DNA from: a virus
Virus record (IMG/VR): IMGVR_UViG_3300006162_000001
Length of the DNA stretch: 57,026 nucleotides
Reading direction: 5' to 3' (one strand)
Shown: positions 1 to 57,026 of the stretch, in pieces
Layout of the letters: every line of letters begins with the position of its first letter
Position numbering within the stretch: the stretch's first letter is position 1
Program-made: the position numbers and the translations under genes
The notes under the pieces: model-generated
What the model saw: the letters and a program-made list of their open reading frames with translations, nothing else
Databases searched by the model: none
What the model was told of the DNA's origin: nothing

Positions 1-84
1 ATGTTCGAAAATGAACTGGAAAGGAAAGCCTACCTGGACGCCTTCACGAAATTCGCCACGACACAAATTGACCTGATTTATTAA
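1..84 (+). CDS. 3' fragment (27 codons + stop) of gene 56680..57000, duplicated by the terminal overlap
   Basis: MFENELERKAYLDAFTKFATTQIDLIY* is identical to the C-terminus of the 106-aa ORF at the right end. Confidence 0.85.
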   Translation: MFENELERKAYLDAFTKFATTQIDLIY

Positions 85-110
85 AAAGGAAAGCCCCGGA
101 TGGAAATTCG
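1..110. repeat. Terminal direct repeat (1-110 = 56917-57026). Assembly overlap of a circular or circularly permuted genome with unique length 56,916 bp
   Basis: Read directly: both copies run atgttcgaaaatgaactgg...ccccggatggaaattcg. The left boundary falls inside ORF 56680..57000. Confidence 0.9.
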
Positions 111-120
111 GGGCTTTTTA
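90..120. terminator. Bidirectional intrinsic terminator between convergent genes
   Basis: Stem AGCCCCG (92-98) / CGGGGCT (109-115), 10-nt loop, A-run before and T-run after. Lies between the plus-strand stop at 84 and the minus-strand stop at 142. Confidence 0.75.
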
Positions 121-141
121 ATTTGAAACGAATGCTGTGCC

Positions 142-447
142 TTAAGGCAACAAGTTAAAATAATTATTTGAAACATTCACCCTTAAGCTTACGGTCCCAT
201 TATTCGCGGACTGGGTGACATAAAGAATCCCGCCAGCCTGGAAGTATTTATTCACGGTGACCTGGTTAAATCCACTGATCACGGTGTCCCCCATAATATC
301 GGTTCCGTTCGCTGTCGTTCCTATCCTGATCGTAGGGGTTCCGGTGACCGGAAGAAGGGCCAGCGAATCCACGTAAGTGTCCGTATTTATGGCAATTTGT
401 TGGGATGGCATATTGATAGCGGCGTTTAAAATTTCTTTGTATTGCAT
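142..447 (-). CDS. Hypothetical virion-module protein, paralog of 45697..46071
   Basis: ATG start. Shares GTPTIRIGTTANGTDIMGDTVISG / GTPLVRIGTYPNGNDLMDDTIIGN and the C-terminal SNNYF / SYNYY with the baseplate-module ORF. Confidence 0.65.
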   Translation of the reverse strand: MQYKEILNAAINMPSQQIAINTDTYVDSLALLPVTGTPTIRIGTTANGTDIMGDTVISGFNQVTVNKYFQAGGILYVTQSANNGTVSLRVNVSNNYFNLLP

Positions 448-448
448 A

Positions 449-1012
449 TTATTCGTTTACGACTTCCACGCCGCCCACCTGGATGACCTGTTCCAGACCA
501 GAACTGGACGGAACCACGAAATTAGTAGTATTATCGATGGCCATGGATTCAAAGTGTAAGCGCCATCCCATAACCACCCCATCCCCTTCCAGGGCGTCCG
601 CCCTATTAATCCCCCCGAAAGTAAACCGGAAACCATAATTGTCCACGATACCGATCATCTGTTCAGTAAGCCACTGGCCGAAGGAAAAGTGCTGACGGAT
701 CCTGTCTATCACATCCAGAAGGTCAGCGGAATAACCTTCCAGGTTCACATCCCCGGCGTAAGCGTCCGGGGCTATATTGTAGGAATTGAAGGCGAAGTTC
801 CATTCCAGGGCGGATCCGCCACCGATAAACTGGCGGCTGTCGGATCCGTCAATCATATCCAGAAGGATTAACGGCATGGAATAAGTCCGTTCATGATCGT
901 TCCTGAAGTCCGTCTTCAGGATGACAGTCCCCCCGCCGGATGGGTTCCCCGTGGAATCCGAAAGGAATGCCTGGCATTCGGCCAATATTGCGTTTAAGAT
1001 ATCACCGATCAT
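449..1012 (-). CDS. Hypothetical structural protein (head-tail joining or tail terminator candidate, by position only)
   Basis: 187-aa ORF, ATG start overlapping the upstream stop (ATGA), inside the connector gene string. Confidence 0.6.
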   Translation of the reverse strand: MIGDILNAILAECQAFLSDSTGNPSGGGTVILKTDFRNDHERTYSMPLILLDMIDGSDSRQFIGGGSALEWNFAFNSYNIAPDAYAGDVNLEGYSADLLDVIDRIRQHFSFGQWLTEQMIGIVDNYGFRFTFGGINRADALEGDGVVMGWRLHFESMAIDNTTNFVVPSSSGLEQVIQVGGVEVVNE

Positions 1013-1269
1013 AAAAGGGTTTTTCCTGGTCTTAAAGGTGGCGGCGATCCGCCACGGTATTTTGATATCAATTTACGAAGTACGTCATAAAGCTGGACAT
1101 TCCCCAGTCCGGACATATATCGGCCGTAAGCGATGAATAGTTCTGAATATTCCATGTCTTCCAGGTAGTTCTTCAGCTGTTTTTTTATTTCTGTCGCCTG
1201 GGCCATCTGGCGGATATCACCTGTCTTCTGTCTGAACTTTTCCAGTAATTCCACCACTTCGACATTCAT
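1009..1269 (-). CDS. Hypothetical protein
   Basis: 86-aa ORF, translationally coupled on both sides (4-nt overlaps). Confidence 0.6.
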   Translation of the reverse strand: MNVEVVELLEKFRQKTGDIRQMAQATEIKKQLKNYLEDMEYSELFIAYGRYMSGLGNVQLYDVLRKLISKYRGGSPPPLRPGKTLL

Positions 1270-1784
1270 AGGTTGAACCGTTTTAGGATCTGATCCCGTT
1301 CGTAGATTATTTTGGACCTGACGGCGGTGTAAATCTTAGCGTTAGGCGGTTCTCCGGGAAGCGGCATGAACTGGCGTTTCGGCATGGTGAAAGCATATTT
1401 CCCGAAAGCCATCCCCTGGCCGCCTTCATTATGGATCTTACCATAGGGGACCAGGGCCAGATCCACGCCGATCAGGACACCCTTCGGATCCGGATAATAT
1501 TTGATTGAATTGTAAAGATTCAAAGTCTGTTTAAGGATGGGACTGGCGGAATTATAGACGGTTCCTTTCACGCCGTATCGCTTATTATACCTGACATTGG
1601 TCTTTGGCGACCTGGGGGCCCAGGCTTTGACACCTGTCCCGTCATCATATCCCTGGATCCTGAAGTTATCCTTCACGATCTTAACGGCTTCGTGGCCGAT
1701 AATCCGGGGAAGTTTGGTGGTAAGGGCTTCGATTTCTGTGGAAGCCCTTCGCCAGTCCGCCAAAAGTTCTGTCATGGAATTCAT
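1266..1784 (-). CDS. Phage virion morphogenesis protein (Mu G-like / HK97 gp10-like)
   Basis: Translation ...KIVKDNFRIQGYDDGTGVKAWAPRSP...PYGKIHNEGG... resembles the virion-morphogenesis family. Context is a Mu-like head module. Confidence 0.55.
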   Translation of the reverse strand: MNSMTELLADWRRASTEIEALTTKLPRIIGHEAVKIVKDNFRIQGYDDGTGVKAWAPRSPKTNVRYNKRYGVKGTVYNSASPILKQTLNLYNSIKYYPDPKGVLIGVDLALVPYGKIHNEGGQGMAFGKYAFTMPKRQFMPLPGEPPNAKIYTAVRSKIIYERDQILKRFNL

Positions 1785-2134
1785 AAATCAATCGATTCTA
1801 TAATAGGCCGTTTAAATACGGTGCAGGGCTTTAAAACATAAATTTCCTGAACATCCTTCTTTTCGGCGAAGGTTTCCATGACCATGGCTTCGATATCGCC
1901 TTCGTCCACTTCCTGGGTCATGTCTTCGCCATCCAGGTTATAATGAAGCATCCGGATGGACGATTTTTCCGCCAGAATAGGGGATTTCTTTTTCTTGGCG
2001 GCCTTCTTTTTGGCATTTCTTTTGTAGGGGCCACGCTTACTTCCTTTTTTGGGGCCGGGTTTTTTCTTCTTTGGTTCACGTTTCTTTTTTTCAGGAATGG
2101 CTGGCGTTTCGGTGGGGATTAATTCTTCTGGCAT
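1781..2134 (-). CDS. Hypothetical protein with a highly basic Lys-rich N-terminus
   Basis: EKKKREPKKKKPGPKKGSKRGPYKRNAKKKAAKKKK followed by an acidic C-terminal half. Confidence 0.6.
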   Translation of the reverse strand: MPEELIPTETPAIPEKKKREPKKKKPGPKKGSKRGPYKRNAKKKAAKKKKSPILAEKSSIRMLHYNLDGEDMTQEVDEGDIEAMVMETFAEKKDVQEIYVLKPCTVFKRPIIESIDL

Positions 2135-2145
2135 AGGTTTGTTTT

Positions 2146-2343
2146 TTATGTTAATAATTGAAGAAGCGACCGGACGAATTCCTTTTCCACCATGAACATC
2201 CCCCCTTTAAAATAGAACTGAACATTCTTCCCGGAAATATAAACGGGGACCCGTTCTTCAATCACCTTCACACTTCCGGCCTGTTTAGTGTCCGCCGGGA
2301 AGTCTTTCACAGCCCTACAAAATATTTCGATTTTAGTGTTCAC
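2146..2343 (-). CDS. Hypothetical protein (GTG start)
   Basis: 65-aa ORF. The start GTG overlaps the upstream stop as GTGA, and there is no upstream ATG. Confidence 0.45.
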   Translation of the reverse strand: MNTKIEIFCRAVKDFPADTKQAGSVKVIEERVPVYISGKNVQFYFKGGMFMVEKEFVRSLLQLLT

Positions 2344-2738
2344 GATTTTAAAATTACACCTTTTCGATATCGGCCGGAAGAACTTTTTGTCACAACCATG
2401 GCATCAGTAATTAATCCATCCCTGGTCAGGACCACATGGACCCCATCTTTACTGAACCGTAAATAAGAGCGAAGGACCACCTTCTGGTCGTGGGGATCTT
2501 CCCATTTAGACCAGCATTCTGATGGTGAAATTACGGTTTCCGGGATTTCAGAAAACCCGCGAAGATGGGTTCTGACATTATTGAAAGATTGATTTGTGAA
2601 CCTGATATTAGTCAGAAGCTTATGGTTCTGGAAAACGATATCGTGATTTTTAGGATCCACATGGTATTTTTCACGCCATTCCGAAATCACCTGAAGGGCG
2701 TTGTGCATTCTGATATTTTCCTTATTTATTTTAGGCAT
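2340..2738 (-). CDS. Hypothetical protein
   Basis: 132-aa ORF, ATG start overlapping the GIY-YIG gene end by 8 nt. Confidence 0.55.
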   Translation of the reverse strand: MPKINKENIRMHNALQVISEWREKYHVDPKNHDIVFQNHKLLTNIRFTNQSFNNVRTHLRGFSEIPETVISPSECWSKWEDPHDQKVVLRSYLRFSKDGVHVVLTRDGLITDAMVVTKSSSGRYRKGVILKS

Positions 2739-3339
2739 AAATAAATGATGTTCTGTTTCTTTTTATGCCAGAAAGCATATTAGTTAAATACCCTCTTGAA
2801 AATCTGGTGGTTTTTGACGCCGATAAAATAGATGGATAAAATATCCCTGTTTCAATATTTAACACTGGTCTCTGACAATTCCCAGAACCGCATGGTGGTA
2901 TCCGACCCTTCTTCTTCTTACTCATTTTCTGTCTGGTCGCATCGGTGTGTTTTCGTCCGATATTAATATCCCGCATCCACTGAAGATATTCTGGGGTGTT
3001 TAATTTAATTCGGTTTTTGCATAACTTATCCCTTGTCGCTTCGCTTTTGGATTGATAAAAATCACCATTTTTGGGCAAACCAAGATTTAGACCATTGTGG
3101 CCCAAAACATCATACATGTGACCGTAAACGGATTCCACTTTGAACATTTCAGATTCGGCACACTCTGTAATGATTTCAAACTTATGATTTTCAGGCCCAT
3201 ATTTCAATAATGAAGCGTAAAGCTTAACCTGTCTTTTGCATTTTTTAAGCCGATAAACCCTAAATCTATATTCTACATTGGTAGAACTCCCCACATAAAC
3301 CTTACCGGTCGGGGATGTTATTTTATAGATATGGGCCAT
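2731..3339 (-). CDS. GIY-YIG homing endonuclease (I-TevI-like, with NUMOD-type DNA-binding repeats)
   Basis: MAHIYKITSPTGKVYVGSS..NVEYRF.. GIY-YIG core, then SEATRDKL / TDATRQKMSKKKKG repeats. The track start 3345 is TTG, and the first ATG is at 3339. Confidence 0.85.
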   Translation of the reverse strand: MAHIYKITSPTGKVYVGSSTNVEYRFRVYRLKKCKRQVKLYASLLKYGPENHKFEIITECAESEMFKVESVYGHMYDVLGHNGLNLGLPKNGDFYQSKSEATRDKLCKNRIKLNTPEYLQWMRDINIGRKHTDATRQKMSKKKKGRIPPCGSGNCQRPVLNIETGIFYPSILSASKTTRFSRGYLTNMLSGIKRNRTSFIYA

Positions 3340-3344
3340 TTTCA

Positions 3345-3375
3345 AAAATACTTTAAAAAAACTGTAAAATACTTT
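3345..3375. promoter_or_regulatory. Direct repeat AAAATACTTT x2 (21 bp apart) in a divergent intergenic region
   Basis: Copies at 3345-3354 and 3366-3375, between the minus-strand GIY-YIG start and the plus-strand island. Confidence 0.35.
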
Positions 3376-3456
3376 GAATAATGTTTTGCAGAATCAAATA
3401 AAGTTTGTACCTTAGTCCTGTCATCGGTTCTTATTCATTCACGAAAAACTTATCAC
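3376..3456 (+). promoter_or_regulatory. Conserved upstream element, copy A (probable promoter/leader of the plus-strand island)
   Basis: GAATAATGTTTTGCAGAATCAAATAAAGTTTGTAC ... AAAAACTTATCAC-ATG. Near-identical blocks recur at 4321-4384. Confidence 0.4.
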
Positions 3457-3786
3457 ATGTCTAACGAAAACGCCTTCTTCCAGTCCAAAGAAATCCTTCC
3501 AGGTCAGATCCTGGAATCTTCATGGGGGTACGATCAAACTAACTACAATTTTTATGCTGTCCTGGCTGTTAAAAATGGCTGGGCCATCCTTCAGAAGATG
3601 ACTAATGTTTCTGAACCCATTGAAGAATTTAAGTGGATGACCACCAGGGAAGTTCCCGGAAAGATCATCGAATCTGAAAAGCCATTCAGACGGAAAATAA
3701 AGAACTGTGGCTGGGTAAATATTAATTCTTTTGCTGGTGCCAGACCCTGGAATGGCCAGCCGAAAACAGCTACACATTACGCCTAA
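3457..3786 (+). CDS. Hypothetical protein
   Basis: 109-aa ORF, ATG start directly after the AAAAACTTATCAC motif. Confidence 0.65.
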   Translation: MSNENAFFQSKEILPGQILESSWGYDQTNYNFYAVLAVKNGWAILQKMTNVSEPIEEFKWMTTREVPGKIIESEKPFRRKIKNCGWVNINSFAGARPWNGQPKTATHYA

Positions 3787-3796
3787 AATCATCATC

Positions 3797-4129
3797 ATGT
3801 TAGAAAAAATCACAAATTTCATAGTTGAAACGCCCAGGGGAACCCTGGAAATCCTTCAGATCCGTGGCGATCACAAAAAGCATGACCAATGTAACGCCGA
3901 TCATGACAGCCAGATCGGGGATGAAATCTTCTGGCATGGTACGGATATGAATCACACCAGGAAGGAAGGGAAGATCATCGAATGGCAGAAACACGGATGG
4001 GATTGGTCTAAAAATCCTGGCTTCAGGGCCACAAACATCCTGGAAAGTAAATTTTATTTTTTAGCCCTTCAGGAATATCGCCTGGAAAACAAGATCACCA
4101 GATTGAATGGACAAATAACAAAACCATGA
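3797..4129 (+). CDS. Hypothetical protein (start moved to the first ATG after the upstream stop)
   Basis: The track ORF 3731..4129 overlaps the previous gene. The in-frame ATG at 3797 (MLEKITNF...) lies 10 nt after the stop at 3786. Confidence 0.55.
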   Translation: MLEKITNFIVETPRGTLEILQIRGDHKKHDQCNADHDSQIGDEIFWHGTDMNHTRKEGKIIEWQKHGWDWSKNPGFRATNILESKFYFLALQEYRLENKITRLNGQITKP

Positions 4130-4326
4130 AACTATCTATTCACGAAAAGCCTGGCATGATCCAGGTCCTTAACGACCGGAAATCGGTCGTCTGCGAATAT
4201 TTCTTTAACGATCCGGAATATGCCTCTAACGCCGTCATCAGGATCCAGCAAATGGTCCAGGCGTTTAACCAGCTGCCGGAAGACCAGAAGAAGAAATCGC
4301 CCTTTTTGAAGAAGAATATTGAATAA
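4126..4326 (+). CDS. Hypothetical protein
   Basis: 66-aa ORF. The ATG overlaps the upstream stop (ATGA). Confidence 0.55.
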   Translation: MKLSIHEKPGMIQVLNDRKSVVCEYFFNDPEYASNAVIRIQQMVQAFNQLPEDQKKKSPFLKKNIE

Positions 4327-4384
4327 AGTTTTGCAGTTTCAAAAAGTTTTACTATATTGCATTGTCACTAAAAACTTATCACAA
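4321..4384 (+). promoter_or_regulatory. Conserved upstream element, copy B
   Basis: GAATAAAGTTTTGCAGTTTCAAAAAGTTTTAC ... AAAAACTTATCACAA-ATG. Matches copy A at 3376-3456. Confidence 0.4.
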
Positions 4385-5170
4385 ATGAAAAGTAACTATT
4401 TCGAAAAGAAAGAAGCCCAGCTGGAAGCTTACCAAAGGTTAGCGGCGAAGAATGCCAGCGAATCAGAAAGACTTTGCAATTATTCTTCCAGCATGCTGTC
4501 CGTCATACCGATGGGCCAGCCGATCCTGGTAGGTCACCATTCAGAACGTGGCCACCGTGCCCTTCTGGCCAAAGCTGATAACGCCATGTGGAAATCTGTG
4601 GAAGCCGATAAGAAGGCGGAATATTACGCCAACAAAGCGGAAAACATCGAAAGCGGATCCGCCATCAGTTCCGATAATCCGGACGCCATCCAGCTGTTAA
4701 AAGACAAGCTGGCCGGACTGGAAAAAAATCAGGAATTAATGAAAGCCTGTAATAAGATCACCGGGAACAAAAAACTTTCGGATCCGGAAAAGGTGGAAAA
4801 ACTTATGGCGCTGGGCCTGAAGGAATCCACAGCCAATGAAATCCTGATCCCCCATTATGGAAGGGCTGGAATTCCTTCTTACAAACTGACAAATAATTCA
4901 GCCGTGATCAGGTCCACAAAAGAAAGAATCGCCCAGCTGGAAAAAATCGCTGCCGTTCCGGAATCAAGCGAAGAAATAAACGGCGTAACTTTGAAGATCG
5001 TCCCAGATGATAACCGGGTGAAGATCCTGTTCCCTGCCATCCCATCGGAAGAAATGCGGAAAAACTTGAAAATGCGGGGATTTCACTGGTCACCCACAGA
5101 AAAAGCCTGGATGCGTCAGATCTCCAATGGCGCTATATATTGGGCCAAAGAAATACTTAAAGCCGGATAA
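4385..5170 (+). CDS. DUF3560-like protein
   Basis: GQPILVGHHSERGHRALLAKADNAMWKS...EYYANKAENIES and C-terminal RGFHWSPTEKAWMRQ resemble the DUF3560 family. The track start 4319 is TTG, and the ATG at 4385 follows the conserved leader. Confidence 0.5.
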   Translation: MKSNYFEKKEAQLEAYQRLAAKNASESERLCNYSSSMLSVIPMGQPILVGHHSERGHRALLAKADNAMWKSVEADKKAEYYANKAENIESGSAISSDNPDAIQLLKDKLAGLEKNQELMKACNKITGNKKLSDPEKVEKLMALGLKESTANEILIPHYGRAGIPSYKLTNNSAVIRSTKERIAQLEKIAAVPESSEEINGVTLKIVPDDNRVKILFPAIPSEEMRKNLKMRGFHWSPTEKAWMRQISNGAIYWAKEILKAG

Positions 5171-5210
5171 AACGACTTGACGGTTTCCGTGATAAGTTCC
5201 GTCCGGATAT

Positions 5211-5238
5211 GGACCCCCTTAAAAAAGGGGTCCTTTTT
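5211..5238 (+). terminator. Intrinsic terminator
   Basis: GGACCCC (5211-5217) / GGGGTCC (5227-5233), 9-nt loop, then TTTTT. Confidence 0.75.
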
Positions 5239-5259
5239 GCACACGATAAATTTTAATAT

Positions 5260-5499
5260 ATGCCTAAGCAACACGAAATCCAGGAACTAAATCGTTATGG
5301 ACGATGGCTAAAAAAAGAAAGGGCCAGAAATAAACGGCACGCCCAAAAAAAGAAGGGTATAAAACCGAAGCCGCCGGCAAAAAAGAAGACCAAATTTCAG
5401 CCCTATGACGGGCCTAAGACGGATCCAAAACCTAAAACACCAGAACAACTTACCGCCAGGCGGATTGAACTTCTGGGAAGATCCCCCCCCATCGGATAA
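5260..5499 (+). CDS. Hypothetical Lys/Pro-rich basic protein
   Basis: 79-aa ORF with ATG start: KKERARNKRHAQKKKGIKPKPPAKKKTKF... Confidence 0.5.
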   Translation: MPKQHEIQELNRYGRWLKKERARNKRHAQKKKGIKPKPPAKKKTKFQPYDGPKTDPKPKTPEQLTARRIELLGRSPPIG

Positions 5500-5536
5500 A
5501 TGCCTATAACGCCAATCACGGTAAAAACGAACAAAT

Positions 5537-5803
5537 ATGTCAAAAAAAGAAGTCAAAACATTAACCAGGGATATTCATGATTATGGGAATGGTATAACCG
5601 GTAAAGGTCCATGGGTTGAACCTGAAAAAAAATCAATCCGTGGCGGATCCCGCGAAGGCGCTGGCCGGCCGCCAGCAAATGGTGAAACGAAGACTATATC
5701 CTTTCGGATCTCCAAAAAGCTTTATAAAAGTGTTAAGAAAAAACATCCCAGCGACCTGAACCATTTAGTGGTCACATTCTTCCAGTCCCTGGTGGGGGAA
5801 TAA
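5537..5803 (+). CDS. Hypothetical protein, possible ribbon-helix-helix DNA-binding protein
   Basis: GGSREGAGRPPANGETKTISFRISKKLYKSVKKK resembles the GRP-x-beta-strand start of RHH (CopG/Arc-type) proteins. Confidence 0.4.
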   Translation: MSKKEVKTLTRDIHDYGNGITGKGPWVEPEKKSIRGGSREGAGRPPANGETKTISFRISKKLYKSVKKKHPSDLNHLVVTFFQSLVGE

Positions 5804-5821
5804 TTTTGTAAATTTGATATT

Positions 5822-5998
5822 ATGGCAAAGACTTTACTGGAAAGGTTCCGGGAAACCCCGGACGACCTTTTCCCGGATGACGATCATCCAAACCGGCCGA
5901 ACCCGTTCACCGAAAAGGAAATGGAAGAAATCGGCAAAGCGATCGTGGAATCTCATAAGAACGATCCACCCGTACAGCCCAAAAAGAAGAAGGACTGA
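5822..5998 (+). CDS. Small acidic hypothetical protein (58 aa, below the ORF-track cutoff)
   Basis: ATG at 5822: MAKTLLERFRETPDDLFPDDDHPNRPNPFTEKEMEEIGKAIVESHKNDPPVQPKKKKD*. More protein-like than the listed overlapping frame 5814..6053. Confidence 0.5.
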   Translation: MAKTLLERFRETPDDLFPDDDHPNRPNPFTEKEMEEIGKAIVESHKNDPPVQPKKKKD

Positions 5999-6001
5999 TC
6001 C

Positions 6002-7312
6002 TTACTTCAGTAGTGCGGTATATTGTTCCAGGGTAATTTCCCCACGGTCATAGTACCCCTTCGTTATAGCCTTACACTTTTCTTCCAGGTTTTTAGGGAA
6101 TGTAATACTATTGAATTTCGCCCTGGACATAATCTGGGCTTTACCGGATCCCAGGGAATTGTCCATAATACTCACCTTCACGTTCTGAAGCTTGTCGTAT
6201 CCAGCCCGGTAAAGACTTTTGATGGTGTTGTAAGATCCTTCCGTATTCTTCAGGAAGGTGGACATGGGCACCAGACGGCCCATTTCCTTTTCATTGTGAA
6301 GCATGCGGTGAATTACGCCGTTCCAGGCGTCTTCAGGTCCCCGGTAAACATAAACCACGTCCACAGATTTACCGTCTGTTAAAAGCTGATCAATCTGCTT
6401 TTGCGCCTTTTCGTAGTTCGATAAGTTACCGTCCATTATGGCATCTGACTTCTTCCCCAGATCGGGGAATATTTTATCGATCGTGGAAGTCTTCCCAGCA
6501 CCGGATCCGCCGGCATAGAAAGAAACGTGATTATTTTCCCCTTCTTCCAGAAGTTCCTTATAAGCCCCTTTGGCCACCACGGAACTGGCTTCGTGGACAG
6601 CGGCGGCGTTCGACCCGTTATATCCCAGATCTTTGAATAATGGTCTGGCGGCGTCCGTATTGACGACATTCCCGTTTTCAGCCAGATATTCAGAAACCAG
6701 CCTGTCTTTTTCCAGAACCACCTTCAGGATGGAAGCTTCCTGAAGGGCGGCGTCAGCACCGGTCAATTCCTTATCCCTTTCGAAATTTTTGAATTCCTTC
6801 TTCTGGGCGTCAGTCATATCTTCTACTTCGTCATCAGTGATCGCCGGATGGATCTTCGGTTCCGGAAGGTCGAAGTCTTCAGCGTCCAGGGCGTTAGCGC
6901 TGGAAACTGCGTCAAAATAAGCCCCCGTGGATGGCATCATCCCGTCTTTGGCGGCGTTATATGCGAACTGTTCCCCCACGTTCGTTTCCAGGTACTTCTT
7001 AGCGTCTTCCGATGACGTGACATTCAGGTTATTTTCATCCAGGTATCTTCCGTCCACGGATTCACCGGTACAGCGGCAATTCCAGTCTATTGGCGGAAAG
7101 ATGGAATCCCCGTAATCGTCACCGATCAGGAAGACCAGCCCTTCCAGTTCAACGTGTTCCGGCCGTTCCCGGTCGTCCATCATCCCCTTATAAACCCAGT
7201 AGGGATATATATCCTTATCGGCTTGCATGTCTGTAAATTGCTGGGCGCTGACGGCCTGGCGGCGACAAGCTTCATATTCCACCCGAAGCCAGGTCTGGTT
7301 CTGCACGTCCAC
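6002..7312 (-). CDS. Head morphogenesis protein (Mu F / SPP1 gp7 family core) fused to a C-terminal zeta-toxin-like P-loop NTPase/kinase domain. This is the minimal ORF, from a GTG start
   Basis: YWVYKGMMDDRERPEHVELEGLVF...FPPIDWNCRCTG is the MuF signature. C-terminal FYAGGSGAGKTS (Walker A, 6488-6520) ...AIMDGN...GRLVP. The frame stays open upstream to 7852. Confidence 0.8.
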   Translation of the reverse strand: MDVQNQTWLRVEYEACRRQAVSAQQFTDMQADKDIYPYWVYKGMMDDRERPEHVELEGLVFLIGDDYGDSIFPPIDWNCRCTGESVDGRYLDENNLNVTSSEDAKKYLETNVGEQFAYNAAKDGMMPSTGAYFDAVSSANALDAEDFDLPEPKIHPAITDDEVEDMTDAQKKEFKNFERDKELTGADAALQEASILKVVLEKDRLVSEYLAENGNVVNTDAARPLFKDLGYNGSNAAAVHEASSVVAKGAYKELLEEGENNHVSFYAGGSGAGKTSTIDKIFPDLGKKSDAIMDGNLSNYEKAQKQIDQLLTDGKSVDVVYVYRGPEDAWNGVIHRMLHNEKEMGRLVPMSTFLKNTEGSYNTIKSLYRAGYDKLQNVKVSIMDNSLGSGKAQIMSRAKFNSITFPKNLEEKCKAITKGYYDRGEITLEQYTALLK

Positions 7313-7723
7313 ATAGGCGTTCGCGTCTTTGGAAAACTGGCTGTAAGACTTGACGTGGTTATTGTCATCGAATACTATGCTTTGAAGATCCCTGGCCTGG
7401 GCCCCGGTCTTCGCGGCGCTGAACTGGGCGGCGTTCAGTATGTACTTTTCGTAAATAGACGTGTCTTCGAAATCCTTAAAGGCGTGTTCGATCTTAGTAT
7501 TATCGATTATTTGCTGGAAAAACAGGTCGTTATACCGTTCGTAAAGGGGCGTGAAGATGACTTTGCCTTCCGGATTTTTGTAGATGAATTTCTTTTCTTC
7601 TTCCGTCAGCCCTTTGGGGATCAGTTCCTTTCGTCCGGATCCTTTCCCGGGGTCACCAGCCAGACGATCATGATTATGAACATGATGATCAGTCCCATGG
7701 GGATTTACCAGGATTTTTTTTTT
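7313..7723 (-). CDS. Start-codon-less in-frame upstream extension of the MuF ORF (137 codons down from the A10 tract), probably translated as part of the MuF protein
   Basis: My translation: KKKILVNPHGTDHHVHNHDRLAGDPGKGSGRKELIPKGLTEEEKKFIYKNPEGKVIFTPLYERYNDLFFQQIIDNTKIEHAFKDFEDTSIYEKYILNAAQFSAAKTGAQARDLQSIVFDDNNHVKSYSQFSKDANAY, continuous with VDVQNQTW. No ATG, GTG or TTG. Confidence 0.6.
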
Positions 7724-9258
7724 GCCCTGGCCATGGTCGGGATGGGCCTGGAAGATTGAACGTCCGGATCTGGATCCGGCTTTGGGGTCCCTTTGGGCGG
7801 TGCCGCCGGCGTGGGGGCGTCTTCCAGGAAGTCTTTGGATAATCCATTCGCTTCAAAGAAATCGTCCGTAAATCGCTTCCCATTGGCCACCACGACACTG
7901 GACAGGGCCGCCATTTCTTCAATGGTCAGCTGCTTTGCCCGGTTAATCTCAAAGCGCCACCCGTCAGGTAAACCCTTATACCATTTCCCGATCTTAGGCT
8001 GGAAGTCCGTGTTCATGAAGGAAACGACAAATTCCAGCTTTGACTTGACGACTTGCTGGAACATCCTTTCATGGACTTCACCCAGGGACCGGGATCCGGA
8101 TCCTGACTTCGATCCACTGGATGACAGCGTTCCCCCCAGGATCAGTTCGCGGATTTCATTCTTCTGGTCTTCATTGAATTCCGCATAAATCTTATACATG
8201 TTATTCCCCGCCTTCGTTTCCTGGAAGTCCACATCGATGGCTTTCACGATTTCACCCTTCGGATCTATCGTATAGGGGAAGACCAAAGCCTGGGAAGGGT
8301 CTATATTGGCGGCGATCGTTTCCGCCTGGGTCTTATAAAGATTTTGCTGGTTCCCGGATCCATCCACAGATCCGTCATTCTGGGGATAACCGATCGTCAT
8401 CAGGGGGAAAGCCAGACGGCGGCCGGCGGAAAGCCAGTTGTTATTCGAAAGGTTCATCTGGATAAACGACCTGGTGATGGGTTGCATCCACCCCAGGAAG
8501 CTTTCGTAAGACGTGGACGGCTGGACAAAAAGAAGGTTATCGTGTTCGGAAAAGTCGAAGCCGTCATAAAAGGAATAGGTGGAATTCTTCAGAAACCGGT
8601 TTATTGGATCGATTTCCTGCATGGGGTACTTATAAATCTTTCCTTTAACAGGATCGAAGTTAAGCCCGGAAAAACCCCAGAAGAAGGAAAAAAGGATTTC
8701 CCGGCGAAGCTGGATCTGCCAGGGCTTATTGCACATTTCTTCCGTCATTTCATCTATCCGGTTCCCATTGCGGTCCGTGATATAGAATTCCGTTTCATCG
8801 ATGGCGGTGGCAAGTTTCTGGAAAAGCATCTGCACAAAGGGGGACGATTCGAAAGCCCAGTTCACCATGGTCGCATAAGACATGGTGTATCCCATCTGGA
8901 TGGCCTGGTCACAAGCCTGTCGCCAGGTGGTAAGGTTCCAGTCCACATAATAGTTCGAAGGGAACGTCTGGCTGACGATGTTCAGACCCGTGGACTTCGG
9001 GATGATGAACGGGTTCTGGGAAGGACCGGTTCCGGTCGCTGGGACGATATGTGGCCCCGAAGGAACACCGTATCCGCCGCCATCCTGGCCCTGGCCGCCG
9101 ATATTATTCCCGTATCCGCCGGAAGGCGTGGGGGCCTGGGGGACGCTATTAAATGGGGCGCTGATATTGCCGCCCGTTATCGCCATCTTTTCAGTGGCCA
9201 GCTGTTCGCGCCTTTTCAGCACTTCTGGGTCTTTGTTTCGTCTATCTCTCCGTGACAT
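7705..9258 (-). CDS. Portal protein (Mu gp29-like, DUF935 family)
   Basis: 517 aa. ...GGTLSSSGSKSGSGSRSLGEVHERMF... and the overall layout resemble DUF935 portals. It sits immediately upstream of the MuF gene and has a Gly/Pro-rich low-complexity N-terminal region. Confidence 0.75.
   Translation of the reverse strand: MSRRDRRNKDPEVLKRREQLATEKMAITGGNISAPFNSVPQAPTPSGGYGNNIGGQGQDGGGYGVPSGPHIVPATGTGPSQNPFIIPKSTGLNIVSQTFPSNYYVDWNLTTWRQACDQAIQMGYTMSYATMVNWAFESSPFVQMLFQKLATAIDETEFYITDRNGNRIDEMTEEMCNKPWQIQLRREILFSFFWGFSGLNFDPVKGKIYKYPMQEIDPINRFLKNSTYSFYDGFDFSEHDNLLFVQPSTSYESFLGWMQPITRSFIQMNLSNNNWLSAGRRLAFPLMTIGYPQNDGSVDGSGNQQNLYKTQAETIAANIDPSQALVFPYTIDPKGEIVKAIDVDFQETKAGNNMYKIYAEFNEDQKNEIRELILGGTLSSSGSKSGSGSRSLGEVHERMFQQVVKSKLEFVVSFMNTDFQPKIGKWYKGLPDGWRFEINRAKQLTIEEMAALSSVVVANGKRFTDDFFEANGLSKDFLEDAPTPAAPPKGTPKPDPDPDVQSSRPIPTMARAKKKSW
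7714..7723 (-). promoter_or_regulatory. A10 homopolymer (T10 on plus strand): candidate -1 frameshift or transcriptional-slippage site linking the portal and MuF frames
   Basis: Portal frame reads GCA AAA AAA AAA TCC TGG TAA. The MuF frame reads GGC AAA AAA AAA ATC CTG and is -1 relative to the portal frame. Confidence 0.5.
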
Positions 9259-9303
9259 GTATTACCATTTTTCAGGTTGTGATCCCGTCTTTCAGGGAAT
9301 TAT

Positions 9304-9786
9304 TTAGCCAAGTGTCGAAAAGGACGAAGCCACCAGTTCACTGACGGCCTGGGTGGTTATCGTTATCGGGTTCCCGTTATCATCCACCCCGGCCACTGTC
9401 GCCGGGATCTGAAGCGGGATATTCAGCTGTCCGTTGCGGATATCCATCAGGTCCTTTTTTGCCCCTTTGAAGATATCCATCATGAATTCCGAAACATTCT
9501 GCATGTTCCCCAGGACATTCCTGATCGTTAAGACGGCGGTCAGCTTCACACATAAAAGGGCCCTGGAAGGATCATCATTCTGCTTTGCAAGTTCCGCGGC
9601 GATGTTATACCGGTTTACCAGGGCGCTGGTTACTTCAGCATAGGCGAACCGGGCACCACTCACCAGGCTGTTATTATCTATTTCGTATTGTTTAATTAAT
9701 AATTGGGATGGGCACCACTGAAGAAGGTCAGCCCCGGAAAGGTATCCCAGGTCCTGGGCTTTTAATTGATCGACTGTAAGCGCCAT
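9304..9786 (-). CDS. Hypothetical protein (possibly DUF1320 / Mu gp36-like head-tail connector)
   Basis: 160 aa. The pattern LSGADLLQW...ARFAYAEVTSALVNRYNI weakly resembles DUF1320. Confidence 0.3.
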   Translation of the reverse strand: MALTVDQLKAQDLGYLSGADLLQWCPSQLLIKQYEIDNNSLVSGARFAYAEVTSALVNRYNIAAELAKQNDDPSRALLCVKLTAVLTIRNVLGNMQNVSEFMMDIFKGAKKDLMDIRNGQLNIPLQIPATVAGVDDNGNPITITTQAVSELVASSFSTLG

Positions 9787-9796
9787 AACTTAAGTT

Positions 9797-10570
9797 TTAA
9801 CGGCCTACCTTCTTCACCAGGGTGACGTGAAGGTCAGCGATGATGTTCCATTCGTGCTGCATGGGATACACTTTGGCTTCCGGGCTTTTATTCTCAAAAG
9901 TGGGATCATGCCAGGCATATCCGATAAAAAAGTCAAAATCACATTTCATATTGTAGAATCCATGGGTCAGCTTGTTATCCACCCGCCACTTCTTCCAGAA
10001 ATAGAAATAAGAATCTTCGATGATGGGCGGGAACTTATGTGTCGGATCCTGGAAGAACCGGGTGGACTTACCATAAGGATGGATAAGCCGCATTTTCGCT
10101 TCGGGCTTCATAATCCGGTAACATTCGTCCATGAACTTGATACGCTGTAATCCGTCCAGGTGTTCGAAGAAATGGCTGGCGAAGACCACATCGATGGAAT
10201 CATCGGCGAAAGGATAGGGGAACTGGGTCAGGTCGTGCACCACATCCACGCTGGGCGTCTTCACGAAATCCACGCCTATCACTTTGGTCACGCCAGTGAC
10301 TTGCATGTTCGGCTCAAAGAAATCCAGACCGATCTTATTGTCACCACATCCCAGATCCAGGGCCACCAGGTCGTGGGGGATGACAGCTGTCGCCGCCGGG
10401 GGAACGGGTAAGCCGTCCAGTTCGGCCAGCATAGCCTGAAGCCGCTGGCGTTCCCTTTCTTTTGCAGAAAGGCCGCCTTCGATGACAGGGGCTATCGCCG
10501 GGGTGTTCATGGGAACTACTTTCGACTTAGCGATGACTTTTTTTTGATTTTTCACTTTTTTCTTTATCAT
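9797..10570 (-). CDS. Class I SAM-dependent methyltransferase
   Basis: Motif I VALDLGCGDNK, then VIGVDF, DVVFASHFFEHL and YRIMKPEAKM. No DPPY/NPPY DNA-MTase motif seen. Basic Lys-rich N-terminal extension. Confidence 0.8.
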   Translation of the reverse strand: MIKKKVKNQKKVIAKSKVVPMNTPAIAPVIEGGLSAKERERQRLQAMLAELDGLPVPPAATAVIPHDLVALDLGCGDNKIGLDFFEPNMQVTGVTKVIGVDFVKTPSVDVVHDLTQFPYPFADDSIDVVFASHFFEHLDGLQRIKFMDECYRIMKPEAKMRLIHPYGKSTRFFQDPTHKFPPIIEDSYFYFWKKWRVDNKLTHGFYNMKCDFDFFIGYAWHDPTFENKSPEAKVYPMQHEWNIIADLHVTLVKKVGR

Positions 10571-10582
10571 GATGTTTGTTTT

Positions 10583-11290
10583 TTACCAGATTCTTCCCGT
10601 GGCCAGATCCATGTGACCGGTCAGGGTCTTTGTCGTGCACCCAAATTTATATCCTAATTTCCCAGCATTCTCAAAAAATTTAAGATCCTGGGTGTAAGCT
10701 TCCGCACCGATCCCCGGGGTGTACTTCTGGACCGTCTGGAAGAAGGGTCTTTTCAGGTTCGGATTCTTAAACATTCCGATCCTGAAGACGTTCGCACCCA
10801 TCCCCAGACCATTGCATTCTGTCACGGCGTTCGGAACCGGCGTAAAGGGGATGAAATTCAGCGGGAAATGTTTGGGGTTGCCATAACACATCGGCTTACC
10901 CAGTTCACCCTTAGTATGGTATAATGACCCGATCACGTCATAATCGTTCATATCGGGGTATATCTTCAGAAGCCAGTCCGGCTGGACAATATTGTCGTGT
11001 TCCAGGGTGGCCATAAACTTCCACTTCGAAAGTTCGGGATGGGCCAATATCTGATCCACAGCCCAGCTGTAAGCGGCACCCACTTCCATATCCGTGACAA
11101 AGATCCGGGTGAACTTCTGGTTCATAGGGGCCATGATGTTCATCCAGTTCTGGACCACCAGGGGATGGACGCCAGTGGAATAACAGGGCATGACCAGGAT
11201 GGTGGATAAGTCTTGCCAGGATTCGTCATGGGCCACGCCATCAGGATTCTGGTACTGATAATCTTCGATGATTAATTGTGGTTTCTTCAT
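10583..11290 (-). CDS. Putative GT-A fold glycosyltransferase-like protein
   Basis: 235 aa. ATLEHDN (DxD-like position) and TQDLKFFENAGKLGY resemble GT2-type motifs. This is an eye-level similarity only. Confidence 0.4.
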   Translation of the reverse strand: MKKPQLIIEDYQYQNPDGVAHDESWQDLSTILVMPCYSTGVHPLVVQNWMNIMAPMNQKFTRIFVTDMEVGAAYSWAVDQILAHPELSKWKFMATLEHDNIVQPDWLLKIYPDMNDYDVIGSLYHTKGELGKPMCYGNPKHFPLNFIPFTPVPNAVTECNGLGMGANVFRIGMFKNPNLKRPFFQTVQKYTPGIGAEAYTQDLKFFENAGKLGYKFGCTTKTLTGHMDLATGRIW

Positions 11291-11296
11291 GTTTGT

Positions 11297-11983
11297 TTAT
11301 TTATAAGTTGCAATTATAGCATTCCATACGCCCACGGTGGACAGTACGTTCTGAAATTTCCAGGTGGTCGTAAAAGTCCCGGTGCTGCTGGCCTTGTACA
11401 AAGCTACGCCAATCCCCTGACTGAATGGTGGCCCGGATCCACTGGGCGTCACAGCACCCTGGGCGGTCAGCTGGACGAAACTATTGGACCAGCTGATCGT
11501 GGGCCTGAAGTCTGAAAAAGGCGTGGATAGATTCATCGTTCCCACGGCGATAATAATTTCGTTCGCGGCGGTGGTGGTCGGCGTGGTGCCGAAGTTCATG
11601 ACATTGCCATTCACGGAAGAATTCGTGGTAAGATTGACATTTTTATCCGCCGTGGTGTATCCGGAAAATTCGATGGCGATTAAATTCCATGGCGTATTCC
11701 CGCTGGTCGTATTTATGGTGATGGACGTTTCTGTCCCGTTCGATATTTTACTGTAAATAGACGTTTCAAGGTCCTGGACCAGCGTGGCGTCCCTGGACCA
11801 GCCGGTGGGTATCGTTAAGGTTTGTCCGGCGTTAGCGATCAGGATTAATAAGTTCCCGCTTTGGGGTGCATTGGCAAAGGTCACGGTCTGGGAAGAAGCA
11901 TCAGCCGTAGAATTTTTAATTGCGTACTGGACGAATAAACTGGGTCCAATAGACGGCCATAATATGGGTGCTGTTCCCGGCAT
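11297..11983 (-). CDS. Hypothetical protein (beta-rich, N/S/T-rich) downstream of the giant repeat protein
   Basis: 228-aa ORF with ATG start, 5 nt after the upstream stop. Confidence 0.6.
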   Translation of the reverse strand: MPGTAPILWPSIGPSLFVQYAIKNSTADASSQTVTFANAPQSGNLLILIANAGQTLTIPTGWSRDATLVQDLETSIYSKISNGTETSITINTTSGNTPWNLIAIEFSGYTTADKNVNLTTNSSVNGNVMNFGTTPTTTAANEIIIAVGTMNLSTPFSDFRPTISWSNSFVQLTAQGAVTPSGSGPPFSQGIGVALYKASSTGTFTTTWKFQNVLSTVGVWNAIIATYK

Positions 11984-11987
11984 TTAA

Positions 11988-14900
11988 TTAAAAGGTATTA
12001 CTATAAAATTGGACATGCAAATTAGCCCTTTGTGCATTGGAAGCGGAAGTCATATTGATATTTCCATTACTCATGGACGCCGGTCCCGCTGACGTGGCGG
12101 CGGTATAGATACCCTGGAATAAATAAGCCCCACCCATGTTCACGCTGGTCGCACTTCCGATCGGTGCAAAGAAACCACCGGAAGCGGCTGAATTGATCGC
12201 ATTGTTACCGAAAACGGTATAGGCCGCCCCGGTATAGGTGGAAGCGCTGGAAATCACCACGCCGATATAATAGACGCCGGGCGTGATATTCACGTTCATC
12301 GGAAGTGTCAGGGCTCTCATTCCCTGGATGACGGTATTGTTCGAAGTGGATCCGGTATGTTGTACCGTGAAGGCATTAAGTGCTGATCCTGAAGATGCCA
12401 GGGACAGTGTGGATCCGTTCAGGGTATATACGCCCATCCACAAAGAAAGATTGATCGATCCCGTAGTGGCTGACGTGTTCGTCTGGGCGGACAGGGATCC
12501 GGCGATCAGGGCCGCTGTGGCGGTGACATTATAGGGGATATAGACTTGCTGAATGCTTAAAGATCCCTGGCCTATCGTATTAAGGGACACGAAGGCGTCT
12601 TCCATGCCATCCCACCGGCTTAAAGTCGCCGGGGCGGGGAAGCCCATGGAAAGGGTGGATCCGTTCTGGACCACAGAAAGTCCCCCAGTGGCGCTTATGC
12701 TGGAAGTATTGGGCGCTGAAATCTGGATGGATCCGTTAGAATAGCCACCCGTCATCGCCCCCAGGAAGTTATAAGACAGCGTTCTGGCGTCAAAAGTGGA
12801 TGAACTGTTCTGGGTGGTGTTCCCCAGGGCGTACATTCCCACGGTCTGGTTAGACTGGGCCGGGATGGATCCTGTTATCGTGGACCCGTTAAGTCCGAAA
12901 CTGACGTTGTTACTGTTCGAAAAGACGACCGTCTGAAGGTTATTCGAAGTCGTACCGGCGGAAACATTTATGGCACCACCACCACCAGGGGCGGCGACAC
13001 TCAAAGACATGCCATTACTGTAAACCGTCCCGGATATGTTTGTCCCGCCGATTGTGGCGCTGGAATTACCCATGATCCACAGCTGGGACTGGCTTCCGGA
13101 CTGCATGGCGGTCGTCAAAGCATTGGGGGCGGAAAACTGGATAGACCCGTTAGAATAACCGATTGTCAGGGATCCGATCGCATTCAGCGAAAGGACACTG
13201 TTCGCCAGGTTAGTCGAACTGTTCTGGGTGGTATTGCCCAGGGCGTAAAGACTTACACTTTGGTTTACGGATCCGGAAATCGTCTGGCCATTGATCGTAA
13301 AGGACACGCCGTTCGCATTCGTAAACCTGGCCGTACCAGTGGATATACTATTCGCCCCATCGTAAAGGACCACGCCGCCGCCACCACCAGTCTGGGATAT
13401 CTGGATGGATCCATTACTGAATCCGACCGTGATATTCCCCACCCCATTGAATGACAGATTCGAAGCATTTAAGACGGTACTGGAATTCTGGGTGGTATTG
13501 CCCAGGGCGTAAAGCGATATGTTCTGATTGGACTGGGCCGCCACAGAAGCCGAAACGGTCTGTCCGTTTATGCTGAATGACACCCCATTAGCATTCGTGA
13601 AGCGAATGGTCCCGGTTGAAATGCTGTTCGCCCCATCATAAACGGCCTGGATATTACTTTGGGTCTGGGCCGATTGTGCCGGGTAAGAGACAGTTGCCGT
13701 CACTGTTCCCCCGTTCAGGCCGAAGGATATACTGTTCGAATTACTGAAGACGAAAGCGGACAGGTTGCTGGAAGTTGTCCCCGCTGAAAGATTGATATTA
13801 CTCAAAGTCACAGCATTGGACAGCATGGCTGTCGTCAGGGCGTTCGGGGCGCTGAACTGGATCGATCCATTGGAATAGCCTATCGTCAGGGATCCGATGG
13901 CATTTAACGATACAGCGGCGGCACCGATCACAGATGAACTGTTTTGGGTCGTATTACCCAAAGCATAGAACGAAATATTTTGATTGGACTGGGTGGGGAC
14001 AGTGTAGGATCCCGTGAGCACGGAATTCCCGGAAAGTCCGAAAGCCAGTCCATTGGAATTGGCGAAGGTGAAGGCGGAAGCATTCAGCGAAGTGGTGCCA
14101 GCTGACAGGTTAATATTGGAAATCGTCACGGCGTTCGACTGCATGGCCGTAGTCAGATAATTGGTCTGGACGGTCGCTGTCACGGTGGATCCGTTAAGAC
14201 CGAAGCTGACGCCGTTAGAATTACTGAAGACGACCTGGCCCAGCGCCATCGTAGTCGTGCCGGCCGATAAGCTTCCCGCCGCCGCCCCACCTACTGAAGC
14301 GGTGACGGTGGAACCATTCAGGCCAAAAGACACCCCATTGGAATTCGAAAAGACAAAAGCGCTCAAATTATTCGAAGTGGTCCCGGCGGACAGATTTACA
14401 GCTGTCAGGGATGTGGCGATCGATCCGGTGACAGTTGACCCGTTAAGACCGAAGGACACGTTATTCGAATTACTGAAGACAATATTCGAAAGGTTCTGGC
14501 TGGTGGTACCAGCGGAAAAATTGATATTAGTCAGACTGGTGGCGATGGAAGCCGATATCGTATTCCCGTTTATGCTGAAGGATACGTTATTGGCGTTCGT
14601 AAAGCGGATCGTCCCGGTGGATATGCTATTGGCCCCGTCATAGATCGCCTGGATATTGCTTTGGGTTTGTGCTGACTGGACAGGGACAGAAACCTGGATG
14701 GATCCATTTGAGAATCCCAGGGTCGCCGCCCCCAGTCCGTTATAAGACAGGTTGCTGGCGTTCAATACGGTGCTGCTATTTTGCGTAGTGTTCCCCAGGG
14801 CGTAAAGACTGATATTCTGGTTAGACTGGGAAAAGCTGGCTGTGACAGTGGAAATATTCAGCCCGAAACTGATACTATTGGAATTACTGAATACCACCTG

Positions 14901-16175
14901 GCCCAAAGCCATGCTGGTGGTCCCAGCTGACAGGCTACCAGCGGCGGCACCACCCACGGAAGCCGTGACAGTAGATCCGTTCAATCCGAAAGAAACGCCA
15001 TTCGAATTACTGAAGATGATGTTCGAAAGATTCTGGCTGGTAGTTCCGGCGCTGAAGTTTATGTTCGTCAGTGACGTGGCTATGCTGGCGGTGATCGTAG
15101 ATCCGTTTAATCCAAAGCTTACGCCATTGGAATTCGAATAAACCCATTTAGAAAGATTCTGGGAAGTTGTTCCCGCTGACAGGTTAATATTCGAAAGGGT
15201 GACAGCATTGGAAGCCATCGCTGTCGTCAGGTAGTTCCCGGCACTTTGAAGGGCTGTGGTGATATTTGACGCCAGCCCCCAGGTGATCGTGGATCCATTG
15301 GATGATGATGACAGGCTGGATCCGGTGGCGAAACTCATAGCCCCGGTACTTCCATTTATGCTATTGACGACCTGGTTACTTTGCGCCGCTGTGGTCAGGT
15401 AATTCGTCTGGACAGAAGCCGTCATCGTCTGGCCGTTCATCCCGAAGGACACGCCATTGGAATTGGACCAGACTACTGTCCCGGAAGTGGCCTGGGCGGC
15501 ACCAGCGCTGATCCCGCTGATCCCCGTCTGGGCGGCACCGGCATTGACGGAAGCATAAATACTTCCATTGGAATTACTGAAGGAAACGCCGTTCGTATTG
15601 ACAAAATTCAACGTCTGGAAGGCGGATGATCCACCCTGGGCGCTGAATGCCTGGTTACTTTGTGAACTAAGGAACGCCGGGAAGTTCAGGGACAGTCCGC
15701 TGGAATTGGCGGTGACGGATACGCCGTTCGCCGTCAGGGCGGTATTGGTCCCCATGAAATTACTTCCGGCATTGGAAGCCATGGCGGTCGTTAGATAGTT
15801 AGTCTGCACGGAAGCGGTCATCGTGGATCCATTCATCCCGAAGCTGACCCCATTGGAATTACTGAAGACGATCGCCGATAAATTCTGGCTGGTCGTCCCA
15901 CCGGAAACATTGATATTGGAAAGGGTGACAGCATTGGAAAGCATCGCTGTCGTTAGATAGTTCCCCTGGCTTTGGTAGTTTGTGAAGACGCTGGCGGTGA
16001 CGGTGGATCCGACATTCCCGAAGGTCACGCCGTTCGCATTGGAAAAATACCAGTTAGATCCGGCCGGACCTTGCTGTCCAATACCATTGGACACATAAAT
16101 GTTATACGCCATCGCCGGGATCAGGATATCCGTGGTCAGGTTATTATAGACTATTTCGATATTGACTTCCCCCAT
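11988..16175 (-). CDS. Giant tandem-repeat fibre-like protein (1395 aa), N/S/T/G-rich and nearly uncharged, with a non-repetitive C-terminal domain
   Basis: Dozens of about 25-30-aa units of the form AGTTSQNLSxxVFSNSNGVSFGLNGSTVTAS. A distinct C-terminal domain of about 230 aa starts near ...LSRWDGMEDAF. Confidence 0.8.
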   Translation of the reverse strand: MGEVNIEIVYNNLTTDILIPAMAYNIYVSNGIGQQGPAGSNWYFSNANGVTFGNVGSTVTASVFTNYQSQGNYLTTAMLSNAVTLSNINVSGGTTSQNLSAIVFSNSNGVSFGMNGSTMTASVQTNYLTTAMASNAGSNFMGTNTALTANGVSVTANSSGLSLNFPAFLSSQSNQAFSAQGGSSAFQTLNFVNTNGVSFSNSNGSIYASVNAGAAQTGISGISAGAAQATSGTVVWSNSNGVSFGMNGQTMTASVQTNYLTTAAQSNQVVNSINGSTGAMSFATGSSLSSSSNGSTITWGLASNITTALQSAGNYLTTAMASNAVTLSNINLSAGTTSQNLSKWVYSNSNGVSFGLNGSTITASIATSLTNINFSAGTTSQNLSNIIFSNSNGVSFGLNGSTVTASVGGAAAGSLSAGTTSMALGQVVFSNSNSISFGLNISTVTASFSQSNQNISLYALGNTTQNSSTVLNASNLSYNGLGAATLGFSNGSIQVSVPVQSAQTQSNIQAIYDGANSISTGTIRFTNANNVSFSINGNTISASIATSLTNINFSAGTTSQNLSNIVFSNSNNVSFGLNGSTVTGSIATSLTAVNLSAGTTSNNLSAFVFSNSNGVSFGLNGSTVTASVGGAAAGSLSAGTTTMALGQVVFSNSNGVSFGLNGSTVTATVQTNYLTTAMQSNAVTISNINLSAGTTSLNASAFTFANSNGLAFGLSGNSVLTGSYTVPTQSNQNISFYALGNTTQNSSSVIGAAAVSLNAIGSLTIGYSNGSIQFSAPNALTTAMLSNAVTLSNINLSAGTTSSNLSAFVFSNSNSISFGLNGGTVTATVSYPAQSAQTQSNIQAVYDGANSISTGTIRFTNANGVSFSINGQTVSASVAAQSNQNISLYALGNTTQNSSTVLNASNLSFNGVGNITVGFSNGSIQISQTGGGGGVVLYDGANSISTGTARFTNANGVSFTINGQTISGSVNQSVSLYALGNTTQNSSTNLANSVLSLNAIGSLTIGYSNGSIQFSAPNALTTAMQSGSQSQLWIMGNSSATIGGTNISGTVYSNGMSLSVAAPGGGGAINVSAGTTSNNLQTVVFSNSNNVSFGLNGSTITGSIPAQSNQTVGMYALGNTTQNSSSTFDARTLSYNFLGAMTGGYSNGSIQISAPNTSSISATGGLSVVQNGSTLSMGFPAPATLSRWDGMEDAFVSLNTIGQGSLSIQQVYIPYNVTATAALIAGSLSAQTNTSATTGSINLSLWMGVYTLNGSTLSLASSGSALNAFTVQHTGSTSNNTVIQGMRALTLPMNVNITPGVYYIGVVISSASTYTGAAYTVFGNNAINSAASGGFFAPIGSATSVNMGGAYLFQGIYTAATSAGPASMSNGNINMTSASNAQRANLHVQFYSNTF
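12700..16060 (-). repeat. Intragenic tandem and higher-order coding repeats of the 1395-aa protein (approximate bounds)
   Basis: Long segments recur nearly verbatim, e.g. SIATSLTNINFSAGTTSQNLSNI, VGGAAAGSLSAGTT.MALGQVVFSNSN, QSNQNISLYALGNTTQNSSTVLNASNLS, SAQTQSNIQA.YDGANSISTGTIRFTNAN and LNAIGSLTIGYSNGSIQFSAPNALTTAM, each at least twice. Confidence 0.8.
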
Positions 16176-16176
16176 C

Positions 16177-16557
16177 TTATGGCGTTGTGACTGATTTAGT
16201 TACAAACATTTTCCCGTAAATCGGCGTGATGATCGTTCCATTTGCATCCGTTTCCTGAAGTTCGTAGTAATAATTCCCCCCGGGAATGGTCAGTTCTTTG
16301 GAAACATTCACGACATTATGCCCGGTGCCGGTGACGGTGATGGATCCGTCCCCAGTCGAAGCTGTCCAGTCTGGGGATGTGGGTGGGGTAGTTTCAACAA
16401 GTGATTTTCGGACAGTAAGAAGGAAGGTGGAAGTGTTTTTCGCTATGGGGTTTCCAGTCCCATCTGTGAAGGTTAATTGAAGCGCAAAGGTATTATCACT
16501 GTAAGCCAAGATATCATAATTCGCACCGGCTATCGTGTTTAACTGGGGAACTGGCAT
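16177..16557 (-). CDS. Hypothetical protein (beta-sandwich-like)
   Basis: 126-aa ORF with ATG start, directly upstream of the giant repeat gene. Confidence 0.55.
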   Translation of the reverse strand: MPVPQLNTIAGANYDILAYSDNTFALQLTFTDGTGNPIAKNTSTFLLTVRKSLVETTPPTSPDWTASTGDGSITVTGTGHNVVNVSKELTIPGGNYYYELQETDANGTIITPIYGKMFVTKSVTTP

Positions 16558-16594
16558 AAAGGATGGAAATTCCTACGAAATTAGATCGCATAAA

Positions 16595-18118
16595 TCACAA
16601 AGTGACTTTCGGCAACCTACTAACCGTGGACAGCCCACCCGGGGCCAGGCGGTTGTGGCGGTTCACAAAAAGGGAATATTCATCCGGGAAAGCCTGGTAA
16701 ATGAAGTCTTTCAGCGTATCGGTTAAGTGACCGTTATGTTCATAAGACGGGCCGCCTTCATAATCCGCCTTACGGATCTTCAGGATCCCGCCATCTTTAT
16801 CGGTCTTCGCTTCCAGGTAGTCGTTAATCGACTGCTTACAGGACCGGCTGATATGGATCCTGGCGAAAGTCAATTCCTGGGTGAAGATGGCATTACAGAA
16901 TTCACCCATCGACCGGACTGGCGGGGCGTAGGGATGGATCCTGTCCACCGTCCTGAAGCCGGCCAGGATCAGCGTTTCATCGATGATCTGGAAAAAGCTT
17001 CTTTTCGCGTCATCGATATTGTTCCGGGACTTCGTGGACCGGTCGCCATACCAGAAGACGGTTCCGACATATCCGATCGACTTCAGCCAGTTGACGATCT
17101 TCCTTCCGGCCGCTGAAGCGGTATTTTCCGGATCCGAAGCGGGAAGTTCATGGATCTGGTTCACGTCCCAGATCGTCTGGTTATTTTCGAATTTCTTTTC
17201 CAGCTGCCAGCATGTTATGGCGATATGTGGATAAACATTCGAATCCATGGAAATATGGATCGTGGTGGCCGGATTATAGGGAAGGATCCGGGAAGCATGT
17301 GTCTTTTCATTGAAGCCGCGAAGGAATTCCCCGCCTGTCTTCCTTCGGGCCCACAGTCCCAGGCAATAAACCCGGTAAGAATATTCCGACACTTTGGCCA
17401 GTCCTTCGTAGTAGGCTTTCCGTTCCGGTGGACAGTATCGGTTATCGTAAAAAGTGCTGTGGGTGGCCCGGTATGTCAGTTCGGCGATCGTGCCATCGTT
17501 TAAGACTTCGGTGATCTTCCTGGTGAAATTTAGATCCTGGATGGGGTTTCCGTTTTCTTCACAGAAATAGCGCTTATAAAGCCAGAAGTCTTCGTAAGCC
17601 TGGCCGCCGGGGATATCAGGATTGAAGGAATAATCGATCTGGACTTTTTGCCGGTTAGACCGAAGGGATGTGGTGATGATCGTCCAGTCTTCTTCTTCAA
17701 TGTCGGATCCTTCTTCGATCCAGGCATCCGTGGGATCCGTCAGTGACTTGATCTTTTTGGGGTCATCCAGACCACGGCCCAGGAAGACGCCGCCAGATAT
17801 ACACCTTATTTCCAGGGGATGGGTGGTGAAGATGAAAAGCCCGGAAATCTTCCATTCTTCCACGATCGACCTAATAAGCGCCCACTGCGAATCTTTCACT
17901 GTATTCGCAACCTTCCTGATCAGGGCACATTTGAAGTGCCTGTTCGATAAACACTTCAGTATCTTCCGCTGTGCTATATCCCGGCTCTTTCCGCTGTCCC
18001 TGGACCCATAAAGAAATTCTATATCGTAAGTATGATCCAATAGGTGGCGGTAAACGGGAAGGGAAGCTTCCGGGTCGTAGTCCACCGATATTTTTTTCCG
18101 GTAAACCCTGGTTTCCAT
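16595..18118 (-). CDS. terL: Terminase large subunit
   Basis: 507 aa. Walker A FLYGSRDSGKSRD, C-terminal nuclease-like half, preceded by a small-terminase-like ORF. Confidence 0.9.
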   Translation of the reverse strand: METRVYRKKISVDYDPEASLPVYRHLLDHTYDIEFLYGSRDSGKSRDIAQRKILKCLSNRHFKCALIRKVANTVKDSQWALIRSIVEEWKISGLFIFTTHPLEIRCISGGVFLGRGLDDPKKIKSLTDPTDAWIEEGSDIEEEDWTIITTSLRSNRQKVQIDYSFNPDIPGGQAYEDFWLYKRYFCEENGNPIQDLNFTRKITEVLNDGTIAELTYRATHSTFYDNRYCPPERKAYYEGLAKVSEYSYRVYCLGLWARRKTGGEFLRGFNEKTHASRILPYNPATTIHISMDSNVYPHIAITCWQLEKKFENNQTIWDVNQIHELPASDPENTASAAGRKIVNWLKSIGYVGTVFWYGDRSTKSRNNIDDAKRSFFQIIDETLILAGFRTVDRIHPYAPPVRSMGEFCNAIFTQELTFARIHISRSCKQSINDYLEAKTDKDGGILKIRKADYEGGPSYEHNGHLTDTLKDFIYQAFPDEYSLFVNRHNRLAPGGLSTVSRLPKVTL

Positions 18119-18120
18119 AT

Positions 18121-18462
18121 TTATTCTGATTTTCCAATCCTTACGGTTATTTCAGCGGCCCCTTCTTCGAAGCCTATTTGTTGTGGCTGTACTGCTTTTC
18201 CTTCCCACCGGTCCAGGACGGCGTTGAACGCCTGGGTGGACCTTTCTTCGATGGCCAGATCGATCTGACCCTGGAACATCAGGGCCAGCTTTGGCATTCG
18301 CCAGACTTTGCCCCGTGGATCCGTGTATGTCCCCTTATTCTTCAAAAGCCTGGCCAGGATCGTCTTACTGTTCAATGTTCCCGGCGGTTTGCCTGTCTTA
18401 TTCCGTACTTCCCCTGGCTTCGCTGGGATCAGGTTCGCCATGGATCTTTCTTTCGGGGTCAT
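18121..18462 (-). CDS. Putative terminase small subunit / DNA-binding protein
   Basis: 113 aa, 2 nt upstream of terL. The N-terminal PGEVRNKTGKPPGTLNSKT resembles the NPxGRPKG motif of small terminases. Confidence 0.5.
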   Translation of the reverse strand: MTPKERSMANLIPAKPGEVRNKTGKPPGTLNSKTILARLLKNKGTYTDPRGKVWRMPKLALMFQGQIDLAIEERSTQAFNAVLDRWEGKAVQPQQIGFEEGAAEITVRIGKSE

Positions 18463-18511
18463 TTCACCTATATTTTTTCAATTCATTTTTTGCCCTAAAA
18501 CTCTAATAAAT

Positions 18512-18546
18512 GTACGTTTTATTCTAATAAACGTACCAAAATTAAG
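18512..18546. promoter_or_regulatory. Repeat cluster upstream of the terminase operon: TCTAATAAA x2 (21 bp apart) and the inverted repeat GTACGTTT / AAACGTAC
   Basis: TCTAATAAA at 18512-18520 and 18533-18541. Inverted repeat arms at 18522-18529 and 18539-18546. Confidence 0.4.
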
Positions 18547-18560
18547 CGATTTCGTACAAA

Positions 18561-18588
18561 AAAGCCATCCGGCAAAAGATGGCTTTTT
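18561..18588 (-). terminator. Intrinsic terminator (symmetric A/T flanks)
   Basis: GCCATC (18564-18569) / GATGGC (18578-18583), flanked by A-run and T-run. Confidence 0.6.
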
Positions 18589-18632
18589 ACTCTAACAGGT
18601 GACCGCGGGTTCCCTTCGCGGAATAAAGATAC

Positions 18633-18658
18633 AAAAGGCCCGGATAGAAATCCAGGCC
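18633..18658 (-). terminator. Intrinsic terminator after the 87-aa gene
   Basis: Minus strand GGCCTGGA-tttcta-TCCGGGCC (one mismatch) followed by TTTTGTATCTTTATT, about 33 nt after the stop at 18692. Confidence 0.6.
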
Positions 18659-18691
18659 GATAATTGATTAAATATTGACTACATGAAAGAC

Positions 18692-18955
18692 TTATGGCGT
18701 TCCTGGACGTGGAACTTTGGTGAACACCAGATAGTATTCTTCGCCGGGAACGAATTCCGTGAAGGCGGTCGTGGCTTCATCCACGGTAATTTCCAGTGTT
18801 CCAGCCGGGGTCAACTTTGCATAGTCGGCATTTTCACCGTCTTTTCCGTAAATGGCGGTGAAGTTGAACCTTTTGCTTTTCGACATTTGGCTGTGGGAAG
18901 CCGGGAATTCCATTACTGTCGCATAATTGCACTTGAATTTTGCACGTACTGACAT
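18692..18955 (-). CDS. Conserved-looking small hypothetical protein, its own transcription unit
   Basis: 87-aa ORF with ATG start, bracketed by hairpin terminators on both sides (19011-19033 upstream, 18633-18658 downstream). Confidence 0.65.
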   Translation of the reverse strand: MSVRAKFKCNYATVMEFPASHSQMSKSKRFNFTAIYGKDGENADYAKLTPAGTLEITVDEATTAFTEFVPGEEYYLVFTKVPRPGTP

Positions 18956-19010
18956 TTTAATGAATTGATCGGGTTAATTATTTAGCCACTTTTCTTTGTA
19001 AAGGTAAGAA

Positions 19011-19033
19011 AGCCGGGGAAATAGGCCCCGGCT
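19011..19033 (-). terminator. Intrinsic terminator after the peptidase gene
   Basis: AGCCGGGG / CCCCGGCT 8-bp stem with 7-nt loop. The minus strand is followed by TTTCTTACCTTT. Confidence 0.6.
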
Positions 19034-19072
19034 GGGTTCGTAAGTAAAAGGTCTGCCTGTTTTTTACTTCGT

Positions 19073-19852
19073 TTATAATAGGGCCAGATCAGCCTGAAGT
19101 TGCGCCATATCGAAGCCGCTGGGGGCCACGATCGGGTTTGTCTTGCGGTTGCCATTGGAAGCGAACCATTCCGGATCCAGGATCACGTAAGCTTCTTCCA
19201 CGTAGGCGTCCCAGAACCTGTTCGTCATCTTCATCTTTTCCCCCCAGGTGATGGCGAAGGTCACGTCCTGACCGTAAGCGGTAAGGATCACGCAATGGCC
19301 ACCCCAGGAAGCGGGTGTTGAATCCCCCGTCAGGGATGGATCCACCACGTCCCACATTTCGGTCTGGTTCTGGGCTGTCAGCGGCATGTTTATCCCCAGG
19401 TAAATGGATCCGAAAAGATAGATGGCGATCTTCATCTGGACCAGGTTCTTCACGTTCAGGGCCATAAAGGGGCCTATTTTTCGGCCGGCGATACCCACCT
19501 TCTGAAGATAGTTCAGCACATCCAGACAGGCGGCACCGTTATCGTTCGCCCCCGTGACGGGATCATATCCGGATACGGCACGATAAGCCACCAGGATATC
19601 AGCGTCAGAAGGGATGAACAGTTCCCCGTTCATATTGGTCCAGTTGACGATCTGGTGACCGGCGGCGGCACATGTACAGTCGCCGATCTTATCATTTAGC
19701 ATCATCCCCCAGTTTTTGAAAAACCAGGAATAAGAATGGTCTTTCGGGATGGGTGGCAATTCACCCGTTTTCAGGTACTTAGCGAACATCAGCGTTTTAT
19801 CGCTTACGATGGCTGGCTTACGGCCCAGCTTCACACTTTTGGGATCGAACAT
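19073..19852 (-). CDS. Putative papain-like cysteine peptidase
   Basis: Candidate catalytic Cys in NDKIGDCTCAAAGHQIV and His in SWGGHCVILTAY. Eye-level similarity only. Confidence 0.45.
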   Translation of the reverse strand: MFDPKSVKLGRKPAIVSDKTLMFAKYLKTGELPPIPKDHSYSWFFKNWGMMLNDKIGDCTCAAAGHQIVNWTNMNGELFIPSDADILVAYRAVSGYDPVTGANDNGAACLDVLNYLQKVGIAGRKIGPFMALNVKNLVQMKIAIYLFGSIYLGINMPLTAQNQTEMWDVVDPSLTGDSTPASWGGHCVILTAYGQDVTFAITWGEKMKMTNRFWDAYVEEAYVILDPEWFASNGNRKTNPIVAPSGFDMAQLQADLALL

Positions 19853-19885
19853 ATTAATAGTTTTTAGTTTGTGATATCAATTTAG

Positions 19886-20959
19886 TTACATGCTTAAATC
19901 GTCTTCGTTCCTGACGTGGAAATATTGGCGGCACTGGTCACGCAAAAGCCGCATTCTTTCCGATCCGTCATCGTGAAGGATGATGACCCCCTGGGTGGAA
20001 TATTTCACGTCCGTCAGGGGATTATACCAGTTATCCTTCAGGATCACTTCCCGCTTCCCGTACCGGCGGTCTTTGAAGCTTCCATGGAAATAATGGACGG
20101 CCGTCTGTTCCATGACGCCCATATTCTTCCGCCACGCCTTCAGGGCTATATCTTGCCAGTTAAGAAGCTGGCGGCGGAATTCAGCCCCGTATTCCGGCGG
20201 GATGGCCTGTTCCATGAATCCGATGATCCCGGCCGCCTGATACCAGTCAGCGCTTCCCAGGATACAGAAATCGATGTTCCCACCCACTTCTTCCAGTTCC
20301 TTACGCCGGTAAGCCCAGGCCCCGCCGGGTGGTCCCCAGTCATCGCTGGCTTTACCCCCTTCGTTCTGGTATTGCTGGTCACGGTAAGCCAGATCCACAG
20401 CTGGAAGGAAAGCCCGGGGCTTTTCAAATATTTTGTTGCTGATCTTTTTGCCATGGGAACTGAAATCCAGGCCGTGAAGCCACCGGGACGCGAAAGACAT
20501 TCTGGTGTTTATCACCTGGCCGTAGGGGCCCAGATAGGTCACCTGGTTAAACATTTGAATGACCGGATAGTGCTGAAGCTTATGAAGACAGTTATCCACC
20601 CAGTTCGGATCCAGGAAGTGGAAGTCAGCGTCAGAAAAACAAACATATTCCCAGTCTGGCGGAAGGTATTGCATCCCCAGGTTCATGGCGTTTTCCTTTG
20701 TCCAGATTTCTGAACTGGTCCGGCGCTGGACGATGATGTGATTTTCATTATAGGGTTCTTTGATCACGAATTCCCGTTCCCCGAAGGCGTATTCCACCGT
20801 CACCAGGACAGCCCCGGAATCGATCACATGCTTTTCGAAGGCGAAGTAAGTGTTCCACCTGGACAAAAAGCGGACCTGGTTTATGATGGCGGTGATGACG
20901 TAAAGCTTTTTGTTTATTTTGTCAGGCTTCTGAAAGGGAATCCGGGTCTGAATGGACAT
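19886..20959 (-). CDS. Putative glycosyltransferase (GT-A / GT2-like)
   Basis: 357 aa. N-terminal Rossmann-like YVITAIINQ..., DxD-like CFSDADFHF. Confidence 0.5.
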   Translation of the reverse strand: MSIQTRIPFQKPDKINKKLYVITAIINQVRFLSRWNTYFAFEKHVIDSGAVLVTVEYAFGEREFVIKEPYNENHIIVQRRTSSEIWTKENAMNLGMQYLPPDWEYVCFSDADFHFLDPNWVDNCLHKLQHYPVIQMFNQVTYLGPYGQVINTRMSFASRWLHGLDFSSHGKKISNKIFEKPRAFLPAVDLAYRDQQYQNEGGKASDDWGPPGGAWAYRRKELEEVGGNIDFCILGSADWYQAAGIIGFMEQAIPPEYGAEFRRQLLNWQDIALKAWRKNMGVMEQTAVHYFHGSFKDRRYGKREVILKDNWYNPLTDVKYSTQGVIILHDDGSERMRLLRDQCRQYFHVRNEDDLSM

Positions 20960-21028
20960 AAGAAATATTGAAAAATGGTGGGAATTAGGTTAAAATTAGA
21001 AGTTTTATTTGAACAGATTTCGAATTGA

Positions 21029-21439
21029 TTAGATTATTTTTTTGTGATGGCGTGGCTTTTTATGCTTTCCATCATCGAAAGTCGGATGGGCTTCGATATA
21101 GTCATTACATGGCGGACAGCACCCTTCCATCTTTTCCACGTCCAGGACCACATCCAGACCCCTTCCTTCCGTGTGATTGACGACCGTAGATATCCTGGTA
21201 CAGACCGGCGACTGGATCTTACAGAAGGGATCCCGCTTCAGGACAAAGGGATAACAGACTTTTTTCAGCTGTTTATTGATTTCCTTCCGCTTTTCGCCGC
21301 GAATATTGATCTTTTTCTTCTTTTTTGCCGCTTTTTTTGATTTTTTATCCTTTTCCCGCTTCAGGTCTTCCGGGGGCTTCCCGCCGATCGGTGCCAGACC
21401 TTTGATGGCCCGGATCCGGTTTACTGCATTAATGTCCAT
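21029..21439 (-). CDS. Basic protein with a C-terminal Cys-rich HNH/NinG-like zinc-finger region (tentative)
   Basis: KDKKSKKAAKKKKKINIRGEKRK..., then CKIQSPVC...VVNHTEGRG...GCCPPCNDYI. Confidence 0.35.
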   Translation of the reverse strand: MDINAVNRIRAIKGLAPIGGKPPEDLKREKDKKSKKAAKKKKKINIRGEKRKEINKQLKKVCYPFVLKRDPFCKIQSPVCTRISTVVNHTEGRGLDVVLDVEKMEGCCPPCNDYIEAHPTFDDGKHKKPRHHKKII

Positions 21440-21698
21440 TTTTAAGGATTTTGGTGATCGTTAGGGTGGAATCGCTGTCGTTATAAATAACCATGTATTC
21501 CGGATCCAGGGGCGTGAAGGTGATCGAATCGCCATGCTGGATAAGCTTCAGGACGATCCCTGGTGGCTTCCCGGTATCCAAAAAGTGCATATCACCAAAG
21601 TCACCGTATCCCCGGGCGGGTTTCTTTTTATATTGACAGTATAGATCGGTGGTTAATCCGATGGTCAGGATGATGAAAAAAAATAGCGCTAATCTCAT
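21429..21698 (-). CDS. Small secreted or membrane-anchored hypothetical protein
   Basis: N-terminal MRLALFFFIILTIGLTTDLYC is a hydrophobic signal-like segment. Confidence 0.5.
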   Translation of the reverse strand: MRLALFFFIILTIGLTTDLYCQYKKKPARGYGDFGDMHFLDTGKPPGIVLKLIQHGDSITFTPLDPEYMVIYNDSDSTLTITKILKNGH

Positions 21699-21789
21699 AA
21701 ATTTAAGTTTAAGGTTCTGGTGATTAAAATAGCTGTATTCCCCTGAATAAGAACGGCAATGATCATTTCTGTTGAACCGGTGGCGTTTA

Positions 21790-22257
21790 TCATCGTGGAA
21801 CTGATTTAGGTTTTAGCTTTATTCGCCAAAGGGCGACTATTTGATTATAATTTCTTTCCCTGAAAGTATCCGGGATATTATAAAAAAGCGGTGTCCCGTG
21901 AAGGTTAATCTGTAAGACTATCGGGAAACCATAATATCTTCCAGGTTCTATCCGCATGATCGCTTTTTTAAGTGCTTTATCCCAAGCATCTAAATCTCCC
22001 CAAGTTTCAAAATCGTTATTATCTTCTGCGGCAATTAGTTCCTCTAACGCTTTCCTCAATTCCCCTTCTCCTGTCTGGGGTTGTTGGCTTTGCCATTGGA
22101 TGCCATACTTTACGCCACCTACAAAATCATTTACAACAACGCGGGCTTTTCTGCCACGTTTCTTTTCTGATTCAGCATGTGCTTCAAGTGCATCATTGAT
22201 TTCGCTGATAGGAGGTAACGCTTCCCTTGCTTCCGGGGATGAATGTTTGTCTGTCAT
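21790..22257 (-). CDS. Hypothetical protein
   Basis: 155-aa ORF with ATG start, 3 nt after the GT2 gene stop. Confidence 0.6.
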   Translation of the reverse strand: MTDKHSSPEAREALPPISEINDALEAHAESEKKRGRKARVVVNDFVGGVKYGIQWQSQQPQTGEGELRKALEELIAAEDNNDFETWGDLDAWDKALKKAIMRIEPGRYYGFPIVLQINLHGTPLFYNIPDTFRERNYNQIVALWRIKLKPKSVPR

Positions 22258-22260
22258 GGG

Positions 22261-22857
22261 TTAATCGATATTTCCCGGATCGATCCGGCTTGTTGGTGAA
22301 GTCATGATATGATAAGTCGGGAAATTTTTGCTTTTTTTATATTTCGCCCCACATAACATCATGTTATGGATCAATTCGAAATCGTGGCCATATTCCGGAA
22401 GTCTTTCTGGCATCTGCTTTAAGAATTCCGTCCGGATGATCACGGCATTATCCCCGATATATCCCCACTTCAGCTTGTAATTCTTCCTTTCCCCCAGGAC
22501 AAAGGAATCGAAGTACACAAAGTCCAGATCCGTCCCTTCGATCGCTGACAGGTAGTTTTCGATGTGGTGTAGTTCGACCAGGTCATCATTAGCCAGGAAC
22601 ATGAAATAAGTGCCGGTGGCGGCCTGGATGGACAGGTTCGTGATCTGGTATCCCCAGAATCCGCCATTCTTCCGCTGGTTCCAGGCTAAGATCCGGGGAT
22701 CCTTCAGAAGTTCGGCATGGCGGTCGAAGTAGGGACAGTTATCCCCCACGATGAAAGCTTCCCAGTCCTTTTCCGTCTGGTTCAGAAGACAGCGGATCAT
22801 TCGCTGGGTCCGTTCCGGGCGAAGGTAAACAGGCATTGAAAGGGTGACTTTTGGCAT
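22261..22857 (-). CDS. Family 2 glycosyltransferase (short, soluble)
   Basis: VTLSMPVYLRPERTQRMIRCLLNQTEKDWEAFIVGDNCP and FMFLANDD are typical GT2 N-terminal and DxD motifs. Confidence 0.75.
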   Translation of the reverse strand: MPKVTLSMPVYLRPERTQRMIRCLLNQTEKDWEAFIVGDNCPYFDRHAELLKDPRILAWNQRKNGGFWGYQITNLSIQAATGTYFMFLANDDLVELHHIENYLSAIEGTDLDFVYFDSFVLGERKNYKLKWGYIGDNAVIIRTEFLKQMPERLPEYGHDFELIHNMMLCGAKYKKSKNFPTYHIMTSPTSRIDPGNID

Positions 22858-23106
22858 TTATTCGTCTTTGGTAAACTGAATGTAAGCGATGGAAATAAGT
22901 ACCAGGAACAGGCCGCCGATCATCAGCACATAAACCCACCAGGGATAAGCGACCGCGGCCCCGCCATCCGGATAGACTTCGAAGTCACCCACCCCCAGCG
23001 CCATGGCGATCTGGCCCGTGATGATCATCAGGACCCCGGCGATTCCAGCCCACTGGAACGCCTTAAAAACAATATACTTTTCGGCAAGGGATTCATCTAT
23101 TTTCAT
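22858..23106 (-). CDS. Small membrane protein (2 TM)
   Basis: Hydrophobic segments WAGIAGVLMIITGQIAMALGV and WWVYVLMIGGLFLVLISIAYI. Abuts the GT2 start. Confidence 0.6.
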   Translation of the reverse strand: MKIDESLAEKYIVFKAFQWAGIAGVLMIITGQIAMALGVGDFEVYPDGGAAVAYPWWVYVLMIGGLFLVLISIAYIQFTKDE

Positions 23107-23660
23107 AAGCTTTCCCGCATGTTTATGGTGTAAGTTTCGTAATTCGGGTGCTTCTTATTGGCACCCAGTTCCCTGGCCGGATTCCCCACGTAAACCTTAT
23201 AAGGTTCGGTGACCAGCTTTTTGGTGACGATGGCACCCATCCCGATCATGACGCCGGTGGCGACCCTTTGCTTTTGGTGGATGATGGCCCCCAGGCCGAT
23301 GTTCGCGTCACCTTCCACGACCGTGTGGCCGCCGATGATAGCATGACAGGAAAGGGTCACCAGGTCCCCGATCCGGGCATCATGGCCGATATGGACACCC
23401 TTCATGATATAGCATTCATTTTCGATCCAGGTCATCCCGTCAGCGCCGGAATCGATCGTGACGTGGCCGGTGATCACATTATTCCAGCCGATCTTTACAT
23501 TCCCGAACTGGCGATCCCTTCCACGCCATTCGGCCGGTGCCCCGATAATACAGAAGGGCCCGATCCGGTTGCCTTCGCCGATCACCACGCCTGGATAGAT
23601 CACGGCCGTTTCATGAATGTCGTTTCCCGGATACCGGTCATTATTGCTTAATGTCGTCAT
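23103..23660 (-). CDS. LpxA-like left-handed beta-helix (hexapeptide) acyltransferase lacking the LpxA C-terminal helical domain
   Basis: IHETAVIYPGVVIGEGNRIGPFCIIGAPAE and VHIGHDARIGDLVTLSCHAIIGGHTVVEGDANIGLGAIIHQ parallel E. coli LpxA [26 protein letters not shown] and AHIAHDCTVGN. 185 aa, compared with about 260 for LpxA. Confidence 0.7.
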   Translation of the reverse strand: MTTLSNNDRYPGNDIHETAVIYPGVVIGEGNRIGPFCIIGAPAEWRGRDRQFGNVKIGWNNVITGHVTIDSGADGMTWIENECYIMKGVHIGHDARIGDLVTLSCHAIIGGHTVVEGDANIGLGAIIHQKQRVATGVMIGMGAIVTKKLVTEPYKVYVGNPARELGANKKHPNYETYTINMRESL

Positions 23661-23835
23661 GTCTTTGGTATTTTAGTCGAATTAAAGTGTCCTGTCTGTC
23701 TTGTTTCTCATTTTCATCATCATTCACGAAATATCCGGCGATCACCACGGCGGACAGAATGATGGGGGATAGGGCGATCGCGATCATCCCCAGAAGGGTG
23801 TAAAAGATCCAGTATTTAACAGTCTTCTTTTTCAT
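23641..23835 (-). CDS. Small membrane protein (1-2 TM)
   Basis: YWIFYTLLGMIAIALSPIILSAVVIAGYF. Overlaps the acyltransferase start by 20 nt. Confidence 0.55.
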   Translation of the reverse strand: MKKKTVKYWIFYTLLGMIAIALSPIILSAVVIAGYFVNDDENEKQDRQDTLIRLKYQRHDDIKQ

Positions 23836-23959
23836 TGGGATGATCTTTTAAAAATTTCCTACATTTTTTTGCCGTGGCGTTGTCCCGGTGGAATTCTTTA
23901 ATCACAAAGCGGATACCCATCAGGATTAAAAAAGCCCATATCGTGATGGCGATTTCCAT
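23816..23959 (-). CDS. Small membrane protein (47 aa, below the ORF-track cutoff)
   Basis: MEIAITIWAFLILMGIRFVIKEFHRDNATAKKCRKFLKDHPNEKEDC*. The ATG overlaps the upstream stop (TGATG). Confidence 0.45.
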   Translation of the reverse strand: MEIAITIWAFLILMGIRFVIKEFHRDNATAKKCRKFLKDHPNEKEDC

Positions 23960-24381
23960 CAGTGGGTGGCCCAGATCAGATATCGGAAGGGCTTCTTTTT
24001 TTCATCCAGGATACACACATCCCCGATCATGTAAGATTTATATCCCTTCGGCCATGACCTGACCTGGTATCCATGGACCCAGTAAGCATGTTCGTCCCGG
24101 GCCCAGGAAAACTTATCGAAAGTCACCGATGTGGTATCGGAACAAAGGATCAGGATCGGGACGGTATCGAATTCGATCTGTTCCGTGGAAAGAAAGCCTA
24201 TCGTGTCCAGGGTGGCCACAGATCTACTGGTTTTTATATGCTTTTTCGGGTGCCAGTTAGGGCCGTTCCCATTGATCCCCGTCAGCTGGGCGTGGACCGT
24301 ATTGACGTAGATCAGGCATCCGGCGACCATGACCAGCCAAAGGAAGATCATCAGGAAAATGTGAGTTTTTGATATTTTCAT
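23959..24381 (-). CDS. N-terminally anchored hypothetical protein
   Basis: 140 aa. TM/signal segment THIFLMIFLWLVMVAGCLIYV. Confidence 0.6.
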   Translation of the reverse strand: MKISKTHIFLMIFLWLVMVAGCLIYVNTVHAQLTGINGNGPNWHPKKHIKTSRSVATLDTIGFLSTEQIEFDTVPILILCSDTTSVTFDKFSWARDEHAYWVHGYQVRSWPKGYKSYMIGDVCILDEKKKPFRYLIWATH

Positions 24382-24602
24382 TCTGTTTGTTTTTTACATA
24401 AGTTTTTCCAGTATTCTTCGGCCTGGTGTTCAGTACCAAAGCCATAAGTGGCACATCCTTCCTGAAAAGCGCCGATAATTTCAGGCTTCAATCCTTCCAT
24501 GATTTCACCGGCCATAATCAGGCCGCTTTCTGTATTGAACGCCCATTTGATGACGATCTTCTGGATCCATTCGGGAATTTCATCCCAGGCCGGTGTCTTC
24601 AT
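24378..24602 (-). CDS. Hypothetical protein
   Basis: 74-aa ORF with 4-nt overlap downstream. Confidence 0.55.
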   Translation of the reverse strand: MKTPAWDEIPEWIQKIVIKWAFNTESGLIMAGEIMEGLKPEIIGAFQEGCATYGFGTEHQAEEYWKNLCKKQTE

Positions 24603-24603
24603 G

Positions 24604-24738
24604 TCAATAGCTTTGTCTGGCTGGCCCCTTCACGATTTTCCACTTCTGTGGATAACAGACCGAAGTCGTTTTATTGGGAAGGGTCATACAGGATGATAAA
24701 AAAAGGATGATGGCGCAAATTGTGTATATCTTTTTCAT
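24604..24738 (-). CDS. Small putative lipoprotein (44 aa, internal start of track ORF 24604..24816)
   Basis: MKKIYTICAIILFLSSC has a lipobox-like LSSC. The ATG at 24738 lies 2 nt after the upstream stop (24741). Confidence 0.5.
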   Translation of the reverse strand: MKKIYTICAIILFLSSCMTLPNKTTSVCYPQKWKIVKGPARQSY

Positions 24739-24740
24739 AT

Positions 24741-24974
24741 TCAAGTTTTTACAAGGTATCCCGTTCGTTCTTCTTCGTTCGGGCGAAGGTTGTGCTGGGA
24801 AGCCCGTCCTTCCCACCAGGCAAATTTGAAGATTTCCTGGATCGTGAAGCTGGGATTCACTGTCCCCGCTTTGATCTTAGCGTAAGCCCGGCGATAAACC
24901 GGCGTATTGGCGAATTCTTTAAAGCTGTCATCCATCAGGTTTTCTGGATAAATCCGCTTCGTCCGTTCACACAT
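24741..24974 (-). CDS. Hypothetical protein
   Basis: 77-aa ORF with ATG start overlapping the upstream gene by 8 nt. Confidence 0.55.
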   Translation of the reverse strand: MCERTKRIYPENLMDDSFKEFANTPVYRRAYAKIKAGTVNPSFTIQEIFKFAWWEGRASQHNLRPNEEERTGYLVKT

Positions 24975-25203
24975 GTTTGTTTATTTTAGATTCGTGAATA
25001 ATGACGTATTCGATTTTCGTGGTCCCTTCATAGTCCTGGATTATTGGCTGGATCTGTTCCTGGACTGTTTTCAGGCAATTCTGGACTTCCAGGTCCCGGG
25101 CCTTGGCTTTGTCTTCCCACCAGGTAAATCGCTTCGTGTCGGCCTTAAGGGCCACCTTCCAGATGAATTTCAGTTCATTGTCCACCCAGCATTCGATTCT
25201 CAT
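24967..25203 (-). CDS. Hypothetical protein
   Basis: 78-aa ORF with ATGA-type coupling to the upstream gene. Confidence 0.55.
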   Translation of the reverse strand: MRIECWVDNELKFIWKVALKADTKRFTWWEDKAKARDLEVQNCLKTVQEQIQPIIQDYEGTTKIEYVIIHESKINKHV

Positions 25204-25604
25204 TTTTCCAGGGGTTTATTTGTTTTAGACCATTCTTCGAATCCTATCAGTCTGGCCATGCCGTTATGGTCCTGATAGCAGACCCAGGCTTCCCCGCCAC
25301 AGTCATGACAGTCCTGAAGGCGGTCCCACTGGGCCCGTTTCATCCGGTCGCCCTTCTTCTTCACTTCGCAAAGGACTGGAAGACAATAGGATTCCACCGA
25401 ACGGATATTGCAAGTGTATCCCTGAATATCCGGCCATCCCGGCTGGACCTGTCCCCGGTGGCCCTTCCTGGCGGGGATATTGTTCACCCGGCGGACACGC
25501 CACTTCCAGATCCGGAACATTTCCAGGGCGTAGGCGGTAAGATCCGAAGCCGTCAGATCCGGCTTCTTCCATTCGCTTTCCAGAAGGTTAGGCTGATAAG
25601 TCAT
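25200..25604 (-). CDS. VRR-NUC domain nuclease (putative)
   Basis: GWPDIQGY...LCEVKKKGDRMKRAQWDRLQDCHDCGGEAWV fits the PD-(D/E)xK VRR-NUC pattern (G.PD ... E.K ... Q). Confidence 0.55.
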   Translation of the reverse strand: MTYQPNLLESEWKKPDLTASDLTAYALEMFRIWKWRVRRVNNIPARKGHRGQVQPGWPDIQGYTCNIRSVESYCLPVLCEVKKKGDRMKRAQWDRLQDCHDCGGEAWVCYQDHNGMARLIGFEEWSKTNKPLEK

Positions 25605-25873
25605 GGTTCAAAAAGTTTTTCATCGTTTATCAATTTGCCTTCGGGTGTGAACATTCTGGCATTAACCACAGCCAATCCACGGGTGTTCAGCTGTCTGTCA
25701 GCTTCGGCGTGCATGGCTTTGTCAATAACCTTCCACCTTTCCCCATCCAGAATTCGGTCACTCAACAAAAGAACTGTGGTAGGATTGTCATAGTTATCCC
25801 TTATCTGGATAATCGCCATTTTAAGGTTATGAATGGCGTGATGAAGACTTTCCACTAATTCATCGTGGGTCAT
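25601..25873 (-). CDS. Hypothetical protein (start moved to first ATG)
   Basis: The track start 25894 is TTG and overlaps the upstream gene. The ATG at 25873 (MTHDELVESL...) lies 10 nt after the upstream stop. Confidence 0.5.
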   Translation of the reverse strand: MTHDELVESLHHAIHNLKMAIIQIRDNYDNPTTVLLLSDRILDGERWKVIDKAMHAEADRQLNTRGLAVVNARMFTPEGKLINDEKLFEP

Positions 25874-25883
25874 ATTTTTGTTT

Positions 25884-26654
25884 TTATGGTTCAACTTTTT
25901 CGTTTATACACTTGTCGAAATAGACAGAAACGGCATATTTCCGCCTTAAATTCCGGGCCAGGATGTTCACCTGGTCGTCAGTCATGTTTTTGATCATCCG
26001 GTAGTGTTCCGGATCCCCGGCTGACCGGGCCCGAAGGATGTGGTAAACATGTTCCTTTATCGTCACCTGGTCGGCGTCCGTCAGGACGATCTTCTGTTCC
26101 CGGGTCAGGTATTCGAAGACTTCCACCGGGATCAGGTCTATCTTCTTCATGTTCTGGTAAACAAAAAAGGCGATCTGGACCATTTCTTGGTCCGTGATGG
26201 GTTTAGCTGGCTTCGCTGGAAGTTTTGGCTGGTTTATCCTGGCTTCCAGATTAGATACTTCCATCCGGCGTTCCAGGTAGGGGATCATAATTTTATCGAT
26301 TAATCCCAGGTTCAAATTCGTCCCGTAAGCTTCCACGCTGGACGGCTGTTCCCGAAAGACGTATTCAATTTCTTCCACTGTGGTGTTCCCGTATGATTCC
26401 ACCATTTTCTTCTGGAACTGGTCCAGAAGAAGGATTAAATCATCCCCCGAAGGAAGACGCCATCCGGTGACCACATGGATAAGCTTTAAAAGCCGTGGCC
26501 CCCATTTAGAAATTTCCTTATCGTCCATCATGCCGATCTGCTTACTGGCATATTTCCGGTTTACGATCGCCATTTCTTCAATGGTCAGACTGGGCTGCAA
26601 TAATTTTAGATAATTCGCCTGATCCGGTGATTTTAACTGAAGTTGACTGTCCAT
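25884..26654 (-). CDS. Hypothetical protein (replication-module position), start uncertain
   Basis: The track start 26723 is TTG. The ATGs at 26654 (MDSQLQL) and 26573 (MAIVNRKY) are alternatives. It overlaps the 3' end of 26578..27324. Confidence 0.5.
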   Translation of the reverse strand: MDSQLQLKSPDQANYLKLLQPSLTIEEMAIVNRKYASKQIGMMDDKEISKWGPRLLKLIHVVTGWRLPSGDDLILLLDQFQKKMVESYGNTTVEEIEYVFREQPSSVEAYGTNLNLGLIDKIMIPYLERRMEVSNLEARINQPKLPAKPAKPITDQEMVQIAFFVYQNMKKIDLIPVEVFEYLTREQKIVLTDADQVTIKEHVYHILRARSAGDPEHYRMIKNMTDDQVNILARNLRRKYAVSVYFDKCINEKVEP

Positions 26655-27324
26655 TTTTAGAAAATTTTTCTTTGTTTCGTTTCCACCTTTCCAGGCGAAG
26701 ATTCGTTTCCCATGTTTTTTCAAGCTGGAATTTCATTTTCCCAGATGGCGTCTTTTCCCGCCAATAATCAAAAAATTCGCGCAAAAGAAGTTTTTCAAAA
26801 TTGCTTTGGAAGGTGACCAGTTCATTAAAAAATTCATCTTCAGACCAAAGCTTAAAGGATTTTTTTTCTGGGAATAATTCGGCGAACGCCGCTTCCTTCC
26901 CTTCCATTCCCTTCCTTTCCCTTCCCTTCCCTTCCCTTCCTGTCGTCCTTGGTGTTTCCGAAGTGTTTCCAGGTTGTTTCCGAAGTGTTTCCTTAGAAAC
27001 ACCAGGGAATTCGCTTTTTGTATCCGCTTCGCTTCCAGTGATTCTTTGGTGTTTCTCAAAGGTTGTTATCTGAATGATTTCCACGCCATTAACTTCATAC
27101 CTGGTAATAAATTCAGATTCATGAAGTGCCCATAAAAGCTGATCCACATCCACATTATCGTAAGGAAGAACTTGAACCTTTATCCTTTTTGGACGATCTT
27201 CCAGCCGTCCGTCACGATCCGCCAATGTCCAAAGACCAATAAAAAGAAGCCGGCAAAAAGGATCTAATTCTGCTAAATCTTCATTTTTAAAAAAATCCGG
27301 CTTGATTGTTCGTATCCTGGCCAT
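26578..27324 (-). CDS. Putative DNA-binding / replication-associated protein with an internal low-complexity linker
   Basis: The N-terminal MARIRTIKPDFFKNEDLAELDPFCRLLFIGLWTLADRDGRLEDRP is a conserved-looking prophage motif. The linker GREGKGRERKGMEGKE is encoded by a pentanucleotide repeat. Confidence 0.45.
   Translation of the reverse strand: MARIRTIKPDFFKNEDLAELDPFCRLLFIGLWTLADRDGRLEDRPKRIKVQVLPYDNVDVDQLLWALHESEFITRYEVNGVEIIQITTFEKHQRITGSEADTKSEFPGVSKETLRKQPGNTSETPRTTGREGKGRERKGMEGKEAAFAELFPEKKSFKLWSEDEFFNELVTFQSNFEKLLLREFFDYWREKTPSGKMKFQLEKTWETNLRLERWKRNKEKFSKNGQSTSVKITGSGELSKIIAAQSDH
26897..26941 (-). repeat. Pentanucleotide microsatellite (TTCCC)n on plus strand = (GGGAA)n on the coding strand, about 9 units with 4 perfect (26917-26936)
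   Basis: Read directly: ttccc ttcca ttccc ttcct ttccc ttccc ttccc ttccc ttcct. Confidence 0.85.
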
Positions 27325-27540
27325 CGATTATATGCAAATAAAAACCCGGCAGGTTCCTGTTCCTAATGGTGCTTTCGTACCACAACCGGATTTCCACCGA
27401 TTTACAGGCCCTTGCCGGGCATTTAAAAAAAGTTTTTTCATTGCGAAAGCTTTTAGGAACCACGAAAGTCAGAAATGTTTTCCAAAAAACGTGTGAATTA
27501 TATATTTTTTTTAAGAATTGTGTAACTGTCAGGCTGTTTT

Positions 27541-27798
27541 TTACTTTATCGCCTTTTCGAATCTTCCGCATGCCACCCAGTTAGCACGCCAGTCTGAAGC
27601 TTCAGAATGGCTTTGTCTGGCCAGGTTGCACTTGAAATATTTGCCGCCATACTTCCGGATGAAATGGACGCAATCCTTACACTTCTGGCCGCCCTTGGCA
27701 CCATATAAAGCGACCAGCGTCTTATGCTGGGCTTCCGCCAGTCTCATGTCCGGCCGCTTATTTTCCGGAAGGCTTTCTTCTCCAAATAAATCCGTCAT
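27541..27798 (-). CDS. Hypothetical Cys-rich (zinc-ribbon-like) protein
   Basis: 85 aa: KCKDCVHF...FKCNL...WVACGRF. Confidence 0.55.
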   Translation of the reverse strand: MTDLFGEESLPENKRPDMRLAEAQHKTLVALYGAKGGQKCKDCVHFIRKYGGKYFKCNLARQSHSEASDWRANWVACGRFEKAIK

Positions 27799-27929
27799 AA
27801 ACGATCATTATTCCACGTTTTAAAAAATGAATTACCAGGAAGCTTTTGAAGGGGTTCGGATAGCGGTAAACCTTTATCAAAAACTGTTTCCTTCGATATC
27901 TACTGAAATATATTTCCATGGTGCAGGGT

Positions 27930-28235
27930 TTACATAATAGTTGAAAGACCGTACAGCCCCAGTCCGCCTATCCAGCCGATCTGGTAGTAAAAAAAGTCTT
28001 CTGGGCTGGACTGTCTGATTTCTGGAATTTCATGCTTTATATCCCAAATGAATTCCTTCCAGGCGGTGACCAGGATATAAGCCGGGATCGCTATCCACAG
28101 CCAGCTGGGCCGGTGGAAGGTTACGAATAATAGGGTATAGAAGCCACCCGTCAGCATGTGGGCGTTCTGGCTTATCGAATTCAGGGATGCCATCAGGGTC
28201 TTTTCCAGGTTTGTATTAAAGTTGAATCGTTTCAT
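27930..28235 (-). CDS. Membrane protein (3 TM)
   Basis: Hydrophobic segments GGFYTLLFVTF, WLWIAIPAYILVTAW and IGWIGGLGLYGL. Confidence 0.55.
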   Translation of the reverse strand: MKRFNFNTNLEKTLMASLNSISQNAHMLTGGFYTLLFVTFHRPSWLWIAIPAYILVTAWKEFIWDIKHEIPEIRQSSPEDFFYYQIGWIGGLGLYGLSTIM

Positions 28236-28618
28236 AATTCCATTTTTGACTGGCCGTTATTCTTAAGCTGGTACAGGTAGGCTTCCGCCCTTTTCCGGAT
28301 CATCCGGATCTTCGTTTCCCGCCCTTCCAGGGACATGATCCACCGGTATATTTCAGACGGATCCTTCGAAACATAATAACCCTTTGAAGACGCCACCAGG
28401 CCCAGAACCAGCCCTTCGTCCCGGATATAGGAAATGATCTTCCTGACCCGGGCCCCCGTCATCTTTATCTCCCGGTCGTGGAACCTGGCGATGATCTGTT
28501 CTGAAGTCACGGCATTTTCAGGGCCGGTGTACTTCAAAAAAGCTTTCACGAATCCCGGGACCAGCGCCTTTTCTTCCTGGGTCAGATCGTGGGTCTGTGG
28601 CTCAAATCTTGGCAGCAT
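28232..28618 (-). CDS. Putative winged-helix DNA-binding protein
   Basis: TSEQIIARF...ARVRKIISYIRDEGLVLGLVASSKGYYVSKDPSE resembles a wHTH recognition helix plus wing. Confidence 0.4.
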   Translation of the reverse strand: MLPRFEPQTHDLTQEEKALVPGFVKAFLKYTGPENAVTSEQIIARFHDREIKMTGARVRKIISYIRDEGLVLGLVASSKGYYVSKDPSEIYRWIMSLEGRETKIRMIRKRAEAYLYQLKNNGQSKMEL

Positions 28619-29229
28619 TATTTTTTCTTTTTCTTTTCACTATTCGCCTGGTGGATAGCTGGTCCTATAATTCCCTTCTGATCAAAAGCGGATCCTGGTT
28701 CCGGTTCCAGTACGGCCACCGCGGTCTTCGACTTGTCGCCGTTTTCTGACGGTTCCGGAAAATCCATGGCCAGCTGGGGATCCGGCGCTTTCTTCCCCCC
28801 ACGGCAAAGGATGGCTTCCTTCATAATCGCTTCCACCTGGAATTCCAGATCCGTGATGTGATGGTAAGCCGTTTCGGAATCGTCAGTGAATCCGGCGAAA
28901 AGAGTGTTCACCAGGACAGACTTCCCGCTGGGGGTCGTCTTCAGGCCCGTGATCACCACCCCGGGGGCGTCATCATCGCCGCCGATCGATATCCCGGTGA
29001 CGGTGAAGTCTGTCACCGGGTCTTCGTCATACTGAAGGATGTTCGGGACCTGTTTAATCTTCACGTAATCGGACAGGACAGCGAAGTGGATCCGTAGTCC
29101 AGCCATGGCGTCCTTCAGGTCCTTATGGACTTCGGTGGTATGGTCTTCCTTTACCGTGGTGCCGTCATCTTCCACGAATTCGATGGACATGGTTTTCCCT
29201 TTGACGATCTTAACTTTTTTTACTTCCAT
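28618..29229 (-). CDS. Hypothetical protein
   Basis: 203-aa ORF. The ATG start and stop are coupled to neighbouring genes. Confidence 0.6.
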   Translation of the reverse strand: MEVKKVKIVKGKTMSIEFVEDDGTTVKEDHTTEVHKDLKDAMAGLRIHFAVLSDYVKIKQVPNILQYDEDPVTDFTVTGISIGGDDDAPGVVITGLKTTPSGKSVLVNTLFAGFTDDSETAYHHITDLEFQVEAIMKEAILCRGGKKAPDPQLAMDFPEPSENGDKSKTAVAVLEPEPGSAFDQKGIIGPAIHQANSEKKKKK

Positions 29230-29240
29230 GGGTTTGTTTT

Positions 29241-29780
29241 TTATTGATTTGATTGTATTCTATTTCTGTATGAAAGAACACTTGCGCATTTTCTGGAACA
29301 AGTCGCATTTACATTTCTTGGTGGAATAAATTCAGCACCACAAACAACACACTTCCTGATTTCGCCCGTTTTGCAGAATTTCCTGGTTTTAAAATTATGA
29401 TTTTCCTTACCACTTCCGCTTGTTGGTTTTGCGTTCCCGTGCTTATATCCGTGAAGGATGTTTTCAGACTGGGTACACCATTCCAGATTTGAAATCGAAT
29501 TATCAGAAGGAATTGAATTTTTGTGATTAACAACGTTTTTACCCTTTATCATAGGGATAAAAGCTTCAGCGATCAATCTATGAATAAACACACTTTTCCC
29601 TTGAATTAATACAAAATAATACCCCTTATTGCTGACACAAATAGACAAAAACCGACTTCTTTGACGTAAAACCCTACCATTTTTTTGGGTAATATACCTA
29701 TCGATACTTCTTACCCCTCCCTGGTCAGATATTTCATAAAATCCACTAAAACCATTAATTTTTCTCCATTCTTCATTCAT
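29241..29780 (-). CDS. HNH homing endonuclease with N-terminal NUMOD4 motif
   Basis: WRKINGFSGFYEISDQGGVRS (NUMOD4) and VVNHKNSIPSDNSISNLEWCTQSENILH (HNH_3). Confidence 0.85.
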   Translation of the reverse strand: MNEEWRKINGFSGFYEISDQGGVRSIDRYITQKNGRVLRQRSRFLSICVSNKGYYFVLIQGKSVFIHRLIAEAFIPMIKGKNVVNHKNSIPSDNSISNLEWCTQSENILHGYKHGNAKPTSGSGKENHNFKTRKFCKTGEIRKCVVCGAEFIPPRNVNATCSRKCASVLSYRNRIQSNQ

Positions 29781-29790
29781 ACTAAATGAT

Positions 29791-30054
29791 TTATTCGTTT
29801 CCCGGTAATGTAAGTGGGAATCCCAGGTATTCAGAACAAAATTTCGCCACCTGTTCGATTCCCAGATCCTTCAGACCATTCTTCACCTGGGGAATAATGT
29901 AGGCCCAATAAAGGGCGTTCTGTCCCTGGGATCGCTTCTTCCCCTTCGCTGACCGAAGGGTCCAGCTTCCGTCCGTGTGATTCTCAAAGAACTTCCTAAC
30001 AGCCCCTTTATTCGTGATCTGGCCCTTTTCGATATGGATGATCATAACCGGCAT
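29791..30054 (-). CDS. NinB/Orf-like recombination mediator (N-terminal similarity only, short)
   Basis: KKRSQGQNALYWAYIIPQV parallels lambda NinB NRSLDQNRKLWACLGDV. 87 aa, compared with 146 for NinB. Confidence 0.4.
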   Translation of the reverse strand: MPVMIIHIEKGQITNKGAVRKFFENHTDGSWTLRSAKGKKRSQGQNALYWAYIIPQVKNGLKDLGIEQVAKFCSEYLGFPLTLPGNE

Positions 30055-30215
30055 TACTTTCGGGTATTGATTTCGATCTTACCCAAAGAAATTATAATAA
30101 TGGCCGAAACAATACACCAGCCCATTCTGGTCCCGTCACGGGTGGCGAACCATATCCCAATGGTCAATAAGATCACAAAAAGGGTAGTAAAAATCCAGTT
30201 AATTATAAATTTCAT
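30054..30215 (-). CDS. Small membrane protein (53 aa, 2 TM, below the ORF-track cutoff)
   Basis: MKFIINWIFTTLFVILLTIGIWFATRDGTRMGWCIVSAIIIISLGKIEINTRK*. The stop overlaps the next ATG (TAATG). Confidence 0.5.
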   Translation of the reverse strand: MKFIINWIFTTLFVILLTIGIWFATRDGTRMGWCIVSAIIIISLGKIEINTRK

Positions 30216-30226
30216 TTCACGCTGTT

Positions 30227-30862
30227 TTATCCGCCGTATGGTAAGTCAGACGGTTCAAATTTTTCGCCTTTTGCCGCTTTCGCAGCCGCCAGAAGCTTTT
30301 CTTCCGTGGCTTTGGAAACCTTCATGGCCATCTTTATCTTTTCCAGTGTCGTGGTCCCGGCGACCAGCTTCTTCACGGCCCCATCGAATTCTTTGGTCCC
30401 TGCATTCATCCATGGGATTTCGGCTTTTTGTGCCGCCGCCGGTCTGGGTGTCGGGGCCGCCTTCGTCACCGGCTGGGAAGCCGTTTCGGCGTCATCATCT
30501 TCGATGTTCAGTCCCAGGATGGCCGCCAAAGCATAGCGCCGCATGTACGTCAGGGCGCTTCCAGCCCCTTGCGGATCGTTTCTGGCCGGCGTCATGTTAT
30601 ATGTCGCCTGGATGAATTCGCCGCTGGTGTGCATCAGGATAGTCGTCAGGGCGTTTTCCCCGTCAGGGAACTGGACGAAAGACAGATCGCTTTCCCCCAG
30701 GGCGTCCGTGATGGCTTCCAGGATGGCGGACAGGGAAGCGTAGTTGTTCTTAAAATGGGGATTCTGGGAATCCTTTTTGATCACGTCCACCTTCACATGG
30801 AAGACCATAAGGGCCCGGCTGATATTGCCGATCGTGGGGGACTTTGTTAGATTAGGTTGCAT
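30227..30862 (-). CDS. erf: ERF-family single-strand annealing recombinase
   Basis: VIKKDSQNPHFKNNYASLSAILEAITDAL...DPQGAGSALTYMRRYALAAILGL are typical ERF motifs. Confidence 0.8.
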   Translation of the reverse strand: MQPNLTKSPTIGNISRALMVFHVKVDVIKKDSQNPHFKNNYASLSAILEAITDALGESDLSFVQFPDGENALTTILMHTSGEFIQATYNMTPARNDPQGAGSALTYMRRYALAAILGLNIEDDDAETASQPVTKAAPTPRPAAAQKAEIPWMNAGTKEFDGAVKKLVAGTTTLEKIKMAMKVSKATEEKLLAAAKAAKGEKFEPSDLPYGG

Positions 30863-30873
30863 TCGTATCGTTT

Positions 30874-31125
30874 TTAAAGTTTTTCGTAATTCTTATTGAC
30901 CCACCAGTCCGCAAAGCGGACAATGTGCTGGCGGGTCTGTTCGGAAAAATATTTGTAGGTGATGACACTTTTGGGGATCCAGAACTTGTAATCGTGGCGC
31001 TTCTTCTTCGGGATAAAACAAAAGGCGTCCTTACTGAAGTCGTGACAGATCAGGACTGAATTCGAATTCAGGTCGAAGACTTCCTGATTATACGTGATGG
31101 ATCCGATTCCCGGCTGTAAATTCAC
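30874..31125 (-). CDS. Hypothetical protein (GTG start)
   Basis: 83-aa ORF with no in-frame ATG. GTG at 31125. Confidence 0.45.
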   Translation of the reverse strand: MNLQPGIGSITYNQEVFDLNSNSVLICHDFSKDAFCFIPKKKRHDYKFWIPKSVITYKYFSEQTRQHIVRFADWWVNKNYEKL

Positions 31126-31178
31126 GGTATGTTTGTTTTTTATGCGGCCATAGGCGGTTCGTCCGCCATAGGCCCTTT

Positions 31179-31679
31179 TTAATAATCTGGGTGCATGTGC
31201 ATAAGAAGGTATCGGGTAGCATGTTCACTAAGATTATAGTCACGACCGATTTTCTTAAGCTTTTCTGATTTCGATCTTTTAAAAATCACATTAAGATCGT
31301 TCATTGATATTTTAATAAAATTTCTGACAGGCAAAGATTTATTTTCATTCTGTTCTTTTATAGTCGCCCATCTAAGATTTAAAATATTGTTATTCAATGG
31401 GTTTCTATCGATATGATCTATTGATATCCCGGGAATTTCTGGCTTGTCTTTACCGAAATGAGACATAACGATTTGATGGATCGGGAAATCCTTTTTACCA
31501 TGTACGTTTATTAATACAATATTACCAGCCGTCACAACCTTTTCGCCATTTTTTCTTTTCCGGGTTTTTATGTGAACGGCTAAAATTCTTCTGGTATGAT
31601 AATTCCGGATTCTTCCCGAATTGCTTATCTGATATTTTGGGAAGCCCTTAATGTTTAGCCAGATTTCCTTGTTTTTCAT
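31179..31679 (-). CDS. HNH homing endonuclease with N-terminal NUMOD4 motif
   Basis: WLNIKGFPKYQISNSGRIRN (NUMOD4) and IDHIDRNPLNNNILNLRWATIKEQNEN (HNH). Confidence 0.85.
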   Translation of the reverse strand: MKNKEIWLNIKGFPKYQISNSGRIRNYHTRRILAVHIKTRKRKNGEKVVTAGNIVLINVHGKKDFPIHQIVMSHFGKDKPEIPGISIDHIDRNPLNNNILNLRWATIKEQNENKSLPVRNFIKISMNDLNVIFKRSKSEKLKKIGRDYNLSEHATRYLLMHMHPDY

Positions 31680-31686
31680 GTATTCA

Positions 31687-31815
31687 TTATTTTCTGAAGG
31701 ATCCGTTCTTCTTATCCCTTCGCTTTTCGTGGTAGCGGACCACGAAAACGTAAAGCAGAAAGCAAAAGATCCATCCGGTGGCCAGAATAAAAATGGCCTG
31801 GTTTTCTGGGATCAT
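31687..31815 (-). CDS. Small membrane protein (42 aa, below the ORF-track cutoff)
   Basis: MIPENQAIFILATGWIFCFLLYVFVVRYHEKRRDKKNGSFRK*. The ATG overlaps the upstream stop (ATGA). Confidence 0.5.
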   Translation of the reverse strand: MIPENQAIFILATGWIFCFLLYVFVVRYHEKRRDKKNGSFRK

Positions 31816-32069
31816 AAAACTTCGAATTCATTGATCCTATCGTAAAGGTCGTCCCCCAGGATCCGGTTCATCAGGGCTGGATTATCCTGGATGGATTCTT
31901 TGATCTGGGTGACGATCTGGTTCATCGGCGCTTTGTGCTGGATGGCATAGATCACAGACTGACCCACGGCGGACTGGTCATCCCGGAAATGGGATTCCAG
32001 ATCCAGCATAAGCTTAAGCTTTTGGAAGGATCCCGCCAGATCACGGGATTTACAGATGATCACGTTCAT
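31812..32069 (-). CDS. Hypothetical protein
   Basis: 85-aa ORF with 4-nt overlaps on both sides. Confidence 0.55.
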   Translation of the reverse strand: MNVIICKSRDLAGSFQKLKLMLDLESHFRDDQSAVGQSVIYAIQHKAPMNQIVTQIKESIQDNPALMNRILGDDLYDRINEFEVL

Positions 32070-32344
32070 TTTTTATTTGTTAGGGTGAAAAAATGCTGAA
32101 GGGCGGCGGTCTGGATTTCATTGAATAATTCCCAGCACCCCTTATAAGTCAGGACGGGAAGGATATCGGTCCCATCAAATTTCGCCGATGTGATCTTCAC
32201 CTTACTGGTCTGGTCTTTTTTATCCACATAGCCAGACGCCTGAATATCAATATTGTTATCAGGCTGAAGTGTGAATATCTTCCCGCTTTGATGGAAAGAA
32301 TTAATGGTGAAGGGGAAACTAAAAAAAATAACTTTGTTCCGCAT
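32066..32344 (-). CDS. Hypothetical protein
   Basis: 92-aa ORF with ATG start. Confidence 0.55.
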   Translation of the reverse strand: MRNKVIFFSFPFTINSFHQSGKIFTLQPDNNIDIQASGYVDKKDQTSKVKITSAKFDGTDILPVLTYKGCWELFNEIQTAALQHFFTLTNKK

Positions 32345-32375
32345 GATGTTATAATTGAATGGTTAGTTAATTAGG

Positions 32376-32399
32376 GCCGGAAGGGTAGGATCTTCCGGC
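32376..32399 (-). other. Stable hairpin (8-bp GC-rich stem) without a clear T-tract
   Basis: GCCGGAAG (32376-32383) / CTTCCGGC (32392-32399), 8-nt loop. Lies between the small-ORF stop (32404) and the next start (32344). Confidence 0.5.
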
Positions 32400-32403
32400 T
32401 CTA

Positions 32404-32508
32404 CTATTTTCCGAAAAAGAAGACCATGGCCATCGCAAAAAGCAGAATGCAAAGCACGAACCAGCCGATGATCTTAAAAAGGGTGAATAAAATATTTAGC
32501 ATTCTCAT
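32404..32508 (-). CDS. Small hydrophobic peptide (34 aa, below the ORF-track cutoff)
   Basis: MRMLNILFTLFKIIGWFVLCILLFAMAMVFFFGK*. The ATG overlaps the upstream stop (ATGA). Confidence 0.45.
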   Translation of the reverse strand: MRMLNILFTLFKIIGWFVLCILLFAMAMVFFFGK

Positions 32509-32687
32509 GGTGATATTTTTTCATCTTGAACTTGCTTCTGACGGATCACTTCATTTTTAAGAACTTCGTCACACCACGCCCCCACATTTAATTTTTTCCC
32601 GCAAAAATCCTTAATCATCCCGTGGGTTTCCGGCGTAATCTTTATGGATCCGGAAGCTGTTTTTTTCTTTTTTGCCATAACGATCAT
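32505..32687 (-). CDS. Small basic protein, possible RHH-type regulator (start moved to first ATG)
   Basis: The track start 32723 is TTG. The ATGs at 32687 and 32678 give M(IVM)AKKKKTASGSIKITPETHGMIKDF... Confidence 0.4.
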   Translation of the reverse strand: MIVMAKKKKTASGSIKITPETHGMIKDFCGKKLNVGAWCDEVLKNEVIRQKQVQDEKISP

Positions 32688-32781
32688 TTCAATGCAATTT
32701 AAACAATTTCCAAACAATTCCAAATATTTCTAAAAATATTTTTATTACCGATATCGCTTTTTCTTCATAGGGGACGGAAAT

Positions 32782-32808
32782 AAAAACCCCCATCCTTTCG
32801 GACAGGGG
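32782..32808 (-). terminator. Intrinsic terminator after the endolysin gene
   Basis: Minus strand CCCCTGTCC-GAAA-GGATGGGG followed by TTTTTATTT. Confidence 0.6.
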
Positions 32809-32841
32809 TCCCCCTTAAAACAACCTAACATGAAAAAAAAA

Positions 32842-33330
32842 TTACAGGGAAGCGGGTATCGTCCCGTCAGGGGAAAAGTAGATATCAGCTTCCTTCATCC
32901 GGCGGTCGTAAAGACCCTGGCTGAAGACCAGGCGGCCATCGATGTGTTCCTTATCCCACAGACAGAAGGCGGCCCTGATCGCCGGATCCGCCGGGTTTTC
33001 CTGGGCCAGCTTCAGAACAGTGCTGGTCTGGAAGTTCCCGGCCCCTATATTGTACATCAGGGACAGCAAAGCGTCATTCTGGCTTTGCGTCAGTTTTCCA
33101 TCAGGAAAGAAGGTATTTAAAAGTCTTTGATTATCCAGGGTATCGTGAAGCAAAAGATCGATGGCCCTATAATGGTCGATCGTAGGATCGGCCATCGTCA
33201 CATGAGCCCCGTTTTCGTACCTGGTGGATCCGATCCCTATCGTGGCGATCCCGGCACTGTCCAGGTAGGGATGATGAACTTCCCCTTCAAAATTGATCAT
33301 CATATCGATGTAATTCGTTCCCGGGCTCAT
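32842..33330 (-). CDS. Endolysin, glycoside hydrolase family 24 (phage lysozyme)
   Basis: MINFEGEVHHPYLDSAGIATIGIGSTRY...LTQSQNDALLSLMYNIGAGNF matches the T4/lambda-type lysozyme catalytic region (E...D...T). Confidence 0.85.
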   Translation of the reverse strand: MSPGTNYIDMMINFEGEVHHPYLDSAGIATIGIGSTRYENGAHVTMADPTIDHYRAIDLLLHDTLDNQRLLNTFFPDGKLTQSQNDALLSLMYNIGAGNFQTSTVLKLAQENPADPAIRAAFCLWDKEHIDGRLVFSQGLYDRRMKEADIYFSPDGTIPASL

Positions 33331-33707
33331 AGTTCAACGATGTTTAAGTAAATTAAAAGGATCCCACAGATGACCCATAAAAGGGGATAAAAGATCCCGA
33401 TCTTTTCCAGGACGGTATCGAACCAGCTTCCATCCCTGCTTTCCCCGTGGATATAGAACCATTTTTCGCCCCTGATTTCATTTAGGATCTGATTATAGGC
33501 GAAAGCCCTAAGAAGCAAAAAACAGGCCGCCAGTGGCCAGCTGGGGGCAAAAAACCACAGAATCCCACAGAATCCCACATAGATCCCGAACCAGGTGGCG
33601 TGAAAAGTCGCCGTGATCGGGATATTATGGGCGAACCTGGCCGCATGAATGACACACGTCACCGTGATCAGGCATAGGGCCAGGAATTCGGAAAGGTATG
33701 GCGTCAT
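33327..33707 (-). CDS. Membrane protein (about 4 TM), lysis-cassette member
   Basis: 126 aa, largely hydrophobic, overlaps the endolysin start by 4 nt. Confidence 0.55.
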   Translation of the reverse strand: MTPYLSEFLALCLITVTCVIHAARFAHNIPITATFHATWFGIYVGFCGILWFFAPSWPLAACFLLLRAFAYNQILNEIRGEKWFYIHGESRDGSWFDTVLEKIGIFYPLLWVICGILLIYLNIVEL

Positions 33708-34348
33708 ACGGCGGAACTGAATTCAGCCGTGGATCCTATCCCCAGCATGATAAAGATTGCCGCCAGGGCGATCGCCACCAGCGCCCAGAACTTCCCGTTA
33801 CTGATATACGGACTTGACATGGTGGCTATCCAGGCACCGGCACCCACGGCCACAGCCGAAAGGATTCCCCTTAATTCCAGGCTTTCGTATTTAGCGAAGC
33901 GGAAGAAGGCGAACGCCGTCAGGCCCAGGATGGCTAAAAAGACGATGATGGATCCGGTATTATTAAACCCGTTATTCGCCGATCCCATTTCAGCGCCCAT
34001 CTTCAAAGGTGGAACGGGGGTGGGACTGGGGATGATCTGTCCGGGATTAATGATGGCCAGGATGGCGATGACGGTACTTCCGATCAGCTGGGTCCAGCCT
34101 ATCGGCTGACCTTCGAAAAGTGATGGGACAATACTGGCCAGTGTGGTCCCCACGATCCCGATGATCGAAGCGACATTGCCCTGGGCGTTCTTCTCAAAGG
34201 ATACCACAGCACCCAGCGCCGCCATGATCACGGCGTAAGAAATGACTTTAATATCGGGATTCGGGGTGTTTAATTGCTGGATCGTCACGGCAAGGGACGC
34301 CAGGAAGGAAAGGATCAATACTTTGTACTTTGTCCAGAAGGTTGACAT
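33704..34348 (-). CDS. Polytopic membrane protein
   Basis: 214 aa with multiple hydrophobic segments rich in small residues (G/A/S/I). Confidence 0.55.
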   Translation of the reverse strand: MSTFWTKYKVLILSFLASLAVTIQQLNTPNPDIKVISYAVIMAALGAVVSFEKNAQGNVASIIGIVGTTLASIVPSLFEGQPIGWTQLIGSTVIAILAIINPGQIIPSPTPVPPLKMGAEMGSANNGFNNTGSIIVFLAILGLTAFAFFRFAKYESLELRGILSAVAVGAGAWIATMSSPYISNGKFWALVAIALAAIFIMLGIGSTAEFSSAV

Positions 34349-34367
34349 AAAATTTGTTTTTTAGTGA

Positions 34368-35087
34368 TTAAAAACGAATGAAGGTCCGGGTCACCCCCAG
34401 CCCTACGATCGGCGTGGCTTTAGTCTGTGAAGTTCCGAAAGAATATCCATATCCGACAAAAAGCCCTATCCCCCACTTTTTGGGTTCCGGGGCCGGGACA
34501 CGATAAGCATGCAGACCGGTAATCTTATTGTAAGGATTGGCGGAATGGATATCCAGCTGAAGGAATTCCTTCTGGTTAAACCCCAGGAATCCGCCTTCCT
34601 TCACCGTCTTAAAGACGGAAGTCAGGGTGTCAAAGCTTTCTATGATAATCTTACTGTTATGACCCAGCCTGGTGATCGTCACGTCAGCGGTATAGTAAGG
34701 ATCCCGGAAGGTCTTCGAAAGGGCGATCACCTGGTCCGGACATTTCGGATTCAGCGTGTCGTGGACGGTGATGACACCCGGTTCCGTCTGTTCCCAGATC
34801 GTATCGATCCCGTGGGACTTATAGCTGATCACTTCTTTGATCAGGTTCGCCTGGGTATTGTTCAGGGCTGCAATACTGTCCAGATAGGTCTGTTCTTCGA
34901 TCCCGAAGTCTATTTCCTTCTTCTGAAGGCTGGCGTAGGCGTCCCCGTACTTATTGCGCCAGTAAAGGGTGGAATCCGGGGTTTGCTGTCCCGTGGGGGA
35001 CGGGTTCCCACAGTGCATCTTCACGTCAATAAAAAGGATCAGCGCCAGGGCGGCGATGATCAGCCAGGGGATAAATTTACTATTCAT
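34368..35087 (-). CDS. N-terminally anchored beta-rich envelope protein ending in an OMP-like C-terminal Phe
   Basis: N-terminal FIPWLIIAALALILFI. C-terminus ...GIGLFVGYGYSFGTS...VGLGVTRTFIRF. Confidence 0.5.
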   Translation of the reverse strand: MNSKFIPWLIIAALALILFIDVKMHCGNPSPTGQQTPDSTLYWRNKYGDAYASLQKKEIDFGIEEQTYLDSIAALNNTQANLIKEVISYKSHGIDTIWEQTEPGVITVHDTLNPKCPDQVIALSKTFRDPYYTADVTITRLGHNSKIIIESFDTLTSVFKTVKEGGFLGFNQKEFLQLDIHSANPYNKITGLHAYRVPAPEPKKWGIGLFVGYGYSFGTSQTKATPIVGLGVTRTFIRF

Positions 35088-35392
35088 TGGGTTTGTTTTT
35101 TATCGGCCGCCTGATCTTGCTGGACCACGGCCTGGTTATCGGCTTTGGTCGGATCGCTGGTGTAATAAGTCCCGTTCCCCATAAAGGTTCCCAGCCCTTT
35201 GATGGCGGATCCTATAAAGGTCAGGGTCAAAAGGACATGGTTCACGGTACTGACACTGAATCCCCATCCGGACACCAGGGCACCTATTCCGGGAAGGATA
35301 AAAATGATCATGGCATTCGCAAAATTGCGGTAAGCCGCCGGGGCCGGCTTATTAATCTGGCTGGCCCCCAGTTTAACATTCCCGATCTGCAT
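35084..35392 (-). CDS. Holin candidate (2 TM plus a charged C-terminal tail)
   Basis: AMIIFILPGIGALVSGWGF and HVLLTLTFIGSAIKGLGTF, then a polar tail ...QQDQAADKKQTQ. Confidence 0.4.
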   Translation of the reverse strand: MQIGNVKLGASQINKPAPAAYRNFANAMIIFILPGIGALVSGWGFSVSTVNHVLLTLTFIGSAIKGLGTFMGNGTYYTSDPTKADNQAVVQQDQAADKKQTQ

Positions 35393-35397
35393 GGTTA

Positions 35398-35643
35398 TTA
35401 TTTTTTATGTTTTGACTTAAACCACTTACTTATATCCGATGACCAGGTCGTCCCCAGCCAGCCCAGCCCACCGAAGATCAGCGCCTTCGCACAAGCTACC
35501 ATAAACAAAAGAACGTCTGAAAGACTGGGCGAAAACGGACCGATGTGCATAAGTGTAATCGTTCCCCCTAATAATCCCAGTAATACTGAAATTAAAAGCT
35601 TAACAGGATGGTTTTCCATTTGCCAAATAAATATTTTTTTCAT
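35398..35643 (-). CDS. Small membrane protein (2-3 TM)
   Basis: 81 aa with hydrophobic segments LLISVLLGLLGGTITLM and VLLFMVACAKALIFGGLGWLG. Confidence 0.5.
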   Translation of the reverse strand: MKKIFIWQMENHPVKLLISVLLGLLGGTITLMHIGPFSPSLSDVLLFMVACAKALIFGGLGWLGTTWSSDISKWFKSKHKK

Positions 35644-35706
35644 CGTGTCCGATTTATAAAATTACTGGATTTATATACTTCGACATATAAGTGTTTACCC
35701 TTAGTA

Positions 35707-36246
35707 TCATTGAATTACGATCGGACTTTTTGTGTTCCCATTGGTCGAATCCCCGTTATTATAATAAGTCGTCACCACGTTTCCCCGGATCACCGTCCCC
35801 GTGGCCACCCGCTGGGGGATCACCGGACAGACCGGACATATCACCGGCGGCGGACAGGATGGACATACCCTGGGGATCGTATCGTGAATCGTCACTGTGG
35901 TGGTCACGTACACCGTATCGTGGACAGCTATCCCCACCGTAAATCCCACGGTATCGGAAGCCTGGACACCGGCGGAATTGGCCACTACCACCTTAAAAAT
36001 ATAAAAGCCCAGCTGAAGACCGGAAACGGTCGCCTGACTGGTGGAAGGATTCGTGATTGTCTGAAGCCCCGGGCCGGAAACTTTCGTCCAGGAATAAGTG
36101 ATCGGAAGACAGGTGGAATCGCACGCCACAGCCACCAAAGTGTCGGAAGTCTTTGTCGTGACCACACTGGAAGCCACAGCCCGGACCACGGGGCCCGGAC
36201 TGGATAAAGTCATCAGGGAAAGTAATATCGTGATCAGCTTCGTCAC
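35707..36246 (-). CDS. Secreted PKD-like domain protein with a Cys/Pro-rich segment (GTG start)
   Basis: Signal-like TKLITILLSLMTLSS. ITYSWTKVSGPGLQTITNPSTSQATVSGLQLGFYIFKVVVANSAG (PKD-like). CPSCPPPVICPVCPVIP. Confidence 0.6.
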   Translation of the reverse strand: MTKLITILLSLMTLSSPGPVVRAVASSVVTTKTSDTLVAVACDSTCLPITYSWTKVSGPGLQTITNPSTSQATVSGLQLGFYIFKVVVANSAGVQASDTVGFTVGIAVHDTVYVTTTVTIHDTIPRVCPSCPPPVICPVCPVIPQRVATGTVIRGNVVTTYYNNGDSTNGNTKSPIVIQ

Positions 36247-39200
36247 GGGACCTTTTTGGTGTATTTGATGAACGGTGAACAGATACAGGGCGGCGGATAG
36301 TTCGGAAGCTGGATGGGCCCGATATCCGGCGGCGTCCTGATTATAGCGTTCAGAATGTCTTTGGTGGCGTAAGGATTGGTCACCCCGGCATTAAGCAGAT
36401 AGACACTTTTTACCGTGGGGGCGTAGGTGGAAAAAGACCCTTGCGTGTTCTGGACCATGGCCGAAGCGCTGTCCAGCGCCAGGCTGGTGGCGTAGGCGGC
36501 GGCGACATTCTTTGACGTATCGTGGTTCCAGGATCCGCCAGACGTATCGTAGGCGATCTGTGGCTTCCCGTTCGTCTGGTTATTCACGGCGAAATTGTTC
36601 TTTATCTCCACGTCAAAGCTGTTCGTGTAGTTTATTTTCACCAGCGGCGACCAGTATCCACAGCATTCCTTCGCGTTTATCAGCGAATTGTTCCAGATAT
36701 GGATGGCGTTCCCGGTACTGATCCCGGTTTTTATATAATTCGTGTCGATGTGGGTATCCACCAGGCCGAAGCCGGTACTGTTCACCTTTTCGCAGAAAGT
36801 GATATAAGTATCCCTGGCGTTCCCCGCTTCGGAATTGTTCCATATTTTAAGCAGATAGCCCGGTCCACCATTTTTATAGATCCTGGTGAAGACACCGTTC
36901 CCGCCATTGATTGTAAACAGGCCGATATCCCCGGAAGGCGGCCGCTGGGAATTCAGGGTCACCTTAATGTCGTGGAAGTTGTTCCGGAAGGATATCCCTG
37001 TAAATTCATTCCCTTCGAAGGTATTGGTCCCGCTGGAATAGGTGGAATCCACCAGCCAGTTATAAAATACCAGGCTGTCATCCACGTCAGGCGGGTGACC
37101 GGCACCCTGGCCCAGCGTTCCGGTGGATCCTTTGATCAGCCCCCGGGAATTGTGTTCTATAATATCGTGAATCGTCACCTGTTCCCAGTGGTAGGTATTC
37201 AGGACGCCATGGTTCCAGGCCATCCCCCCACTTTGGTCGATCGATTTCGTGGCCGTGTCGTTCGTGAATTTCAGATATTGAAGGGTCACCTGATACCAGC
37301 CCTGGCCAGCTGTACCGGTATTATTATTGATCATGGAAGTGTTCACCCCGTTCCCGTTGAACGTGATCCAGTTGCCGCCAGCTGTACCGGTGAAGGTCAT
37401 CCCGGAATCGGCGAACATGCTGACCTGGCCGGTGAAGGTCACCACGCCGTTCGTCTTATTGCGGACATAGATCCCTTTCAGGTTCGAAAAGCTTCCACAG
37501 TTGTAAGTCCCGGCCAGAATATTGGCGGTGTCCAGCGGATTATGTCCTGTCATGGACGTGATCGTGGGACAGCCGGAAACCAGGGGAACGTCAAAGTTCT
37601 GTGGTGCCCCGGGATTGGTAGTGGAAAAGATCACATCCACCCAGTAGTTCGAAGCCTGGTAATAAGCCGTAGGGAAGGCGGTCGTAGCGGTGTAAATATA
37701 AACGCCGTTCGGGGTCGTGGGTGAAGCATCAGCCAGGCCCGTCAGGTTCCCGTTTACGATGGCGGTGGCGAATCCGTTATTCGTAGCGACATAGTATCCG
37801 GCGGCGCTGTAATAAGTCGCCACGTAGGTCGTATTGGCCAGGATGGCCACAGGGGTGGTAAAGGTCAGGCTTTGCCATCCGGTCGCCGTTTCCCCGGAAT
37901 AGACGCCGGTGGCCAGTAAAGTCCCTGTATTGGTATAGAGTTCACCCACATGGGTTCCCGTGTTCCCGGAAGTCTTATAAAAGCGGACACCCGTTATCCA
38001 TCCGGCGATCGATGACTGGAAGCGGACACCTGTTTCAAGTCCCTGTCCATCGTTCAGGGTTCCCCCAGCTGGCGTCTGGGTGGTGAAGATATTGGCGAAG
38101 ACAGGGGGTGCCGGGTTGACGGTGATCTGGACGGTGGCGGTACTTACCCCGGCATTTACGGCCAGCTGGAAGACATAGATCCCCTGGATAAGTCCATTAA
38201 CGACCGTAGTCACCCCCGTGGGTGTGACGATCGTGGGGGTATTGGGACCACTGACCTGGGTCCACAGATAGCTGGTGATCGTCCCGGAAGATCCGGATCC
38301 GTTCAGCGTGACGGAATTCGTGGGAAGGGTGATCGTCTGGTTAGATCCCGCATTGGCGACCGGGCCGCTGTTCGGGGCCACGACCACACTACTGGCCAGA
38401 AGATAAGATCCATCGGCGTTCCTTCCTGAAATAGCCAGGGGAACCGGGGATTCATATCCCAGCGAATCGGTGACGACCATATAAAGCCCATAGATTCCGG
38501 CGCTGACGCCGGTCAATAGTTTGGTATCGGTGACGGTGGAATCCACCCCGCCGTTAAGGAATCCCTTCAGGTTGAAATAGGATGAATCTTGCCAGACGAC
38601 TGTCCCGCCGCCGGTCCGAAGCTGGAAGTTTATGTAATAGCGCCCATAAATGGGGGCCACGCCGCTGTTCTTCCAGTTCAGTGATGTGGTGAAGGATCCA
38701 CCGGCGATCGGTGATGTGGTATAATAACCGGTATCCACCGTCAGCCGGTATCCCATCTGCTTTGAAGCGGCGGTCAGGTTTGCGATCGTGGTCGGATCCG
38801 TGACATAACTTCCGTAGTTGTAATTCCTGAAGAAAGAATATCCGTAAAGACTGATTTCCCGGGACATGTCGCCATAAGGCTGACTTCCATTCAGCGGTTC
38901 ACCCCCGATCGGGGCGTATAAATACCGGGCCATGATCAGGTACTTAAAATTATGTACACTGTCGCCTGGATTATATGACCAGCTGTTATTCACCAGCATG
39001 TAATCGCTTCCGGAATTACCCATGTCATCCCTGTTCCATCCCAGTAATCCCCAGGCATTCTTATAGGTCAGGGCGTAATAAGTTGCGGACGCCGGCATAA
39101 AGGTCGCCCCATCCCCATCGAAGGCGGCGATCCCGATCAGGCATGGCCATTTATAAAAGGTATTCCCGGCGATATTGATCAGGGTGTCCAGTGTGGCCGC

Positions 39201-39878
39201 CGTAGGCTTCCGGGAAGCGTATCCCGTTTCATTGTAGTAAGGATAGTCATGCCATTCGCCAAAATCGCCATATCCACGAACGTCCACCTTTGAAATGACC
39301 TTGTAATAAGGCACCCCATTATAGCTTGTGGTCATAATGTGGTTCATGACGGCGGCGTAAAGGTTCCGCCAGGCGGTGATATAGGATGGGCTGTTCCAGT
39401 TTATGACCCAGAAGTTTTCGTTATCCAGGTAATCCGTGGGGCTTTCCCCTTGCATCTGGGTATGAAGATAAATCGGGTAAGTCAGTAAGCCAGGCTGTCC
39501 ACCGGTCCCGGTCCAGCCGGGATTCTGGGCGCATGCTGAACATTCAGGCATGATCCCGAAGGCGAACTTCTGGCCGTTATTGATGGCGTTTTGAATTTGT
39601 TGGTCGAATAAAGTCCATGTGTAGGATCCGGCGGTATTGCCTTCCACTTGTTGCCATAGGAATCTATATTCATAGTCTATCCCATGGGATGTCCCGTTAG
39701 GTATCTCAATATTGTGGACGTTATCCCACCACCCCAGGGCACAGCATTCCTGTGCACCCCTATTATGACCCCTGATATCCGTGGCGCTGTAAGGGATCTG
39801 GGAAAAGGACAGGGGCGTATTCTGGCCGAAAGTGGCCAGAAGCGCAAAAAGTAAGGGTATGACCAGAAGTTTTTTCAT
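36243..39878 (-). CDS. Secreted multidomain protein: GH-like (DUF4874/DUF4832-type) N-terminal region, PKD-like domain, DUF4082, and a C-terminal region of about 450 aa likely forming a beta-helix
   Basis: Signal MKKLLVIPLLFALLATFGQ. YRFLWQQVEGNTAGSYTW...RGYGDFGEWH...MGYRLTV...WKNSGVAPIY. ANAGSNQTITLPTNSVTLNGSGSSGTITSYLWTQVSGP. GVRFQSSIAGWITGVRFYKTSGNTGTHVGELY...TGWQSLTF...NYWVDVIF. Confidence 0.7.
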   Translation of the reverse strand: MKKLLVIPLLFALLATFGQNTPLSFSQIPYSATDIRGHNRGAQECCALGWWDNVHNIEIPNGTSHGIDYEYRFLWQQVEGNTAGSYTWTLFDQQIQNAINNGQKFAFGIMPECSACAQNPGWTGTGGQPGLLTYPIYLHTQMQGESPTDYLDNENFWVINWNSPSYITAWRNLYAAVMNHIMTTSYNGVPYYKVISKVDVRGYGDFGEWHDYPYYNETGYASRKPTAATLDTLINIAGNTFYKWPCLIGIAAFDGDGATFMPASATYYALTYKNAWGLLGWNRDDMGNSGSDYMLVNNSWSYNPGDSVHNFKYLIMARYLYAPIGGEPLNGSQPYGDMSREISLYGYSFFRNYNYGSYVTDPTTIANLTAASKQMGYRLTVDTGYYTTSPIAGGSFTTSLNWKNSGVAPIYGRYYINFQLRTGGGTVVWQDSSYFNLKGFLNGGVDSTVTDTKLLTGVSAGIYGLYMVVTDSLGYESPVPLAISGRNADGSYLLASSVVVAPNSGPVANAGSNQTITLPTNSVTLNGSGSSGTITSYLWTQVSGPNTPTIVTPTGVTTVVNGLIQGIYVFQLAVNAGVSTATVQITVNPAPPVFANIFTTQTPAGGTLNDGQGLETGVRFQSSIAGWITGVRFYKTSGNTGTHVGELYTNTGTLLATGVYSGETATGWQSLTFTTPVAILANTTYVATYYSAAGYYVATNNGFATAIVNGNLTGLADASPTTPNGVYIYTATTAFPTAYYQASNYWVDVIFSTTNPGAPQNFDVPLVSGCPTITSMTGHNPLDTANILAGTYNCGSFSNLKGIYVRNKTNGVVTFTGQVSMFADSGMTFTGTAGGNWITFNGNGVNTSMINNNTGTAGQGWYQVTLQYLKFTNDTATKSIDQSGGMAWNHGVLNTYHWEQVTIHDIIEHNSRGLIKGSTGTLGQGAGHPPDVDDSLVFYNWLVDSTYSSGTNTFEGNEFTGISFRNNFHDIKVTLNSQRPPSGDIGLFTINGGNGVFTRIYKNGGPGYLLKIWNNSEAGNARDTYITFCEKVNSTGFGLVDTHIDTNYIKTGISTGNAIHIWNNSLINAKECCGYWSPLVKINYTNSFDVEIKNNFAVNNQTNGKPQIAYDTSGGSWNHDTSKNVAAAYATSLALDSASAMVQNTQGSFSTYAPTVKSVYLLNAGVTNPYATKDILNAIIRTPPDIGPIQLPNYPPPCICSPFIKYTKKVP

Positions 39879-39887
39879 AAATGATGT

Positions 39888-40196
39888 TTATCGTGGGATC
39901 ACTTGGAAGACCGGCTTCGTAAATAATTTCTTCTTTTCATCCATATAGATCACTGACTTCAGCCTGTTTTTATTGGCGTCCGCTGAATTGGTTTCCACTT
40001 CCCGGATCATAAATCCCGTGGTCACCTTCAGATATCCGCCGTCTTCATAGTATAGTTTCACCTTCGCCGTGTCGAAAATTGTGATCACATAGATCGTCTT
40101 TGTCACTGTCACCGTATCCTTTTTCACTGTCTGGCTGAAGGCGGAAAGGCTCAAAAAAATAAGTAGAATTGTTAATCCTGTTAATGTTTGTTTCAT
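39888..40196 (-). CDS. Small secreted hypothetical protein
   Basis: Signal MKQTLTGLTILLIFLSLSAFSQ. Confidence 0.55.
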   Translation of the reverse strand: MKQTLTGLTILLIFLSLSAFSQTVKKDTVTVTKTIYVITIFDTAKVKLYYEDGGYLKVTTGFMIREVETNSADANKNRLKSVIYMDEKKKLFTKPVFQVIPR

Positions 40197-40211
40197 ATCG
40201 ATGTTTGTTTT

Positions 40212-42803
40212 TTAGTTCAGCTTGTAATCGAACTGGATATTTGTAGCCTGGCCGTTCGTACTTCCGGGATACATTAAGACGGTCGCCGTGGTCGTGGAAT
40301 TCACGGTCACGATTCCGGACTTCATTAGGATGTTCGGTGGTTCCCCAAAAGAAGCCAGCCCCACATAAGTCTGGGTTCCTGTCGTGGCCGTGATCGGAAG
40401 GGAAACCGTCAGGGTCGTAGCGGTTCCGGACGCCGTGGGGGTATATAAGACCCCGATATTCACATGGACGATATTCCCGTTTCTGGAATAGGAAGCGGTT
40501 TGCAGGGTACTACTGGCGATGTTCAGCGTATTGGTAAGGGTCGGCGTATAGGTAGCGGAAATATTGAAGGGCCAGTTCATTTCATAGGCGGTACTGTCGC
40601 CGGGCTTACGGACCAGAAGCTTATAATTCGCCGTGTCATTAGACACCGGGGTCGTGTAAAGGGGGCCGGTGAACTTCACCTTCATGGAATCGAAAAACAG
40701 GTTGTAATTATTGGATCCACCCAGGTGGATATCCTTCAGGAAGGGCTGGGTTCCCAGTTCCACGGTATCGCCGCCCCGGATGTTTATCCCGCTGGTCCAG
40801 TAAGTCGTATCGCTGACCCAGGTAGGGACGCCGGAAACGGCCTTCAGGACGGCATTGGCCCCGCCGATCGGAAGCCTGGCGGCGGTGGATCCGGAAGAAG
40901 CATAAAGAAGGTCACCGGTGGAAGTGAACAGGTTTGTCATCAGGGTCCCGGCGGCCGCTGGAAGATAATAGGTGTTCACCGTGGCGGTCGGAATATTGGA
41001 CAGGTTGAAAATAGCCTGTTTTGTTCCGTCAGCCAGGTTCTTTAAAAGGGATACGTTGTCCGTGATGGGAAGACTGGTTCCGGATCCGCCACCACCCCAC
41101 TTCACCCAGTAGGTCCCGTTATAAACACAATATCCACCGGATCCTGTTCCGGAAGCGCTGTCCGTATTGAAGAACACGTCACCGGCCTGGGGGGTGAAGG
41201 AATTCATGGCCGCCGTATTGCCCCCGCCGTTTCCTAAGTTCACCAGCTGGTTTTCCCGTCCAAAAATGGCGGCGTTGTTCCGCATGTTCGCATTTTTCAG
41301 ACCGTGGCCGATAAAGGTGAAGTTATTGACGACTGTCAGCGTGCTGGTACTATCCGTCCCGACCACTATATCGTTCGTTGATGTGGTATTGAAATATCTT
41401 CCGGCGAAGGTTCCCAGCATGGCGAAATTTGATCCCGTGGTAATATTACCCAAAGCGTAGTCCCCCACGGCGGCGATCCTGGACGCCGATGTGGCCGCCT
41501 GTAAACCGGCGGATCCGACAAAAGCCACGTTATTACCGTTCGTCATGACCGGCCCATTATTGGATCCGAAAATGGACACATGGGTTCCGGTGCCCCCGGT
41601 ATTGTAGTTCGTAGGTCCGAAAAGGGTGAAATAGGTTCCCGGCGCTGTGGGGATGGATCCGGTGGTGTTCCAGATCATCTGAAGCCCGGCGGTCCCTGAT
41701 AGGCTGATCCCGTTAAAATTCAGTTGTGTCGCCCCGGAATTGACAGAAAACCCGGAATTGCTTTGAATGCTGGTTCCCGTTCCGAAGGGGATAAGAAGGT
41801 TCGGGACGGCGATCGTCACGTTCGCCACATCCGTCTTTGTCGCCAGCTTCCCGGCTGACGTGTCCGCACGCATGGCCCCCGTGCTATTGTTATAAGACAG
41901 ATATCCGCCAGCCAGGGCGGAAATATTCGTCAGATTGATATAGGCTGAAGGGTTCGTCAAAGGATAAAAGGTGGCGCTGTTATACGTTGAATCCCGGGCC
42001 ACATCGTACCTGGTGGCCAGAAGACTGGTATCCCCTTTCAGGATGATGTTCGTCCCCACCAGCGTCTTCAGGATCCCGCTATATCCCTGGACGGAACTGT
42101 CAGCCCCGCCGGATCCACCGGCGATCTTCCCCCAGGATGACCCGTTATCGTAAAAAAGCTGTAAGCTGTCCGTGGCGATATATTCCGCCCCGGCATTCCC
42201 CGCCGCCGGCCGGGAAGCAAAAGTCCCTGATCCGTAGGAATAACCACCACCGGCATTCACCACCCCGTTCAGGATCCCATATCCCCCCAGTGTGCTGGGC
42301 GTGGATGAAATCTTCGAAAAAGGGATGGAAGTGATCCAGGTGGGGTTCGCATAGGATCCGGAAAGGGAAACATAGTAAGCTGAATAATCGGATCCTGAAG
42401 GCGTAATATATCCCGTCCGCCCATTGAACGCCCAGACGCCCCCACGGATCTTCATACTGGTGGGCACCCCGTTTATCTTTATGGTGATCGTGGTATCGTT
42501 CGGGATATAGGTGGAATCCTGTTTCCGGTAATTTGCCGTATCCAGGTTGACCTGGGCGACCCCCGTAACCTTAATATAGGTTCCGTTCGTAGGGGTGGAT
42601 CCGGATCCACCGTGGGATCTGGCGTAAGCCTGGGTGGCCAGGGTATCGTTAGGATTCTGGTAGTATTCTGACGCCCGGACACTATCCCTGACTTTTATAT
42701 ACCGGTTGAAATACTGGGGCTGGGAAACGACCTGGACCTGGCTTTCTGCTTTAAAGAAAGCCGTCAGCATTAAAAGGGCGAAAAGTATTTTTTTCATCTT
42801 CAT
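40212..42803 (-). CDS. Large fibre-like protein with an N-terminal signal-peptide-like segment
   Basis: MKMKKILFALLMLTAFFKAESQ. FNGRTGYITPSGSDYSAYY is a tail-fibre-type motif. 863 aa, G/S/T/N-rich. Confidence 0.6.
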   Translation of the reverse strand: MKMKKILFALLMLTAFFKAESQVQVVSQPQYFNRYIKVRDSVRASEYYQNPNDTLATQAYARSHGGSGSTPTNGTYIKVTGVAQVNLDTANYRKQDSTYIPNDTTITIKINGVPTSMKIRGGVWAFNGRTGYITPSGSDYSAYYVSLSGSYANPTWITSIPFSKISSTPSTLGGYGILNGVVNAGGGYSYGSGTFASRPAAGNAGAEYIATDSLQLFYDNGSSWGKIAGGSGGADSSVQGYSGILKTLVGTNIILKGDTSLLATRYDVARDSTYNSATFYPLTNPSAYINLTNISALAGGYLSYNNSTGAMRADTSAGKLATKTDVANVTIAVPNLLIPFGTGTSIQSNSGFSVNSGATQLNFNGISLSGTAGLQMIWNTTGSIPTAPGTYFTLFGPTNYNTGGTGTHVSIFGSNNGPVMTNGNNVAFVGSAGLQAATSASRIAAVGDYALGNITTGSNFAMLGTFAGRYFNTTSTNDIVVGTDSTSTLTVVNNFTFIGHGLKNANMRNNAAIFGRENQLVNLGNGGGNTAAMNSFTPQAGDVFFNTDSASGTGSGGYCVYNGTYWVKWGGGGSGTSLPITDNVSLLKNLADGTKQAIFNLSNIPTATVNTYYLPAAAGTLMTNLFTSTGDLLYASSGSTAARLPIGGANAVLKAVSGVPTWVSDTTYWTSGINIRGGDTVELGTQPFLKDIHLGGSNNYNLFFDSMKVKFTGPLYTTPVSNDTANYKLLVRKPGDSTAYEMNWPFNISATYTPTLTNTLNIASSTLQTASYSRNGNIVHVNIGVLYTPTASGTATTLTVSLPITATTGTQTYVGLASFGEPPNILMKSGIVTVNSTTTATVLMYPGSTNGQATNIQFDYKLN

Positions 42804-42807
42804 GATT

Positions 42808-43743
42808 TTATTGCGCTACGATTATCCATTCCAGGGTAACATTCTGAACGCCGGAAACCACTTCCCGCCAGTAGGTATCGAAGCTGGTTTGTGTCTTATT
42901 CCTTACCGTCACCTGGTGGAAGATATCCACCCCGGCATTGGCATTAAGTGAAAGGACAGAAAACAGGACCGTGTAAGGGACCGTGATAGTCGTCCCCAGG
43001 GAAATGGTATGTATCGTCCCGGCACCGGTATCGGCGTCCCCCAGGTTCGTGGATCCACTGGCCAGCCGCTTTCCACTGGTGGCGTCAGCATAGGCTTTGT
43101 TTACCGGGTCCAGGGGATTCTGGGGCGTATAGGCATTCGTGTCCCCTTTGACGATCACATTACTGATCTGGGCGAAAAGGGCCAAAAGCTGGGCCTGATT
43201 ATAAACCAGGCGGGGGTCATTCCCCTGGGCCACGGTTCCGGCCACGGATCCGAAATTTGCATAGGCACCCTGACCCAGCGAAGCCTGAAGGGCGTAGAAA
43301 GCCACGGCGGCGGCACCCAGGTACTTCAATCCCATCCGGTAGGCGTTCATATTGCCCATCATCTGGGGGCTGGAAGTAGGCGTGGAAGTCAGCGATGTGG
43401 CTGCAAAATTCGTATTGTAAATATTTCGGCTGTTCCCGTCATCAAAGCCCTTCGTAAGAACGCCCTGGACGTTAGGGATCAGGTATTGGCCTTCCGTGAC
43501 CGTAGTGGGGATATAGTAAAAGACCCCGTTCAGGTAGAAATATCCCGGCGTAAAGGTGTTCGGAACGCCGGGGACATAGGTCAATCCGGAAATGATGGCG
43601 AAATCAGTGGGGCCCAATCCGCTTAAAATAGCCGCCATGGTCTGGATCCCCTGGTCAGCGGCCAGGATATCGTCAATGAAAGCCGGATTGTCTATCCCCG
43701 GATAGGTCTGACGCAAAAAGGGCGATTGTATTAAGTCGGACAT
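42808..43743 (-). CDS. Tail fibre protein (putative)
   Basis: 311 aa. GTVAQGNDPRL motif common in phage fibres. Position after the baseplate genes. Confidence 0.55.
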   Translation of the reverse strand: MSDLIQSPFLRQTYPGIDNPAFIDDILAADQGIQTMAAILSGLGPTDFAIISGLTYVPGVPNTFTPGYFYLNGVFYYIPTTVTEGQYLIPNVQGVLTKGFDDGNSRNIYNTNFAATSLTSTPTSSPQMMGNMNAYRMGLKYLGAAAVAFYALQASLGQGAYANFGSVAGTVAQGNDPRLVYNQAQLLALFAQISNVIVKGDTNAYTPQNPLDPVNKAYADATSGKRLASGSTNLGDADTGAGTIHTISLGTTITVPYTVLFSVLSLNANAGVDIFHQVTVRNKTQTSFDTYWREVVSGVQNVTLEWIIVAQ

Positions 43744-43754
43744 GATGAATGAAT

Positions 43755-43937
43755 TTATCTTTTCGTTTTAGGTCCTATCCAGATGGGCTTCCTTCCCCCG
43801 GTGGTATCGTTCACATTGGTCTTCGGGACCACCTTGGTGGTAAGGATCTTCTGGGTCTTAAAAAAAGGGGTCGTCCCGCCAGTGGCATCATGCGGACTGG
43901 GAAGGGTGACGTTCTTCTTTTTTGTTACTGTGGCCAT
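43755..43937 (-). CDS. Small hypothetical protein
   Basis: 60-aa ORF with ATG start, tightly packed between neighbours. Confidence 0.4.
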   Translation of the reverse strand: MATVTKKKNVTLPSPHDATGGTTPFFKTQKILTTKVVPKTNVNDTTGGRKPIWIGPKTKR

Positions 43938-43939
43938 GG

Positions 43940-44434
43940 TTAAAAAGTTAAAATTTGATAAGGGATCCCCTGGATCCGGATCTGTTCGATGACAGCCGTG
44001 ATCCCGGGAATATCGCTATTGACAGGAACATGAATCGATACGTCTGACGTGTTCGCCTGGTCGAAAAATTCCCTTAACTGGATAGCCACATTGTCGGCGA
44101 AAGTCTGGGTCTGCAATAAGGCGTTATAATTGAACGTGTCCAGGGCCTTCACCTGGATGGCCGCCTGGGTGATAAAAATCCGCATTAAGACGGGATCGTA
44201 CAGGTAGTTTAATAGGTTCGTCAGCTGGCCTATTTGCCACTTACATCCGGCGACCAAAGCTTCCGTATTCCGGAAGGCGACATAATTGGCGAAAGGGGTC
44301 ACCAGCGGACCCATAAAACAGGAACAATATTTATATAAAAGGGACAGGTTGCCGGAAGCATTCACGGCGAAATAGCTTCGAAGGGATTCATAAAGTGATT
44401 TAAAAAAGTCGATATTTCTAAAAGAATTACCCAT
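43940..44434 (-). CDS. Baseplate/tail protein (possibly Mu gp48 / P2 gpI-like, by position only)
   Basis: 164-aa ORF downstream of the J-like gene, separated from it by the GIY-YIG insertion. Confidence 0.4.
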   Translation of the reverse strand: MGNSFRNIDFFKSLYESLRSYFAVNASGNLSLLYKYCSCFMGPLVTPFANYVAFRNTEALVAGCKWQIGQLTNLLNYLYDPVLMRIFITQAAIQVKALDTFNYNALLQTQTFADNVAIQLREFFDQANTSDVSIHVPVNSDIPGITAVIEQIRIQGIPYQILTF

Positions 44435-44915
44435 TTTTACGTGGTCTTTTTAAGCCTTTTCTTGATTCCGACATTTTTCTACGATGTTCTAAAGAAAGAA
44501 CCTTTCCGGTATTAAATATTTTAAGCTTAAGCTTTGTTTCTTCAGATATGGGATGACCCTTTATTGATACCCCCCTTTTGCTTTCACTTATTTTTCTTCT
44601 GGTTTCTTCAGATTTTTTAACACCTAATTGATTGTGGGCGATCATTCTGATATTAAAAACAGGCTTTAAAGTGTCAATATAAAATTGTTCTCTTATTATT
44701 AAATCTTCAGAATTGAAAATTTCTTCTAAAATATTGAATTCCAGGTCTTCTATGCCATATTTATTGAAATGGTTTTGAAGTATTTTACTGTGATGTAGTC
44801 CTTTTTTTAATCGGCATAAATGAACCGATATTCTATAAACATACTTCATAGCGCTACCTACATAAATTTTCCCTGTGGCTTTTGATCTGATCTGATATAT
44901 GGCCATTATGTTCAT
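44427..44915 (-). CDS. GIY-YIG homing endonuclease with NUMOD3-type repeats
   Basis: IYQIRSKATGKIYVGSA...YRISVH...REQFYIDTLKP, then SEETRRKISESKRG / SEETKLKLK / SLEHRRKMSESRKG repeats. Confidence 0.85.
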   Translation of the reverse strand: MNIMAIYQIRSKATGKIYVGSAMKYVYRISVHLCRLKKGLHHSKILQNHFNKYGIEDLEFNILEEIFNSEDLIIREQFYIDTLKPVFNIRMIAHNQLGVKKSEETRRKISESKRGVSIKGHPISEETKLKLKIFNTGKVLSLEHRRKMSESRKGLKRPRKNG

Positions 44916-45694
44916 ATAGGTGAATAGGTAATATTTAAAAGGTAGTCGGCGGCGTAATTAAAATATCCCGAAGTCAAAGCAGATGACCCGGTAAAGAAAA
45001 CGCCGTCTATTGTCGTATTCGAAAGCGAAAAGTCCCGCATTCCGGGAACATTCTGCTTAATATAGTCCTGAAGATCCCCCACATAAAAAGTCCCATTGAA
45101 GGCGAAGGAATTCCGGAAAGCGATCAGCGCCGCCTGAAGATTCGTCTGAAGAAGACTGAAGTCGTAGGTGGCGTAGTAAGTGGCCGTGGCTTTGAAATCC
45201 AGAATATTCGGATTGGCGGAAATGATCGTCACCGGCACCCCTGGAATTTCGAAATTCACGAAATAATTTTCGAAGGCGGACAGCTGTAAAGGGGTAAGCG
45301 CCTGAAGGGAATTCGTGATCGTGTTCAGGGTCGCTATCTTCAGATAAAGCTGTGATGACTGGCCGGATATAATTTCTTCGAAAGCCGCCTGGCTGATAAT
45401 CTGGGCGGTCGGATCAATCACGGCATAATAAGGATCCAGCGTGGTCGGATTAATAGACAGGTTATATCCGAACTGGAAAGCCAGCGCCACCGATGTGTAA
45501 TAACCGGATTTCCCATAACGCTGGGTCGTGATGATGTTCAGGATATTATTTTCAGAATTCTGCATTTCGGTAATCGTATTGTCGATGACAATTCCGACCC
45601 CCTGGGCGATCTTATTGTAAATGCCCAGCTGGCTGGGATTATTAAATCCCAGGGCGATTAAATTGGCGTTTATCTGGTCAGTCGTAGCCCCCAT
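44912..45694 (-). CDS. Baseplate J-like wedge protein (putative)
   Basis: 260 aa. Assigned by position after the W/V/hub genes, with only loose similarity to baseplate J C-terminal regions. Confidence 0.4.
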   Translation of the reverse strand: MGATTDQINANLIALGFNNPSQLGIYNKIAQGVGIVIDNTITEMQNSENNILNIITTQRYGKSGYYTSVALAFQFGYNLSINPTTLDPYYAVIDPTAQIISQAAFEEIISGQSSQLYLKIATLNTITNSLQALTPLQLSAFENYFVNFEIPGVPVTIISANPNILDFKATATYYATYDFSLLQTNLQAALIAFRNSFAFNGTFYVGDLQDYIKQNVPGMRDFSLSNTTIDGVFFTGSSALTSGYFNYAADYLLNITYSPI

Positions 45695-45696
45695 GA

Positions 45697-46071
45697 TTAA
45701 TAGTAATTATATGACACATCGAACCGGGCGGAAATTACAGCCCCGGGTCCTGAAATAGTAATATAAATCGGCGTCACCGTTCCGCAATAAAGCCCCGGAT
45801 TAACGATCTGTGAATTTCCGATGATCGTGTCATCCATCAGGTCGTTTCCGTTCGGATAAGTTCCTATCCTGACCAGCGGCGTCCCCCCGGTGGCGGTAAG
45901 GGAAATCTTACTGATATAAGTATTGGCCGGGATGGACTGGGTATAATTGGCATTAATACCTGGAATTTTAAGCGGCACGATCAGGGCCCCGTAAAGTTCC
46001 GTGAACATGCTGTTCAGGTTATTTCGGACCGTCAATCCACTGTCACCATTGTTTATAATAATTTGGCTCAT
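45697..46071 (-). CDS. Hypothetical baseplate-module protein, paralog of 142..447
   Basis: Shares the GTPLVRIGTYPNGNDLMDDTIIGN block and the C-terminal SYNYY with the 101-aa ORF. Confidence 0.6.
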   Translation of the reverse strand: MSQIIINNGDSGLTVRNNLNSMFTELYGALIVPLKIPGINANYTQSIPANTYISKISLTATGGTPLVRIGTYPNGNDLMDDTIIGNSQIVNPGLYCGTVTPIYITISGPGAVISARFDVSYNYY

Positions 46072-46082
46072 GAATTTTAAAT

Positions 46083-46442
46083 TTAATCAGTCCAAAATTG
46101 CGTGTCTATCCAGGTTGCCAGGTCATTCCAGTATGTGGTCGTAAGGATCCACAGTGAATTCAGCTGATCAAAAATACCTATTATTTGGTTCTGAATCCCT
46201 GTCGATAAGTTGTTCACAGCTGGGTATAACTGAAGCTGACGTAAAGCATTCAGGTCCATGATCACGGTATCGGGAATGGTAATTTGTTGCCCCGCGAAAA
46301 GCTGGGGCGTCCAGTCCGCTAAATTGTTCGCCGAAAGGATAAGATCCAGATTATTCACAGTGGCGCTTCCCAGCGTCCCTGTACTGTTCAGGACCACATC
46401 CCACAGCGTTTCCCCCTGCTTTACCGTATAGACGCTGCTCAT
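46083..46442 (-). CDS. LysM-like domain tail protein (P2 gpX-like role, putative)
   Basis: YTVKQGETLWDVVLN...QQITIPD fits the LysM pattern. Confidence 0.5.
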   Translation of the reverse strand: MSSVYTVKQGETLWDVVLNSTGTLGSATVNNLDLILSANNLADWTPQLFAGQQITIPDTVIMDLNALRQLQLYPAVNNLSTGIQNQIIGIFDQLNSLWILTTTYWNDLATWIDTQFWTD

Positions 46443-46747
46443 AAATAGCTTTGTTCAGTGCTGATCTCAATATTGTTCCCCGGTTCATTTGTCGCCGTCC
46501 AGACTGCAAGTGTAGCCCCGTCAGTGATCATCTGGGCTTGCCAGCGGTTCATTTCATAGGCCGCCTTACTTCCGTTCCCGCCGATGATCTCCAGGATCCC
46601 GATCCCCACCATGGGGGCCAGCGGATTGGCAGCCCTGGAATATAAGACATTCCCCCCGTTCTGGACGGACGGGTTTGTCGTCAATTCGAAATCATTATTC
46701 TGAAGAACGATTTCCCTGGCCACGATATCGAACCATATATCTTGCAT
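46439..46747 (-). CDS. Small baseplate protein (gp25/W-like or DUF2634-like, by position)
   Basis: 102-aa ORF between the spike and LysM genes with overlapping start and stop codons. Confidence 0.35.
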   Translation of the reverse strand: MQDIWFDIVAREIVLQNNDFELTTNPSVQNGGNVLYSRAANPLAPMVGIGILEIIGGNGSKAAYEMNRWQAQMITDGATLAVWTATNEPGNNIEISTEQSYL

Positions 46748-47286
46748 CAGTGAATAATTGTAGTGTCTTCAATATTTGCCCTTTGTGTCGGCGTCAGCGT
46801 CCCGCTTTCTTGTAAAATACTGGGCCCTGTCGGCGATCCCACAGCTGTCACGTTGTGGGTATGGGTATTGAACAGGGTGATCAGGTTATTTAACAGGTTT
46901 TCGATATTGTTAAGCTTTGTCGTCAGGGCGATCACATCCACCAGTCCGCCCAGCTGGCCCTGGTTAAACTGGACCAGGGTGGACATGGTAATCAAAAGCT
47001 TATCCGACTTGTCGATCGATATGATCTGGGGTCGCTGGATATTCCCGTCCCGGAAGGACAGAAGGACATTCGCCCCCACGGAAGGAATTTCCACGAAAGA
47101 AGCCTGGGATCCGGTTACCACCTTCAGCGGTACGGCGTAAAAGGTGACGCCGTTAATATTACAGTCAGCCGTGAAATTCACTGAATCCACATCGATCACA
47201 GTTCCTTCGTAGATGACATGGCCCCTGACCATGTGCTTCACAAAGTTTATCAGTGATTCCCCCAGTTCGTTCGATTCTTCCGCCAT
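46747..47286 (-). CDS. Baseplate spike / assembly protein V-like
   Basis: GTVIDVDSVNFTADCNINGVTFYAVPL...PSVGANVLLSFRDGNIQRPQII (OB-fold pattern) and C-terminal HTHNVTAVGSPTGP. Confidence 0.65.
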   Translation of the reverse strand: MAEESNELGESLINFVKHMVRGHVIYEGTVIDVDSVNFTADCNINGVTFYAVPLKVVTGSQASFVEIPSVGANVLLSFRDGNIQRPQIISIDKSDKLLITMSTLVQFNQGQLGGLVDVIALTTKLNNIENLLNNLITLFNTHTHNVTAVGSPTGPSILQESGTLTPTQRANIEDTTIIH

Positions 47287-48269
47287 CAGTTATCGCTTAA
47301 ATATGAAAGTCTTAGTTTACGGTGGAATCCTTCAGCCCCCAGTTCCGTGTGGATCCCTACACACACATAATTCCCGTTTTTGTCCGGATATCTTACATCA
47401 TTATAATTCACTTTGTCGTAAAGGTTTACATCGGGATAAAGCAAAGCATCGATGGACCCCTGATATCGAAACTGCTTATATTTCGCCAGTGCATCATTCG
47501 CCATCTGGGTATAAAGTGACAGATTATAGGGAACCTTATAGAAATAGACTTCCCTTAACTGGCCGTTAGGATCCCCCACTTCCAGGCTGTCTTTGGTCCC
47601 GTTTTCCCGGATGAACCAGGCTTTCAGCTTTAGCTTCAAAAAGACGGCGTTAGGCTTTTGCAGATCGCTTCTTAATACATTGATATCAGTGGAAAACTTC
47701 ACCACATTAAGGGTATTGGAAGCAATATTCACATAAAGATCCGTCCCCGAAAGGGTGATCACAAGTCCCAGTTCCCTTTTCAGCCATTCCAGGATGGCCG
47801 CCGGGCTCATGTCTTTGAAGGATATATTCACCAGGTTCAGTTGTAAAATGGGCTGGATAAGTCTGATCCCAGTCCCCTGGATGACATTCGCAATTAGTTG
47901 CTGAAGGGTGACGGACTGGTAAGCCACACTGATCGAAGTCTGGTCCAGAAGGAAGATATTATCCTGGCATTTTATTTTTATAGGCATGCCTTCGATGAAG
48001 TCCACGACATAACCGTGGAAGACTGTTAAAAGGGGATAGCCATCATATTGGGCCTGGATGACCACTTCATCCCCGGTATTGAACGGATTATTGGCGATCT
48101 GGTTCAGGAAGTCATGGGTCCCGTCAGCATATTCCAGGCGGCAATTTATAGGGACCACGATATCACAGTCGGATCCGATATCCTTGCTGTCGTTATTTAT
48201 GGAAACGGCGGAAACCGTCTTCAAAAGAACGCCATCGATCGTCACTGTCAATTTACAATTCAGGTACAT
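47286..48269 (-). CDS. Baseplate hub protein (P2 gpD / Mu gp44-like, putative)
   Basis: 327 aa, in the position between the post-TMP gene and the spike. Confidence 0.45.
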   Translation of the reverse strand: MYLNCKLTVTIDGVLLKTVSAVSINNDSKDIGSDCDIVVPINCRLEYADGTHDFLNQIANNPFNTGDEVVIQAQYDGYPLLTVFHGYVVDFIEGMPIKIKCQDNIFLLDQTSISVAYQSVTLQQLIANVIQGTGIRLIQPILQLNLVNISFKDMSPAAILEWLKRELGLVITLSGTDLYVNIASNTLNVVKFSTDINVLRSDLQKPNAVFLKLKLKAWFIRENGTKDSLEVGDPNGQLREVYFYKVPYNLSLYTQMANDALAKYKQFRYQGSIDALLYPDVNLYDKVNYNDVRYPDKNGNYVCVGIHTELGAEGFHRKLRLSYLSDN

Positions 48270-48796
48270 CAGGAATTGATTATTATAGAAAGTCCTTCAG
48301 TATTTTCATATCCGCTTATCGTCACCGGCAAATTTTTGGATCCACGGACAGTCACCGGCCGGATCCGGTGGATGACCATCTGACGGATCCCCAGCTTATT
48401 CAGGTAGGTGTTTTCCACCGTCACCACGCTGTCAGGAAGCCAGACATTATTCCAGATATTGGCCATGTCGTCCTGGGGAAAAACATAGTTCCCGGGATTA
48501 TAGATATCCTGGGTCCTTAAGACGAATTCGAATTCCAGTTCATAGGGTTTGCGAAGGATCCGTTCATAAACGACCACCCCGTCCAATATCTGGTTCATGA
48601 CGATAAGCTTTTCCCCGTTCAGGAAGATCATGGTATCCAAGGGAAGCTGGATCCCGTTTATCAGCGTCCGGGATGGATTATTGGTCTGATCTACCACGGG
48701 CGGATTATAGGGCACCTTCTGGGCGGGAAGATTCCGTCCGTTATAGGAAACATTGGGATTCGGTCCCGGGGTCGATATGTTCTTTATTACGATCAT
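48269..48796 (-). CDS. Tail/baseplate protein following the tape measure (by position)
   Basis: 175-aa ORF with 4-nt overlap with the TMP stop. Confidence 0.35.
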   Translation of the reverse strand: MIVIKNISTPGPNPNVSYNGRNLPAQKVPYNPPVVDQTNNPSRTLINGIQLPLDTMIFLNGEKLIVMNQILDGVVVYERILRKPYELEFEFVLRTQDIYNPGNYVFPQDDMANIWNNVWLPDSVVTVENTYLNKLGIRQMVIHRIRPVTVRGSKNLPVTISGYENTEGLSIIINS

Positions 48797-50460
48797 TGGC
48801 TTCCTGATTGTGAATAAGCGATATTGTTAAGGGTCCGGACCATGACTTCCACGGCGTTCTGGCCCTTTTCAGCCAGTTCCCGGCCACCATTAACGTGTTC
48901 GATATTTTGCATCTTATCAATCTTGATATTGATCACCTTCGCCTGTCCCAGCCCCCCGGCCGCCCCTGACAGCATAGAAGTATTGATCGCCGACTGGCCA
49001 GCGGCGGTGCCGGTTCCGGTTCCGGTCCCGGTGGCTTCATCTTTACCACGATTTTTTAAGACGGACTGGTAATCCCGAAGCGTCTGGATCTGGGCGTTCA
49101 TAAGCCCGAACTGCTTTATCCTGGTGTCAATATTTAATTTACTAAGGTCGCCATACTGATCCTTAACAAGCTCAATCTGCTTTTTAATGTCTTCGGCGAT
49201 ATGCTGTTGCTGTTCTTTTTTGGTGTAAGGAATAATTCCACCCTGCTTATTGAAGCCCTTTATCCCTTGCTGATAGCGGTCAGCGATGGCATAGATTTCC
49301 TTTTTAGTTTCTTCATTGGCTTCGGTGTAATACTGACCCAGGGACTTCTTCAGCTTTTCATTGGCGTTCTTAGCGTCTTCGATGTTTTCCGTCAGGTGAT
49401 GGAAAGCCCCCGCCAGGGCACCGATACCCACCACGATCAGGCCGATCGGATTGGCTTCCAGCGCCCCATCCAGAAGAAGCTGGGCGTTCTTCCAGGCTTC
49501 TGTCGCCAGGGTGATCCCTTCCACCAGAAGCTTATAGCTGGTGAAGGCGATCAGCGCCCCGCCCAGGACCCTGACGATAAACATGATCATATCCTTATTG
49601 CGTTCCAGCCATTGAAGGGCTGTCTGCACCATATTCACGACCTTTTCCACATAGGGGATCATCTTAATCTTTATCTCATTCACGATACGGCCCACCGTTT
49701 CATAAACCCCGTCCCACTGCTTTTTTGCCATTTCCAGCTTTCCTTCATCGGTAGCTGCAAAAGCGGCCGCCTGGCCACCAGTTTCCCGGGCGATCTCCCT
49801 TAAGATAATTTGCTGGGCCGCCATCAGGTGACCGGCTTTCTGAAGGTTTTTAATCTGGGTCCTTTGTTCTTCCGTGAAGCTGACCCCCGTCCGGTGAAGT
49901 CTCATCATACCCCTGATTGGATCGTCCAGGGCTATCCCCAGCGATTTGGAAGCTTCCACCATGTCGCCATGGAAGAACTTCGCGGCGTAGTCAGCTGAAG
50001 CCTGAAGGGCCTGTTTAAACTGGTCCCCTTTAATATTCCCGAAGGTCGCCAGCATTCCCTGGGCGGCGATGATGGCTGGCTTCGCCGTAGTGGTCACATG
50101 ATCCAGTTCTTCGGCCATCCCGGCCAGTTCCTTTTCGGATATCCCGGCGGCATTATTCATGGAAAGCATCGTCTGGTGAAGATCCGCCGTGGCTTTCTGA
50201 AGGCTGTTATAATGTTCCACGGACTTCATAATCAATTCGCCACCGGCAAAAATAGCCCCCAGTCCGGCGGAAGTCATGAAGAAGGATTTTATCCCGTTTA
50301 AGGATTCCCCTACCCGGGTACTCATGCGGGAAAAAGCCGATTCCACCTTTTCCGTTTCGATCTGGGCGTCAATTCCCAGCTTATCCAGGGCGGTGGTTAT
50401 TTCGGCGATCTTAGCCTTCGCGTTCCCTTCGACATTAATCCTGAATCCGTAGTTTGCCAT
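48793..50460 (-). CDS. Tail tape measure protein
   Basis: 555 aa, helical. ...MRLHRTGVSFTEEQRTQIKNLQKAGHLMAAQQIILREI... is a typical TMP core. Hydrophobic mid-section. Follows the chaperone pair. Confidence 0.85.
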   Translation of the reverse strand: MANYGFRINVEGNAKAKIAEITTALDKLGIDAQIETEKVESAFSRMSTRVGESLNGIKSFFMTSAGLGAIFAGGELIMKSVEHYNSLQKATADLHQTMLSMNNAAGISEKELAGMAEELDHVTTTAKPAIIAAQGMLATFGNIKGDQFKQALQASADYAAKFFHGDMVEASKSLGIALDDPIRGMMRLHRTGVSFTEEQRTQIKNLQKAGHLMAAQQIILREIARETGGQAAAFAATDEGKLEMAKKQWDGVYETVGRIVNEIKIKMIPYVEKVVNMVQTALQWLERNKDMIMFIVRVLGGALIAFTSYKLLVEGITLATEAWKNAQLLLDGALEANPIGLIVVGIGALAGAFHHLTENIEDAKNANEKLKKSLGQYYTEANEETKKEIYAIADRYQQGIKGFNKQGGIIPYTKKEQQQHIAEDIKKQIELVKDQYGDLSKLNIDTRIKQFGLMNAQIQTLRDYQSVLKNRGKDEATGTGTGTGTAAGQSAINTSMLSGAAGGLGQAKVINIKIDKMQNIEHVNGGRELAEKGQNAVEVMVRTLNNIAYSQSGSQ

Positions 50461-51044
50461 TTATTCTTCTTTTTGGAAAGGTGCATGCCATAACTTTAAA
50501 ACTTCCTTCAGCATGATCGTATAGTCTGAATATTCCTGAAGGGTCATCGTTTCGACTTCTTCCCGGCTTAAATTAAGAAAGGCACGGAAACAAGTTTTTT
50601 GATAAAAAACCGGATCGCGTGCCAGCAATTCTTTTTTAGCGTTGTCGGGTCTGTCGTTTATTCTTTCTTGGTCCCGGTCAAATTCAAAAAAAAAGGGCCT
50701 AATTTTTCCTTCATCAGCCACATCCCCAATTCGAAAAGCGCCCCGCTATCTTGTAACAATTCATTTTTGTTGGTCGCCGTGAACTGGTCTGTCGGGATCA
50801 GCATAAGCTTAACGAACTGACTGGTGATATCGTAAAGACGATCCGAACTTATTTCCGCTTCCCCGTCTTCAGCTGATATATTAAACAGACTGACCAGTTT
50901 AAAGTGAAGCTTGTGCTGTTCTTTGTCCCTTCTGTCCAGGTCCTTAAAAGTGGCCACCAGGGTCACTTCCTTTTCATCCCACTTGTTGGTTTCTCCATTA
51001 AATTCCAGGGACAGGAACTTAACTTCCTTTTCGAACTTCTCCAT
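50461..51044 (-). CDS. Tail assembly chaperone, -1 frameshift-extended product (GT-like). Shift within 50686-50694
   Basis: The -1 frame continues ...GPFFFEFDRDQERINDRPDNAKK... to the stop at 50461, directly abutting the TMP start. Confidence 0.6.
50658..51044 (-). CDS. Tail assembly chaperone (G-like, zero-frame product)
   Basis: 128-aa ORF between tube and TMP, ending ...LGPFFLNLTGTKKE* just after a T9 slippery run. Confidence 0.7.
   Translation of the reverse strand: MEKFEKEVKFLSLEFNGETNKWDEKEVTLVATFKDLDRRDKEQHKLHFKLVSLFNISAEDGEAEISSDRLYDITSQFVKLMLIPTDQFTATNKNELLQDSGALFELGMWLMKEKLGPFFLNLTGTKKE
50686..50694 (-). promoter_or_regulatory. Slippery sequence (T9 on the coding strand) for the chaperone -1 frameshift
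   Basis: GGC CCT TTT TTT TTG (zero frame) versus CCC TTT TTT TTT GAA (-1 frame). Confidence 0.65.
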
Positions 51045-51049
51045 GTTTG

Positions 51050-51466
51050 TTAGTTAATCGCCAGCGCCTTCCAGGACAGGTTCGCCAGGGAATGTTTGTC
51101 TTTTGCCTTTATATCTACCCCTTCGGAATTGATATTGAATCCAGTGTAAGTCCGGTTAAATCCACCCTGAACGGCGGTGATGGAAAAGGTTGCCCCCACG
51201 ATCTGGGATCCTTCCACCAGGCCAATACTTTGAAGGATGGCGTTCAGTTCCCCCACCTGAAGGGAAAGCTTTCCGGAATATTTCGCCGCATTCCTTTTTT
51301 CCCCGATCGGATCTTCTGTCCCTATTGCGTAAATCGTTTCGTCTTCCCTGGCATTGTCCCAGCTGAAGGTTTCGCAAGTCTGCAAAGGGAAAGTTCCGTT
51401 CCCGGGGATGTTCAGGATGACCTTGTAATCGGCGGCGGTTAATATAAGTTGATTTAGTTGCGGCAT
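51050..51466 (-). CDS. Contractile tail tube protein
   Basis: 138 aa. ...CETFSWDNAREDETIYAIGTEDPIGEKRNAAKYSGKLSLQVGE... is a tube-like pattern. Sits between the sheath and the chaperones. Confidence 0.65.
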   Translation of the reverse strand: MPQLNQLILTAADYKVILNIPGNGTFPLQTCETFSWDNAREDETIYAIGTEDPIGEKRNAAKYSGKLSLQVGELNAILQSIGLVEGSQIVGATFSITAVQGGFNRTYTGFNINSEGVDIKAKDKHSLANLSWKALAIN

Positions 51467-51469
51467 GGC

Positions 51470-52831
51470 TTATAAGGTTGCGGTGAATTGAACTGTACCT
51501 GTCACAGATCCCAGTATCGGGGTCGGAACGATCAAAAGCGTGAAAAGCATTGTCTTCGTACTATTGAAATTCGGACCACTTAAGATCAGCGCCCCGTCAG
51601 TGATATCGCCGGATCCATTGGCAACCGTAAGCGGTGCAATATATGTGGCGTAAAATTCCGCCTGCTTTGCGTTCAGATAACCCTGGTCCACATTCCCCGT
51701 CTGTGGGTTCAGCGGGATATTGGATCCCATCTGGCCGATAAAGAACGCCAGGGCTGAAGCGGAAAGGGAATTCGCCACACGGTTATATTCCTGGGTGGAC
51801 AGCTGTAAGACTGAACTTTCGGCGGTGGCACCGTCATTCCAGAAGAAGCCGGAATGGCCATACCATGTCCTTAAGAACATGAAATTCGATAATCCCAGGG
51901 CGTCCACATCGGCTGGCTGAAGATTCTGGACATAGGTGACATTTACACCCACATATCCACCCGCTGAAGTCGTAAAGGTCAGGTGACCGGAAACGACTGT
52001 GAAGGTCTGGCCCACATTATAGACCACGGAATTATAGGTCACAGCACCCCCGAAGACGGTACATACATCCCCGATCACCAGCGTTCCCCCGGCGGCCACC
52101 TGGATCCCATTGGTCAGGTAGGCTGTCGGCGTATTGACAGGACCGTCAGCTACGGCACCAAAGCCGTGACCTACGGTGATCCGGGCAAAGCGACCCAGGG
52201 CCAGACCCACGGCGCTGACGCCATTGGGTTGCGTCCCTGTTATGCAAAGGGAAACGGAAAAAGCAGTGTAAGTGGTCAGCGGGGCCAGTGAAGCCGGCGC
52301 TGTCGCTGAATTCATGTTATATCCATCGATGATGGCGCTGAACTGATATCCGATGGCAAAAAGACTTTGCTGGGCTGTCTGTAAAGCGGTAAGACAGGAT
52401 TCCACATCAGAAGGGAAGTCGGTGCTGGTATTCAAAGCCTGGGGCGGTGCATAACAAAGACCGATCATCTTGGCCCTGTTATTGGGGTTCGCCTGGGCTG
52501 TGGTCCTGATCATCAGGCTGAAGGTGGAACTTGCCACGTAAGTGGTGTAAGCTGTCGCCATCGGCACGATCACGATCCACAGAAGGGCACCTGTTCCCGC
52601 CTGGGTATAGAAGTCATTTATTTGCTGGAAGACGGCCGTGGAATTCGTCACGTCATAGGCCGCATTGATCCCCAGGGCGGCGGCGTCACTGACCTGGGTA
52701 AGAAGATATGGGGTATTATAAGACAGGCCGGTCCCGGAAACCCCCTGCATAAATAACATCATGACGCCATCGGTGGATGGGGCGATCCCCACGGCATTAT
52801 TCAGGACGGTAATCGATATCGGGTGTTTCAT
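51470..52831 (-). CDS. Contractile tail sheath protein (putative)
   Basis: 453-aa ORF immediately upstream of the tube gene. Size and order are typical of a sheath. Confidence 0.6.
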   Translation of the reverse strand: MKHPISITVLNNAVGIAPSTDGVMMLFMQGVSGTGLSYNTPYLLTQVSDAAALGINAAYDVTNSTAVFQQINDFYTQAGTGALLWIVIVPMATAYTTYVASSTFSLMIRTTAQANPNNRAKMIGLCYAPPQALNTSTDFPSDVESCLTALQTAQQSLFAIGYQFSAIIDGYNMNSATAPASLAPLTTYTAFSVSLCITGTQPNGVSAVGLALGRFARITVGHGFGAVADGPVNTPTAYLTNGIQVAAGGTLVIGDVCTVFGGAVTYNSVVYNVGQTFTVVSGHLTFTTSAGGYVGVNVTYVQNLQPADVDALGLSNFMFLRTWYGHSGFFWNDGATAESSVLQLSTQEYNRVANSLSASALAFFIGQMGSNIPLNPQTGNVDQGYLNAKQAEFYATYIAPLTVANGSGDITDGALILSGPNFNSTKTMLFTLLIVPTPILGSVTGTVQFTATL

Positions 52832-52861
52832 GCCTTACTTTTTTTTGAGACTTCTGGCTTT

Positions 52862-53248
52862 TTAAGCTTCCGTCTGGTCTTTTTCGGGTTCCACTTTTAT
52901 GGATTTCCCCTTTACTTTGACTTCAGGCTTCGCCGGTTCTTCATCATCCAGGCTGAAGGATTCTGTGGTCCTTACGTCTTCCGGAATGCTGGCTTTCGCC
53001 TGTTCCGCCTGACGTGATTGCATCAGTAATTCTTCCATCCCTTTCACCGTATCCGGGATCTTTTCACCCTTCACCAGCTTCACCCTGTACTTCGATTCTT
53101 CCTGGGCGGGGTTGCTGAAATCACGGCGGAATTCACTGTCCGAATCTTTGGTGTACATGTTAGCGTCACCATGAAGCCAGATGGATCCGAACTTATTGAC
53201 GGCGGCTTTCGCCTGACGTATCACTACGTCATTGATTTTAAAGAGCAT
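52862..53248 (-). CDS. Hypothetical protein (head or neck accessory by position)
   Basis: 128-aa ORF with ATG start. Confidence 0.55.
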   Translation of the reverse strand: MLFKINDVVIRQAKAAVNKFGSIWLHGDANMYTKDSDSEFRRDFSNPAQEESKYRVKLVKGEKIPDTVKGMEELLMQSRQAEQAKASIPEDVRTTESFSLDDEEPAKPEVKVKGKSIKVEPEKDQTEA

Positions 53249-53273
53249 AGCTGTTTGTTTTTTATAGTGAACC

Positions 53274-53786
53274 TTACCAGATATTGGTCTTCATCCGGTT
53301 GAATATCTTTCCTTTGACGGACGCCGTGGCGCTGGTGATAAAGTATATTTTCAGCCATCGTCCATCCACCAGGGCAGTATCCCTTCGGAAGTTTATTTCG
53401 TTCCAGGTATTGGCCGAAAGCGTCCAGGTCTTTGAATATGTCGTCTGGGCCACCCCTTTAAGGACTGGAAACCAGTTCACCCCGTCATTAGACTGAAGGA
53501 AGGTTTCTGTCACCGTAGCGGTTCCCGCCCCGATCTGGTTCCAATACCAGGTAATATACGGGGTAAATAGATTCAAGTGGCTGATCTGGATCAGATAAGC
53601 GATGGAATCCGATACCTGTAAACTGTCCTGGGGGGTCACCGTTCCGCCTTGCGGATAGATACCACCGAAGTCCAGAAAGTTACCCTGGTTAATCACGGGG
53701 GAAGTCGTCACCACACGGGTCTGGGCCTGACCGGCAAAGAAGCCCAGGCAAAGGGCCAAAATCGCTAAAAACTTGATTTTTTTCAT
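53274..53786 (-). CDS. Secreted hypothetical protein just downstream of the capsid gene
   Basis: Signal MKKIKFLAILALCLGFFAGQAQ, then a beta-rich 150-aa domain. Confidence 0.6.
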   Translation of the reverse strand: MKKIKFLAILALCLGFFAGQAQTRVVTTSPVINQGNFLDFGGIYPQGGTVTPQDSLQVSDSIAYLIQISHLNLFTPYITWYWNQIGAGTATVTETFLQSNDGVNWFPVLKGVAQTTYSKTWTLSANTWNEINFRRDTALVDGRWLKIYFITSATASVKGKIFNRMKTNIW

Positions 53787-53801
53787 CTTGTGAATTATTG
53801 A

Positions 53802-53822
53802 AGGGACCCTTTTGGGATCCCT
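53802..53822 (-). other. Hairpin after the capsid gene (possible attenuator or terminator, weak T-tract)
   Basis: AGGGACCC-TTTT-GGGATCCCT, 8 bp with one bulge. Confidence 0.35.
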
Positions 53823-53832
53823 GGATTAATTA

Positions 53833-56373
53833 TTAAACGTTAGGCGTTCCGTAAGTGTAAAGAAGTACCCCGTTATAGTTCGCACGTAAGGGGACAATTC
53901 CGATACGGATATCCGCTGACATCCTGTATCCGTAAGATCCCGGAACCTGAACCATGAACACGTCCAGAAGACCCAGACCGATGGCCACCTGGCTGGGAAG
54001 CATTGCCAGACCAGCACTGACGGCGGTGTTAGGAATAGATCCCAGGGGATCCTTTACAGCTGAACTGGCGGGATCGTACAGGGCCACACGGCTTCTTTGG
54101 TGAAGGACGGTGTGTTTGATCTTCAGAAGATCAGCCTGGTCAGATTCTATCCAGCGGGTCAGTAAGGACTTGGTATCATTGTCCTGGCTGATATAGCTGT
54201 ACATGGTCGGATCCAGTACCAGGACGGACTTTTCTTTTTCCATCTGGAAGTTCTGGCGGTTGTATATCTGTTCCAGCTTGATAATGTCGGCGTAAGCTGG
54301 GGTGGCCAGGTTGCCGGCAAAAGCTGTATTCCAGTAGAAAGCATTGGGATCGTTCGTGTTCGCAATATTGAAGGAAGGATTCGCTGGCTGGCCTACTGTC
54401 TTCACGATGGAAGAAGCGGGAACGGTGGAAGCCAGGGTGTACAGAAGTTCATCATCCATGATGGATCCCCACAAAGCGAAAGCCTGGGCCCATCCTGTCG
54501 CCATCTGATCATACCTGTACTGGTGCATCGTCAGCGGTGTCCATAAGATCGGCTGCAACCAGTAAGGGGTCAGACTTAACGCTACGGCCGTGTCGGTGTA
54601 AGTATAGTCCGCCGGTGAAGGTTGCGTTCCTTTATAGATCGTAGGGGCGGCGGCGATGTTTGCCCATATCAATCCCGTATTTTTTGAAGTAATCTGGGCC
54701 CCGAACATCGGAACATCATTTTTCCAGGATGTGGTGGGGAACAGGTTGAAAATAGCCAGCGGCAACCATTCGATCGTGTTCAGCGCTGGTGAAGCCAGGG
54801 CGTTGTCTGTACTGGTCAGGGTCGTCATCTGGCGGCGGATATTATCCCGGCCCATAACTTCCACGGAACCAGTCATCAGTTCCCGCATAATATCTTTCAC
54901 ACCCAGACCCACACGGTTCTTCGGGTTCGTCCCGTCAGTGCTTCTTTGGAAGCTGGAAAGCTGTCCTTCACTGATATTGGGGATGACGCGAAGCTTTTCG
55001 GTGATGGCGGCATATTTGCCATCCCGCATGATGGAATCCAGGACAGTGGCGTAATCGGATATCGTCTTATCCCCGCCATCGATCGTCATAACACGACCCA
55101 GGATCCTTTGACCTTCTTCATTTTTTGGGGAAGACAGTTTGCTGAAGGTATCGCCTTTTAGGCCGATCACCCTGGCATCCAGGGACTTCCTTAAGTCTGG
55201 ATCGGGGGCCAGTTTCAGCTTTTCGGCACCGGCGCGAAGTTCTTCCATAGACTTGATTTTTGCTGGTTCAGGTTTTTTTGCCGCCAGCTTAGAACCATTT
55301 TTGCTGGAAGATTCTTTGGATTTTTCCTTTTCCTTTTTGGCCATATCTTCAGCTTCTTCACATGCCTTCATGGCGGCTTCCATTTCATGGCATGCCATTT
55401 TATAGGCGGCCTTATCTTCTTCAGTGGCGTCAGACTTTTCAGCCTTTTCCTTTGCTTTTTCAGCCTTTTCCTGGGCTTCCTGGGCTTTTTTCTTCGCTTC
55501 TTCAGCGGCAAGTCCGATCGGCGTAGGTTGTGCATCTTCCACGGGATCCCTTAATTCAGAAATCCACTGGTCGGAAGCTTCGTCCTGGGGTGGGGTGGAA
55601 GCCTTTACAGGCGTTCCGTTCTTCACCTTCTGGGTGTCCACTTTCAGATGGGTTTCGTTCTGTTTACCGTTAAACATATCGGAAATGGTGGACGTGAAAT
55701 TCTTTACAATGTCTTTGATCACACCAGGCAGCTGGGAAGCGCTGGGATCAGTTTCGGAAATCTTCCCGGACAAAAGCGCCTTTTCGGCTTCTTCTTTTTC
55801 AGCCTGGGCGGCGGCCAGTTTTTCATTGGCGGCTTTCAGCTTCAGCTGTTCCGGGGTTTCTTTTTCTTTGGTTTCCATTGATGGAATTTTATAGCGTGAT
55901 GAAAGATTGGTGATCGTATCGGAAATATTTGACAGTTCGTTCTGTTCGTAAATCTTAGCTTCCAGCGTAGTCACAGCGTCCGGGTTCGATGGAAGACTGA
56001 CCATGGAAATTTCATATAACATGAACTTTTCACACTGACGGAAGCCATCCTTTGACAGATCGGGCTGACCGGCGGAATTCTTCTTCCAGGAAGCTTCACC
56101 CCCGATCGAACAGGCCCTAAGATGGCCGGCTTCGTACATATCCCGGTATTCCTGGGATTCTTTGGTTATGCCGTGAAAAACCGGGATCCCGGAATATTTT
56201 CCGCCTTCCAGCTTGATATCGGTCATAATTCCCAGGGGTGGCTGTTCCCATTGGTGCTGACAAAGAACTACGGGGTTTGCTTTATATCGGGAAAAATCAA
56301 TGGTTTCGTTCGGGATGATTCCACCCTGATCATTGGGTGTACCGGTTGAAAAAACTATTCTTTTCCCTTCCAT
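53833..56373 (-). CDS. Fusion protein: HK97-family prohead serine protease (S78), coiled-coil scaffold-like region and HK97-fold major capsid protein
   Basis: N-terminus NPVVLCQHQWEQPPLGIMT...LRACSIGGEASW...YEISMVSLPSNPDAV (S78 motifs). E/K/A-rich stretch of about 230 aa. C-terminal capsid-like domain of about 450 aa. The track start 56379 is TTG, and the first ATG is at 56373. Confidence 0.75.
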   Translation of the reverse strand: MEGKRIVFSTGTPNDQGGIIPNETIDFSRYKANPVVLCQHQWEQPPLGIMTDIKLEGGKYSGIPVFHGITKESQEYRDMYEAGHLRACSIGGEASWKKNSAGQPDLSKDGFRQCEKFMLYEISMVSLPSNPDAVTTLEAKIYEQNELSNISDTITNLSSRYKIPSMETKEKETPEQLKLKAANEKLAAAQAEKEEAEKALLSGKISETDPSASQLPGVIKDIVKNFTSTISDMFNGKQNETHLKVDTQKVKNGTPVKASTPPQDEASDQWISELRDPVEDAQPTPIGLAAEEAKKKAQEAQEKAEKAKEKAEKSDATEEDKAAYKMACHEMEAAMKACEEAEDMAKKEKEKSKESSSKNGSKLAAKKPEPAKIKSMEELRAGAEKLKLAPDPDLRKSLDARVIGLKGDTFSKLSSPKNEEGQRILGRVMTIDGGDKTISDYATVLDSIMRDGKYAAITEKLRVIPNISEGQLSSFQRSTDGTNPKNRVGLGVKDIMRELMTGSVEVMGRDNIRRQMTTLTSTDNALASPALNTIEWLPLAIFNLFPTTSWKNDVPMFGAQITSKNTGLIWANIAAAPTIYKGTQPSPADYTYTDTAVALSLTPYWLQPILWTPLTMHQYRYDQMATGWAQAFALWGSIMDDELLYTLASTVPASSIVKTVGQPANPSFNIANTNDPNAFYWNTAFAGNLATPAYADIIKLEQIYNRQNFQMEKEKSVLVLDPTMYSYISQDNDTKSLLTRWIESDQADLLKIKHTVLHQRSRVALYDPASSAVKDPLGSIPNTAVSAGLAMLPSQVAIGLGLLDVFMVQVPGSYGYRMSADIRIGIVPLRANYNGVLLYTYGTPNV

Positions 56374-56473
56374 GATCAAGTAAAATTATATTGGATTATC
56401 TGGATTTTTGCCAGACTGTTCACGGATAGTCAGTGTATTGTCATAAATGGTATATTCGCATAACCTTTTTTGA

Positions 56474-56683
56474 ATGACACCGAAAGAACTTTCAGCCGCC
56501 AGGAAAGACCGATGTGAGAATTTAAGGAAATTGCGGATCCACCACAATATCACGATCTGGCAGCTGCATAAAATTTCGGGGCTAAGTTTCAGCACGGTCC
56601 GAAGGATAGAAAGCGGGGATTATAATATTTCGATCAATACGGAAATTATTTATTTAGACGCAATAAAAAAACAAACATCATGA
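56474..56683 (+). CDS. XRE-family helix-turn-helix transcriptional regulator
   Basis: LRKLRIHHNITIWQLHKISGLSFSTVRRIESGDYN is a Cro/CI-type HTH. Confidence 0.75.
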   Translation: MTPKELSAARKDRCENLRKLRIHHNITIWQLHKISGLSFSTVRRIESGDYNISINTEIIYLDAIKKQTS

Positions 56684-57000
56684 TTATCACCTACGGCGAA
56701 CTGCACGCCCTTTTAAGCGATATCGAAGTCCAACAAAACAGATCCCCGGCTTTCACCCTGTTCCACCGGGGGAACATTAAAAGACTTTTTGAACAGAACA
56801 GGATCCGGATCCAGACCCTTCAGGAAACCCTGAAGAAGCTGGTCCAGGAACACGCTGCAAAAGATGAAAACGGGAATCCTGTCCTTACCACGGCGGAAAA
56901 TGGCACCCAGCAACTAATGTTCGAAAATGAACTGGAAAGGAAAGCCTACCTGGACGCCTTCACGAAATTCGCCACGACACAAATTGACCTGATTTATTAA
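56680..57000 (+). CDS. Hypothetical protein
   Basis: 106-aa ORF. The ATG overlaps the upstream stop (ATGA). Followed by the bidirectional terminator (copy at 90-120). Confidence 0.6.
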   Translation: MIITYGELHALLSDIEVQQNRSPAFTLFHRGNIKRLFEQNRIRIQTLQETLKKLVQEHAAKDENGNPVLTTAENGTQQLMFENELERKAYLDAFTKFATTQIDLIY

Positions 57001-57026
57001 AAAGGAAAGCCCCGGATGGAAATTCG
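56917..57026. repeat. Right copy of the 110-bp terminal overlap
   Basis: Identical to bases 1-110. Confidence 0.9.

Follow-up and report, generated by a model that had tools for sequence, protein, structure and literature searches.

A predicted nucleotide-sugar N-acetyltransferase paired with a GT2 glycosyltransferase in the lytic operons of tailed phages

Phage glycosyltransferases are known to alter the serotype of the host, to guard virions against antibodies or to keep DNA safe from restriction, and which of these roles a cassette plays decides how the phage deals with its hosts and their defences. This question is raised by a run of minus-strand genes in IMG/VR record IMGVR_UViG_3300006162_000001 (57,026 nucleotides in full, hereafter the window), where a small acyltransferase is encoded next to a family 2 glycosyltransferase (GT2). 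A sequence-only reading had proposed a six-gene envelope-modification cassette at 22261-24381 built around a truncated LpxA-like enzyme. We asked which of these genes belong together, what the acyltransferase is, and on which acceptor the pair might act.

All six open reading frames (ORFs) of the proposed cassette are present on the minus strand. In order, they encode a 140-aa protein with an N-terminal hydrophobic segment at residues 8-26 that is a signal peptide or anchor (23959..24381), hydrophobic products of 47 aa (23816..23959) and 64 aa (23641..23835, upstream of the acyltransferase), the 185-aa acyltransferase (23103..23660), an 82-aa protein with two predicted transmembrane (TM) helices (22858..23106) and the 198-aa GT2 (22261..22857). 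The membrane segments assigned earlier were recovered by Kyte-Doolittle analysis, one each in the 140-, 47- and 64-aa proteins and two in the 82-aa protein. Reading all five junctions in the sequence confirmed that start and stop codons overlap or abut: a 1-nt overlap between the 140-aa and 47-aa genes (TGATG), 20-nt overlaps at both the 47-aa/64-aa and 64-aa/185-aa junctions, a 4-nt ATGA overlap between the 185-aa and 82-aa genes, and exact abutment of the 82-aa gene and the GT2 (TAAATG). The 47-, 64- and 82-aa ORFs were also called independently on a public contig of the same phage. Two genes are shorter in that call, the 140-aa gene beginning at residue 11 (leaving 130 aa) and the GT2 at residue 8 (leaving 191 aa); the longer GT2 start is backed by 198-aa homologues.

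The chain extends beyond both ends of the proposed cassette, with a 74-aa ORF (24378-24602) overlapping the 140-aa gene by 4 nt, a 155-aa ORF (21790-22257) beginning 3 nt after the GT2, and more overlapping ORFs continuing as far as 26723. Across the whole window, 38 of the 66 neighbouring minus-strand ORF pairs lie no more than 10 nt apart and 24 overlap or abut. Since tight chaining is the norm for this genome, it is no evidence for a functional cassette. No terminator-like site was found on the minus strand within 19073-25900. A minus-strand hairpin at 18637..18658, recognised by consensus match only (9 pairs, 6 of them G-C, with a T-rich tail), may close the module's transcription unit just before the packaging genes; as it lies between the module operon and those genes, the module of this phage need not be expressed late together with them.

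Comparison with related loci showed that the conserved unit is the acetyltransferase, a small 2-TM ORF and the GT2. The functional link claimed between acyltransferase and GT2 is supported by a pairing seen in all relatives examined and in 76 of 77 IMG/VR loci, where the GT2 starts within 3 kb of the acetyltransferase stop codon (within 120 nt in 66 of the 77); the 80 IMG/VR loci collected are best matches and not phylogenetically independent. The trio is joined by 4-nt overlaps in loci L001-L002, L129, L130-L131 and L132. At the position of the 82-aa ORF, L001, L129, L130 and L132 have an ORF of 62-71 aa with two hydrophobic segments; these 2-TM ORFs share only 19-26% identity, with G31, P46 and P55 invariant, against 62-73% for the flanking enzymes, and locus L045 lacks the ORF. 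Two other loci with GT2B-type modules, L138 and L139, also carry small membrane ORFs.

The co-occurrence check that had been suggested for related phages therefore returned this syntenic three-gene core and not the other three genes of the proposed cassette. The 47- and 64-aa ORFs have no tblastn or blastp counterpart in 83 related loci and none among the ORFs upstream in close relatives; they are neighbours, not conserved parts of the module. The 140-aa protein has no match in Pfam, NCBIfam or PHROG. In L131 it shows 34% identity, across 82 aa, with a 145-aa ORF that lies upstream of the acetyltransferase by two genes; in L001 its match (25%) lies downstream, about 2.5 kb from the acetyltransferase. 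It is a phage accessory protein without a positional link to the module.

Whether the 185-aa protein could be an LpxA-like O-acyltransferase with which the phage remodels lipid A or its precursors depends on how closely it follows LpxA. LpxA is its best NCBIfam model, at 99 bits, and LpxA structures are the next-best PDB matches after entry 8E62. The proposed alignment of its VHIGHD motif with AHIAHD of LpxA holds, so that the catalytic His125 of LpxA corresponds to H93 of the window protein. A residue map shows that E. coli LpxA H125, H144, H160, Q161 and N198 are conserved, which retains the catalytic histidine and three more active-site positions. The scores against the LpxA models, however, are less than half of the cut-offs (99.2 bits against 226 for NF003657, 95 bits against 231 for TIGR01852), and identity to true LpxAs is 22-31%. 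In 196 of 200 bootstraps of a neighbour-joining tree the five LpxAs form a clade of their own that leaves out the 185-aa protein. The sequence-only reading had named grouping with generic sugar O-acetyltransferases as the outcome that would count against it; the evidence as a whole comes near this, but the clade is LpxA-related rather than WbbJ-type.

The same residue map speaks to the acyl-chain ruler, for which a check had also been proposed. K76, H99, G173, H191 and R204/R205 of E. coli LpxA are not conserved: G173, H191 and K76 are replaced by M141, P161 and G47, and the two arginines have no counterpart. We take G173, H191, K76 and R204/R205 to be the ruler and the contacts to UDP or ACP, and by this assignment the ruler residues are not kept. 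The roughly 70-aa C-terminal helical domain of LpxA is indeed absent, both from the AF2 model and from the alignment, which ends at about LpxA residue 198. The parallel drawn between IGPFCIIG and IGPFCIVG of LpxA stands in part: BLASTP pairs the two motifs and then gaps about 33 residues, whereas the NCBIfam LpxA model and MAFFT place the N-terminus of the 185-aa protein on a later coil. In this repeat protein the register is ambiguous, and in either register the protein is some two coils (roughly 36 aa) shorter than LpxA even before the C-terminal domain is counted. To call the protein a truncated LpxA is misleading, because the short architecture is common to its whole family, including 511 clusters at E <= 1e-30 and a solved structure of 189 aa.

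Genomic context points the same way. The gene has no lpxC, lpxD or fabZ in its surroundings, and cellular homologues sit in DegT/GFO amino-sugar loci of bacteria that include Actinomycetota, which to our knowledge make no lipid A. With the family cut-offs, the tree, the missing domain and the cellular context all against it, we find lipid A remodelling unsupported and regard it as highly improbable. Enzymes of this kind are routinely mis-annotated as 'UDP-N-acetylglucosamine acyltransferase' (LpxA), which would wrongly imply lipid A genes in phages.

The protein belongs instead to a large family of left-handed beta-helix (LbH) enzymes that are short, at 160-200 aa. It matches Pfam Hexapep (E 2.5e-14), and its AF2 model (pLDDT 96) has at its end a hairpin and a single short helix (residues 174-183). 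Its closest match is PDB 8E62 (Pcryo_0615), with an E value of 1.2e-44 over residues 14-170 and, by Foldseek, a TM score of 0.85, an rmsd of 2.3 and 46-48% identity; the title of that entry describes an N-acetyltransferase required for a diacetamido sugar. Hofmeister et al. reportedly described Pcryo_0615, in Protein Sci in 2023, as the N-acetyltransferase of the UDP-2,3-diacetamido-2,3-dideoxy-D-glucuronic acid pathway of Psychrobacter cryohalolentis K5T. The nearest characterised relative is thus a nucleotide-sugar N-acetyltransferase rather than a lipid A enzyme. The two proteins are of similar length (189 against 185 aa) and 46-51% identical (E 1e-44), consist of a beta-helix with a short C-terminal cap and no LpxA helical domain, and have H93, H112, H128-Q129 and N168 in common. 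H93, H112, H128 and Q129 are invariant or nearly so in 46 family members. The 185-aa protein and Pcryo_0615 are joined in a clade in only 116 of 200 bootstraps of a simple neighbour-joining tree built with a partial Pcryo_0615 sequence. LpxA, of the same beta-helix superfamily, is the closest large enzyme clade, differing in its two or so additional coils, its helical domain and its genomic context; the site of action in both families is position 3 of a UDP-GlcNAc-type sugar.

Cellular homologues adjoin both a DegT aminotransferase and a GFO/IDH/MocA oxidoreductase in at least 13 bacterial loci, and further loci show one of the two within the stretch examined. Pcryo_0615 is a cellular O-antigen enzyme; the phage gene, in contrast, is coupled to glycosyltransferases and not flanked by DegT and GFO genes. 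Neither the window nor any phage locus examined encodes these aminotransferase and oxidoreductase partners, so a 3-amino sugar substrate would be supplied by the host, or the substrate is a different one. Judged by its sequence family, the 185-aa protein is a predicted nucleotide-sugar N-acetyltransferase that most likely puts an acetyl group on an amino sugar and does not acylate lipid A. At 46-51% identity its substrate need not be that of Pcryo_0615.

The 198-aa GT2 has a GT-A fold of the 'GT2B' type. It matches PF00535 (Glycos_transf_2; E 1.1e-8, 35.7 bits against a cut-off of 23.3), and its AF2 model (pLDDT 94.8) has 6P61, WrtF, RmlT, TarP and SpsA as top Foldseek matches, with TM scores to GT-A enzymes of 0.78-0.81. 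Among 74 homologues, D91-D92 of the LANDD motif are near-invariant and H158-D159 invariant. Kyte-Doolittle analysis predicts no TM segment in the protein. A divergent GT-A glycosyltransferase of 357 aa is encoded co-directionally 1.3 kb downstream of the module (19886..20959, minus strand). The protein itself has no Pfam match, and a weak profile match to ceramide glucosyltransferase; 11 of its 24 homologues match PF00535 (best 7.7e-7), and D110 and D112 are invariant in the family, making it a possible second transferase of the module.

The module is widespread, with at least 549 relatives in IMG/VR and, at 50% identity, 511 clusters. The partner met most often is a GT2 of a different subfamily with the same LANDD/LANDI motif, and a GT-B enzyme is usually present in the IMG/VR loci. 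GT2B relatives of more distant phages likewise accompany an LbH protein. In 44 of 46 loci the next 4 kb downstream contain a terminase; in the common form of the module a ParB-N6/N4 methyltransferase and the terminase follow directly. SAM methyltransferases occur within some modules (L006) and near the portal gene in the window, and in L140 a C5 DNA methylase is found two genes upstream of the LbH gene. In prophages of cultured Chitinophaga strains the module is either flanked by the terminase genes and the portal or found immediately upstream of the terminase, and the hosts of module-bearing phages are probably Bacteroidota. No close homologue of the acetyltransferase was found among GenBank phage records or UniProt viral proteins, including the UniProt viral structure library, which upholds the earlier statement that this composition is without a characterised phage counterpart.

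A role in glycan chemistry, as first suggested, is the natural reading of the pair. We lean, with slightly better than even confidence, towards a two-enzyme module that first tailors a sugar donor and then transfers it during the lytic growth of a tailed phage of about 57 kb. By homology, the 185-aa enzyme would act as a trimeric beta-helix and, with acetyl-CoA as donor, acetylate a UDP-GlcNAc-type sugar at its 3-amino group or possibly its 3-hydroxyl; it would neither transfer long acyl chains from acyl-ACP nor make a lipid A precursor. Gene coupling and fold suggest that the translationally coupled 198-aa enzyme would move the acetylated or a related sugar onto an acceptor. The 357-aa enzyme may add another residue, as GT-B enzymes may in other lineages, and the 2-TM protein may anchor both enzymes at the inner membrane, or else be an unrelated passenger.

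As to the acceptor, we slightly favour the phage's own virion proteins over a host envelope glycan, and DNA is the least likely of the three. A virion acceptor, which we put forward only tentatively, has a precedent in cluster O mycobacteriophages, where the capsid and tail tube are modified by tandem glycosyltransferases together with an O-methyltransferase (PMC11600133, citing Freeman et al. 2023). Those cassettes too combine several soluble glycosyltransferases with a sugar-tailoring enzyme, in tandem within a lytic-cycle operon of a tailed phage; tailoring falls to an O-methyltransferase there and to an LbH acetyltransferase here, and the glycosyltransferase families and the hosts differ. 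The SAM methyltransferases seen within some modules and near the portal gene of the window fit this precedent. The conserved 2-TM ORF and the membrane ORFs of L138 and L139 fit a membrane-proximal acceptor better than virion proteins.

A host envelope acceptor is possible but doubtful. Held at the membrane by the 2-TM protein, the pair would attach an acetamido sugar to the LPS core or to a lipid-linked unit of O-antigen or capsule, leading to superinfection exclusion, receptor masking or progeny shielded from re-adsorption. Consistent with this, the 2-TM ORF is kept between both enzymes in the lineage of the window, small membrane ORFs occur in other GT2B modules, and the acetyltransferase's nearest characterised relative serves the synthesis of an O-antigen sugar. 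The best sequence and structure matches of the GT2 (PglI, TarP, RmlT and SpsA) decorate envelope polymers or lipid-linked oligosaccharides, and the module is found in prophages of cultured Chitinophaga. Known seroconversion genes, however, are located at prophage ends, whereas the module is co-directional inside lytic operons adjoining terminase and portal genes. No flippase, GT-C, Wzy-like or >=5-TM protein accompanies it, no TM segment is predicted in the widespread GT2A and GT-B partners, and the 2-TM ORF is far more divergent than the enzymes beside it and missing in L045. The module resembles the TarP, Gtr and Oac prophage modifiers in its phage-borne TarP-like GT-A and its predicted acetyltransferase activity, and TarP is itself prophage-encoded (bioRxiv 10.1101/2023.12.21.572611). 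It differs from Gtr systems in having no GtrA- or GtrC-type membrane partners, and from Oac-type modifiers in that its enzyme is a soluble LbH protein and not a membrane Acyl_transf_3 protein. Gtr-type seroconversion, which combines a GtrB-like GT2 bearing C-terminal TM helices with a 4-TM GtrA-like flippase and a large GT-C protein, was rejected: the GT2 has no TM segment, its GtrB signal is a weak PHROG match only (E 0.0015), its top folds are not GtrB or DPMS, and no suitable multi-TM ORF lies near the module, the sole one in the window (33704-34348) adjoining the lysozyme gene.

Alternatively, the GT-A enzyme or enzymes could glycosylate a modified base before packaging, with the acetyltransferase tailoring the sugar, and so protect the DNA against restriction; we consider this unlikely. 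Phage GT-As with TarP as top PDB match glycosylate 5hmC with hexose, HexNAc or heptose, which sets a precedent, and they adjoin ParB-like proteins, methyltransferases, terminases and further sugar-modifying enzymes (bioRxiv 10.1101/2023.12.21.572611). The module shares with such clusters (5mYOX or ThyS with GT-A/GT-B) its small TarP-like GT-A, the frequent second glycosyltransferase and the proximity of ParB-like, methyltransferase and terminase genes; the ParB-N6/N4 methyltransferase and terminase that follow its common form and the C5 DNA methylase of L140 also speak for DNA. The known DNA pathways, however, require a 5-methylpyrimidine dioxygenase or a thymidylate-synthase-like hydroxymethylase, a DNA target is judged less likely for glycosyltransferase contigs with neither enzyme nearby (bioRxiv 10.1101/2023.12.21.572611), and acetyltransferases are mentioned neither for the clusters of that study nor in a second paper on DNA glycosylation. 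Neither enzyme was matched by Pfam or PHROGs among the window ORFs of at least 200 aa, and no base-hydroxylating family occurs among the recurrent neighbour clusters; since several window ORFs match nothing, the window may encode a very divergent one. Some acceptor other than virion proteins, envelope glycan or DNA is a little less probable than the envelope.

The module is abundant in viral metagenomes and occurs in hundreds of uncultured phages. It pairs with transferases an enzyme family that has so far been characterised only in cellular amino-sugar synthesis, and does so without the enzymes that make the amino sugar. There is a small chance, above that of a DNA acceptor alone, that the pair is the core of an undescribed, widespread system by which phages decorate their own virions or DNA with an acetamido sugar. 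Such a system could work without the known base-hydroxylating enzymes and might divert the host's UDP-GlcNAc3N(A)-type pool of O-antigen or lipid A precursors; if it exists, it would be a new class of phage self-modification. Because Chitinophaga prophages carry the module, the question is directly testable in cultured strains.

The 185-aa protein (23103-23660, minus strand), which the sequence-only reading had taken for a truncated LpxA, was compared with sequence families, known structures and a set of genuine LpxAs. In NCBIfam, LpxA ranks first with 99 bits against a cut-off of 226, and NeuD/PglB/VioB is nearly level at 90 bits. A PDB sequence search placed 8E62 (189-aa chain), the Psychrobacter cryohalolentis N-acetyltransferase Pcryo_0615, far ahead (E = 1.2e-44), with true LpxAs at 1e-17 or weaker. 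The AF2 model (pLDDT 96) superposes on 8E62 with a TM of 0.85 at 46-48% identity. The activity of Pcryo_0615 is taken here from the PDB title plus a reference list, that of PMC10622841, which cites the 8E62 paper as Hofmeister et al., Protein Sci 2023. The family of short enzymes is large: the 90%-identity collection contains 244 matches with lengths of 160-200 aa, and the 50%-identity representatives yield 511 clusters at E <= 1e-30. In a neighbour-joining tree with 200 bootstraps, five genuine LpxAs (from E. coli, Acinetobacter, Pseudomonas, a gut bacterium and Burkholderia) were monophyletic in 196/200 replicates with the window protein outside, and the window protein, other phage proteins, Chitinophaga prophage proteins and Pcryo_0615 grouped together in 116/200. 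Placed against LpxA and WbbJ-type enzymes, as had been proposed, the protein thus lies outside the LpxA clade, yet WbbJ, WcaF and WcaB are far outgroups.

At the residue level, H125, H144, H160, Q161 and N198 of E. coli LpxA are conserved as H93, H112, H128, Q129 and N168, which are invariant or nearly so across 46 family members; the retention of the LpxA catalytic histidine (H125, here H93) was therefore correctly recognized. LpxA K76, H99, G173 and H191 are not conserved, and R204/R205 lie within the absent C-terminal domain; we take these six positions to be the acyl-chain ruler and UDP contacts of LpxA. The loss of that domain had been noted before, and about two coils (~36 aa) are missing as well. 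The IGPFCIIG motif is paired with LpxA IGPFCIVG by BLASTP, with a long gap after it, and is put on a later coil by HMM and MAFFT alignment, so the match is real and its register ambiguous. By sequence, the protein is best assigned to a family of nucleotide-sugar N-acetyltransferases that is related to LpxA but separate from it and has one characterised representative, and its database label, "UDP-N-acetylglucosamine acyltransferase", is a misleading transfer. The outcome of these LpxA comparisons contradicts the lipid A remodelling suggested earlier, which we now regard as highly improbable.

All six minus-strand ORFs of the described chain exist, and their overlapping or abutting starts and stops were read from the sequence at all five junctions. 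The 140-aa gene (23959-24381) overlaps the 47-aa ORF (23816-23959) by 1 nt (TGATG), 20-nt overlaps join the latter to the 64-aa ORF (23641-23835) and this in turn to the acetyltransferase gene, an ATGA overlap leads into the 82-aa ORF (22858-23106), and the 198-aa GT2 gene (22261-22857) abuts exactly (TAAATG). A hydropathy scan bore out the membrane segments: the 82-aa product has two, and the 140-, 47- and 64-aa products have one each. Gene calls for a separate public contig of this phage also include the 47-, 64- and 82-aa ORFs. What did not hold are the borders of the supposed cassette (24381-22261): the 140-aa gene has a 4-nt overlap with a 74-aa ORF, further overlapping ORFs extend as far as 26723, and a 155-aa ORF starts 3 nt after the GT2. 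Since 38 of 66 neighbouring minus-strand ORF pairs in the window are spaced by 10 nt or less, tight packing is the norm in this genome, and chaining denotes a phage operon rather than a functional cassette. A scan for minus-strand terminator-like sites found none inside the chain. The first, a strong hairpin at 18658-18637 matching the consensus, falls past a 259-aa ORF and ahead of the packaging genes, in a 610-nt gap (18463-19072) without a called ORF, and probably separates the accessory-gene operon from these. A sigma-70 promoter scan was uninformative, returning fewer sites than in shuffled controls, and a Bacteroidota-type promoter pattern showed no enrichment in the window.

Comparison with related loci reduced the chain to its core. 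In the close relatives (L001/L002, L129, L130/L131 and L132; 62-73% identity), the order acetyltransferase, 62-71-aa ORF, GT2 (188-199 aa) holds for all contigs with sufficient sequence, and the junctions are mostly 4-nt overlaps. The small ORFs have two hydrophobic segments in all cases and are just 19-26% identical to one another; apart from the initiator Met, three residues are invariant. In one further locus, L045, the small ORF is absent and the two enzyme genes overlap directly. No counterpart of the 47- or 64-aa ORF was found in related loci, and the 140-aa protein has a 34% homologue in L131, encoded by the second gene upstream of the acetyltransferase, as well as a weak downstream match in L001. 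The upstream genes are thus not conserved with the enzymes, and of the gene set whose co-occurrence was in question, the six-gene cassette shrinks to a three-gene core of acetyltransferase, small ORF and GT2. Among these relatives, L130 carries a reverse transcriptase gene (RVT_1, 3234-4184) between the module and the small terminase, and L002 an inserted IS1595-family transposase (13303-14313).

A scan of IMG/VR yielded at least 549 relatives, and neighbourhoods were counted for the best 80 of these loci. Within this set, a GT2 starts at most 120 nt from the acetyltransferase stop in 66 of the 77 loci with enough downstream sequence and lies within 3 kb in 76 of the 77, a GT-B (GT4-like) gene was identified by Pfam in 59/80, and the large terminase follows within 4 kb downstream in 44/46. 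The acetyltransferase and GT genes are translationally coupled, co-inherited over many phage lineages and situated in lytic-cycle operons close to packaging genes. In the same best 80 loci (L004-L083), two other ORFs recur at a distance of two to four genes on the upstream side of the acetyltransferase. One, of ~81 aa and in most cases 2-TM, carries a conserved FKPFNCHPC motif and lies near the GT-B gene (37/80); the other encodes a protein of ~173 aa, sigma-factor-like by eye (42/80). In cultured Chitinophaga strains, the module occurs in prophages, with terminase genes on one side and an SPP1-type portal on the other in two of them (L084, L085) and immediately upstream of the terminase in another (L088); we infer the host of the phage solely from these relatives. 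GenBank phages gave no blastn match to the 5.2-kb region and no close acetyltransferase homologue by tblastn, only ordinary lpxA genes, no more than 31% identical, from records of bacteria or of unverified 'phages', and the BFVD viral structure library held only distant LbH (left-handed beta-helix) subfamilies.

The window is essentially an entire tailed-phage genome, and its proteins recur on contigs whose length reaches 57,214 bp. It encodes a large terminase (16595-18118), a Mu-type portal (7705-9258), a replication initiator (26578-27324), an ERF recombinase (30227-30862), a lysozyme (32842-33330), a large tail fibre (36243-39878), a tape measure protein (48793-50460) and a sheath-like protein (51470-52831), and no tRNA genes. 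Within the replication/accessory block, the module occupies the distal end, ~3 kb upstream of the terminase gene. About 6.8 kb separate large terminase and portal (9797-16175, minus), an interval with a 1395-aa ORF lacking Pfam or PHROG matches, two ORFs (228 and 235 aa) that could not be annotated and a SAM-dependent methyltransferase (9797-10570); in L001, a single 154-aa gene parts the two. Three homing-endonuclease-like genes are scattered on the minus strand (29241-29780, 31179-31679 and 2731-3345), two with HNH_3 and NUMOD4 and one with GIY-YIG and NUMOD3. In a 436-aa protein (6002-7312, minus), a zeta toxin domain is joined to a phage Mu F-like head morphogenesis domain. Toxins of the zeta type phosphorylate UDP-GlcNAc at its 3'-OH, which is also the position where LpxA-clade enzymes act. 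The L001 MuF protein has only 290 aa and no recorded zeta toxin match, so fusion and module are not strictly linked.

The window GT2 is predicted to form a canonical GT-A domain (AF2 pLDDT 94.8), with top structural matches to 6P61 (a small Leptospira glycosyltransferase), the WrtF fucosyltransferase, RmlT, TarP, TarS and SpsA; its sequence matches include PglI and TarP. As modelled, its fold resembles those of RmlT, TarP and TarS, teichoic-acid glycosyltransferases of Listeria and Staphylococcus, and hence of enzymes decorating envelope polymers. A host envelope glycan as acceptor agrees with these family resemblances of the GT2, with those of the acetyltransferase and with the 2-TM ORF, but no flippase, GT-C or polymerase genes were found with the module and its position is late or lytic; we consider this acceptor possible, though doubtful. 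DNA-acting phage glycosyltransferases show the same resemblance (bioRxiv 10.1101/2023.12.21.572611), so fold alone cannot identify the acceptor. ParB-methyltransferase and terminase genes adjoining the module would suit DNA modification, but no dioxygenase or ThyS-like gene was detected among window ORFs of >=200 aa and the same preprint rates such orphan GTs less likely DNA enzymes, leaving DNA an unlikely acceptor. A split GtrB/DPM1-like enzyme, with the GT2 and a separate 2-TM subunit, was rejected as unsupported: the folds matched are those of TarP, RmlT, SpsA and the small Leptospira enzyme, not polyprenyl-phosphate GTs. No GtrA or GtrC partners accompany the module.

The commonest phage partner GT2 hits Pfam PF00535 and has a LANDD/LANDI motif at the same place as the window GT2. 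The two gave no phmmer match and only 40% probability in hhalign, and we treat them as different GT2 subfamilies. Close to the module, a 357-aa ORF (19886-20959, minus) has no Pfam match itself and belongs to a 31-member metagenomic family in which D110 and D112 are invariant and 11 of 24 sampled homologues hit PF00535. It is a divergent GT-A glycosyltransferase, a second transferase in the window; a GT-B assignment was ruled out by hhalign. Distant phage relatives of the window GT2 likewise have an LbH protein as neighbour, together with additional GTs and small membrane ORFs. In two of these phages, L138 (3048-10618) and L140 (813-10627), three to five glycosyltransferases cluster with an LbH protein, and giant polyvalent proteins carrying ART-PolyVal, DarA_C and N6_Mtase domains come immediately after; in L140, the second gene upstream of the LbH gene encodes a C5 DNA methylase.

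The acetyltransferase homologue adjoins a DegT-family aminotransferase as well as a GFO/IDH/MocA oxidoreductase (for example L092, 5737-8639) in 13 or more bacterial loci; these belong to Actinomycetota, Melainabacteria and Chloroflexi and also, with weaker oxidoreductase matches, to Saprospiraceae. Further loci have one of the two genes in the stretch examined. This pair is the classic gene set for a 3-amino, then 3-acetamido sugar. To our knowledge, Actinomycetota produce no lipid A. An Acyl_transf_3 gene and a methyltransferase also occur near the homologues in the bacterial loci (L091-L122). The aminotransferase and oxidoreductase genes are absent from the phage, so either the 3-amino sugar comes from the host or the phage enzymes now act on another substrate. 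The acetyltransferase may make or modify an acetamido-sugar donor, from which the GT2, along with further GTs, would transfer the sugar to its acceptor. Virion proteins are, by a small margin over the host envelope, our tentative choice of acceptor: the enzymes are soluble, the number of GTs is variable, sometimes with SAM methyltransferases, prophage modules can sit between terminase and portal, and PMC11600133 provides a mycobacteriophage precedent. The membrane ORFs speak mildly against virion proteins.

In summary, the module is not a lipid A system and belongs to the known theme of phage-encoded glycan modification, with nothing in the evidence pointing to a categorically new mechanism. 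It is abundant, uniformly organised and mis-annotated in public data, and it is testable in cultured lysogens.
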